This document shows positions 1 to 64,000 of a stretch of 64,000 bases of DNA, in pieces. Origin of the DNA: Heptranchias perlo (lineage: Eukaryota); NCBI RefSeq assembly GCF_035084215.1, contig NC_090364.1, positions 4,774,001 through 4,838,000 of the forward strand, read 5' to 3'. The position numbers and the translations under genes were made by a program. Numbering within the stretch: the stretch's first letter is position 1; each line of letters begins with the position of its first letter. Under the pieces are notes generated by a model, which was not told where the DNA came from, did not search any database, and saw nothing but the letters and a program-made list of their open reading frames with translations.

Positions 1-2813
<2,813 letters not shown>

Positions 2814-5132
2814 AGATAGTCCAGGACTATATTCAAAATTGTGTTGTGATTCCTAATAAGATAAGCACCTTCCTGCAGTGTGTGTGTGTGAGATGGTTTG
2901 GGCGAGTTATGCCCTGAACTGCTTGTGTCCAAGTTTAATGACTTCAAACAGATTTTGCAGTTTGAAATAGTATGTTTAGCACAGTAACTAGTCATGTTTT
3001 CAGATCAATGTAGTGGAGCATAAAATTCCACAAGAATTAGTGAGCAATCACCATATAATCTAGGTTGACCTCTGATTTCAGGGGTGTAGTAGTTTTAACC
3101 TTGGGCAGGTTATAGTATTTGCTTTGGTGATGGCCTCATATATGGTAATTCCTTGTGTCCTGTTTCACTTATGGTTGGTCACTTTGCAATCAGGTTTCCA
3201 TAATATAAAATTCCATTTGAGATTGGAACAGTAAGAACTTGTTCCAATTCAGATTATTGGATAACTCAATTTTGGAATGGACTTTTTGTCCTCTGCGCAT
3301 GGACGCAACTGTCCTTCAAGGTGCTGATTTTTGTTAGAACAGTAATGACCTACTGGGGCAGGACTTGGCTCCACAGCACAAACATCAGGAGATAGTTCCT
3401 TTTTTTGCTTGGAAAGGAAGAAATATTGACCTGTAGTTGGGTGCCATGACAATGTGAGCTAGAAATGTATGTGCAAGGCACAGCCTTTTAAGCTAGAACA
3501 TACTAGTGAAAGTGTTCGATTTAAACAATCTTTACCTGGCCCAAAAAAATTCAAAAGCATAATGAGTGGATCTTTGTGGCAAAAGTCTATGGAAAATGTG
3601 CCCTGTATTTGTTATCGTTGGTAGCTCAGCATTTGCCATCAAGCTGGTCTCATTTGAATGTCAACTGAGTATAATTTTTGACTAGTTGTCATTTTGAGGG
3701 GGGAATTTCACATCTCAACCATCTGCTTTCAATTCGATTGCAGCCTTAAAAAAAAAATTAGGGGGAAAAAGAAATCAGGCTTTATTCCAATCTACAGGTT
3801 AAAATAGAAGGACCTTCCCACCTCACTAATCACTGTTTAGGTTCACTTATCTCACATTACTTAACAATACTGACATCACATGTGTTTGGAGGTATCCTCC
3901 ATCTGCCAGTGACTAGACAGTGGGTCAAAACATGCAGCAACAGACTGGTGTGAAGTACAAATGTGACTAACTCCTGAATCTGAGTGTTTGAAACCTCTAG
4001 TAGTTCCTCCTATAGTTAACTTGTTCTGGTCTCATTTCTTGAGCTTGTCTTTCCCTGGGCAAGCAGCACTTTCCTTAAGCTCCTAGTCTTTATTTCAACC
4101 TCATGTGCAGCTGACTATGAAGTCCTAACACTATTCTGGCCCTGAATTTAGGGAAACATCAGTAAATTTCATTTACATTTCTTGGGCATCCTGTTCCAAC
4201 AGAGTAGATTCACCATTTCTACTTTCCTCCTGAAATGGATGAACAGCACGAGCTGAGTCATTGAAACTAGGGTTTATCAAGCACAGGACGTTCTACATAG
4301 TCTGTTCATACCACAGGGACAATATCTGCATAAACCAACACCACACAGTGTTTGTCTCTCTCTCTCTCTTTCCCCCCCCCCCCCCCCCTCCCTTCAACTT
4401 GCCTCAGTCTCACCTGCTACTAAACCTCTGGCTCATAAACCCGACTGATCACAGCACATGCACATTACTCTTGTTAAAATAATTAAACCCATCGTATATG
4501 CTGGTGGAAACAATGCCCCATCCGATATTTAAGACATAAAAGACTGCACAAGGTTACCCATTGTTTGAAGGGGTTTTTTTTAAGGTGGGGTTTCAAATAA
4601 TGGGGAACAAGCAATCTAAACACAAAGAACTGGCTAGGTTGGGAGAAAAGGCTGAAGAGACAAATGGCATTTAATGTGGAAAACTGCAAGTTTAACCAAG
4701 GAAGGGAAATAAACTCTGGAGAAGAGAAGACTCAAGTGAGATATCATTGAAGTATTCAAGATCCTTAAGGGAACAGGTGAATTGAGCTCCATTAATATGT
4801 TGGATGTTGCCACGCACTCCACAACCAGGGATACAGGCTCGAGCTTACAAGCGAAGCTGCACGGACAGTTTAACTACTTCACACCAAAGGTGGCCAACAT
4901 CTGTTGTAGACCACCCAGGGAGGCCAGTGGATGCAGATAGTGTGGGAAAATTTAAGGGAGAACTGGATAGATATTTGAAGCAGTGGGCAACTGAAGGGGC
5001 ATTCGTCTGTGGGATCCAGCCAGATGGACTGAATCTCTTCCAGGCCCGCACTTCCCTGTTAATCAGACTCACTTTCCCTTCGCCTGGCTTGTTGTTGGTT
5101 TGCAGACACTCTGATCTGTTTGGATGTTACAT

Positions 5133-5590
5133 GTCAGCCTTGGCTCAGTGGGTAGCACTCTCGCCTCAGTGTCAGACGTTTGTGGGTTCAAGTCCTACTC
5201 CAGAGCCTTGAGCACGTAATCTAGGTTGACTCTCCAGTGTAGTACTGAGGGAGTGCTGCACTGTCGGAGGTGCCGTCTTTCAGATGAGATGTTAAACCGA
5301 GGCCCTGTTGCTCCTCTCGGGTGGATGTAAAAGATCCCATGGCATTATTTCGAAGAAGTGCAGGGGAGTTCTCCCTGGGGCCAATATTTATCCCTCAACT
5401 AACATCATTAAAACAGATTATCTGTTCATTATCTCATTGCTGTTTGTGGGACCTTGCTGTGCGCAAATTGGCTGCTGTGTTTCCTACATTACAACAGTGA
5501 CCACACTTCAAAAACACTTCAGTGGCTGTAAAGCGCTTTGGGACATCCTGAGGTCGTGAGAGGCGCAACAGAATTGCAAGATCTTTCTAT
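5133..5590 (+). mobile_element. tRNA-derived Deu-domain SINE (SacSINE1-like), near full length
   Basis: tRNA-like head (TGGCTCAGTGG...GGTTCAAGTCC), Deu-type core (GATCCCATGGCA...TTGCTGTTTGTGGGA...CAAATTGGCTGC) and an L2-like tail. Many copies occur in the window. Confidence 0.8.
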
Positions 5591-5759
5591 TTTTTTCTTT
5601 GTTACATCAAGCCCACAGCTACCTTCAAATAACCAACTCACTGAACCTTCCAGAATTATGAACAACCTGTAAACCATTGTGATTCTAGATATTTTAACTC
5701 TCACTGTCACATTTGGAGAGCAGGCAACCAACAGCAATGACATCATCATCAGTCAGTGG

Positions 5760-5955
5760 TCGTCCAATGGTGGTAATCCCTCAATGTCTTGATTGGCTCT
5801 GGGTAGCATCCCTGCTCCTCCTTTTTTTGATTGGAGCTCTGAGTGAGGACAAAAGGTCTGATTGGTTACTGGGAACTGTCACTCATCACCTGGACTGCCA
5901 CTTCCTGTATTAAAGGGGGGGGGGGCGGGGCACACTGTCCCCAGCAGTATAAATA
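5760..5955 (+). promoter_or_regulatory. Core promoter of ferritin copy 2
   Basis: TATAAATA at 5948-5955, 58 nt before the ATG at 6013. GC box GGGGCGGGG at ~5922-5930. CCAAT/ATTGG boxes at ~5764, 5792, 5830 and 5861. Confidence 0.75.
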
Positions 5956-6012
5956 CAGGAGCAGGTGAGTGAGGGTTTGTTTAAGGATCTTGTTATTTGG
6001 TCACTTTTCAAG

Positions 6013-8438
6013 ATGGTGTCTGAGGTGTGTCAGAACTATCACAAGGAGTGTGAGGATGGTGTCAACAAGCAGATCAATATGGAGCTCTATTCCTCCTATG
6101 TTTACCTCTCCATGGTGAGTTTCAGTTTTTCTTGTTGCAGTGACTTTTCTGATCTGAAAGCTATTATTGGAATCAATAACTTGGAAACAGTTTTCTTTAA
6201 GTTAGTGTAGCCTTGGATTGATTCATACTTAGAATCATAGAGAGGTTACAGCATGGAAGGAGGCCATTTGGCCCATTGAGTCTGTGCTGGTTCTGTGTAA
6301 AGCAATCCAGCTAGTCCCACTCCCCTGCTGTAGCCCTGCATTTTTTTTTTCTTTCAAGTACTTATCCAGTTCTCTTTTGAAGGCTATGATTGAATCTGCC
6401 TCCAGCACCCCCTCAGGCAGTGTATTCCAAATCATAACCACTTGCTGTGTTTTTTAAAAAAAACCTTTTCCTCATGTTACCTTTTGGTTCATTTGCCAAT
6501 CACCTTAAATTTATGTCCTCTTGTGCCAATGGGAAGTTTCTCTCCATCTACTCTGTCTAGACCCTTCATGATTTTGGTCCATATCATTATACTTGGCCCA
6601 ATGATCCAAGCTCCTAGGCTTCTAATCCTTGCAGGAGTTACCTCAACTCAAAGGGATCTGGACTTCAACCAAAAGTTTTTTTTTAAATTCCCTGCAAAGT
6701 GAATGAAGTTATTAAAATCTGAAATGAGTACTTTAATCTAATTTACCAAACAAAATACCCTTAGTGGGAAGGGATAATTGAGTGCATTTGACTAACTGGC
6801 CAGAATTGGTGCAGTGTCTGAAATGGTTCTTAAGATTGTGGAGTTTGTTCATGTTTAGACCCCAGCTCCTGCACTAATGAAGCAGGAGGAATCCAGAAGC
6901 TGGGGGATAGTATTGCAGTCTAACTACTTGTTCTGGGTAGGGAGTGAGGACAAAAGTATGACTTGCAAATTAAACCAAACCCAGTTTAGCATGTGATGAC
7001 TTCAATGTGCACAAGTCACCAAAGCAAACAAAAGGTTGAGTTAATAACTGATTGGAGCCTATTCTCCATACATCTCCCATTCTATTGTACATGAATGTAC
7101 AAAACATGTTATCACCAATTATTGGGATTGAGAAAGCCCAATACCACAATGACTATCTACAAACCCCCTCCTCCACCAGCTCCCAGTGAAGGGTCATAAA
7201 ACGAACCATGATGACAAAGTCTGTCCAGTGAGGTTGTCTTGTTTCCTGGCACTAGGTGAGTTGCTAGGAGCTGTGTACATTACTCATTGTGCCCATTACT
7301 CATTGACTTAATCAGATAATTGCGGCCCACAGCCGTTCTTGATCAACTGAATTGATTAGATCTGCTTTGACTCCCATTTTCAATAGTGACTTTCTTCCTA
7401 CAGTCCTTCTACTTTGACCGGGATGATGTTGCCCTCTCTCATTTTGCCGAGTTCTTCAAGAAACAGTCACATGAGGAACGGGAGAACGCTGAGAAACTGA
7501 TGAAATTCCAGAATCAGCGTGGAGGCCGTATTGTCTTGAAGGACATCAAGGTTGGAGAATTGTACCTGCTTATTTTCTCCCCTAACCTGGGATACTTTTG
7601 ATACAAAATGCCCATGCAGAAAATTATTTAGCTCCAGTTTTTGGGTTATATCCACTGTCACCTAGTATTTGAAGACTGTGAAGAATTAGTTTGTATGAGC
7701 AGAAATGTACCCACTAGTACACTAGAGTTTGACCTGGTAATCTAGAATGCATGTTCTGCACATTTATTTCTGAGCACACCTGCACTGGACTTTATGCTTG
7801 ACATGCACTTCAATTTGCTAAGACCAAAAATTCCTTCTCCAGAAGCCAGAGCAGGATGAGTGGAGCAATGGTCTGGAGGCAATGCAGAGAGCTCTGCAGA
7901 TGGAGAAGGATGTGAACCAGAGTCTGCTGGATCTGCACAAACTGTCCACTGAGAGGACAGACCCTCATGTAAGTTCTTTTTGTTCTGTTGGAGTGAGGTG
8001 GTAAAAATGTAATCAATTAAATGTCCCTCTCTCTTTAATTTTCACCAGTGGAATAATTCCACTAATTTGCTCTGTGCTACACACATGGCCACAATGATGC
8101 CTTGGACATCCTGTATGTTTGAACCAGAAGGTTGTTGCAATATTTTTAAGCCATTACTATGAAATCTGCCATTCGTGTCCCATTCCTGAGTACCTGTTAT
8201 ACTGTTTGACTGTTGTGGAACAGGGATGTACCCAAGGACTTAGATATTCTGGCCTCACCTCTCAATATTTTCATTTTTTTTAATCCAGTTGTGTGATTTC
8301 CTGAAGACCCACTACTTGGATGAGCAAGTGAAGATGATCAAGAAGCTTGGAGATCACCTCACCAACCTGAAGAGACTGGGAGCCCCTGAGAATGGCATGG
8401 GAGTGTACCTGTTTGACCAGCTCACCTTGAGGAGCTAA
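6013..8438 (+). CDS. Ferritin subunit, tandem copy 2, 174 aa; exons 6013-6114, 7404-7550, 7843-7968, 8289-8438
   Basis: [34 protein letters not shown] / [49 protein letters not shown] / [42 protein letters not shown] / [49 protein letters not shown]. Intact frame, GT-AG introns, ATTAAA at 8552-8557. Confidence 0.95.
6230..6577 (-). mobile_element. CR1 LINE 3' fragment in ferritin 2 intron 1
   Basis: Translates to the CR1 ORF2 C-terminus ([25 protein letters not shown]), followed by the CR1 3' hairpin and ATTCT tail. Confidence 0.85.
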
Positions 8439-9372
8439 CACTGAATTCTGCCACTTGACTTGTCCCAAAAGTTGAACCTTTTTACTGGTCTAATGAGATT
8501 AGTATATTTGATTGAGACAATATATTGATTTAATGATGTATGAAGTAATCTATTAAAGAACTATTTGATTCTGACATTCTGACTTTTTTAAAAGCTAAAG
8601 TGTTCACTGACTTCTTAATCCAAGTAAATCTAACTGTCATTATCTTTCAACTGACTTTAGCTTTATCCCAAAGAATTACATTTCCACATGGAGCACACCA
8701 ATGGGAAATAATTTGGTCCTATGAGAATCCAGCTGGCCAGTGCCCTTTTTTCTAATGTATTAATTTGGGTTGAATGTTAATGATTTTTGAAGAAGGTTGT
8801 GGTTCTCTGGCTAAGCACCATCTCAAACGAAGGTGGGCAACTTCCCCTTGTGCAGAATTCGGAGAGAAGCCTTTGCTGCCTTCTGTCCATCTCATTTGGA
8901 CAAGAGGTTGGTTCCTTGAACTCTTGCTGTCTGGTCATGTTAGTTAAATCTCCTTAACCTAGTCTTGGTTCCCTCCATTCTCCCACTGTGAAGCAGCAGC
9001 ATCTAAACTAAAACTTTTACTGTTTCTCGGCTAGTGACCAGGCCAAGACTGTCTTTGTAAGAGCTTGACTTTCATATTATAGAAATAAAAATGTTATTCT
9101 AAATAAAATCCCATGCTGAGGGGAAATAATGTGTATCTGCTAAACTAATGGTAACTAATTACCATGCCAACTCTTCAAGGCAAATCTACATTTCAAACCT
9201 CCTTCATGATGGAACATTAACTCTAATCAATCCTATGTACAACATACAAACTCCCACTTGTGATAAACTGCTCAGTTGGTTAACTATATGGATTGAAATG
9301 TCATGGGTTTGATTCCAGGGCTGGGCTGAGTTAACTGAGCTTTCCTGGACTAGTAGCCAGAGTGCAACAATT

Positions 9373-10455
9373 GGTGCAAAAAAAGGTTCACCAGGATGAT
9401 GCCAGAACTGAGGATATGCTTACCAGGAAAGACTGAACAGGCTCGGACTCTTTGCTCTAGAAAAGAGAAAGCTGAGAGGGCTTTCCGGGTCTGAAATTGA
9501 GTTTGAAAATGCCTGAGGCCAAGAAAGGTGTCAAGAAAACCATGAGTAAAGTACCAACCAAGAAGTGTCCAGTTCTGGGCACCGCACTTTAGGAAAGATG
9601 TAATGGCCTTAGAGGGGATGCAGAAGAGATTTACGAGAATGATTCCAGAGATGAGGGACTTTAGTTACATGGTCATACTGGAGAAGCTGGGGTGGTTCTC
9701 CTTGGACCAGAGATGGTTGCGAGGAGATTTGATAGAGATGTTCAAAATCATTGAAGGGTCTAGATAGAGAGGAAACTGTTCCCATTGGTGGAAGGCTCAA
9801 GAACCAGAGGACATAGGTTAAAGGTGATTGGCAAAAGAACCAAAGGTGACATGAGGAAAAACTTTTTCACACTGCAAGTGGTTAGGATCTGGAATGCACT
9901 GCCCGAGGGGTGGAGGCAGATTCAATCGTGGCCTTCAAAAGGGAACTGGATAAGTACTTGAAAGGGAAAAAATTGCAGGACTACGGGGATAAGGTGGGGG
10001 AGTGGGATTAGCTGGATTGCTCTTGCATGGAGCCAGCGTTGTCTCGATGGGCCGAATAGCCTCCTTGTGTGCTGTAACCTTTCTATGATTCTAGGTGACC
10101 TGAGAGAGATCTTCAAGATTATGATGGGGTAGATGTAGAGATGATGTTTCCACTTGTTGGGGGAGACCAAAGCTAGGGGCCATAAATATAAGCTAGTCGC
10201 TAATAAATCCAATAGGGAATTCAGGAGAAACTTCTTTACCCAGAGAGTGGTGAGAATGTGGAACTTGCTACCACATGGAGTAGTTGAGGTGAATAGCATC
10301 GATGCATTTAAGTGGAAGCGAGATAAATGCATGAAGAAAGGAATAGAAGGATATGATGAAAGGGTTAGATAAAGAGGGATGGGAGGAGGCTGGTGTGGAG
10401 CATAGACCAGTGGGGCTGAGTGGCCTGTTTCTGTGTTATAGACCTCTATGTAATT
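9373..10455 (+). mobile_element. Nested CR1 LINEs: an older CR1 (9373-9480 plus 10093-10455) interrupted by a younger insert (9481-10092)
   Basis: The host sequence ...AAGCTGAGAGGG resumes as (AG)GTGACCTGAGAGAG, matching the uninterrupted CR1 at ~60510-60530. The inner CR1 (9566-10092) ends in TTCTATGATTCT. Confidence 0.8.
9481..9565 (+). pseudogene. Putative histone H2B 5' fragment (UTR plus MPEAKKGVKKTMSKVPTKK) fused to CR1
   Basis: ATG at 9509 gives an MPE start and a KKGxKK basic motif typical of H2B N-termini. The sequence switches abruptly into CR1 at 9566. Confidence 0.5.
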
Positions 10456-10809
10456 AGTTTTATTGCCGCTGGGCTAGACAGGGGACAATCAGCCAGGGTT
10501 CCTGCTCCAGATTACAATCCAGTGACCCCCTGCTGGAATGTACCCGTGTGGGTACTGGGTCGGGTGTGGTTGCACTGCCCTCTTTTTCTCCCCCCATACC
10601 CCAATGAAGAATGATTTCTTGGGTGAGCTCCCAGACTAGTCCACGTGCAACTGTACCTCAACAAGAGGCAGTGCCTTGGAAGGGGAAGAATGGAATATAA
10701 AGCTCTAGCAATAAACTTCAAAAGAGCAACTGATTGTAGTTTAGCCCAGTCCTCAGATGGTTAAATAGGACACATCCCACTTACCAGTCCCATTACACAA
10801 CTGCAGCAA

Positions 10810-10900
10810 GTCCTGATAAGCTTCACTTTAGCCGATCCTGTCACGTTATCTCTCCTGCCCTACGGGTGACCTCCGCCCTTGCCGCTGTCATTTGACAAAA
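10810..10900 (+). promoter_or_regulatory. Putative TATA-less promoter of the COX17-like gene
   Basis: GATA motifs TGATAA (10814-10819) and TTATCT (10846-10851), Sp/KLF box CTCCGCCC (10871-10878) and TGTCATTTGACA palindrome (10886-10897), 100-190 nt upstream of the ATG. Confidence 0.45.
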
Positions 10901-10996
10901 AAAAAATAATCTTCCACGTTTCAGCTTCAGGGGGACGAGGGGAAAGAGACGGAGAGGGAGAGAGAGAGGGAGACAGCCATTCAGAGGATTGCCGCC

Positions 10997-13518
10997 ATGT
11001 CAGACAGTAAAGATCAGGAGACCATACGTGAAGCAGAGAAAGACAAGGCCACGACTGCATCGCCTGAGACGCCCTGCGCAGACCTGAAAACTGCCATGGT
11101 GAAATGGTGAGTACGACTGTTTGCTTTTAAGAAACATTCCTGTCCCATTTTAATTGAATGGGGGCAGTCGGTAAATGTGAACCTTCACGGTAAATGTTTT
11201 TTTTTTAAATCGCTGAGTACATCACCGATCTGCATTTTACGGGATTTTAAACGACTAAAATGCAGAGTCTCTCCGTGGTTAAATACATTTTCCCATTCTA
11301 GCAGCAGAAGTGATCTTGCTTTGTGGACCTGTCAGTTTGCATATATCGACTCTGAATTAACTATAATCCAGGAATTTGCGTGGAATGTCGGCCCTGCCAT
11401 CCCGTTATTCCAATTAGGGTGGATGCCTGTTATTGTCACTCCCTCCCCCCCTCTTTCCTCTCCTCCCCACCTCAACCCCCAACCCCCAACCCTACCCAAC
11501 ATGTACAAGAGGAGAGAGTCTCTTCCAGCACTGATAATCCAAACCTCTCCGACTCTCCACCTCTCTCTCCTCCATTAAGCCTTAGTGTAAAACCTACCTC
11601 TTGGACCAAGCTTTCGGTCGCCTGTCCTAATGTCTCCTTCTTTGGCTCGGTGTCAATTTTTGCCTGATTAACACTCCTGTGCAGCGCCTTGGGACGTCTT
11701 ACTACGTTAAAGGCGCTATATGGTCCAGTGCAGTACTGAGGGAGTGCTGCACTGTTGGAGGTGCCATTTTTCGGATGAGACTTCAAACCGAGGCCACATC
11801 TGCCCTCAGGTGGATGTAAAAATCCCACGGCCACTATTTCAAAGAGGAGCAGGGGGAGTTCTCCCCGGTATCCTGGTCAACATTTATCCCTCTACCAATA
11901 TTACTAAAACACAAATTATCTGGTCATTATCACGTTGCTGTTTGTGGGATCTTGCTGTGCGCAAATTGGCTGCCGCATTTCCTACATTACACTTCAAAAG
12001 TACTTCATTGACTGTAAAGCGCTTTGGGATGTCCTGAGACCGTCAAAGGCCGATATAAGCTGGGAACAGGTGAAGTGCAGGACTGATGTCAGGAGGCTTA
12101 ATTTCCACCCACAGAGATTAATACCTGAAGTAATTTTCCAATAGTAAGGAAAAAACACTAGTCATTCTAGTTAACCTTTGTTTGGTGGTGTTAGTTGAGG
12201 GAGGTGTGTTGAATAGGACACCTCTCCTGCTCTTCTTCAAATAGTGCAATGGGATCTTTTAAGTCCACCAAAGAAAGCAGGCAGGACCTCAGTTTAATAT
12301 CTCGCTCCCTCAGTACTGCACTAGATCAGGTCCTCGAGCCCAGGAGTAGGACCTAAACCCACAACCTCCTGAATCAGAGGCGAGAGTGCTGCCAACGAGG
12401 TGGCAGATATCTTACCTTTCCAATCGGGTAGGCCAGACAGCCCAGAAGGTCCCAGGTTTGAATCCCAAACTATAGAGTTAGCTGATGTCCGGAGGGAGGG
12501 AGGGGGGGGGCGTGAGAATAATGGGTCTCAGGCCCCTGTGGAAAATTAGCTGGGATTTGCAAGTGACTCCTGTTGAGTGCATTGGTTAATAAAAAAGTCA
12601 TCTTTTAGCAGTGGTGCCTTCCACAGCGGAATAGTCTACTGCCATTCACTATCAAAGCGCATGTACAAGTGGACATTTGAGTGAGGGAATGGACAGCTAC
12701 CATTTTGGAATCTCGAATCTGGAGATTTTGGGGGGAGGGGGGTAAAATTGAAAGATGCAGAAAAATGGATTCCGACATCTAAGCAGAGGGAATCCTCCAT
12801 TCAGGATTAACTCGCATCAGGAAGGCCTCCCCTCACTGGAAGCTGGTGTCATTCAGTTGGCGTGAGACTCCTTTCACTGCCCTGGTATTGTTTTAACCTC
12901 AAACTCTGTTCCCTAACTCGAGCTGACGGTGACTTTGCCTGGTTTATCTTACGTGGCCAGCCCCAGGGCAGGGACTGAGGACCATGTCACCCAGTGATGG
13001 GTAATTTAAACTGTCGGCCCGCGAGCCTCCGAGCGCTGACTCAGCGCGCCTGACATCTAATTAAACCAGGGAAGAATTTCTGGGTATTTCATGGCTGGTT
13101 GCTGCTGTGTTTGCATTGTACTCGTGTAATGAAGTCTGACTGGTCATTAGTGCTGGGTTTCTAGGTACTACCCACCCAGATAAATCCATAAAGCATTTCT
13201 GGACACATTCTCTGTTAGTATGAGATCTGAAAGGACTTCCTCGTTGTTTAACAAACTGAGAACAGCAAGGCTTCTAATATTGGTATGAGTTTCGTTGGGG
13301 GAGGGCGGATGGATTTGGGGGTTGGGATTAAGTTTGGGGGTTTAGACCCCCATTCCTTTTAAATCTGTTTCCCATACAGTAGTCAGCAGCACATCTGCCT
13401 TTAATTTTGGTGCTTTTTAAAAATCATTTCCAGCATTGCGGATAAAGGTGAAGAAAGTTGCAAAGAGGCGACTCAGGCCTACAAGAACTGCATGAAAACG
13501 TTAGGATTGAAAGTTTAA
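10997..13518 (+). CDS. COX17-like twin CX9C (CHCH) protein, 64 aa, lacking the CC copper motif; coding exons 10997-11106 and 13434-13518; non-coding exon 3 from 15032 to ~15160
   Basis: GCCGCCATG Kozak context. Donor TG|GTGAGT at 11107; acceptor TTTCCAG at 13433; phase-2 join. Protein: MSDSKDQETIREAEKDKATTASPETPCADLKTAMVKCIADKGEESCKEATQAYKNCMKTLGLKV*. It aligns without gaps to the COX17 C-terminal half ([38 protein letters not shown]). Second donor at 13532, acceptor at 15031, AATAAA at 15137-15142. Confidence 0.85.
11530..12400. mobile_element. L2 3' end (11530-11720, +), Deu-SINE (11723-12060, +) and a second SINE fragment (12120-12400, -)
   Basis: L2 tail ...GTTAAAGGCGCTATAT and Deu-core sequence matching the SINE at 5133. 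Confidence 0.75.
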
Positions 13519-14296
13519 CAGCAGCTGACTGGTGAGTGTCTGTTATATTTGGTGTCGCTGTTTTGGTGACAATTATCCATGAGTCACTCCGTTCTCTAGC
13601 CGCCAACTCCGTCCCTCTCCCTGGCCGCTGTCTGAGGCTGATCCAGACCGCTCGCAACCTTGGCGTCCCATCACGCAGCTTCCAACCACATATCCGCTCC
13701 ATCACCAAGACCGCCTACTTCCACCTCCGTCACACGGCCCGCCTCCGCCCCGCCTCAGCTCATCTGCTGCTGAAGCCTGCATCGTCGGGGTGTAGTTGCA
13801 GAGTCTGGCCAATAAGTGGTAGGGTTGCCAATATTTTTCTAATTAATAAATGAAATTTTTAAAAAACTCATCATTTTTTGAAGTCCTAGGATTTTTCTCC
13901 CTGGTTTGCTCTCAGCAATGTCCCAGGAGATTAATCTTCGATTCCTGGTGACTCCAGGGTGCAGTCCTGAAGAGTTGGCAACCCTAATTCTTGGTCTGTG
14001 CTGAATTTGCTGATCTCCATCACGCTGATCACTCAGAACAACACGACTGTGGTTTAATCTCATTTTGCTGCGTAATCTTTGGTGACAGTGTTGTTTTTGG
14101 TTGCTTAATTCCCCCGCCCCCAAGTTATCATTGGGCCAATCGCATCGTGACTCCTGGGAACTGCAGGAAGAAATGCTTTTTAAGCCAGTCTTCCTACACT
14201 GTTCTCACACGCTGGGTCAGGATACACGAGAAAGCTTGAGATCCAATAAGTGATCTTTCTCCCACCTCTGGCCTCCAAACTCTCTCACTTTGCCTT

Positions 14297-14952
14297 AACA
14301 TGACTTGCCTCTCCCTTTATAATGTCCATTTATTATGGCCACTGCTCCAACCTGAGAAGATCACCCTCTAGTGTACCATTTTGCCACTTCCTGCACCAAC
14401 CCTTTCTAGATCTGACTGACATTGACAATTATCATTCAGCACAGGCGGCCATTTGGCCCATCCTGCCTGTGCCAGCTCTTTGAAAGAGCTATCCAATTAG
14501 TTCCACTCTCCTGCCCTTTCCCCCGTAGCCCTGCAAATGTTCCCACTTCAAGTATTTGTCCAATTCCCTTTTGAAAGTTATTATTGAATCTGCTTCCACC
14601 GCCCTTTCAGCAGTTTTGTTCTGTAATCTATGCCCAGTTTAAAAAAATGGATCAGGACAGTCCAAACTCACTTCACAAAGGCTTCCTACAATCAGCAGAG
14701 CAGCCTTTCATCCCCTTGACTAGATTTGAACTCAGGAACTACAGCAGAAGGGCTCTTTCAAAGAGCCGGCACAGACAGGATGGGCCGCATGGCCTCTGGT
14801 GCTGAATAATAATTGTCAATGACACTCAGATCCAGAAAGGGTTGGTGCGGGAAGTGGCAAAATGCCACGCTGGAACACTAGAGGGTGATCTTCTCAGGTT
14901 GGAGCACTGGCCATAATAAATGGACATTAAAAAAGGGAGAGGTAAGTCTGTT
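14297..14952. repeat. Imperfect inverted repeat; arms 14297-14489 and 14752-14952
   Basis: For example, AATGTCCATTTATTATGGCCACTGCTCCAACCTGAGAAGATCACCCTCTAGTGT in the left arm is nearly the exact reverse complement of ACACTAGAGGGTGATCTTCTCAGGTTGGAGCACTGGCCATAATAAATGGACATT in the right arm. Confidence 0.9.
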
Positions 14953-17900
14953 GGTTTGCATCAACCAGTGCCCCTCTTAATTCTAAGTCGGATATGCACA
15001 GCTCAATTAACATATCTCTCTTTTTCTGCAGGTACCTGCATCTGTGGGATACGCACTCCCTCACCACTCCTTTGCCCAGAATTCCTCATTTCGTTTCCAC
15101 ATAGCTCCCGTTCATTAACCACCCTTCTGCTTGGCAAATAAAACCACAGCAGAATGGCAGCATCCGACTGTCGCATTCAAGTTTTATTTTTTTGGTCACA
15201 CTTGTACAAAAGGAGTGTGAGGATATGCAGCTCATCCCACAGCTGTGAAGGATCGCCTCTCACACTTGTGTCTAACAGCAGCCTTCCATCAGAGCGACAC
15301 TACGTCAGGCATGCAATGTTTCATTATATGATGTACTTCGAAAAGAAGCAATGCTGACCCCTACCACGTAACTAAGTGCAAGCAGAGGTCATCGTTTTTA
15401 ACCTTCACCACTGTTAGTGATAGAAAGACTTGCGATCAGATAGAGCCACGTCACATCTCTTAAATGTTCCAAAGTGCTTCACAATCAATTCCGTTATAGT
15501 ACAGTCGTTATTTAGGCAAACAAGTTGTGCACAGCACAAAAAAAAAATAGCAGTGAAATGAATGACCAGTTGATCTGTTTGTGGTGGTGTTAGTTGAAAA
15601 TACTGCTCAAGAAACCTGTTCTTGCAATAGTGGATAAATATTTTTTCATATAATAAAAATATTAAAATGCTCTGACAATTCAAGTGCTGTTTAATTCTGG
15701 AATGAGCTCTGAAGCCGATGGAGATCAGGGACTCACAAGCAGCAGCGATGATTTCTCCGAGATGGAAAACAAGAATTTTTAAGGCTAAAATAGCTGCCCC
15801 CTTTTCCACAGATTGACCCCCCTCTACCTGCCTCGACCCCACCTCCCCACCTCATCCCTCGACCCCACCGACCCGCCTCCTCACCGCATCCCTCAACCCC
15901 ACCTACCCACCATATCCCACAAATCCACCTTCTCATCATGTCACTGAATCACAGTAACCAGCCTTCTCATTGTATTTCATTGCTGCAGCAGCTCCACTGC
16001 CTGCTTCCTGCACTGCAACTGCAGGGGGGGGAAAAAAAGGCCAAAAAGGAACAAGTGACATCCAAAATAAGACTCAGGACTCTAGTAAAATTTCAAAAAT
16101 AATCAAACGGTATATAATTTATTGTGAAGGAAAAGGTTGATCATACATAGACAAACAAAAAAAAAAAATCCATAACTCCCCATATAAAAGCATCTGCAAA
16201 AAAAAAAATAATGTAGTGCTGACTGAACCGTGCCCAAACACCCAGTTCCTGATAACAGCAGATGATACACAACACACACTGTGTCGGCCCTCTAGAAAAG
16301 GAGATGGAGAGATGCTCAAAAAAGTGCATAACGACAGATGCTTGGACAGAAGGCATTTTGCAAGGTTTCATTTTTAGTTAAAAAGAAATGCAGGTTATGA
16401 TGGAGGCTGTTGAACATTCAGCAATTACCATGAGCTCTATAAATGTACACGGTACGTCAGCACGCAGCGAGGCATCCTCGTCGCGTGTAGCTGAGGACTT
16501 GCTGCAAGGGACAGTCCTTGTCCAACTCAGCTTTAGATTTCACACACCTCGCACTTTGGTTACAGGCACAGTGCCACCTCTCGGGGAGACGCCAAGACTG
16601 GCCAGATGACGCACTCTGCTCTGCTGTGCTCTACGTATCTCACAGAGTGTGTCACCGTACTGACTGCAACTCAATCGGCTATTAATACTTTACAATCCAA
16701 GCTCTTAAAACACAATTATTATGAGTGCTGTGTGCGGGTCGGGTTCAATCATTGCTTTACGATACAAACGAGCAACCTTCCCCAAATCTGTTCATTTTAA
16801 TGTCGAGTTAGTGAGGGTTAAGCTGAAGGAAAAGAGCACATTTCACACCCAATGCCCTCCCCCAAGGTTAAACTACCCGCCCATGCACTCCCAACTCTGA
16901 AAACCCCTATTAGCATCGTCGGGGTTTTAGGTATCAGGGAAATAGCTTCAGGCTTAAGAACAAATGAAACGTAGCAGAGTGCACCCTGCTGTGTCGCTGG
17001 TTGAGTCACAGGAACGTGCCCAGAAGGTGAGATGACTTCCTGGAGTCAGAGGTGCAGCCAGTGAGAGGGACCTTGCACAACGCAGAGGTGGTGCTGGCCC
17101 TGCTGCTCTGCCGCCCATCTTCCAATTGCAACCCACACACTGTTTCGTTAATACTAAAGGCGGCCCCCTGATCCCAGGAAACTCAGGTCAGGGGCTTTGG
17201 GCTGCTGTGTATAGGAAAACCCGAGTTTGCAGCACACACCCTGGTCCAGGTGTAGTGTCTGAAGCAATTCGGGTAACGCAACGGACTGAGGTGGGGGGGG
17301 GGGGGGGGGGGGGCATGTCTGGCACAAATGACAACATGGCATTTCATGCAGAGGCGACATTCAACACTCCGATCTAACCGCACAGCCCAGGTTGTCACCA
17401 TTACTTTTGTGTGTCATGTCCATCATTGCTCTATTTAATACCGGTCAGGCTCCTGTGGTGTTAACACACAGGGGAATCAAGACCAAGTGGGGGAAGTGGG
17501 GTTACAGGGTGAGGGAATAATTGGACCAGGATGTGTGGACGTAATTCAGGCCCCATTTAAAGTCATCATTAATTCCTACCTCCACGTTTATAATGGAAGC
17601 TACCTATGTAAACTTGTCACGCTGAAATTACACCCTCCAGCCAATGATGGCGCCGTGGTGGGAGGGTGTAATTATATTGTGGCAGGTTTACGTGGGCGGT
17701 TTCCATTACAAACGTGGATCAAAGATCCTGGTCCTGACTGCTATTCGGTGACTCAATTGAAAGTGCGTACACAGGATCAGGGTCGGCTGCGATACCCTCC
17801 CGAGTCGAATAGCTGGCAGAGGCTCAATTCTTTGGTTCACCCTCTGGAGCTGCATGCTGACGGGTATCGCCACCTTCAGGAGAGAAGGTGCAGTCACGCG

Positions 17901-18699
17901 TACGGTGGCAGCTGCTGCTCAGAGCGCGAGTGCCGTATTAAAGGCACCTGCGCACACGGAACGTCCAATCCTACACCAGTGACCGTAAAGGCTCGCCAGC
18001 ATAATGTGAAGTGGTACACGACAGTCGGGCAGGTGTTACCGCGGCCCCTGTGCAGCGGCTTTTCCATTTCTGCCGGGGACGCCCTCCAAGGGCATCAGGG
18101 GACGGGGATGCCCTTCCAGCATTCACCTGGAGCCCTGCAGGAGAATAACTTCACCGCACCTTGCACACCAAGCTTTAAACAGGATCAAACAAAATTATAC
18201 AGAAGCCTCGCCTTCCAATTTACCTAACGTCACAGGTGCACTTTCAATATCTTCCTTAAAGCAAAGGTTGGTGTGGACTCTGTGTCCAGTACCGGGCACA
18301 GTGCCACTCTCTCGCGGGCATTAATACACTGGCAGCAAGGGAGAGAAACGAGAGAGGACAGGCAGGGAATATAAAGGCTGCCCGCAAACACTATCCTAAC
18401 TTGCTTTGCCAGCAGGCTGCCTGGCTCCCGGCAAAAAGGAGCCTCTCTTACTTTGGCTCTTAGCGGCTACTGCCGAGGTGCACGGTGCCAAGAGTACGAG
18501 CCTAGAGGAAGAAGAAGGAGGCCCCCCCCCTATGCAATCTCACTCCTGTGACCGCCATAAAGTTCTGCAATCATTCCCTTAAACAACAAAAAGAAAAAGA
18601 TGACTAAGTCACTATCGCTCGGTACAGTCTGTATTTTGACCCCCAATTTAAAATTTTAAAAAAACAAACCAAAGAAAAAAAATTCGACCCCCTCTTCCC

Positions 18700-21600
18700 T
18701 CAGTCTTTACGGAGATTTTTCAGCCGTTTTTCCAGGTCGGCATCTGCGTCTTCCAGAACCACCGGCTCCGCCTTCTTCCCAGCAGCGACGCTGAGGGACG
18801 CCCCGGTACTCGGGAGGTCTGTAAACGAAGAGGAAGCAGTGAGAATTCCGCCTGGACGAGGACTGTTCACCTGATCTGAATTCCGCTCGAGACCACCGAC
18901 TGCAGGCAGCCTCTCTGCTCGCGACGCCCGGACGCGGCCGGCGAGGGCCGCGGCTCGGTGGGTCGCGCTCCCGCCTCGGAGTCAGGAGGTCGTGGGTTCG
19001 AGTCCCACTCCAGAGACTTGGGCACAGGACCCAAGGCTAACACTCCCGCTGCAGTACTGAGGGAGTGCTGCACGGTCGTTGGTGAGACGTTAAATCAAGG
19101 TGGAAGGAAAAGATCCCACTGCACTATTTCGAAGAAGAGTTCTCCCCCGTGTCCTGACCAATATACATCACTAAAAATACTGATTATCTGGTCATTATCA
19201 CATTGCTGTTTGCGGGATCTTGCTGTGCGCAAATTGGCTGCCGCCTTTCCTACATCACAACAGTGACTACACTTCAAAAGTGCTTTGGGGCGTCCTGGGG
19301 TCGGGCAAGGCGCTATATAAATGCAAGTTCTTTCATTGTCTAGAGGTACCACCTTATGCATTGGATGCTCATTAATCAGTACTTCACTGGATTCAGTGCT
19401 AATGTCACACACCACCAGGCCGGGCTCTGCACTAATCTAGTGAGCCTCAAAAGGGTGCCACATATGGAACCATTAACACACAAAGACAGGAAAACATAGC
19501 CAGCCTGCTTGGAAACAGCTCACTGGTTAGATAAGGTGCCTGGATAACCCAACAGGGTTAACACTGCACCAACAGGTTATGTAGAAACCTGTGAAAGCTT
19601 TAATTTGCATTCTGTCACGTCCGACAAGTACGTAGGGCGCTGCTGATCAGTTAAGATACTTACTGGACAGTTCATCCGTCAGGTTCAGACCAAGTTCATC
19701 CAGTACCTGAGACACGATAGCATCACTGCAAAGACAAAATGGAGTCAGTACGGCGTCAGACAGAAAGTGCTTTATTCTCTTTACATTAACTGCGGAGACC
19801 AGCGGATGAAGGTGACCGGACCAAGGTCGGGATTTCTCCTTCTGGGGAGTTGAGGCCGGGGAGGAAGAAAATAAAAAATCTGAAGCCCTAATCGAGGAAT
19901 GTTCAAACTGTGATAGGTGAACCACATAAAACTCTTCCCCCATCGCAGGCCTCGCACTTAAAGCCCAGGCTATTCAGTCCTATCTGTGCTTATTATTCAC
20001 TAGTTTGTCCTGATTGAATTTTGTGGGCCTGGAGATTTGGTAAAAGCCTTTTCTTCGGGTTGTTGCCTCGTAGGTGGATAAATCCTAATCAGAAATCCCT
20101 ACATCAGAAAACCAACCAGTGTCACTAAACTTTATATCATAGAAAGTTACGGCACAGGAGGCCATTCTTCCCATCGTGTCAGTGCCGGCCGGAAAAAAGC
20201 TATCCAGCCTAATCCCACTTTCCAGCACTTGGTCCGTAGCCCTGTAGGTTACGGCACTTCAAGTGCGCATCCAAGTACTTTTTAAATGAGTTGAGGGTTT
20301 CTGCCTCTCCCACCCTTTCAGGCAGTGAGTTCCAGACCCCCACCACCCTCTGGGTGAAAACATTTTTCCTCAGCTCCCCTCTAATCCTTCTACCAATTAC
20401 TTTAAATCTATGCCCCCTGGTTTTTGACCCCTCTGCTAATGGAAATAGGTACTCCCTATCCACTCTATCTCGGCCCCTCATAATTTTATACACCTCAATT
20501 AAATCACCCCTTAGCCTCCTCTGTTCCAAAGAAAACAACCCCAGCCTATCCAATCTTTCCACATAGCTAAAATTCTCCAGTCCTGGCAACATCCTCGTAA
20601 ATCTCCTCTGGACCCTCTCTAGTGCAATCATAACTTTCCTGTAACGTGGTGACCAGGACTGTACGCAGTACTCGAGCTGCGGCCGAACTAGTGTTTTATG
20701 TCCGGGAGGCCCCATCATAATGCGCCTGAGTTCCAAGAGAGAAAGCTTGTCCAAATGGAAGGAATACTGCAATATGCCACTTCTCCCAGCAGAGAGCACT
20801 GGAGCACTGCAGAGGCACAGTCCCATTGTGGACGTGAATATCCTGAAACAAATTTTAAAACAATCTCCCACCAGAGTCTCAAGAGGTTCCAGTTCACCCA
20901 CAGTCGCTCAGTCATCTGCCTTTTACCCGCTCCTGATTTTCTACCGACGTCTCTCCTGAAACACAGGCTCTCGCTGGGACCTGGTCTCCTGGGCACCGAC
21001 AGCCCCTCAAGTACCCCGCCCAATCTCACGTGCGAGTGCAGACCACACGGACTGCAGCGGTTCAAGAAGGCGGCTCGCCACCACCTTCTCGAAGGGCAAT
21101 TAGGGATGGGCAATAAATGCCAGCCTCGCCAGCGACGCCCACATCCCATGAACGAATTTTTTAAAAATGGCGAGCACCAGATTCCCACAGACGAGCCCCA
21201 GTCCTCACTCATCAGCCACAGATATCACCTTTCACCGGTCGGTGCTCGCTGTTATTTAATTGGGGAAAAAAAACTAATTTCACTGGACGGTGAATCGCTA
21301 ACTAGAGGCCATAAGTTTAAGATCACACCCAAAAGACGACATGCATGCTAAACAGCGGAAGCAATATGCTATAGACAGAGCTAAGCGATTCCACAACCAA
21401 CGGAACAGATCAAAGCTCGGCAGTCCTGCCACATCCAGTCGTGAATGGTGGTGGACAATTAAACAACTAACGGGAGGAGGAGGCTCTGCAAACATCCCCA
21501 TCCTCAATGATGGCAGAGTCCAGCATGTGAGTGTAAAAGACAAGGCTGAAGCGTTTGCAACCATCTTCAGCCAGAAGTGCCGAGTGGATGATCCATCTCG

Positions 21601-24600
21601 GCCTCCTCCCGATATCCCCACCATCACAGAAGCCAGTCTTCAGCCAATTCGATTCACTCCACGTGATATCAAGAAACGGCTGAGTGCACTGGATACAGCA
21701 AAGGCTATGGGCCCCGACAACATCCCGGCTGTAGTGCTGAAGACTTGTGCTCCAGAACTAGCTGCGCCTCTAGCCAAGCTGTTCCAGTACAGCTACAACA
21801 CTGGCATCTACCCGACAATGTGGAAAATTGCCCAGGTATGTCCTGTCCGCAAAAAGCAGGACAAATCCAATCCGGCCAATTACCGCCCCATCAGTCTACT
21901 CTCAATCATCAGCAAAGTGATGGAAGGTGTCGTCGACAGTGCTATCAAGCGGCACTTATTCACCAATAACCTGCTCACCGATGCTCAGTTTGGGTTCCGC
22001 CAGGACCACTCGGCTCCAGACCTCATTACAGCCTTAGTCCAAACATGGACAAAAGAGCTGAATTCCAGAGGTGAGGTGAGAGTTACTGCCCTTGACATCA
22101 AGGCAGCATTTGACCGAGTGTGGCACCAAGGAGCCCTAGTAAAATTGAAATCAATGGGAATCAGGGGGAAAACTCTTCAGTGGCTGGAGTTATACCTAGC
22201 ACAAAGGATGATGGTAGTGGTTGTTGAAGGCCAATCATCTCAGCCCCAGGACATTGTTGCAGGAAATCCTCAGGGCAGTGTCCTAGGCCCAGCCATCTTC
22301 AGCTGCTTCATCAATGACCTTCCCTCCATCATAAGGTCAGAAATGGGGATGTTCGCTGATGATTGCACAGTGTTCAGTTCCATTCGCAACCTCTCAAATA
22401 ATGAAGCAGTCCGTGCCCGCATGCAACAAGACCTGGACAACATCCAGGCTTGGGCTAATAAGTGGCAAGTAACATTTGCGCCAGGCAAGTGCCAGGCAAT
22501 GACCATCCCCAACAAGAGAGAGAGTCTAACCACCTCCCCTTGACATTCAACGGCATTACCATTGCCGAATCCCCCACCATCAACATCCTGGGGGTCACCA
22601 TTGACCAGAAACTTAACAGGACCAACCACATAAATACTGTGGCTACAAGAGCAGGTCAGAGGCTGGGTATTCTGCGGCGAGTGACTCACCTCCTGACTCC
22701 CCAAAGCCTTTCCACCATCTACAAGGCACAAGTCAGGAGTGTGATGGAATACTCTCCACTTGCCTGGATGAGTGCAGCTCCAAAAACACTCAAGAAGCTC
22801 GACACCATCCAGGACAAAGCAGCCCGCTTGATTGGCACCCCATCCACCACCCTAAACATTCACTCCCTTTACCACCGGCGCACCGTAGCTGCAGTGTGTA
22901 CCATCCACAGGATGCACTGCAGCAACTCGCCAAGGCTTCTTCGACAGCACCTCCCAAACCCGCGACCTCTACCACCTAGAAGGACAACAACAGCAGGCAC
23001 ATGGGAACACCACCACCTGCACAATCCCCTCCAAGTCACACACCATCCCAACTTGGAAATATATCGCCGTTCCTTCATCGTCACTGGGTCAAAATCCTGG
23101 AACTCCCTTCCTAACAGCACTGTGGGAGAACCTTCACCACACGGACTGCAGCGGTTCAAGGCGGCGGCTCACCGCCACCTTCTCAAGGGCAATTAGGGAT
23201 GGGCAATAAATGCCGGCCTCGCCAGCGACACCCACATCCCACGAACGAATAAAAAAAACAACGGGTGATGCTAGGAGAATTTCTTGTCATTTTTACGCAG
23301 AGGGTTGTTAGGACCAGGAATCCGCTACCAGAAATAGTGGGGGGGCGAGCAGTACCCATCATAGCTTGTAAAAGGAAAGTGGATAAATATTTGAAAGAGA
23401 GAGTTAAAAGGGCATGGGGAAAGGGAGTATAACTGGCTGACTCCAAACACCACCACATTTGCACTGTAAAACGCTACATTTCTATTCTATGAGCTTTAGA
23501 AGCAAACAGAAGGCAGTGGATGGCACAGTGCACTGTTGCCCAGTGAGACATGCCCCGCACCGGCAATACACGACATGGTGAGCTCCCTGATCTCAGGCAA
23601 CCAGAAGAGTGAATCACCACCGCAACGTTCTCACAGTCTGGCATGACCTGGGACCTTGAGACCAGGGAGCTGGTTGGTGTCATTGCTGTGCACAGTCCTC
23701 AAAAGAGGATGATATTGTTAAGAGTCCCTGGAGTGGGACGCTCTTCACTGACCTCTCTTCCTCGTCATCTTCATCGCCCATGGCATCATCGATGGCATCG
23801 TTCATCATTTCCTCCTTCATATCCATGATCTCCGACTGCTTCTCAAACTCCATCATGATCTTCTGAATCTGAGGCAGCTTCAGCTGCAACACAGAGCACA
23901 CGGGGGGGTGGGGGTGGAAGGGAGGTTATGGGGGGTCGCAGACCAGCAGCTCCGAAAGACAGAACCCAGGGACCGTGACGTACCGATCACAGGCTGGGCT
24001 TAGTCGAAACTTTCACCAATAATTTTCTGCGTGGTTGAAACCTTGCACTGTCCCCAAAAACCCCACCCCTCCCAAAAAAAGAAGAGATCCTGAGGTCAGG
24101 TCAGTAGATCCCGGTCACCACAAGTGCATCTTAACAACAAAACACCACAATCACTGTGATGCATTGCAGCAACACGACTCCCACCCCCACTCCACTCCAT
24201 TCCGACTCCCACCCCCGCCCCACTCCACCTGGACCCCCGCCCCACTCCGGCGCCGCCCCCCGCCCCATCCCGACCCCCGCCCCCACCCCTCCAAATGCCA
24301 CCACTCTCAAACAGGACTCCTGACACCAATCCTGTAGCCATTAGGAGTAAAATAAAAATTGAAAATGCTGGATAGTGAACTGGAAGGTCACGTGTCTAAT
24401 GAATCCTGGTTACAAAAAACAATACTGTAAATACACATCAAGTCCCACAGCATCTGAAAGGAGAAGGCGGTTTAATCATTTGGGTGGGATCTTGTCCGTT
24501 CTGATGAAGGGTCTCTACATCCAAAAAGCCGACGTCATCTTTTCTCTTCACAGGTGCTGATTAATGTGTATTCCCAGCATTTATCAAATCTAACCCTATA

Positions 24601-26017
24601 ACCAGGGTTCATTACAGACGGGTGTTTAAATCCTTCCCTCAACAGTGTGACCTCCTCCAGTCCTACAACTCCATCCCCGAACTCTCCGTTGCTCTGACTC
24701 CGGCCTCTTGTGGATGGCCCCTCCTCCCTTTGCCCCACCACTGGCGGCCGACCTTCCAGCCCCTGGGTCTCTGGATTCCTTCCCTAAACCACTCTGCCTC
24801 TCTCTCTCTCGTTAAGACTCTCCTTAAAACCCACCTAATCTCTCCTCCTTTGGCTCAGCATCTATGTTCTTCACACCTCAACACATTTTTCGACCTTATA
24901 AAAAGGAGCTGGATGTAAATAGAAGTTATTGTGTCTTTCTCAACAATTTTAAAATTACAAAACATTCATCAGCAGAAGGATCAGGTTAGCCGCCTCACCT
25001 GCTGGTTCATGGTGGCCATGGCCTTGGTGACTCCCTTCATGGCCTGGGCCATGGTGTTGTTGGATTTCAGCGTCTGGATCTTCAGGGACACGGCCTGGAT
25101 GTTCGCCTTCATCATGATGAACTTCTTCACGTATCTCCGCGTCCGCACCAAGTCTTTCGCCATTATTTTAACCGCATCCTGAGGTTTGGCAAAAGAGACC
25201 CATTCAGCAGAGCCTGGAGCTACTCGGATAGTCACTCGCTCTAGAAACAAGTCACTCGCTCCAGAAACAAGTCACTCGCTCCAGAAACAAGTCACTCGCT
25301 CCAGAAACAAGTCACTCGCTCCAGAAACAAGTCACTCGCTCCAGAAACAAACAGCACCGCCTCGAAGCTATAAATCAGCAACCCAGATTACCATTAAACA
25401 GAAACCAAGAAAACAGGAGTAGGCCATTCGGCCCTGCTCCACCATTCAATATGATCATGGCCGATCCTCTATCTCAATACCATATTCCCACTCCCTCCCC
25501 ATACCCCTTGATGCCTTTTGTGTCTAGAAATCTATCTAGCTCCTTCTTAAATATATTCAGTGACTTGGCCTCCACTGCCTTCTGCGGTCGAGAATTCCAC
25601 AGGTTCACCACCCTCTGAGTGAAGAAATTTCTCCTCATCTCAGTCCTAAATGTCCTAGCCCGTATCCTGAGACTGTGACCCCCCCTCGTTCTGGACCCCC
25701 CCAGCCAGGGGAAACATCCTCCCTGCATCCAGTCTGTCCAGGACACAAAACTGCATCTTATATTCCGCAGCAGGTACAGTATTCCAACCAAAAAGAGCAT
25801 CAGCTTAGCCCCACCCCATAAAAAGTTTTCCTTAAGATACTTCTCCTACCATCTGTCCTTGTTTTGCCATTTTCTTGATGTCCGCAATGATTTTCTTTTC
25901 CTGCTGTTCCAATTTCATCCGCTCGCGGTCCAGCTCCCGCATGGCCCGATTCAGGGCCCGCTGGTTCTGCCGCAGCATCTCCTCCGGGGTCTTTCTTTTA
26001 CCAAATATAGCATTCAT
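18700..26017 (-). CDS. CHMP2A: Charged multivesicular body protein 2A (ESCRT-III), 219 aa; coding exons 26017-25850, 25178-24999, 23883-23753, 19725-19664, 18818-18700
   Basis: MNAIFGKRKTPEEMLRQNQRALNRAMRELDRER...DAVKIMAKDLVRTRRYVKKF...LKLPQIQKIMMEFEKQSE...SDAIVSQVLDELGLNL...DADADLEKRLKNLRKD* with the C-terminal MIM1 motif. Exons total 660 nt with consistent phases and GT-AG introns. Confidence 0.97.
18945..19335 (+). mobile_element. Deu-type SINE in CHMP2A intron
   Basis: tRNA-like head, Deu core and AGGCGCTATATAAATGCAAGT tail. Confidence 0.8.
20130..20698 (-). mobile_element. CR1 LINE 3' portion (ORF2 C-terminus, frame intact)
   Basis: KTLVRPQLEYCVQSWSPRYRK...LERVQRRFTRMLPGL...FTQRVVGVWNSLP in ORF 20209..20901. 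Confidence 0.9.
21337..23258 (+). mobile_element. 5'-truncated non-LTR retrotransposon (CR1/L2-group) with RT domain and one frameshift, inserted into a CR1 fragment
   Basis: RT motifs NYRPISLLS, QFGFR, LDIKAAFD, PQGSVLGP and FADD. A +2 slip in the (GA)n tract at ~22515 relative to the copy at 40351. 3' tail GGGCAATTAGGGATGGGCAATAAATGCC...GAATAAAAAAAA. Confidence 0.92.
25230..25350. repeat. 20-bp tandem repeat (GTCACTCGCTCCAGAAACAA) x6
   Basis: Read directly. It lies about 50 nt on the intron side of a CHMP2A acceptor. Confidence 0.95.
25405..25742 (-). mobile_element. CR1 LINE 3' fragment
   Basis: [19 protein letters not shown]...FKKELDRFLD translation plus CR1 3' UTR. Confidence 0.85.
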
Positions 26018-26217
26018 GGTGCTTCACTGGGCTGTGGGGAAACCAGCGAGACAGTCAGTACAGTTTACTAGGCAGTCCTGTCCAAATCACAAGAGAGACG
26101 ACGACACTCCCACAACCTTCTCCCTCCCTTACTGTCCTGAAGATGTCGGCAGGCCTCCGTACCTCACCCGAGCTGCCATTCTTCGCACGAGTAGCAGGGC
26201 GTTTACGCAACCACAAA

Positions 26218-26665
26218 GGAAGGACTCGCATTTATATAGCACCTTTCACAACCTCAGGACGTCCCAAAACACTTTACAACCAATGAAGTACTTTTGAAGT
26301 GTAGTCACTGTTGTAATGTAGGAAACGTGGCAGCCAATTTGCGCACAGCAAGATCCCACAAACAGCAATGAGATAGAACGACCAGGTAAACTGTAGTTTA
26401 GTGATGTTGGTTGAGAAATAAACATTGGCCCAGGACACCGGGGAGAACGCCCCTGCTCCTCTTTGAAATAGTGGCCGTGGGATATTTTACGCCCGCCCGA
26501 GAGGGCAGGCGGGGCCTCGGTTTAACGTCTCATCCGAAAGACGGCACCTCCGGCAGGGCGGCGCTCCCTCAGTACTGGATTTTGCGCTCGAGTCTCTGGA
26601 GCGGGGCTCGAACCCACGACCTGCTGACTCCGAGGCGAGAGAGCGCGGCCCGCTGAGGCATGGCA
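26218..26665 (-). mobile_element. Deu-type SINE, near full length
   Basis: Reverse complement of the family seen at 5133 and 44310. Confidence 0.85.
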
Positions 26666-26685
26666 GACGCCAAAAGGCATCACCA

Positions 26686-26820
26686 GCACCCCCGGGCCCC
26701 CTTCACCGGCACCCCCTTCACCGGCACCCCCGCGCCCCCTTCACCGGCACCCCCGCGCCCCCTTCACCGGCACCCCCGCGCCCCCTTCACCGGCACCCCC
26801 GTGCCCCCTTCACCGGCACC
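26686..26820. repeat. ~23-bp GC-rich tandem repeat (GCACCCCCGCGCCCCCTTCACCG)
   Basis: About 6 variable units read directly. Confidence 0.9.
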
Positions 26821-27277
26821 AACTGGGGGAGAGCAGGAGCCCAATTCTCCATCTCCAGCTTCCACATGGGAACCCCAGCGCTGCAGGAGCCGAACCTGGG
26901 GAACCTCCTGGTCCCTGCGGCTCAGCACCGGGCGGTGTTCGTACCCGGGGTGGGTGTCGGAGGGGGTGGAGCAGGCCGCTCTCCCCCCCCCCCCACCCTC
27001 CACCCACTGTGGACAGGGGCTCACTGCCCGCCCTGACTGACGGGCCTCCGGGTTAGATCCCAAACCTCAGCGGCCTGAGGGCCGGGGGAGGGGACACAGC
27101 GAGCGAGAGCAGCGGGGCTGGGTCCTGGGTCTCGGTCTGTCGGCAGCAGCCTGGTCCCCGGCCGCCGCCGCTCACGGGGGATGGTACCTGAAGGGAGGCC
27201 GAGGGCCGCGGCCTGCGCCTCGGGGGGGGGGGGGGGGAACCTCGGCCTCTTGCGCCGGGGAGCTGAGGTTTAGAGGA

Positions 27278-27483
27278 GGGACCGGGGCCTCGGGCGGGGG
27301 TCGGGCACGGGACCGGGACCGGGGCCTCGGGCGGGGGTCGGGCACGGGACCGGGACCGGGGCCTCGGGCGGGGGTCGGGCACGGACCCGGGACCGGGACC
27401 GGGACCGGGGCCTCGGGCGGGGGTCGGGCACGGACCCGGGACCGGGGCCTCGGGCGGGGGTCGGGCACGGACCTGGGCCTCGG
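27278..27483. repeat. ~33-50-bp GC-rich tandem repeat (GGGGCCTCGGGCGGGGGTCGGGCACGG[GACCGG]n) at the CHMP2A 5' end
   Basis: Five units, each with a GGGCGG box, inside the CpG island. Confidence 0.9.
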
Positions 27484-27499
27484 TTCCTCGATCCGCCGG

Positions 27500-27620
27500 T
27501 TTCTTCCCCTGACTCCGGCCCGCGCCGCACTTCCTGTTATTGTCGGTGACGTCACGCCGACCTACCGGCGGCCAATCAGAAATCGCGGTCCGAAGGTGAC
27601 GTAATCTGATCGCGTCATCG
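27500..27620 (-). promoter_or_regulatory. CpG-island promoter of CHMP2A
   Basis: ETS motif CACTTCCTG at 27528, full CRE TGACGTCA at 27547-27554, CCAAT at 27572 and a second CRE-like TGACGTAA at 27597. It lies upstream of the first coding exon (acceptor at 26032). Confidence 0.75.
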
Positions 27621-27704
27621 CACCCATGACGACATCGCCCCGGGCTGGGGGGGTCGGATGGTGACGGAAGGGACACCAGCACTGCCGGCTCTATAGTGAC
27701 AGCT

Positions 27705-29180
27705 TGCACCAGGATAGTGAGAGTGCACACCAGCACTGCCTGCACCAGGATAGTGCACACCAGCACTGCCTGCACCAGGATAGTGCACACCAGCACTGCC
27801 TGCACCAGGATAGTGCACACCAGCACTGCCTGCACCAGGATAGTGCACACCAGCACTGCCTGCACCAGGATAGTGAGAGTGCACACCAGCACTGCCTGCA
27901 CCAGAATAGTGCACACCAGCACTGCCTGCACCAGGATAGTGAGAGTGCACACCAGCACTGCCTGCACCAGGATAGTGCACACCAGCACTGCCTGCACCAG
28001 GATAGTGAGAGTGCACACCAGCACTGCCTGCACCAGAATAGTGCACACCAGCACTGCCTGCACCAGGATAGTGAGAGTGCACACCAGCACTGCCTGCACC
28101 AGGATAGTGCACACCAGCACTGCCTGCACCAGGATAGTGAGAGTGCACACCAGCACTGCCTGCACCAGGATAGTGAGAGTGCACACCAGCACTGCCTGCA
28201 CCAGAATAGTGCACACCAGCACTGCCTGCACCAGGATAGTGAGAGTGCACACCAGCACTGCCTGCACCAGGATAGTGAGAGTGCACACCAGCACTGCCTG
28301 CACCAGGATAGTGCACACCAGCACTGCCTGCACCAGGATAGTGAGAGTGCACACCAGCACTGCCTGCACCAGAATAGTGCACACCAGCACTGCCTGCACC
28401 AGGATAGTGAGAGTGCACACCAGCACTGCCTGCACCAGGATAGTGCACACCAGCACTGCCTGCACCAGGATAGTGAGAGTGCACACCAGCACTGCCTGCA
28501 CCAGGATAGTGAGAATGCACACCAGCACTGCCTGCACCAGGATTGTGCACACCAGCACTGCCTGCACCAGAATAGTGCACACCAGCACTGCCTGCACCAG
28601 GATTGTGCACACCAGCACTGCCTGCACCAGAATAGTGCACACCAGCACTGCCTGCACCAGGATAGTGCACATCAGCACTACCTGCACCAGGATAGTGATG
28701 GTGCACACCAGCACTGCCTGCACCATTGTATTATGTGCCAACGCCACCTGCACTAGGATAGTGACAGAAGGGGGGCACCAGCTCTGGCTGCACCAGAATA
28801 GTAACAGTGTGCACCAGCACTACTTCTACCAGGATAGTGACAAAGTGCACCAGCAGCACCTGCACCAGGAATAATGACTGCACACGAGCAGCGTTTGCAC
28901 TAGAATAGTGACAGCTTGCAATAGTACCGCCTGCACCAGGATAGTGAAAGAGAGGGTACAAACACTGTCTGCTAAGGATAGTGTCAGAGGGGGAATCCGC
29001 ACCGCCTGCACCAAGATAGTTACAGCGTGCGCCAGCAGCGTCTGCACCTGAAAAGTGACAGAGGGGGCACCATCACCCGCTGCAGGAGGATAGTGACAAA
29101 GGGTACACACCAACACTGCCTACAGCAGGATAGTGGCAGATGGGCCACTGGCATTGCCAGCAACAGAATAGTGACAGTGT
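27705..29180. repeat. 30/36-bp minisatellite (TGCACCAGGATAG[TGAGAG]TGCACACCAGCACTGCC), ~31 homogeneous units to ~28725, degenerate to ~29180
   Basis: Read directly. Unit lengths are multiples of 3, which creates spurious long ORFs on both strands. Confidence 0.97.
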
Positions 29181-31987
29181 TCACAGCCGACGACAGGTAC
29201 TGGGGGGTTTATCTGAAACAAGCCACTAAACGCTGGAAACACTCAGCAAGTTAGGCAACATTCATTGAAAAAATATAAGGCTGTTGACATTTCGGGTATA
29301 AACCCTACCTGAGAACTTAAAAGATATTACAGATGAAACGGATTTAAGAAAGAATGGAACAGGGGAGGGGGATTACTATTACTCGGCGAATGCTGCCTGG
29401 CCTACTGAATGTCTCCAACATTTTATTGTTTTGTTTCAGATTTCTGACACCTGCAGCATTTTACGTTTTGTTCTTTCTGGAGGGTTGTCAGTGAGTTTGG
29501 AACTGTACGCTTGCACTTTCAATAAAGGAGACAATAAAAAAATATTTTAAATGCCCCAAAACTCAAAGCCAACCAACCTGGTAGTCCTGGATCAAAGTAA
29601 ACTTTGATGAACAAAATAGCTAACTCGCCTTCAGTCTTGTTAACAAGTTTTAATTTTTTCTCTCTCAGTAAATTATCTCATTTGTTGTGTTCTGAATCGT
29701 TAACTCTGTTTCTCTCTCCACAGATGCTGCCCGTCCTGCTGAGTGTTTCTAGCATTTCCTGTTTTTATTTTATCTATGGTGTGTTGGTTTCAAATTGGGG
29801 CGAATCCTTAAGGATCTCAACATCGAATCTGGAATAAGTTAACTGCAATTTCTTTTATTGAAATACAGTATATTCTCCTGAAACATTAACATATTGTGCC
29901 AATGTGCAGGTATTGTGAATAAAACACACAAACTTAAAACAGGTACAGTTTTTTAAAAAGAAGAATCATATATCTGAGTAAGTTTTTGGAGAAATTGTTT
30001 TAAATAACCATATTCAGGCCAAATAAATCAGTGCTGTCAAACCCCCAGAGTACAAAAGAAGCTTATTAACACAGGGGAGATATGGCACTGTGTGTGTGTG
30101 TGTGTGTCTCTATACCAAGCAAATGATGGGGAAAATGCAAAAAAGCACACAGCATCCAATTCGCCCAGCAGACGCTGTGATCAGCGATTTCCACTCATCA
30201 GGCACCAGGGGGCTTGAGAAACTTCTGATACAAGACCCACCACATGTATTTAATTTTAGCAGCGAAAGTTATCTTGCATTTAAAAGGACAGGGTACAAAT
30301 TTAATGAGGTTCTTTGCCTTATGCCAGTCGCAGGTGTAGCATGTCTGCATGGGATCTAAAGTACCTCGCCAGTCCCAGGTGCAGTTTAAAATGTCCAAGG
30401 TAACAAAATGCGGTAGGAGCTAACAAGCAGTTTTCCCCAGTCTTCTCTGCAGGTGTTGACATAGTCCCGTATGCATCAGTTCCAAGTGGCTATGGTGTGA
30501 ACGTCAGGGGGCTATTTGACCACCGATAGCATGGCAGCCAAGCCCAATGCTGACCTGTCCCATGCCAACATCCTCATGCATGCACAGCCGAAGGAACAAT
30601 GGCTGATTTCTCTTCTCTCACCCCCACCCAAAGCTCAGTCAGGGGTGCTCAGCTCAATTGTAACGCCCCCAACTTCCACGCCTGCTGGGATCCGCCAATT
30701 CAGCACAGGCCAAGCGTCAAACTTGGGAGCTCCCTTTATGGCACAGTGCTAGACCTGCAGGGCAAAGGCAGACGTTTATTTGAACGATCGCTGAGCGAGT
30801 TGAAGCGAAATGAGCAGGCAGAATAAAAGGCAGGAGCAGGTTACATTTAAAGGGTTAGTTAGATGTCACCGAGTTTTTTTTATTATCTTTGAAATAAATT
30901 GGTCAGTAAAAATGAAACATCACAGATTGGGTGAAATCTCTTAAATTAAAACTGAATCAGGAGTTATTTTTAAACATTCAGCTGAATACACCAACATCAG
31001 AATAACTCGGTGATATGGAAACACATGTGTTCATGACCAGCACGAGGTGGGAGTAAGATGTCCAAATATATAAGCACTTTTTGTTTTAAGAGGCAGCCCT
31101 GCTTTGCAGTTACGTTGCATAAACATGCACTCCTACATAAGAGAGTTAGCAAAATGATCGTTTATATTTACAGCCGGACAGCTTGGAGGAAAGTAACGGT
31201 GTGACCTTTACAGGAGCTGCATTGGCGAGGCAACACGGTAAACTGAGCTAACGAACAAACACTCCCGGTATTGGAAGGGTGGAGTGGGAGCCAGTAATCT
31301 GCAGACGGTACATGTATGAAGTGAAAACTATACTTATTAACATTCTAATACACAGTCAAGAAAAATAACCTACTACAGAAACAAAATGGGAGGGAACTTT
31401 TCATTTAAAAAAAAACTATACAACTTAATGAACAGGCAAAACATTCAAACAGATTAGACGCAGCATTACATTGACGTGTGTCTCTCTCTCTCCAGCTCCA
31501 ACTGGCACCTTCTTCCCTTACAGCAAAGCAATGGCGTCCTGCATGTTTTTCACCCACAGCAGAGGCGATGGGACCAGAAAAGTGAGGGGGGGGGGGTGGG
31601 GCAAAAATATTCCAGAGACACTTAAAAAACTTTTATTAACATAAAGACGGCAGCACTCCTCAAGTGAAATACATTTACAATAAATTTAATTGAGGGGGGA
31701 GGGGGGGGGGGGGGAAACCAGAACTATTTCGAACTTCCTGGCATGCTCTAGAGCTATTACAACAATCAAGCAGTCCTCTTTTTTTTAATTCCAATTCGAT
31801 TTTCTTCCTGTGGCAATATGCTGAGGGGTGTAAGTGGGAAACGCCTCCTCATTCACTTTATATCCCTCCTGCTTTCGGTTGAGTTTTTTTAATGTTTTTA
31901 TATATTTAAGTATGTCAGATTTCTTTTTCTCCATTTTTCTCTCTCTCGCTCTCTCTCTCTCTGGCTTCAGTTTGTATGCTCTGGGCC

Positions 31988-34900
31988 CTATTTAAGGCAT
32001 CGCTCGAAGTAAGTGGAGCCAATGTAGCCGCCCCGCATGGATCGCTGCACGTTTTGCTCGAACAGGCGTCTGTTGTTCTGAAGGACCTCTGCTGCTTCCT
32101 TGTTCAGGGGGTCCTCAGGGTTAGGTTCCTGAGAGCAAAAAAAAAAAAGATTTTTTTAAAAAAAAAATCTACCCCTGGCTTTGTCCACAGAAAGTCAGGA
32201 CAGAGCGAATTCCTCTCCGAGCGCAGCTGTGATGCTGTGGGCACAGTCCCCACCGCTTATGGCGGGCGCACTCGCGTGGACGTGATTTGCCCACTATACA
32301 CGATGGCCGGTGAGACGGACATGACATCGGGTGACTCGGGAGTGCTGGGAAAAAGTTAGGATTTGCTGGACTCCTGTCAGCTGAGTGAGAGGTGCTCTTA
32401 GCTTTCATCGCCGCGCCTAGTGTAAGATGCATGTTCTGCTAGTTTTTCTTAAGAGATTTCGGTAAATTCTCTACTTGTCCCTGGAAATACCTCCCCTTGA
32501 AGGGTATTTGTGGCTTCTATAGGAATGATGCTGAACATGACCATCCAGCCTGCAGAGCAGCGTAACAAAAATCCGAGAACTCAGTGGCTGTTTCTGCCCG
32601 AGATAAACAGAGCACTCGAGATGCTTTAACCGGCAACTTTGAAACTGACGTTAATGCAAATGGCTAATAGTTATTGCCTTTTGGCCCATATAAGTGACTG
32701 GCTGTTTTAAACCTGGACGTTGTAAGTGGTGGGGACTGTATAGGTGAGAGGAGAGTAGAAATCACCATCTAGTGGCAGGAGTTTGCAGCTGCAGGCGTGA
32801 CAGTGTCACAGACTGATGATGCCCAAATAAGGAGTGCATGACATACAGAGCAAATTTATTATAGATTACACAGAGAGAGAAAAAAAAATCAATAGCTGTA
32901 ATAGAACCAGTCTTTCACCAGTCCTGGCCAACAGCACCCGAACCGAGGCTCAACCACTCGTACAGAGCAGGGGTGTTTTACTACGTTAAAGGCGCTATAT
33001 AAATGCAAGTTGTTGGGTCCAACCTGTGGCCCATGAGCCCTGTCAATCCGTTCCCTGAAACAAGGAAAACTCAATTCTATTTGCAGTTATATTTCTCACA
33101 GGTTGGTTTGTCTCATTCGAATCTCATCGGCCCGGAGGTTTGGAGAGGGATTAGCATTATTTCCTCACTGGTGGATAAACCCCAATCAGAGCACCAAAGA
33201 ACTGCTACGATGCACAGCTTCAGATGTGTCGTTAATGGGAGTATTGATACGCGGCCCATGGTAAGCACCCTAGTGGCCAACAAATGCAACAAGCTTGGAT
33301 GCTCCCGGTGTAAAAGTGTGACTGACAAATGTAGTGGCAGAAAATTGAGCTTGTAGTGGTTTGTCCACTTACCAAAAACAGGTACTGCAGCCCATAAATT
33401 ATAGAGTTTATTGTTAATACAGGTTTCCAGTCCTCTCTGTGCAAGAAAACAGAAGGAGAATTAAAGAAACAGTCAGATACTGTTTGTACAATTATGCAGC
33501 AAGTGACCCGGACCCTATTGAATATGCAGCAATTCTATTGTTACGCAGCAAATGACCCTTACCTGACCGAATAAACAGCAACGCGTAATCCTTACCTGCT
33601 TAACGGATACGCAATCATACAGCGAGTAACCCCTACCTTGCTGAAATAAGCATCGACTCAGTACAAGTGACCAATGCAAAGTAACTGGCCTTTTAAAAGG
33701 CCCGATGGCTTCTAGAATTTGATTTTGCAAAACTTAAGAGTTCAGGGTTGGTAGCTAAAGATTCAAAAGGCTCAAGAACAAATAAGAGTGGTGTTTATTT
33801 TATTTTTATTTTATTTTAAAGTGATTAAATGTTTTGAGCAGTATTGAATGCGTGAACACACTGCATCATTGAGTGGTTGGCTCCCCCACCCCCCCACCAA
33901 CCCCGTGATGATCTGGTCATCAGAGGAGCTTCTATGCAGAGAAGAGTGATGTCTAAGGGGCTGGTTTATGAGCAGCTCTGATAGGAGCCTGGTATCTTGA
34001 TTGGTCTGCTCGCACCTTCAACCTAAGAGTTACACAGGAGAAAAAAACAAATCCAACCAGCACTGAGGAGATGGAGGTACTTTATCCAATCACCTCCCAT
34101 CTGCTGACATGTTTTTATTTATGGCATAGTTCAATATAAAACGCAAATTCCCCAATGCTCGTCTCCCACCACTGCAGAGGCTATGGCCATCAATGAAGGT
34201 CAGGCTGCCTCAGTCTGGTGAGAGACCAGGACAGTAGCAATACCAGCAAATCTAGAACCTACAATCCAGGACCAGACTTCTTGGGACTAGCAGAAATATC
34301 ACAGGCTTGTTGCAAGGATTCCACCAAACCAACAGGTCTCCAATCATACAGAGGAGGAGCACCGCCAACCGTCAGCTCATCCTAGCAAAAGAGGAGCAAC
34401 TTTCATATTTCTGACTCTCATAAAACCTTCGGATCAACGGATTCCAGAACAGTGCGAGTCAGAGGCGTCCCCATGCTGCTGTGTTGAGAGGGAGCTGCAG
34501 TGCAACCCGTGAGCAACTTCCACCCACCTCAGTCAGTCAGTCAGTCCACCCAAGGGTCTGACGGGTCTAACTGCGAGGCACGGGGATGCTAGTGCTTGAA
34601 CTGAAAACCGGGAGTCCAGCTACACATCTTGCGTCAACGAGCTGCCTCGCGTAACGTAGCCTGCGACGCGCACACACCACACAGACACATTTACGCCACA
34701 ACCTTTCCCACAGGATGACAAGTTCAGATACGTCCTACAACTGAAACAGACAAGCAACAGCCGCAGCGCCCGAGATGCGATGCAAGCAGCCCACTCCTGC
34801 GATCTGATCTCTGCCTACCTGAGGATGTTTAGACAAACGTTGCCTTCTAAATCGATGTTTGGGTGATACACCATGGTTTCACATTTCACCTTTGGAGGAT

Positions 34901-37900
34901 CATGCGGATATCCTTGTCCAACCTGGAAAACATACAGATACGCACACACAAGAGCGTCCGAGCGTTACCCAACATGTCCAAGAGTGCCGGGAACTCTTTA
35001 TGCTGATGAACAGAGTCACACCAGTCACTTGGCTGCATTATTTTTTGTTGGGGAGGCAGACTTTTGTTGAAATTGGCGGGAATCGTATTCTCAAACCCTG
35101 CCGAAAGCAAAGAAACATTGGAACGCTAAAAGTAGCGAGAAATTCCTGAAAGCTGAGCCCATCCACAGTCTTGAACAACCTTAAGACTGCAGTTTAAAAA
35201 CTGAAGTATACAGTTAAATCTTTTCAACAAACATTTCTCATGTTACAAAACTTCATAGCCATTTTTAGCCCCTCAGGTTGCAGAATGTGATAGGCTGTTG
35301 CCCTTCCAATGTGACATTCCCCTTCTACACAACTCTGATTGTAAAAATTTACAGTACTGACAGCACAGAGGAAAGCAGCGAGAGGCTCTAATTCAACCCT
35401 CCGGGATCCCTGCGCTCCTCCAATTCTGGCCTCTTGCGTACCCCCCCCCGATTTTCATCGCTCCACCATTGGCGGCCGTGCCTACAGCTGCCTAGGCCCC
35501 AAGCTCTAGAATTCCCTCCCTAAACCTCACTGCCTCTCTCCTTCTTTAAGACGCTCCTTAAAACCGACCTCTTTGACCAAGCTTCACCTGTCCTAATATT
35601 TTATGTGGTTCGGTGTCAAATTTTGTTTGGTAACGCTCCTGTGAAGTGCCTTTTACTATGTTAAAGGGGGCGTATAAATGCAAGTTGTTATTTTAAAGCT
35701 AGTTCAGTTTCTGACTGATCTCAGCTGGGGCAGCAATGGGCTGCTCCAAACAGCCACAGCGTCCTGCGGTTTGGGGGGAGGGGGGCAAATTAGCTCAGAT
35801 TCTCGGGCCCCATTATTATCCAATGACACCCGTTAGAAAGTATGTGTCTTTGAATGCTGGATTATTTGTATGTTTGTTATCAGTATGCGGGCATAGCTGG
35901 CGAGGTTATATTTATTGCCCGTCCCTAGTTGGCCTGAGAACCTGGTGGTGGGCTTTGTGCTAATGGTGCTCCCATGAGTGTTAGGTAGGGAATTCCAGGA
36001 TATCGACCCAGCGACGATGAAGGAACGGTGATATATGTCCAAGTCAGAATGGTGTTTGACTCGGAGGTGATGATGTTTTCACAACAGTGCTGCTCTGTCC
36101 TTCTCAGGGGTCGAGGTCTCGGGTGGTGGGGGGGTGGTGCTGTCGAACTAACCTTGATGAGTATCCTGTAGATCGGACACACTGCAGCCACCGTGCGCTG
36201 GTGGTGGAGGGGTGATACTGACGAAAACACACACTCGGGTTGGGCCGTGATGCCCTCCACAGTCAAACAGCACTGCTAACCATCTATCTGGCTCATACGC
36301 AGAGACTGGCCGCTTGAGTGAGGGAGTGTCTCTTGGAGCCTGTGGAACTGTACCCCAGCATGAGCAGCTCAGGATAAAGGGAGGGGTGAAAAATGGGTAA
36401 ATTAAAACAAAAGTTGTCTGTCAGTCACTGATATTGCACCTGACATCTCTCCACGAACATCCCATAAACACAGCTGGAGTAGCGACATCACAGTTTATCA
36501 ACTCCTTACACACAAGGTAAGCTGATGGCAAGCGTCTTGGTTTAAACTAAACCTACGTATAGCTGCAGAATGATTTGTATATTTGCTGCCTTTCTTCTCC
36601 CAAAAGTTTCCTTTGAACCCCCCCCTACCAACCAAAAAAAAATCCCGGTTACAGGGGAGGGAGTGCTATATTAAAACCACTGGTCTGGAACAAACAGTAA
36701 TGTGCTGAAATCAAGCACGGTGGGATCAAACCATAAATATCAGGCAAGACTAGCATTGTGCTGTTTCCTTGTAGAGTTCAACGCACAAGCACTATAGTTC
36801 CCAAAGCAAGCTCGAGAGCAGGGAATCCAAAACTTGAGGCGTAAAAACTTGAGGTCTTTTAAGATTATGAAAGGGTTCGATAGGCTAGACATAGAGAAGA
36901 TGTTTCCAATCGTGGGGGAGACCAAAACAAGGGGTCATATAAATATGATAGTCACTAATAAATCCAATAGGGAATTCATGAGAAACTTCTTTACCCAGAG
37001 AGTGGTTAGAATGTGGAACTCGCTACCACATGGAGTAGTTGAGGCGAATAACATAGATGCATTTGAGGGGAAGTTAGATAAACACGAGGGAGAAAAGAAT
37101 AGAAGGATATGCTGATAAGGTGAGATGAAGAGCGGTGGGAAGAGGCTCATGTGGAGCATAAACATCGAAGTAGACCTGTTGACCTGTTTCTGTGCTGTAC
37201 ATTCTACATGACTGTAGTGCCCAATGCTGCTGCTGCCAGCCACTGCACCATTTTTAATATAACAGGGCTTGTACTCAAGTAAAACCGATGAGCTGCAGTC
37301 CAATTTGGAATCGCCTTCCTGTGCATAATGCAACTAGTCCAAAACGACACTGATTTCTGAGGTCAGAGCTCACTTACCTTAAAGCTAAACACAAATTTGC
37401 CTCCTTTATAGAACCCCTGAAAATGAAAAGAGCAAAAAGATTAAACCAGAAACAGTTACCAATGGCATTTAATGAGATTTCCAGGAAGCATCATGCCAGA
37501 TAAACGTACCAGAGCCACAATAAACAAATCCCCATCCTATTCACACAGTCACAGAATGTCACTGGACCTAAACCCATTTGTTGCTACTGTGCTGAATCCC
37601 AGTGAAGCAATCAACTTTCCATCAGATCGAATCCAAACGGACCAAATCCCTTCCAGTTTGTTCCCAATGTACAGAATCCCAACAGTCTAAACCCCTTCCC
37701 GTTCATCCCTGTTAGACAGAATGTCACTACCAGACCGTAGAAATGGCTTTGGACACTGCACAATGTTTAATGCCAAAGGCTCTACAGATCCTAAATGACT
37801 GCAGCACAGGGACTGGAAGCCGATGCGGCTTGTCCAATTCAACAGTGCTGGTACGTATGCCCTTCGGTGTGGAGTGGGTCTCCCGGTCCACCCTGAACTG

Positions 37901-40900
37901 AAGTGGGCTCCACTGTAACACAGACTATTAACATTCACCACTCTGTGACTGAAATTTTTAAACATCGATTATTATATTCAAAGATCTGCTGTAGACACGC
38001 AGCATTCACGTCTCGCTGTAACGCTTTTGGTGTCCAATATTAGACGTTGCAAATGCCTGTAATCAGTTGCAGTGGGAATTCCCTTTGTAAACAGGACCCG
38101 GTGATGTGTAATTGACAGCTACGGACACTAGGTGTAATTGTAGCTCCACTGTATCGCGTAACCTCACTGTGAGCTGTGCCTTGTGTGATCTACTAGTTGA
38201 AAAGATTAGGTAAAGGCTACCCCCACCCTCTCCCCCACCCACCTTCAAAGCTTAGACACACATCCCTCCCCCCACAAACAAGCCAATAACATCTGCTCAT
38301 CACTTACCTCATCCGGACAGATGAGAAGTTTGAAGTTGAGGAGGTCATCAGGATCTGGAAAAACTATCTCACAGGTTTTAGGTAAATTCAATTCATTTAT
38401 ATCTGAAAAACACAAGGAGACGGCAGTAAAGAACCGGATTATCAATTGGCGGGGCAGGGGGGGAAAGAGTGGGGAGTGGGGCAGACAAGACAAAGGAAAT
38501 CGCTGGATCTGACTCCAGAAATTTAGCCGCAACATGGCAATTTCCCATTGGTCCTTTTCAAATTTACCGTCACAGAAGTGTCAGCACAAATGGGGCACAG
38601 TGACGACAGGCCTCTCAAAGAAACTGGTTTTGCAATTCAATGCTCAACAAGCCTCTCTTTGTGTGACCGAACAAGTGCTGTACCTCTGGGCACGGGACTT
38701 ACACAAACCTGCCTTCCCGGTGAATTCAGATCCCATCTACTGAGTTAAGTGGGTGAGAAAATCTTGGATTTTACAGCACAGAAACAGGCCATTCGGCCAA
38801 ACTGGTTCACGGCCAGTGTTCACGCTCCAGATGAGCCTCCTCCCACTCTATTTACTTCATCTAACACTATCGGCATATCCTTCCATTCCTTTCTCCCCCA
38901 CGTGCTTATCTAGCTTCACCTTAAAGGCGTCTACGCTATTCGCCTCAACCGCTCCATGTGGGAGCGAGTTCCACGTTCTCACCACTCTCTGGGTAAAGAA
39001 GTTTCTCCTGAATTCCCTACTGGATTTAGTGAGCCACTCCCTGATTCAACCCCTCCTTTGTGGAGCAGTGAGATTTCCCCATCTCCACTCAACAACTCCC
39101 CAAAGCAGCCTGGCCGAGATAGGGAACTCGCTGTGAGCAAGGAATCCCAGGTGTCGATGTACGTCCCACCACCCAGGACACGGTGCGCATGCACCGCCCA
39201 CGTAGACCCTGTACCGTTTCTTTCCCCAATGCTAGGTAGACATTTATTCCATTAGTGTACGGTTTGAGAAGTTGCATGCTTATCCTGTGATCTCCTTAGC
39301 TCAGAGACACCTCCATCTGAGTCCACAAAGCGTTTTCACACACCAACCCAATTGAAAGTCACGAAATGAACTCTCGCTCTCCCCATATCTTTTTCCCTGT
39401 GCAATGGCTTGCAGCTTTCTGAACTCGCTTCAAGGACCTCTGCACCTTTTGGTGAGATCAGAAATTGGAGATACCCCAGAATGAATTATCACAACACTAA
39501 GGGGTTCATTCGAAGCAATCTATCAAAATTTCACTGCACTGTATCAATCAAGTTTGCCCTTGGAATTAAGGCTAAAGTCACTCCTTTACGATTCCTTTCT
39601 AAGCTCCCCAATGGCTCAGATAGTAAATGCACGACATGGTACCAGCCCTACAGGACAGAGGGTCCCAAAGTCAATTCCTCACCGGTGCAGAAGTAGCTGA
39701 TCGCCGTGCGGACAAGTTGGGGTGTAACAAGTGGCCTCCACTTGCACTTAGAATCATACAGCACAGAAGGAGGCCATTCGGCCCATCATGTCTGTGCCGG
39801 CTCTTTGAAAGAGCTATCCAAATAGTCCCACTCCCCCTGCTCTTTCCCCACAGCCCTGTAAATTTTTCCACATCAAGTATTTATCCAATTCCCTCTTGAA
39901 AGCTACTACTGAATCTGCTTCCACCATACTTTCAGGCAGATCATAACACCTCGCTGGGTAAAAAAAAATTCTCCTCATCTCCCCTCTGGTTCTTTTGCCA
40001 ATTATCTTAAATCTGTGTTCTCTGGTTACTGACCCTTCTGCCAATGGAAACAGTTTCTCCTTATTTACTCTATCAAAACCCTTCATGATTTTGAACACCT
40101 CTATCAAATCTCCCTTAACCTTCTCTGTTCTAAGGAGAACAACCCCAGATGTGGGCATCACCAACAAGGCCGTCCCTAGTTACCGGTTTTTGATACAACT
40201 GAATGATGTGGTCTAGCAAACCAGAGGGCAGTTAAGAGTCAACCACATTGGTGTGGGACTGGAGTCACTTGGAGGCCCAGACCGGGTAAGGACGGCAGGT
40301 TCCCCAAAAGGACTTTAGTGAACCAGTTGGGTTTTTACGACAGACGGCTTCATGCTCAGGGCAGTGTCCTAGGCCCAACCATCTTCAGCTGCTTCATCAA
40401 TGACCTTCCCTCCATCATAAGGTCAGAAATGGGGATGTTCGCTGATGACTGCACAGTGTTCAGTTCCATTCGCAACCCCTCAGATAATGAAGCAGTCCAA
40501 GCCTGCATGCAGCAAGACCTGGACAACATCCAGGCTTGGGCTCATAAGTGGCAAGTAACATTCGCGCCAGATAAGTGCCAGGCAATGACCATCTCCAACA
40601 AGAGAGTGTCTAACCACCTCCCCTTGACATTCAACGGCATTACCATCGCCGAATCCCCCATCAACATCCTGGGGGTCACCATTGACCAGAAACTTAACTG
40701 GACCAGCCATATAAATACTGTGGCTACGAGAGCAGGTCAGAGGCTGGGTATTCTGCGACGAGTGACTCACCTCCTGACTCCCCAAAGCCTTTCCACCATC
40801 TACAAGGCACAAGTCAGGAGTGTGATGGAATACTCTCCACTTGCCTGGATGAGTGCAGCTCCAACAACACTCAAGAAGCTCGACACCATCCAAGATAAAG

Positions 40901-43900
40901 CAGCCCGCTTGATTGGCACCCCATCCACCACCCTAAACATTCACTCCCTTCACCACCGGCGCACTGTGGCTGCAGTGTGCACCATCCACAGGGTGCACTG
41001 CAGCAACTCGCCAAGGCTTCTTCGACAGCACCTCCCAAACCCGCGACCTCTACCACCTAGAAGGACAAGAGCAGCAGGCGCATGGGAACAACACCACCGG
41101 CACGTTCCCCTCCAAGTCACACATCATCCCGACTTGGAAATATATCGCCGTTCCTTCATTGTCGCTGGGTCAAAATCCTGGAACTCCGTTCCTAACAGCA
41201 CTGTGGGAGAACCGTCACCACACGGACTGCAGCGGTTCAAGAAGGCGGCTCACCACCACCTTCTCGAGGGCAATTAGGGATGGGCAATAAATGCCAGCCT
41301 TGCCAGCGACGCCCACATCCCGTGAACGAATAAAAAAAAAATGGTCACTTTTACTGATACCAGCTTCTTAATTTACTTTTTAAGCTGAATTCAAATTCTC
41401 AAACTGGGATTTGAACTCACGTTCTCTGGATTATTAGACGAGCAATATAACAATTACACTACCGTGCTCAACTGACACCAGTGATTGGAGTGAAAGACCA
41501 AATCGTATGGACCCAGAGGTCAAAGTCTCTCATACAGCACATATACTCTTGGGCGTCAGTCAGACACGCAGAGAAAATCTCTAAAGCCACTCTGCGCCTG
41601 GGTTTACATAAACAACCTGCACTGGAGGAGTCTCACAAGGGCACCCATTGTTACAAGATTGCTGCTACTTTCAACACATTTAATAAAGCAAGAAATGGAA
41701 TGTCAACCATTCTCACTGACGTCAATTAGAAAATCCCGAGTCTAACGCATTCCACCTGGTACAATACGCCAGCATCTGCGTTCACCTAAAGCAGCAAGTT
41801 GCAGCAGGTCAATTTTCTGTGCACAGGCTCAGTTAGCCTGGTCTCTAAAATAGAACGGATTTTTAAAAGTGCAACTCTTCGTTTATTTCAGGGCAATCCT
41901 TCTCTGTCTTGCCTCCTTGGACCCACAAGGAGGCAGCATACCAAGGGGTCTCTGCAAACTCCGAACCGGTTGCTGCAAGGTGCACTGGGTGAGGGGGCAT
42001 CTTCCTTCATTTTTACGTCCGCCTGCTTCTACCTCCATAATATTGCCTGTCTCTGCCCCCGCCTCAGCTCATCTGCTGCTGAAACCCTCGTCCATGCCTC
42101 TGTCACTGCTAGGCACGACTATTCCAATGCTCTCCTGGCTGGTCTCCCACCTTGTACCCTCCGTAAATTTGAGCCCATCCAAAACTCTGCTGCCCGTATC
42201 CTAGCTCGCTCCAAGTCCTGTTCTCCCATCGCCCCTGTGCTCGCTGACCGACATTGGTGCCTGGTCCAGCAATGCCTCGATTTTAAAATTCTCATCCTTG
42301 TGTTCAAATCCTTCTATGGCCTCCCTATCTCTGTAACCTCCTCCAGCCCCTACAACCCTCCACGATCTCTGCACTCCTCCAATTCTGGCCTCTTGCACAT
42401 TCCTGATTTTCTTCGCTCCACCAGTGGCGGGCGTGCTTTCAGCTGCCTGGGCCCTAAGCTCTGGAATTCTCTCCTTAAACCTTGCTGTCTCTCTCTCTCT
42501 CCTCCTTTAAGACGCTCTTTCAAACCTACCTCTTTGACCAACTGTCCTAATATCTCTTTATGTGGCTTGGTGTCAGATTTTGTCTGTTAACACTCCTGTG
42601 AAGCACCCTGGGACGTTTTTATTATGTTAAAGGCGCTATATAAATGCAAGTTGTTGATGTCCGGGTTGCAAAGGGGTTAACTTGAACGCAGCTGAGGTTG
42701 AGAGCTAGGCGACTTACGAATGGACTTTGAAAGATCAATTTTGTCTTCATCAAAGCTGTGATCGTTGCTCATAAGCCAGCAACACACACCCCCCACTGTG
42801 TTCCAGCTGCAGTGCTGTGTCTGGGCTTACTGAGTGTACTGGTACCAACGCATTATAGCAAAGATTGTACTTAAGCCAATACACTTTAGTCCTGTGCCAA
42901 CAGACTTCTGTGCGATGCTGTTAAGTTATCAGCTCCAATTTATCCCATCGCTACCAGAGATGAACTTGTATTTCACGCCTCAGCTTGACTCAGTTGGCAA
43001 CGTACTCGCCTCAGAATCAGGAGGTTGTGGGTTTGAGCACACAATCTAAGCTGACACTCCAGTGCAGCCTGAGGGAGTGAAACTTTGAATTACACCCACC
43101 TGACCTGTGAGAAACAGTCAGAGAGACTATTCTTCGGCTAAGACGTGAAACCGAGGCCCGATCTGCCTGTTTCTGCGATTCACGCAGATGCTAAAGATCC
43201 CACCGTGCAATCTGAAGAGGTGCACGGAGGTCCCTAAACTTTCCGATCAAGGGTCCTCAAACACCATATAAACACAATGCTATCTGTGGGATAGCCTAGA
43301 TCACTGCACTTCAAAGGCATTCACATTTCGCTCTGAGAGGTGCGACAAGAAACTGCATGGAAGTACATCTTTCCTTCATTTTTCATAATGATTTGATGCA
43401 GTTCAAAACACTCGTAGAAAATGCCGTTGAAAAATGTCCCAAGTTGCTTCAGAGGCGTATTCAGATCAGTGAACCTCGTGTGAAAATGTCACACTCCCAC
43501 CATTACACTTTACTGAAAACACACCGAGCTGAGGGGGCAGACGGGAAGTTGGGAATATTTCTACAGCCTGCACAAATATTATATTCTGCGGTTCCTCTTT
43601 GATTGCGTGCCAGCTGTACAATCGGATGATTCACGCGATGAGCTGGGTCAGGAAAGGGCCTGCAGCGCGTTCCCCACCTTCAATGGAACAATTGTAAACA
43701 ATTTTACAACACCAAGTTATAGTCCAGCAATTTTATTTTAAATTCACAAGCTTTCGGAGATTTTCTCCTTCCTCAGGTAAAAACATTTACCTGAGGAAGG
43801 AGAAAATCTCCGAAAGCTTGTGAATTTAAAATAAAATTGCTGGACTATAACTTGGTGTTGTAAAATTGTTTACAATTGTCAACCCCAGTCCATCACCGGC

Positions 43901-46900
43901 ATCTCCACATCAATGGAACAAGGCAAATCGGCGAAAAGTACTTCCACCGGCCAGCAAGTTGGATCATTTAAGACGGTCCTCAAAAGAATGAAGGAAGCAG
44001 TTAGGAGAAATATTTTTATGCAGAGAGGGCTGTTCAGACTTGGACTATGTGCTTAAACACACAACCTCCTGATTCTGAGGCGAGTACGTTGCCAACTGAG
44101 TCAAGCTGAGGCGTGAAATACAAGTTCATCACTGGTAGCGATGGGATATATTGGAGCTGATAACTTAACAGCATCGCACAGAAGTCCATTGGCACAGGAC
44201 TAAAGTGTATTGGCTTAAGTACAATCCAGTAGAAATGGTGGAGGACACAGAATCCACAATAGCTTTTAAAAGGGAAACAAATAAATATTTGAAAAAGAAA
44301 CATTTAAAGGTGTCAGACGTGGTTGAGTGGTTGAATCCTACTCCAGAGACTTGAGCAGATAACCCAAGCTGACACTCCAGTGCAGTACTGAGGGAGTGCT
44401 GCACTGTCTGAGGTGCCGTCTTTCGGATGAGACGTTAAACCGAGGCTCTGTCTGCCCTCTCAGGTGGACGTAAAAGATCCCATAACATTATTTCGAAAAA
44501 GAGCAGGGGAGTTTTCCCTGGTGTCCTGGCCAATATTTATCCCTCAACCAACATCACTAAAACAGATTATCTGGTCATTATCACATTGCTGTTTGTGGGA
44601 TCTTGCTGTGCACAATTTGGCTGCTGCGTTTCCTACATTACAACAGTGCCTACGCTTCAAGAGTACTTCATTAGCTGTAAAGCGCTTTGGGACGTCCTGA
44701 GGTCGTGAAAGGCGCGATATAAATGCAAGTTCTTTCTTTCTTCTTTGACATGGGGTAAGGACAGTGGACTGCTCTTCCAGATTCTATGAAACATGTTCAC
44801 ATACAAGTAAACGGCAATGGGCGGCCGGCTTCTGCGAGCAGACATTAAGACGACCTACAGTAAAGCATCCTAGTGACCTCAAGCTCAAAATGCCATCTCC
44901 AAATACATGCTGATAATCTAATTAAACTACTGGGTGGTTTCTTTTTCCACAGAATTTCACATTAAACTGTACTGAAACCCCCGCGACAAGACTCTCTGGA
45001 TGAATAATTGGGAAACAGGTTACCGGCTGAAACCCCTCAAAAGAATGATACACTGAACCGCAAAATAAATAAGGACAGTCCCCCAAGAGTCTCGTCAGAC
45101 CCCTGACTTAACGTATCTGAGTATTTGTAATAAGAACTTGCATTTATTTACCACCTTTCACAACCTAAGGACGTCCCAAAGCGACTTACAGCCAATGAAG
45201 TACTTTTAAAGTGTAGTCATGTAGGAAACGCGGCAGCCAATTTGCGCACAGCAAGATCCCACAAACAGCAATGAGATAAATGACCAGATAATCTGTTTCA
45301 GTGACGTTGGTTGAGGGATAAATATTGGCCCGGACACCGGCACAGTGCCAGTTTCCTGCTCATGAAACACGACTTCATTTGTCCAAGAATGTGGGTACAG
45401 TAGTGTAGTGGTTATGTTACTGGACTAATAATCCAGAAAGCAGGAGTTCAAATCCCACCACTGGCAGTTCAAGAATGTTAATTCCGTTTTTTTTTAAATC
45501 TGGAAATAAAAAGCTGGTATCAGTAAAAGTGACCATGAAGGTGTCTGACTGTCGTAAAAAAAAACCCAACTGGTTCACTGATGTCCTTCAGGGAAGGAAA
45601 CCTGCTGTCCTTATCCGGTCTGGGCCGATATGTGACTCCAGTCCCAACGTGGTTGATTCTTAGCTATCTCTCTGAAGTAGCGTAGCCAATCAGTCATATC
45701 AAACTCAGGGAGTCTAGGGATGGGCAATTAAAGCCAGCCTTACCGGCGATGCCCAAACCCTGAGAACGAATATACATTATAAAAACAGGCTTAATGGAGA
45801 ACTATCACAGATTGGTGAGTAGCTCAGCATTCTGATGATTGAGTCTTCAACTAAATAGACCAAAACCACAAACTGGTTCAGTTTCGCCCAACAACCCAAA
45901 TCATCACACCCACTGATTCCAATTATTCATCCAGTGAGTGCTGTCACTAGGATCTCAGTACCAAGCAGAGCATGTGAAATTTTGTACTCCGTCCTCTTGA
46001 TTTGTGAAATATACTCAGCAGCGCAATTAGATTGTCGATTGGGGGACGTGTGCCTGGAGAGGGCACTTTGAGCTTGAAGTCGCTAGGGCAAGTTACTACA
46101 ATAGTGCAATTTGAGAAGATGAATTAAACGTACTAGACAAATAACTTATTGGTGTCAGTACACTAAAGCCAGTGACAGCAACAAGCCGGTTGCAAGAACA
46201 GAGAGCTAAACACTCGCAGTTTGATCAGGAAATGACAACCTGATTCAGGAGCACATGAAGTGGCTCACATAAGGATATCACTGTGAACATCCTTACAGCT
46301 CTGGGAGAGCTGGTCACACTATATATGTAGTCAGTCCTGTTATAGTGTGTTCTGGTTACACTCCTTGCAATCAGCTGTTTACAGTAGCGTGAGGCAGGAG
46401 TGCACAGCAGCTGTTGGGAGGGAGGGAGAGAGAACACACTGATCAACTGTTGGGAGGGAGGAGAGACGAGCACATCTGCTGTTGGGAGGGGTAACACATA
46501 CACAGATTGGCAGACAGATGGAGAGAACTGACCAGCTGTTGGTAGCCGCATGAGTCTGGAGTACAATGATCCACTTTTGGGCAGAGAGATGTTGGATGCA
46601 ATGGAGTCTTAAAAGTTATCTGAAAATTAATTTTCAGCACTAAGTTCCCCCTTGCTATGTTATCGAAGTTGCTTAATTCAAATTATTAAATAATTCAATG
46701 TTTTTGGCAAACAAAATGACCTTGAGACAACAGACGATGGATGATATGGTTCTCTTTACATTGTATTTTTCAAATCTTTTCTTGCATTATTCCTGAAATG
46801 ACAAAATACTTGTAAAACCAAATGTGAGAACCATACTAAAAGCTCCAATGCTCTCTCTGCACACCTGATCAGTGGGTCCCCTCTCTCTGCCCGCACCTGA

Positions 46901-49654
46901 GCAATGGGTGTCTCTCTCTCTCTCTCTCTCTCTGATCAATGGGCCCCTCTCTCTCCCCGCACCTGTCACAAGGTTTGAGTTATCTATTAATCCCCTCCAC
47001 TGGATAAGACAAGTCTCACAGGTGAGGAGATGTAGGACCATCACATTCTAAAGACACTCATGGTTTAGTTAAGACTGAAGAGTAACAGGTTTGTAGTTCT
47101 GCCAAGTGGCACTCATAGGGATCACCATTATCACTTTGGTTTAAACCCAGGACTTTTCAGTGAATAAAGGCACTGCCTCGTATATCCCTATGATGGGGTG
47201 GGGAGATCAATTCCCTCCGGACTGAAATCCAATGCCTCCCTGTGGACAGGCATGAGAAACGGTTAGTTGGGGCACCAGCTACTGCTGCCACCGTTTACCG
47301 AAGAGGTGAGGATTAGAAATGGACGATAATGTCAAAACATTTCAAAGGGAGATCACGGTCGATGTGATTTGCCCCGGGGGAACAGGTCAGTCTTGGTCCA
47401 TTCCAGCTGTACATGGACGAATGCCAAAATGAAAAACAAATTAGAAATTACAGAAGGAGGTCATTTGGCCCATCATGATGGCGCTAGCTCTCCAACTGGA
47501 GTCATACATTGTAATTCCTTTCCCCTGTATACTTTTATATTCTTCCTTTTCAAATGCTTATCCAATTCCCTTTTAAATGATCTCATGGCCTCTGCCCTGG
47601 TGTCCCCTTACGCTGGAACATTTCAGATTCTAATATCCCCACTGCGAGAAAAAAAATTCCTTCCAACTTCCTCCTTCTCCCTGATAATCCTCAGTCTGAG
47701 CCCCCGTCATTACTGATTCACCAAACCAGTGGAAACAAACCTTCTCACTGTTCACCCCTCGCAGAATCTCTCATCACCTTAACAAAAACCTCAATTCAAT
47801 CCCCTTTAACCTCCGCTGTTCAGGGGGGGGGGGGAAAGAGAGGAGTGTGGGGTGAGGCATTTGGGGGGCGGGGAAGTGTGGGGTGAGGTATTTTGGGGGG
47901 GAGGGGGAAAGTGTGGGGTGAGGTATTTTGGGGGGGAGGGGAAGTGTGGGGTGAGGTATTTTGGGGGGGAGGGGGAAAGTGTGGGGTGAGGTATTTTGGG
48001 GGGGAGGGGGAAAGTGTGGGGTGAGGTATTTTGGGGGGGAGGGGAAGTGTGGGGTGAGGTATTTTGGGGGGGGGGGGAAGTGTGGGGTGAGGTATTTTGG
48101 GGGGGGGGGGGGGGGGAGTGTGGGGTGAGGTATTTTGGGGGGGGGGGGGAAGTGTGGGGTGAGGTATTTTGGGGGGGGGGAAGTGTGGGGTGAGGTATTT
48201 TGGGGGGGGAGGGGAAGTGTGGGGTGAGGTATTTTGGGGGGGGGGGGGGGAAGTGTGGGGTGAGGTATTTTGGGGGGGGGGGGGGGGGGAGTGTGGGGTG
48301 AGGTATTTGGGGGGGGGGGGGAAGTGTGGGGTGAGGTATTTTGGGGGGGGCGGGGAAGTGTGGGGTGAGGTATTTTGGGGGGGGCGGGGAAGTGTGGGGT
48401 GAGGTATTTTGGGGGTGGGGGACTGAGGGGTGAGGTATTTTGGGGGTGGGGGAGTGAGGGGTGAGGTATTTTGGAGGAGGGGGGGGGGGGGGGGGGAAGT
48501 GTGGGGTGAGGTATTTTGTGGGTGGGGGAGTGTGGGGTGAGGTATTTTGGGGGTGGGGGAGTGAGGGGTGAGGTATTTTGTGGGTGGGGGAGTGTGGGGT
48601 GAGGTATTTTGGGGGTGGGGGAGTGTGGGGGTGAGGTATTTTGGGGGTGGGGGAGTGTGGGGTGAGGTATTTTGGGGGTGGGGGGAGTGTGGGGTGAGGT
48701 ATTTTGGGGGTGGGGGGAGTGTGGGGTGAGGTATTTTGGGGGTGGGGGGAGTGTGGGGTGAGGTATCGAGGGGGGGCACCCAGAGGGACTGGGGCGGTGG
48801 GGGCTGTGGCTCAGTGTTGTCGGGAGGGGTTGAGGGAGAGACAACGGATCCCGACTGATTATAATCAGGGGGTCAGGGGGTTCGGGGGGGGGGGGGAGGG
48901 GGGGGAGGGGAGGGGGGGGGGGGGAGGGGGGGGAGGGGAGAGGGGGGGGGGAGGGGGGAGGGGGGGGGGAGGGGAGAGGGGGGGGGGGAGGGGGGAGGGG
49001 GGGGGAGGGGGATCGGGGGGGGGGAGGGGGATCGGGATCGGGGGAGGGGAGAGAGGGGGTCAGTCTGTGAATTGGGGGGTCCCAACCTGGCATCCAGCTG
49101 TTGCTGGGGGGGGGGGGAGAAAGACCAGCCCCCCCCCACCCCTGAGGCAGACCCGAGGGGGGGAAACTGGGGCAGTTTCACCCCACCCCAGGGAGAGGCC
49201 TGAGCGGCTGGAGGCCCAGATCCCACCCCCTCCCCATCAGCCGGGCCCCTCTCCCCTCAGAAACCCTTCCCCGAGCTGGGGAAACACCGGGGACTCTCCA
49301 GGCCCGGCCGGCCCCTGGCAGCTCCTCTCCCCACCCGGATGGCTTCCAACTCGAGCCCGAGGCTCCACGCCGGGCCTTGTCGCCTCTTCCTTCTCTCCCC
49401 CCACCCCGGCGCCCGTCCCTCCCCGACTCACTCTCCCTCCCTCCCTCCCCCGCCCCACCGCCTGTCCCCTTCCCCCTGGAGCCTAGGCCGCAAGACCCCC
49501 CGAGCCTCGGCCGCTCCCGCCCGCGGGGCCCCGGCCTCCCGTTACCTTTCTGGATGCGGAGCTGGGCGGCCGACGCCTTCTTGGTGCCGGTCTTGGCGGC
49601 TCCGGCGGCGTCTTCTTCCTTCTTCTGCTGCTTGAGCGAGAAGAGCTTGATCAT
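31988..49654 (-). CDS. UBE2M: NEDD8-conjugating enzyme Ubc12, 183 aa; exons 49654-49546, 38402-38308, 37416-37378, 34922-34819, 33436-33373, 32128-31988
   Basis: [13 protein letters not shown]-terminus, HPN motif, catalytic [14 protein letters not shown] and C-terminal [14 protein letters not shown]. Exons total 552 nt with GT-AG introns and consistent phases. AATAAA on the minus strand at 31632-31637 and 29854-29859. Confidence 0.98.
32762..32778 (-). promoter_or_regulatory. CTCF-like motif in UBE2M last intron
   Basis: The minus strand reads TGCCACTAGATGGTGA, close to CCACYAGRKGGC. Motif match only. Confidence 0.3.
36835..37210 (+). mobile_element. CR1 LINE 3' fragment
   Basis: [11 protein letters not shown]...[21 protein letters not shown] translation and CR1 tail. 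Confidence 0.85.
39748..40146 (-). mobile_element. CR1 LINE 3' fragment
   Basis: [28 protein letters not shown] translation and CR1 tail. Confidence 0.85.
40355..41340 (+). mobile_element. Second 5'-truncated copy of the LINE at 21337, inserted into a SINE
   Basis: QGSVLGP...FADD RT end in a continuous frame to the stop at 41277, with the same 3' tail and A-run. Flanks match the reverse complement of the SINE at 45395. Confidence 0.92.
42015..42657 (+). mobile_element. L2 LINE 3' portion
   Basis: [24 protein letters not shown]...QNSAARIL...[14 protein letters not shown] translation and tail AGGCGCTATATAAATGCAAGTTG. Other fragments at ~13585-13780, 24625-24935, 35390-35690 and 56455-56765 (-). 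Confidence 0.85.
43688..43910 (+). mobile_element. Penelope-like element remnant: perfect 94-bp-arm palindrome plus 3' tail, with target-site duplication
   Basis: Arms 43688-43781 and 43786-43879 with loop AACA. Penelope-type terminus GGACTATAACTTGGTGTTG...ACCCCAGTCCATCACCGGCATCTCCACATC. TCAATGGAACAA is repeated at 43680-43691 and 43910-43921. Confidence 0.8.
43786..43824 (+). ncRNA. Minimal hammerhead-ribozyme-like motif (mirror copy on the minus strand at 43743-43781)
   Basis: TTTAC-CTGAGGA-A-GGAGA AAA TCTCC-GAAA-GC-TT-GTGAA gives a CUGANGA/GAAA core, stem II, palindromic AAGCTT stem III and stem I TTTAC/GTGAA. Confidence 0.55.
44310..44745 (+). mobile_element. Deu-type SINE, near full length
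   Basis: Same family as 5133. Further minus-strand copies at ~45130-45340, 52493-52672, 57345-57778 and 58652-59099. Confidence 0.85.
45395..45772 (+). mobile_element. tRNA-derived SINE sharing its 3' tail with the LINE at 21337/40355
   Basis: Head TAGTGTAGTGG...GAGTTCAAATCCCACC; tail TAGGGATGGGCAATTAAAGCCAGCCTT...GAGAACGAAT. Confidence 0.65.
47822..49060. repeat. G-rich tandem array (GTGTGGGGTGAGGTATTTT[G]n-GGAA, ~32-42 bp) followed by a poly-purine G tract, UBE2M intron 1
   Basis: Read directly. The array runs 47840-48766 and the (GnA) tract 48880-49060. Confidence 0.95.
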
Positions 49655-49865
49655 GGTGCAGAGCCGGGTGCGAGGCCTCGGGAGTCGGGCTCGGGTCGGA
49701 GCGAGAGACGGAGCCGCCGCTCGGGCTGGGGATGAAAGCGCAGAGCAGCGTGGGAGCGGGGTCAGAGGTCGGGGGGGAGGGGCTGGGTGTGTGTTAGGGG
49801 GGGGGGGGGGGTCTGTGTCTGGGTCTCTGTCTCTGTCCATCTGTCACTGAGTGGTAGCACCCTGG

Positions 49866-51724
49866 GGAGACACACTCGGGGGTGTGGGAGACACACTCGG
49901 GGTATGGGAGACACACTCGGGGTATGGGAGACACACTCGGGGTATGGGAGACACACTCGGGGTATGGGAGACACACTCGGGGTATGAGAGACACACTCGG
50001 GGTATGGGAGACACACTCGGGGTATGAGAGACACACTCGGGGTATGGGAGACACACTCGGGGTATGAGAGACACACTCGGGGTATGGGAGACACACTCGG
50101 GGTATGAGAGACACACTCGGGGTATGGGAGACACACTCGGGGTATGAGAGACACACTCGGGGTATGAGAGACACACTCGGGGTATGGAAGACACACTCGG
50201 GGTATGGGAGACACACTCGGGGTATGAGAGACACACTCGGGGGTGTGGGAGACACACTCGGGGTATGAGTGACACACTCGGGGTATGGGAGACACACTCG
50301 GGGTATGAGAGACACACTCGGGGTATGAGAGACACACTCGGGGTATGAGAGACACACTCGGGGTATGGAAGACACACTCGGGGTATGGGAGACACACTCG
50401 GGGTATGAGAGACACACTCGGGGTATGGGAGACACACTCGGGGTATGAGAGACACACTCGGGGTATGAGAGACACACTCGGGGTATGGAAGACACACTCG
50501 GGGTATGGGAGACACACTCGGGGTATGAGAGACACACTCGGGGGTGTGGGAGACACACTCGGGGTATGAGTGACACACTCGGGGTATGAGAGACACACTC
50601 GGGGTATGAGTGACACACTCGGGGGTATGAGAGACACACTCGGGTATGGGAGACACACTCGGGGGTATGGGAGACACACTCGGGTATGGGAGACACACTC
50701 GGGGGTGTGGGAGACACACTCGGGTATGGGAGACACACTCGGGGGTGTGGGAGATACACTCGGGGGTATGGGAGACACACTCGGGTATGAGAGACACACT
50801 CGGGGGTGTGGGAGACACACTCGGGTATGAGAGACACACTCGGGGGTGTGGGAGACACACTCGGGGTATGAGAGACACACTCGGGTATGGGAGACACACT
50901 CGGGGGTGTGGGAGACACACTCGGGGTATGAGTGACACACTCGGGGTATGAGAGACACACTCGGGGGTGTGGGAGATACACTCGGGGGTATGGGAGACAC
51001 ACTCGGGGTATGAGAGACACACTCGGGGGTGTGGGAGATACACTCGGGGGTATGGGAGACACACTCGGGTATGGGAGACACACTCGGGGTATGGGAGACA
51101 CACTCGGGGTATGAGTGACACACTCGGGGGTGTGGGAGATACACTCGGGGGTATGGGAGACACACTTGGGTATGGGAGACACACTCGGGGGTATGGGAGA
51201 CACACTCGGGGGTATGAGAGACACACTTGGATATGGGAGACACACTCGGGGGTATGGGAGACACACTCAGGGGGTATGAGAGACACACTTGGGTATGGGA
51301 GACACACTCGGGGGTATGGGAGACACACTCGGGGTATGAGTGACACACTCGGGGTATGGAGGCACACTCAGGTATGGGAGACACATTTGGGTATGAGAGA
51401 TACACTCGGGGGTATGGGAGACACACTCGGGTATGGGAGACACACTTGCGTATGGGAGACACACTCGGGGGTATGGGAGACACACTCGGGGTATGAGAGA
51501 CACACTTGCGTATGGGAGACACACTCGGGGGTATGAGAGACACACTTGGATATGGGAGACACACTCGGGGGTATGAGAGACACACTTGGATATGGGAGAC
51601 ACACTCGGGGGTATGGGAGACACACTCAGGGGGTATGAGAGACACACTTGCGTATGGGAGACACACTCGGGGGTATGGGAGACACACTCGGGTATGGGAG
51701 ACATTCAGGGGTATGGGAGACACA
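49866..51724. repeat. ~20-bp minisatellite (GGGAGACACACTCGGGGTAT), roughly 90 units, immediately upstream of UBE2M
   Basis: Read directly. Units are 19-22 bp; the array is homogeneous near the gene and diverges distally. Confidence 0.97.
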
Positions 51725-54700
51725 GGGGAGGGAAATGTAGAGTTGGGGGATGTGTGCTTGTGGGTCTCCGATGTGTGGGGTACATGTATATTTGGGGGTA
51801 TCTCATTCCCACAATTACCAGCAAGGAAATATTAATAACATGTTGTTTGTTGACCATTGAGTGGCCATTGTTCCATTGAGTGGCTTCTCTCCCCCTCCCT
51901 CCGTTTCGAGTTTAAATCCTTTCCTCTTGCTTTGCGCATGTTCAATCTGAAAGTACCACAATCACTACTTTTACACTTTGATCATGTGATCTCAAAACCA
52001 CTTCCTCATGACAGTTAGTAGGTGCCTAAAAGTGAAGGTTCTCACAACTCAACGAGGCTGAGCGTTTCTGCTAATTTCGAGACAATTGTGCGGCTCGTCA
52101 ACTTTTAACTAAAGGGCCACATTCACAACGTGCAAATAATCGATATTAGAGTAGGAGAACAATTGGGAAATAGCAGCTACAACGTAGCTAGGTTTTAACG
52201 TCAAAATAGAAAAGGATAAAGAGGAATCAAAGATGAGGGTGCTGAATTAGGAAAAATGCAGAGCTTCGTGAGATAAGAAGGGATCTGATCCCAAATAACT
52301 GGGCAGAAACGTTAGCAAATAGGACGACACATCAGCGGTGGGGAACCTTCAAACATGAGGTGGGTGGAGTACAAAATAAATATATCCCTATAAGGCAAAA
52401 AGGGAACTACTTCAAAGAGTGGAATTCTGTGGATAAATAGAGATATTAAAATTAAACTGAAACTTAAAAGATATCTGAAAAAATACTACAAAGGCTTGCA
52501 TTTATATAGCCCCTTTCACGGCCTCGTGACGGGCAAAATTAAGTATATTTGAAGTGTCGTCACTGTTGTAATGTAGGAAACGTGCAACCAATTTGTGCAC
52601 AGCAAGATCCCACAAACAGCAACATGATAATGACCTGATAATCTGTTTTAGTGTTGTTGGTTGAGGGATATAACATTTCACAGGTTATTCTATTTCTTTT
52701 CCTGCATGTGTGTATGTTTTTTTTTTCCTTCCCCCTTTCCCTTCTTCTGTTCCTTGCTGTCCATCTGTAATATCTTCCAGTCCTGAGTCCGGGTCTTTAG
52801 ACTCGAAACATCGGCTGACTTGTCTTGTGTTTCCCTGCAGAAGTTGCCTGGCCCGCTGAATATTTCCAGCATCTGCATAATTTTGCCTTTTGTTCAGATC
52901 AGCTGACTCTCCGAACAGCGGGGATTGAACCTGGAGACCTTCCTGTTCTCGTTGGCAAGCTGACCGAGGAGACTGGGTTCCGTCCTTCCATGGCCCACAC
53001 GTGCTCACTCTGACAAGTACACAAGATGCTCCATAGCTTCACCCGATGGTTAAATGGGTGAAACACCCAGGCCAGTGCTGACTTGCCTGATACTCAGCTG
53101 GGACACAATTGGCCTTAGTGCCATTGGGTCAAGGTGGGCGAGAGGGAAAGAGGGAGGAAACAAAATGTCAGCCAGCATTCCTGCTCCTTATCTCTATCAG
53201 TGACTTCGGCTGCCAAGTGCGTGCCACGTAAAACGGCAGACTTTTCTTTGCGCGAGGTGAGGGACGCTCCCCAACACAGCTATAGCGCAGTCAGCCCTCT
53301 GCTCTGCCCCAACAACGTGCCTCAGTCCCAACTTCAGAAGAACATCCCCTACTATACTAGAATCATACAGCGCAGAAGGAGGCCATTTGGCCCATCGTGC
53401 CTGTGCTGGTGCGACTAGTATGACTTTTTTCCACTTCCTACACCGGCCATCTGTGCCCTTTGACTGAGTAGCCATTCAGAGCCAAATCAGAGGCAGGTTT
53501 GTGCTGTGGACCCCTGGCCCACTTGGAGCTGATTGAGACTTTATAAAATAATTTCATATTGGATTCTTATAGCCAGCAGACAGGGACTTTCATCCTATTA
53601 ACAGTCTGGATTGGATTCTGAACCCAGGTCCGAGAGGTAAAAGGCCAGTGTCTGACCCACTGCACCACCCAACTCCCAGACAGGTCTTTTTTCTTGGATA
53701 TCAGTACCATTGCAGACCTGTCTTAGGGGAAACACCAGGTCATTGCTCTAATATTAGTGGATATGGGCAGCCTGCACAGTTAAGGTGCATCATACTCAAG
53801 ATGGAAAAGGGTTTCATCTCAAAGCTCAATGATTGTGTCAGATTGTTGGAGTTTCTGAAACTTCTGTTGTGTTTCTTGGGCCAGGAACCAGCAGTTATGG
53901 GCTTGGAGCCTGTGACCGATGGTGAATGTGCTGAGATTTATCAGTGTGCTCAGAACTATCCCATCAAGCTCTCCCTGGTCAGATACATTTAACCTCTCAA
54001 GAGCACTTCCCGCTATAACACGAGCCTCCTTCAACTCACCCTATCAACATATCCTTCTATTCCTTTCTCCCTCATGTCCTTACTCAGCTTCCCCTTAAAT
54101 ATATCTATGCTATTCGCCTCAACTGCTCCACATGGTAGCAAGTTCCACATTTTAACCACTGAGTAAAGAAGTTTCTCCTGAATTCCTTATTGGATTTATT
54201 AGTGATTATCTTATATTTATGGTCCCCAGTTTTGGATTCCCCACAAGTGGAAACATCTTCTCTACCCTATCTTAATTATCATTATCTTAAAGACCTCCAT
54301 CGGGTCACCTCCCACCCTTTGCCTTGCTAGAGAAAAGAGCCTCAAATGATGCCATAGCTTTGACAGATACTTGGCTTCAGCTGGGGAAGGGGCTGGGAGA
54401 GAAACCATGCTGAATATTACAGAAGGGATAAATAAAGAGGGAGGAGGCATTGCATTACCAATTCAGCATTGGACAGAAGGGATGTTATTGAGGGTACTGT
54501 CCAGACTGCAGGGTAGATCTTGACTTTGTGCTATAGTGTAAAACGGGTATGGTCAAAGACGGACACTGTGTCTTCAGCTGGCTGTTTTGAATATGATATC
54601 TTCTCCAAGAATTTTGGAAATCTTGCAAGAACGCTTCACCGTGCTGAATTACTACAATGTCAAGGCTAGGAATGGAACGTGTATGTTAGTCATTTGTTCA

Positions 54701-56093
54701 AATACTGATGATAAATTAATATGTTCTAACTTTAATATAATTAAGTTGCTTTTAGTATGTTTAGTTTAATCGAAGCCCCACCTGCCTGTTCAGGACATAG
54801 CACTTTGTCAAAGAAGACATGGGTGTTTTCCCGGTGTTCTGGCCAACATCCCTCCTGCAATCGGCACTAAAACTAGATTATCTGATCAATAAACACATTG
54901 CCGTTTGTGGGGCCGTGGCTTCCTATCTGCACATTTTAATTAAAATATTGGATAACAAAAATCTACCCACGAACATATATTTTATTCATTAAAAAAAATT
55001 AAAGTGACATCAGCATCAGACAGGATGCTGGTTAAGGAAAAATAAGCCTCAGCCGCGCTGCACAATATAACTGATGGTGAGAAGAGAGCTGTTCCCTTTA
55101 ACAGTGAGAAGACTGGAAACAACTGCATAGATCTTCAAAGCCCCCTTTTAAACCTGATAACTGTAATTGAGATACAGATCAGTTGTGTGTGTGTGTGTTT
55201 CCCTCTGTTGTCTCAGTGGCTGCACTGAATGATGCACACAGAGTTGAAGATCCCTGGCTATACTGAGCTGGCTCACCTCCGTCAGGGGCAGCAGTTGGCC
55301 TCAGTGCCCCCTTGGCTAGGGCTGGGTGGACGGACAATCAGAGGTTCCCATTCCCGCTCACCGACCGAGCCCAATCCTGTCCTTTGCGTAAGAACAGGAG
55401 CAGGTTCTCCTTCAATGCCAACACTCACTGCCTGGGCTCACGTGAAGAGTGGCCAACCTGGGGGTATAGTACACGACAGCGGGCAGTATCTTAGAACCAT
55501 ACTCCAAGCATGTCGAGGACGGGGAGGGGGGAGATTAGGAAATGAAGAGAGTCTGGCAATCCCAACATACGTGGATTTTTTTTTATTACTGAGTGACATG
55601 TAGGATTCCCCCTCAGAGAAATGAGTTTATTTCCTTTTTTGTTTTACTATGATCCAGTATGAATTTCAACATGAAATACAGACAATGTATATTACACATT
55701 ATCGAATTCTTTAATACATACAGTTTACACATAGAAAAAAACAACTCTGGCTCTGACTTCTGCACGTAAAAGTCTCAGTAATGCCAGGACCAAGAGAACA
55801 AAACTATCTTCGCACTCATTCTCCAGTAGGACTCGAACCCAACACTGGACGTTTCTGAAGCTGAAAAAGTCCTTTATGTAGTAGCTCCCAGGCTCAGGTT
55901 TATACTTTTTAAACTTAAAGTCTTTTCACAACGTCATGGTAGCTGAAGACAGCCGGGGCTCCGTCGTGTATTTACAGTCTCGTCGAAAAAGTCATTCCAA
56001 CAAGATCAGTCCGAGCTGCCTGCTCTCAATCTGTTGTCAACCATTCATCCAAAGTTAGCAGTCTCCAAAACACGAGCTTCTGCTCCAGAGTTG

Positions 56094-59000
56094 CTAGTCT
56101 TCATCAAGCCGACGTCTTTTAGCTGGGCTGCTGTCGAGGTCACCTGTAGGACAGGCCGGCTCCCTTGCGTCAGTTTGGTCACAGTGTCTGCTGTCCCTCT
56201 CCATCTCCTCATCGTCCACCGGGGGGGTGGCAAAGGTTTTGTTGCTGAAGACGTCCATCAACTTCTCCTCGAAGTACGACTCGAGCGTCTTCACAGACTC
56301 GGCCACCTCCTTGTCCTTAAAAAGAATTCAATTGGAAACAATTGTTTTTAAATCACTGTAATCAAATGAAAAAGGACCAGCTGAACATAAACTTTAAAAA
56401 AAAAAATTCTCCTGTGTAAATAAATCCCATAGATAATCCAGTGGTTTAGTGAACACAACAACTTGCATTTATATAGCGCCTTTCATGTTGTAAAATGTCC
56501 CAAGGCACTTCACAGGAGTGTTAAAACAAAATTTGTCACTGAGCCACGTAAGGAGATATTAGGACAGGTGAGGTAGGTTTTAAGGAGCGTCTTAAAGAAG
56601 GAGAGAGAGGTAGAGAGGTTTAGGGAAGGAATTTCAGAGTTTCGGGCCTAGGTTGCTGAACGCACAGACACCAATGGTGCAGCAATTGGGGGGCGAGACC
56701 CTGCACGGATTTGAAAACAAATATGAGAATTTTAAAATCGAGGCGTTGCTGGACCGGAAGCCAATGCTCTATCCAGGGTGGAACTGAGCCATAAAGGCCA
56801 GGAAGGTCCTGGGTCTGTGCTAAGTTGGCAGATCTTAGCCTGGGCTATAGTTGGCTGCCAAAATTGGCCTCAGATTCGTGGACTAAGGAAGGGGGACAAA
56901 AGAATCAGCTAGGGTTTCTGCTGGAAAGTGTCTGCGTATCTATGTCAGGTATGGACAGGACTGGGCTCTACTGGGGTGCCCTCCAGTTGAAAGCTTTCTG
57001 GCACTCAGTGGCTTGGCTCGTCAGCAAAAATGGTCACTTGGGCAAGTGACCAAAGGCAGCCAGCAACCCCAGCGTCTTCAGATACATTCTCAATAATCTT
57101 CATCTCTCACTGGTGCTGATGGCTAACTGCAGGGACCTGGACTGCCTCTCCAAACTTGTCTCCCGTGAATAACCCTCCTTGCAGGCTTTTTAACAATCTC
57201 CTGGCTTTCCCCAACAGTCCTCAGGCAGGACTTGAAAAGCATCTGAAAATACAGAGATTCCCTTATCTGCCACATTTATCATTTGGGAACAGGGAGATAT
57301 CACGCATCATATTGATCTTGTGGTTAACAAATGCTAATGTAAGAAATAAAGAACAAACTTTTATTGAAATGACACTTATCACGATCTCAGAATGTTCCAA
57401 AGCGCTTCCACAGCCAAATAAAGTACTTTTGAAGTGTAGTCACTGTTCTAATGTAGGGAAACGCAGCAGCCAGGTCCCACAAACAATAATGAGATAAATG
57501 ACCAGTGTTTCAGTGATGTTGGTTGAGGGATAAATATTGTCCAGGACACCGGGAGAACTCCCCTGCTCTTCGAATAGTGCCATGGGATCTTTTATGTCCA
57601 CCCAAGGGGGTAGTTGGTTTAACATCTCATCCGAAAGATGCCACTTCTGACACTCCCTCAGTACTGCACTAATGTGTCAGCCTAGATTATGCGTTCGAGT
57701 AGCTGCAGTGGGAGTTAAACCGACAACCTTTTGATTCAGAGGCATGAGTGTTATCTACCCACTGAGCTGAGGCCGACACAAACGTTCACAGAGAGAGACA
57801 CTAGAAATTTTTTTTAAAACAATATCTATTTGTGAATCTGAGTCGATTCAAGCACTGTACTGTGTGCTCCCTGTCCCCGGCCTGCAAACAAATCTATCTA
57901 CAAACTTACCCAAAGAGGCAACAAGGATAGAATGCAGGCAATGGAAAGGTGATGTTGCACTTCAAACATTGGGACTGATGTTCTCAGCTCACTAGGTTAG
58001 CTTCCAACTCGTGGCATTTCTACAAGAGTGCAAAAGTGTTCTGTCCATCAAAATCACCGTGCATTTATACAGTGCCTTTACCATAGCAAAACATCCCATG
58101 GCACTTCGGCGGTGTGAAGAAAATGGACGTCAAGCCAAAGATGGGCGGTTAAAAGTGTGATCAAAAGCTCGGTCAAGAAGATGGGTTTTATGGAGTGTCT
58201 TAAAAGAGAGGGAGGTGGGAGAGGCAGAGGGGATCAGGGAGTGAAAAGTGGCCACATCTTTCTCAAGAAGCACAAGTAAATGAACCATCAGAAAATGAAG
58301 CAACAGGAAATAACCAGCTGGCCCTTTCCCTTACCTGAATCAGTTTGCCAAATGACTTAAACATTAATCGAGCCTCCAGCACAAACTCATCAGGTGAGGA
58401 GTAACGGGGTGAGCTCGTCTTCTCAAGTTTTGCTCTGATGGAAGGCAGGTCTACTCGCTGATTTTTCAACTGTAAAAGAAACAATGACAAGAGCAAGATT
58501 AACTTTGGGTCCAGGGCAAGGAGTGGATTAAGTAAGGGCCTTGGAAAGTAGAGGGGCTGGAGGAAGAATGAAGAGAATTTGCTGAAGGGCAGCCTGTGGT
58601 TGAAGTCTTGTATTTATAATGGGAAAAGCTGACAGGGAGTGCATGCAGACAAAGAAAGAACTTGTATTTATATAACACCTTTCACAACCTCAGGACTTCC
58701 CAAAGTATTTTACAGTCAATGAAGTACTTCTGAAGTGTAGTCACTGTTGTAATGTAGGGAACACAGCAACCAATTTGCGCACAGCAAGGTCCCACAAACA
58801 GCAATGAGATAATGTCCAGATAATCTATTTTACTGATGTTGGTTGAGGGATAAATATCAGCCAGGTTACCAGGGAGAACGCCCCTGCTTTTCTTCGAAAT
58901 AGTGCCACCAGATCTTTTCAGTCCACCTGAGAGCAGGCGGGGCCTTGGTTTAACGTCTCATCCAAAAGACGGCACCTCCGACAGTGCAGCACTCCCTCAG

Positions 59001-62000
59001 TACTGGCACTGGGTGTGTCAGCCTTGATTATGCGCTCAAGCCTCTGGAGTGGGACTTGAACCCGGAGGAGAGAGTGCTACCACTGAGCCAAGGCTGACAC
59101 TTAGACACGAGATTCTTGATGTATTATAGAAGACACAGATAGATATATTTGACAACTTAATTTATAAACAAGTTGAGCAAGAGAGTCACACAAAGAGCTC
59201 ACTGAAGGGATATTCTTCAAATGCTTACTTGTGAGAATCCAGTGGGGTTTTGGAGGGCCTGACTCAGCTTATGAGAGAGCAGCAGCAGCAGCAGGTGTTC
59301 ACATCTCTGTAAAAACATGCCACAATGAGACACACAAAACTGGCATCGCTGTGACACCTACATAATGTGTATAAACACTAACACGCCTCCACTCCGAGGA
59401 CACACTTTCTTTTTCAATGGTGCTGCTTTTTCTTTTCTGCCGTTATCCCTCCACCCCTCGAAGGCCGACTCGTGTTGGTTGACAGTTTCACAGGTACTGG
59501 CCCAAGTGGCCACTGCTTGTGCGTGATCCTCAGCCAGTGAATGTTGGCAGGCTAGGCACTGATTTCAAGCATCACCTCCAGTCTTCACCCAATGTGCGCA
59601 CACACGCGTGCACCAAACAGCAATCAAGGGCAGGAACTCTGGCTGACATTCCCGTCCCTGGTCCCCGCTGTCAAACAGCTTCCAGAAACTCACCGTCAGC
59701 CACGCATGTGAGGAACAGTCACTCTGGTACCTCTCCAAAGTAGTCACTCTTCATGCGTTAGCCCAACAGCAAGTGCCAGCAGGCAGTTTGACAAATACCA
59801 CAGCCGAGCCAATCCTGATCGCACCCAGTGTCTTTCAGTGGGGTACACTAGACCGCGATCAGCGGCATGAACCCAGACTGATTTTTCCTTCCCTAGTCAA
59901 GGGCCAATGAGGGTTAATTGCTGCTCCCCCAATGGAGAACAGCTAACTCAGCATAGACTGAGATTACAACCTGGGACTTTCTGGTCTGAGTGAATATGTT
60001 GCACTCTCTAATTTATCTATCAATCTTAACAAATCACAGAGGGAGAGGAATCCTGCTCATATGTCATATGTATTTCCAGTTTCAGTACAAACCCTCTGAT
60101 CGAGAGGGCACAGGCCCTCCACTGCAGCACTACTGCTGCTTTCTAATGCTGCTGGTGAACTTTCAGTCTGTACTTCAGATGCTGCCAAATCCACACATAT
60201 CGAACATGTCCATTCGACACTGCAGAAAAAGAAACAAAGAGGTCACTCACAATGAACTTCACCCGAATTTAAAAACATATAATACTAGCAGATATCCCAT
60301 GGTGTCGTTCAAGATGTTATGATATTTTACAATGACAGGAGCATTGTAATGCACCGTATTAGAGCAATGTGCACAGTTCTGGTCACCATATTATAAAATG
60401 GATATAGAGGCACTGGAGAAGGCGCAAAAAAAGATTTACAAGGTTGCTACCAGAAATGAGAGGTTGTACCTATCAGGAAAGATTGAACATTTCTGTATAA
60501 AATGAGAAGGCTGAGGGGTGACCTGATAGAGGTTTTTAAGATTGATAGGGTAGATGTAGAGAAGATATTTCCACTCATGTGGGAGACCAAAACTAGGGGC
60601 CATAAATATGACTATAAGATAGTCACTAATGAATCCAATAGGGAATTCAGGAGAAACTTCTTTACCCAGAATGGTTAAAACGTGGAACTCAGTACCACAA
60701 GGAGTGGTTGAGGCAAATAGCATGCATTTAAGGGGAAGCTAGATAAACACATTAGGCAGAAAGGAATAGAAGGTTATGCTGATAGGGTTAGATAAAGAGG
60801 GGAGGGAGGAGGCTCGTGTGGAGCATAAACACCAGCATGGACCAGTTGGGCCGAATGGCCCGTTTCTGTGCTGTACATTCAATGTAATTCTACAAAATAT
60901 ATTATTCTGCTGCTGATGGGAGTTGTGTTTAAGCTGGCCTCTTCTAAGGCTACAATATCCAACTGATGTTAAGTAAACACAGCCTGAGGTCACTCAGTTT
61001 AATTGTTGTTTGGTCAGGGAACTTTGCGGACTGGACTGGAAGTTTCAGGTTGCAGCTCAGTAACACCCAGCATTTTAAGATTGTTTTGCATCTTTAATGA
61101 AGTGTGACTTGTGAAATGTGATGTACTGTTTTTAATATTTCTAAAAATTGCAGATACATTTCCAAATAATCTCCCCTCTTCAACTGCTGGTGTTGACTCT
61201 TGTTGGGTATAGTTGAATGGATGCTGACAACACTCCCCTACTTCACCCAAATACTCATTCTTCATCTGCACGCCCAGGAAGTGAGTGGCAGCAGGCGATT
61301 CCACCTTGGAGGACATCAATATTGAGCTCAATCTTGTCAACACCCATGCACTTTCAAGCCAAGATTACTGAATAAGTAATCAGGAGTAGGAATCTAGGTT
61401 CAATATTACAATCCCCAGCTCAGAGTACTGAGGGTAACTGTAGGGCCCGACTGCTACCCCAGCTAATTCAGCAGCCCGGGAGTTGTAACTGGGATCTGCT
61501 CAGCTGTAGGAATTAGTACCACACCCAGACTGGACCTTGGATCAATTCCCTGGCCATGGCTTTCGCTCCTAATTGCTTTCCCATAACATTTGCTGGAAAA
61601 TGATCAAATGCACGTCGCGTAGGGGAAAGGGTGGGATAAAGAGCTAACTCAGATCAGATGGGGGTTGCACCAGAGACCTTCCTCCTGGGCAGTACGGCTC
61701 AGCTACTCACTGCCTTAACCGGGCCATCAGAGTTCACCCATCGTAAGTTCAGCACTTTTTATTTCGACCCGTTTCACGATGGACTCACCTGGGCACACTC
61801 AGCAGAGCAGGAACGTGGCAGTCAACGTGAAACACCTTCAGGCAACGACTACAACATGCCAGCTCGCCTCCTTTCCGACAAACGACGCAGACGACCTCAT
61901 CCGACTCCTCGCCTTTCTCACTGACGCTGCACAGCGGAGATGACTTCAGGTCCGGTATGCTTCCGGGCGACTTTTCACTGGGGGAGGGCGTGGGGCTCAG

Positions 62001-62120
62001 GGCATGGTGGGAACGCTTGCTTGCTACCTCAGTCCTCTCGTTAAACACAAATTCGATTTCAGTTTCTGACGCGGGAGAGGCCGAGTTTGGTGGGGTCAGG
62101 GTGCTCTCCAGAGTCGGTGC
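56094..62120 (-). CDS. TRIM28: TIF1-family protein, C-terminal PHD plus degenerate bromodomain, probable TRIM28/KAP1 orthologue, 5'-partial; exons 62120-61789, 60219-60093, 59306-59229, 58469-58335, 56315-56094
   Basis: C4HC3 PHD CVVCRKGGELACCSRCLKVFHVDCHVPALLSVPSVEWTCSIC, then LCPLDQRRCEHLLLLLLSHKLSQALQNPTGFSQLKNQRVDLPSIRAKLEKTSSPRYSSPDEFVLEARLMFKSFGKLIQDKEVAESVKTLESYFEEKLMDVFSNKTF...PAKRRRLDED*. Phases are consistent. The TIF1 family call is strong; the TRIM28 assignment rests on bromodomain degeneration and linkage to CHMP2A/UBE2M. Confidence 0.75.
58652..59099 (-). mobile_element. Deu-type SINE, near full length
   Basis: Reverse complement of the 5133 family, including the tRNA-like head. 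Confidence 0.85.
60340..60892 (+). mobile_element. CR1 LINE 3' fragment
   Basis: Similar to the CR1 at 10093-10455 and 36835-37210, with an ATTCTA tail. Confidence 0.85.
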
Positions 62121-64000
62121 CTGCAAGTCAGAAACAGAATTACTACTTCCTCTGGTGGGGGGGGGGGGGGGGTGGAGTCCAGAACAAGGGGGGCATAACC
62201 TTAAAATTAGAGCAAGGCCATTCTACAGTGATGTCAGGAAGCACTTCTTGGCACAAATCTGGAACTCAAATGCTACTGAGGCTGGGGGTCAATTGAAAAT
62301 TTCAAAACTGAGATTGATAGATTTTTGTTAGGCAAGGGTATTAAGGGTTACAGAACCAAGGCTGGTAAATGGGAGTTGAGATACAGATCAGCCATGATCT
62401 AATTGAATGGCAAAACAGGCTCGAGGGGCTGAACGGCCTCCTCCTGTTCCTATGTTCCTAATTGTTTATTTTACATTGCCTTGTGACCCAGCTTTTTCCC
62501 TTTTTCGGTTCCCTTCAGCTACTCTTCCTGTCAGGCATGACACAGTGTACAGCAGTCAGCAGGAGCTGCCTCCTCTGGAAGTACACAGCAGGGTAACCCG
62601 AAGACAGCTATTTCCTCCACGCAGTGCCATGATGGTGCACAGATGGAGGTCAATAACCCCCCCCCCCCCTCACCGAGCACGCGAACGTCTCCGTAGCCGA
62701 GGCAGCACTGTGTTTGTCTCCACAGTACCGCTCCAAGCTTCTCCCGCTGAGAGCGATTCCTCAGAGAGGCTGGAGTTTCAGAGTAGTACTTGGAGTATGA
62801 ATGCATACCCCTGCTATACATTAGTCAAAACATTTCAGAGGAAAAGTTAAGCCTTTTAAACTGTAGAAAAATATGCACACAATTTTTAAAATAATGAAAT
62901 AATCCAGCTTTCATTCCCAGTGATCAATCTGTACACTGTTCACATGTAGACGTTTGTGAGGTTATTGCCCCTCTGATTATATTGCTTCAATTAACCGACC
63001 TTCCAGCTTATTTGCTACAAATACCAATCTATCTATTTGGGCGAGTTATAGCTTATTTTTTAATGATGTTTGGAGAAGGGGGAAGCAACTTTCCAATAAG
63101 ACTGAACTGTCAGTCAACATAGCAACACCTCCGGAGTCCTGGGCACTGATGGGTAAAAGGAACGTTTCCTGTGCAGAGAAACGATTTATGTGGCAACTTT
63201 CTTCTGGCGATATTCTCTCTCCCCCCCCCCCCACCCCCCGGCCGAGTCCACCTCCTTTCCTGAAGGTATTGACGCTTCCATGAGCACCAGGCACCCTCCC
63301 ACACCTGTGAATTAGCCTCGATACCGATTGTTAGGCTATTTGAACAGCAGGCAGTACAGTTGAGCACTGTTCTGCCCTCCACTGACATTCACACGTGCAC
63401 TTTCCAACAGGTATCACTGGATAGAGATCAGGAGTAGGAGCCCTGACTGATTTTTCCCTCCTTGGCCCGGGTGACGGAGCTCAGTCGTAGCACCGTTACT
63501 GCCACACCGGCTGGTAAGTTGATAATTGAAAGTGGCAGCACTGTGGGAGCACCTTCACTACACGGACTGCAGCGGTTCAAGGAAGCTCATCACCACCTTC
63601 TCAAGGGCAACTAGGGATGGGCAATAAATGCCGGCCTTGTTAGCGATGCCCATATCCCGAGAATTAATTTTTTAAAAAAACATCCCATCCTTCGAGTCTT
63701 GTGAAAATATGATGCATATTTTGCATAATAGGAGAAAAACTTCTTTGGTAATCTGATTTACATACTTTAATTAGCATAATTTATGATATCCCCAAAGGCA
63801 TAATTATACTCTCCAGGTTTCTTAAAAGGTAAGAAATGCAATCTGAGTAATGTAGAAAACCCTATTTCGTAATGAACAGAATTTATATTGGGTTTAATAT
63901 ACTTTAACAAGTTACTTCCAACAGAACGATAATTACAAGGGGGGCGGGAGGAGGGAGAAGAGAAATTCCGATCTGGAGTGCATGCAAAATTGCCCGTGAT

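Follow-up and report, generated by a model that had tools for sequence, protein, structure and literature searches.

A TRIM28 orthologue with a conserved KRAB-docking face in the shark Heptranchias perlo, and likely retention of TRIM28 in ray-finned fish

The window analysed here is a stretch of 64,000 nucleotides from the shark Heptranchias perlo (G000:C43:4774001-4838000), and the next 120 kb were also examined with the window numbering extended. Within the window, five exons on the minus strand, all with AG/GT ends, are joined by the splice model into a single open frame through to a stop codon, and they are confirmed as parts of a single TRIM28 gene. The full gene has 19 exons and encodes 1127 amino acids; the window carries its C-terminal end, exons 15-19. 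Exon 15 (61789-62120, residues 831-940), covered by contigs from 4 of 4 runs, encodes a Ser/Pro-rich linker and the first part of the PHD finger. Exon 16 (60093-60219, residues 941-983), on which the splice model, the protein record P0001 and contigs agree, encodes the end of the PHD finger and the linker to the bromodomain. It is followed by exon 17 (59229-59306, residues 984-1009) with bromodomain helix Z and the first half of a shortened ZA loop, exon 18 (58335-58469, residues 1010-1054) with helices A and B but no acetyl-lysine-anchoring Asn, and exon 19 (56094-56315, residues 1055-1127) with helix C, an acidic tail with a basic cluster and the stop codon. Contigs run on from exon 19 into a 3' untranslated region that extends at least to 55400 (55400-56093), with AATAAA-type signals at 55715, 55631, 55587 and more beyond. 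At the other end, intron 14 (62121-64000) leaves the window, and exons 1-14 are found outside it on the same strand, at distances of up to 70 kb (G000:C43:4838852-4908371, extended 64852-134371). These exons encode the RING, B-box 1, B-box 2, the coiled coil, a Gln/Pro-rich disordered region and the HP1 box. The KRAB-docking turns of the coiled coil lie at extended 81238-81352 and the PxVxL motif of the HP1 box (residues 782-786) within extended 64852-65040. The RBCC that a sequence-only reading of the window had proposed to look for beyond its edge is in place, together with KRAB-docking residues and PxVxL.

The gene model is supported by independent records. P0001 carries the name 'transcription intermediary factor 1-beta-like isoform X2 [Heptranchias perlo]' and agrees with the query exon at 100% identity; its residues were placed exactly on all 19 exons, which run from 134371 to 56094 in the extended numbering. 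The junction 59229-58469 is spanned by contigs from all four runs, which are presumed to be RNA and come from two organisms and two studies. In one contig of 2320 nt, 341 nt separate the exon 15 and exon 19 matches, which is the summed length of exons 16-18 and a single base left uncounted. This length leaves room for exons 16-18 only, which rules out a missing ZA-loop micro-exon and shows that the short ZA loop is real. An alternative acceptor at 58556 was also ruled out, by P0001 and by the contig joints.

Directly downstream of TRIM28 lies UBE2M (31900-49654, minus strand, start codon at 49654), followed by CHMP2A (18703-26017, minus strand); both 3' ends are approximate. The three genes share one strand, and the linkage proposed by the sequence-only reading holds. 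Their human counterparts are neighbours at 19q13.43 in a different arrangement. Three further TIF1 loci were found elsewhere in the shark genome: TRIM24 and TRIM33 on C21 and C30, and a locus on C12 that was called TRIM66 from its coiled-coil motif only. TRIM28 is thus separate from its paralogues.

The identity of the gene is supported by searches, trees and topology tests. RING, two B-boxes and coiled coil are present in the shark protein by Pfam and PDB matches, and the search with its RBCC gave E 6.5e-128 to human TRIM28, which chance cannot account for. Among the best 120 matches, beyond the chondrichthyan rows, every named one is TIF1-beta/TRIM28 or uncharacterised, with the exception of one double-length teleost TIF1-alpha model. 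Membership of the SP100/SP140 family was ruled out, as an RBCC is present and SP140 and SP100 match the PHD-bromodomain only, at E 7e-15 or weaker. For the trees, 64 rows were assembled, made up of 63 TIF1 proteins and of exon pieces from the paralogue on C30, and 15 that were redundant or truncated were dropped; the outgroup rows include a single named one, Tubulanus. Groups were named before the trees were built, and the AU tests were chosen afterwards. In the main tree (RBCC plus PHD-bromodomain, 49 rows, 510 columns, LG+G4), a TRIM28 clade including the window protein received 100/100 support, and the same value was obtained under the site-heterogeneous LG+C20 PMSF model with 36 of the 49 rows. 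The shark protein sits in a chondrichthyan clade beside the elephant-shark protein (100/99), as expected of a cartilaginous-fish gene, and branching inside the TRIM28 clade is (cartilaginous,(lobe-finned, ray-finned)). Trees of the RBCC only and of the PHD-bromodomain only (30 rows) each keep the shark in the TRIM28 clade at 100/99. AU tests with 25 rows rejected its grouping with TRIM24/33 (4.6e-7) and with TRIM66 (1.9e-8). We therefore conclude, with a probability of about 0.93, that this is the single shark orthologue of TRIM28 (KAP1/TIF1-beta), with a role as a chromatin co-repressor scaffold. As read from these trees, TRIM28 arose before the split of the jawed vertebrates. TRIM66 is the sister clade of TRIM28 at 95/89 under LG+G4 and 86/77 under LG+C20 PMSF. 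In the PHD-bromodomain-only tree, a degenerate hagfish domain was pulled into the TRIM28 clade on a long branch.

The C-terminal module encoded in the window combines lost and ancestral features, much as the sequence-only reading had described, and comparison with PDB chains and alignments bears this out. The ZA loop of the bromodomain lacks the YY motif, and its ZA segment is 19 residues long compared with 24-25 in 21 of the 24 TRIM24, TRIM33, TRIM66 and outgroup rows. The anchoring Asn is found in 0 of 4 chondrichthyan rows. The PHD finger has no EDW, but keeps its zinc ligands and a TRIM24/33-like core, and the C-terminus carries a basic tail motif. The PHD finger scores at the Pfam cut-off and the bromodomain below it. 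In a whole-protein model of low mean confidence (pLDDT 49.5, with RING and B-boxes poor), the bromodomain forms a four-helix bundle (pLDDT mostly 74-91) and a long helix spans residues 224-340 in the coiled coil. Taken together, the PHD-bromodomain is predicted to be reader-dead. Its raw similarity leans towards TRIM33: the isolated PHD-bromodomain scores 153 bits with TRIM33, 138 with TRIM66, 128 with TRIM24 and 124 with human TRIM28, and its identity reaches 41-42% with the TRIM33 of birds and shark, compared with 35-39% with the lobe-finned TRIM28 proteins. A fold search matched it to TIF1 PHD-bromodomain structures at E 1e-15, and the matches listed include TRIM33, TRIM24 and TRIM66 structures and no TRIM28. 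By exon, the best PDB match of exon 18 is human TRIM28 2RO1 (E 9.4e-6), with TRIM33 next (1.7e-4), while exon 19 alone gives weak TRIM33, TRIM66 and TRIM24 matches and misses TRIM28. The trees indicate that this likeness in score, identity and fold reflects ancestral residues kept on a short branch.

SUMO acceptor sites of TRIM28 are poorly conserved in the shark. The five sites considered are vole K554, K677, K751, K780 and K805, with K780 corresponding to the human SUMO site K779. Only one of these five has an aligned Lys in the shark protein: K1056 aligns with K780. The Lys that the sequence-only reading had placed at K779 is found in sharks and rays, but the elephant shark has Asp there. 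The consensus sites at K554 and K677 have no shark match, although counterparts exist in coelacanth, and K751 and K805 align with Thr. With acceptors so poorly conserved, auto-SUMOylation of shark TRIM28 is at most a prediction from the intact PHD finger. The S824 SQ tail is absent from the shark protein, as had been noted, but its absence is not a shark peculiarity: only 3 of 110 TRIM28-type rows (P0013-P0122), and 3 of the 16 mammalian rows shown, carry it. Since it is missing from the other 107 rows, the SQ tail is no defining feature of TRIM28 and its absence is uninformative. I379, one residue of the SMARCAD1-binding patch of TRIM28, is Lys in the shark.

In the coiled coil, nine KRAB-contact residues of TRIM28 have been mapped by mutation, according to the accessible text of PMC9601868. 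Seven of the nine are identical between shark and vole and the other two are Lys/Arg swaps also found in tetrapods, while TRIM24, TRIM33 and TRIM66 match vole at 2-4 of the nine. All 10 chondrichthyan rows examined carry the docking motif, and no stretch of the coiled coil exceeds the 17 of 23 identities of the docking stretch. A second coil stretch also reaches 17/23, and the non-binding bottom face matches at 4 of 5 residues. As the non-binding face is equally conserved, conservation of the docking face does not imply a ligand and can be explained by dimer packing. In the HP1 box, P782, V784 and L786 align with vole 486-490. With an HP1-box profile of TRIM28, the shark and lobe-finned TRIM28 rows, which are largely the training set of the profile, reach 85-99 bits, compared with at most 33 bits for TRIM66 and at most 3.4 bits for TRIM24/33. 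A Pfam KRAB profile gave three matches among 83 scored candidates in the shark genome, and a second genome search with the shark KRAB exon returned the same loci (3/3); both searches are lower bounds. The three matches were ruled out as KRAB-ZFPs, because PR/SET exons and a zinc-finger array follow each. They are PRDM9 copies in tandem, with 11-15 zinc fingers, and a search for SSXRD matched 0 of 35 candidates. Within these two lower-bound searches, no KRAB-zinc finger family without PR/SET was found. As the docking face is present in a shark whose only KRAB matches are PRDM9, this face is older than KRAB-ZFPs as currently dated, and the bromodomain predicted to be reader-dead is older as well, as the sequence-only reading had supposed. 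That reading also asked what recruits TRIM28 in sharks.

TRIM28 and the KRAB-ZFPs are usually described as sarcopterygian and absent from teleosts, a premise which the sequence-only reading shared. It appears to be wrong on our trees, which place ray-finned genes inside the TRIM28 clade. For 24 of 143 representatives, the best-scoring profile in one domain or more was that of a divergent group with Asn-less bromodomains; 12 of these 24 had trained that profile. Eighteen of them were looked up by name, and all 18 are from ray-finned fish, including reedfish/bichir, gar, bowfin, eels, arowana, a mormyrid, bonefish, a halosaur, characiforms, knifefish, pike and mudminnow; no zebrafish or acanthomorph member is among the named ones. 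Accessions of such genes are XP_051789824.1 (bichir), XP_069047864.1 (gar), XP_035287137.1 (eel) and KAG9279559.1 (Astyanax). Twelve ray-finned rows in the main tree form the sister group of lobe-finned TRIM28 at 100/99, on long branches. Their docking residues are eroded: the bichir matches vole at 4 of the 9 contact positions, with the key Leu replaced by His, bowfin and gar at 3-4, and the other nine rows at 0-1.

It is likely, judging from these sequences, that ray-finned fish retain a fast-evolving TRIM28. The opposing explanation is that the genes are fast duplicates of TRIM24, TRIM33 or TRIM66, misplaced by long-branch attraction, and that the published loss stands. The long branches would permit it, and the hagfish domain shows that convergent decay of the reader module can attract. 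Furthermore, RBCC profiles favour the outgroup over TRIM28 in 8 of 11 neopterygian rows, diagnostic RBCC columns are undiscriminating in neopterygians (mean 1.9/12 rows for TRIM28, 2.3 for TRIM24/33, 3.3 for the outgroup), and the NCBI names of the genes are mixed. However, the placement is unchanged (100/99) when 8 of the 12 rows are analysed under the mixture model, and each partition taken alone puts the rows within the TRIM28 clade, with 86/81 in the RBCC-only tree. Dropping the lobe-finned rows, the bichir, or both does not part them from shark TRIM28 (100/99-100/100). All four alternatives tried in the AU test were rejected: p was at most 6.8e-9 for grouping with TRIM24/33, TRIM66 or the outgroup, and 7.6e-4 for a position outside the clade of shark and lobe-finned TRIM28. 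Branching among the ray-finned rows follows the species tree, the bichir matches 11 of 33 TRIM28-diagnostic RBCC columns versus 1/18 and 2/34 (outgroup 4/10), and in 12 of 12 rows the TRIM28 PHD-bromodomain profile is the best among other groups' profiles. Amia has a normal TRIM24 besides, and Albula a normal TRIM66. We therefore regard the duplicate explanation as improbable. Far less probable still is that the shark gene itself is a true intermediate or chimera of a TRIM28-type RBCC and a TRIM24/33-type PHD-bromodomain. The raw similarity to TRIM33 would suit it, and the sequence-only reading had called the protein intermediate between TRIM28 and TRIM24/33. That description did not survive the rejection of the TRIM24/33 grouping, and the PHD-bromodomain-only tree keeps the shark domain with TRIM28, even though the hagfish domain is also attracted there. 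The ZA-loop shortening and Asn loss are, moreover, derived features common to shark and TRIM28.

What recruits TRIM28 in the shark is a separate matter. By analogy with the mammalian protein, shark TRIM28 would dimerise through its antiparallel coiled coil, bind HP1 through PxVxL and act as a chromatin co-repressor scaffold, with the PHD-bromodomain serving as SUMO ligase or SUMO platform and not as histone reader. Recruitment without KRAB could then proceed by HP1/H3K9me3 binding and by complexes with TRIM24 and TRIM33, whose reader modules stay intact; the accessible part of PMC11603059 cites a model of TIF1 hetero-complexes in which TRIM33 is the reader. Because no KRAB-ZFP family was found in the shark genome, we tentatively prefer such KRAB-independent recruitment, at somewhat less than even odds, over a KRAB-like family or PRDM9. 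The docking face would be a pre-existing surface, adopted later by lobe-finned KRAB-ZFPs and eroded in ray-finned fish with the gene kept. It is possible, though rather unlikely, that shark TRIM28 is recruited by a KRAB-like domain on zinc-finger proteins that have diverged beyond the reach of the KRAB profile, which would date a KRAB-type system back to the origin of jawed vertebrates. The contact residues and the docking motif conserved throughout the chondrichthyan rows are consistent with this, as is the binding of ancestral-type coelacanth KRABs to coelacanth KAP1 reported in the text available from PMC6745500; against it stand the equally conserved bottom face and second coil stretch, for which dimer packing suffices, and the PRDM9-only outcome of the genome searches. 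The PRDM9 KRAB, being the sole KRAB detected, might instead be the original ligand of the coiled coil, but this is very unlikely. Coelacanth and human PRDM9 KRABs failed to bind coelacanth KAP1 in the same source, and according to the available portion of PMC8835667 binding by the human PRDM9 KRAB requires several changes including an MLE insertion, which the shark exon lacks. When the coiled-coil dimer and the shark PRDM9 KRAB were submitted to complex prediction, the score was 0.26 (mark, 0.34), which decides neither way.

Part of this history has been reported. TRIM28 of Callorhinchus milii was published in 2021, in a paper that infers a gnathostome origin and a secondary loss in Actinopterygii (PMC8292531, accessible text), so that shark TRIM28 and its age are already known, the gene joins a known family, and the novelty first claimed for it falls. 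NCBI names likewise already give TIF1-beta-like proteins for several rays and for Heptranchias perlo. The likely retention in ray-finned fish, by contrast, contradicts the published loss; the accession list of that paper covers TRIM28 and TRIM33 only, as does the tree in its accessible part. For ray-finned fish, the accessible part of PMC3912051 states that 'a close ortholog does not exist', and absence is also stated in those of PMC9101882, PMC11603059 and PMC10380595, and for zebrafish only in PMC10547256. TRIM33 has been proposed as a stand-in for TRIM28 in fish (PMC9101882 and PMC11603059, accessible parts; PMC10547256, zebrafish). The main text of PMC3137616 does not contain 'trim28', and the accessible parts of PMC12056039 and PMC7431005 hold nothing on TRIM28 origin. 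In the literature searched, mostly the accessible text of open-access papers, we found neither a residue-level account of chondrichthyan TRIM28 nor a statement that ray-finned fish keep TRIM28.

The shark protein settles an order of events in which the co-repressor, its dead reader module and the KRAB-docking surface came before the KRAB zinc fingers. In mammals, TRIM28 helps to silence jumping genes; the shark protein is a ready reagent for asking about its earliest role. The slow shark sequence also anchors the long-branch ray-finned genes in the TRIM28 clade, and this side result weighs more than the shark orthology itself. What draws interest is a KRAB-docking face without a partner, together with a TRIM28 that ray-finned fish have likely kept. 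If the divergent gene of eels, characiforms, pike, gar, bowfin and bichir proves to be TRIM28, models with TRIM33 as stand-in have missed a candidate, and the lineage would serve as a natural experiment on what TRIM28 does when it does not bind KRAB. We speculate, with considerable doubt, that TRIM28 was lost from no major jawed-vertebrate lineage. The shark form would then be ancestral, with a full docking face, no KRAB-ZFPs and a dedicated older recruiter, and the KRAB-blind ray-finned TRIM28, mislabelled as TRIM24/33/66-like, would be an overlooked candidate for the cofactor that the KRAB-like and FiNZ zinc fingers of fish use.

Compared with human and mouse TRIM28, the shark protein shares the RBCC (55-58% identity to lobe-finned TRIM28), the 7 of 9 contact residues, an HP1 box with TRIM28-type extension, PHD zinc ligands, the Asn-less bromodomain with short ZA loop and linkage to UBE2M and CHMP2A. 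It differs in some 290 additional residues, with a Gln/Pro-rich linker, in lacking the SUMO consensus at vole K554/K677 and the S824 tail, in its ancestral acidic/basic tail and in a genome where a KRAB-ZFP family was not detected. Its direct neighbour is UBE2M rather than CHMP2A, with the three genes on one strand, unlike the human arrangement. The elephant-shark protein (P0010) is its orthologue and sister, with the same coiled-coil motif and a PHD-bromodomain likewise predicted to be reader-dead, but identity is 76% in the RBCC and 60% in the PHD-bromodomain, and the K779-aligned Lys is missing. TRIM66 (TIF1-delta) resembles shark TRIM28 in the Lys-Met pair of its coiled coil and in the core of its HP1 box, which is almost identical, whereas it keeps the acidic PHD N-terminus, the YY ZA loop and the Asn, has 2-3 of 9 contact residues and occupies its own locus on C12. 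TRIM24 and TRIM33 share the domain order, with PHD core and tail motifs from a common ancestor, but unlike shark TRIM28 they are histone readers with an intact ZA loop and Asn, a different coiled-coil centre and their own loci on C21 and C30.

An alternative TRIM28 exon, missing from the 19-exon TIF1-beta-like isoform X2 (P0001), lies on the minus strand at L001:5666-6106 (extended positions 69666-70106, in window numbering carried on past 64000). Matching sequence is contained in the Pristis and Callorhinchus proteins, and the exon may represent conserved alternative splicing in the TRIM28 linker. About 36 kb upstream of TRIM28, in divergent orientation, is a plus-strand Cyclin D-like gene (L011:6018-6500; extended ~170000-174000). 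Downstream of CHMP2A, plus-strand ferritin-like exons (window 2095-2810, 5953-6207 and 7371-7598) apparently represent more than one exon set. CHMP2A itself holds a plus-strand LINE reverse-transcriptase remnant (21302-23193), and long tandem-repeat arrays (27630-28871 and 47777-51831) lie close to the 5' ends of CHMP2A and UBE2M.

Three near-identical tandem PRDM9 copies, spaced ~38 kb apart, occur on another contig (G000:C45:12190000-12293000; L016-L029) and have a KRAB exon and PR/SET exons; no SSXRD was detected in the three. Their arrays contain 13, 15 and 11 zinc fingers, with DNA-contact positions varying between arrays. The copies could be true paralogues or alleles assembled in tandem.

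By grouping, the ray-finned fish proteins P0164, P0220, P0207, P0270 and their relatives are placed as TRIM28 orthologues, in which the KRAB-docking face is eroded; their NCBI names are mixed. Hagfish P0171, named TRIM33 in the database, combines a TRIM24/33-type RBCC with a degenerate PHD-bromodomain that lacks the EDW, the ZA motif and the Asn. The domain may have decayed independently, the gene model may be a chimera, or the protein may shed light on how the TIF1 family first evolved.

TRIM66 is the sister of shark TRIM28 in three trees (support 95/89, 86/77 and 95/89), and the TRIM66 sequences have two features in common with shark TRIM28, a Lys-Met pair in the coiled coil and the core of the HP1 box.
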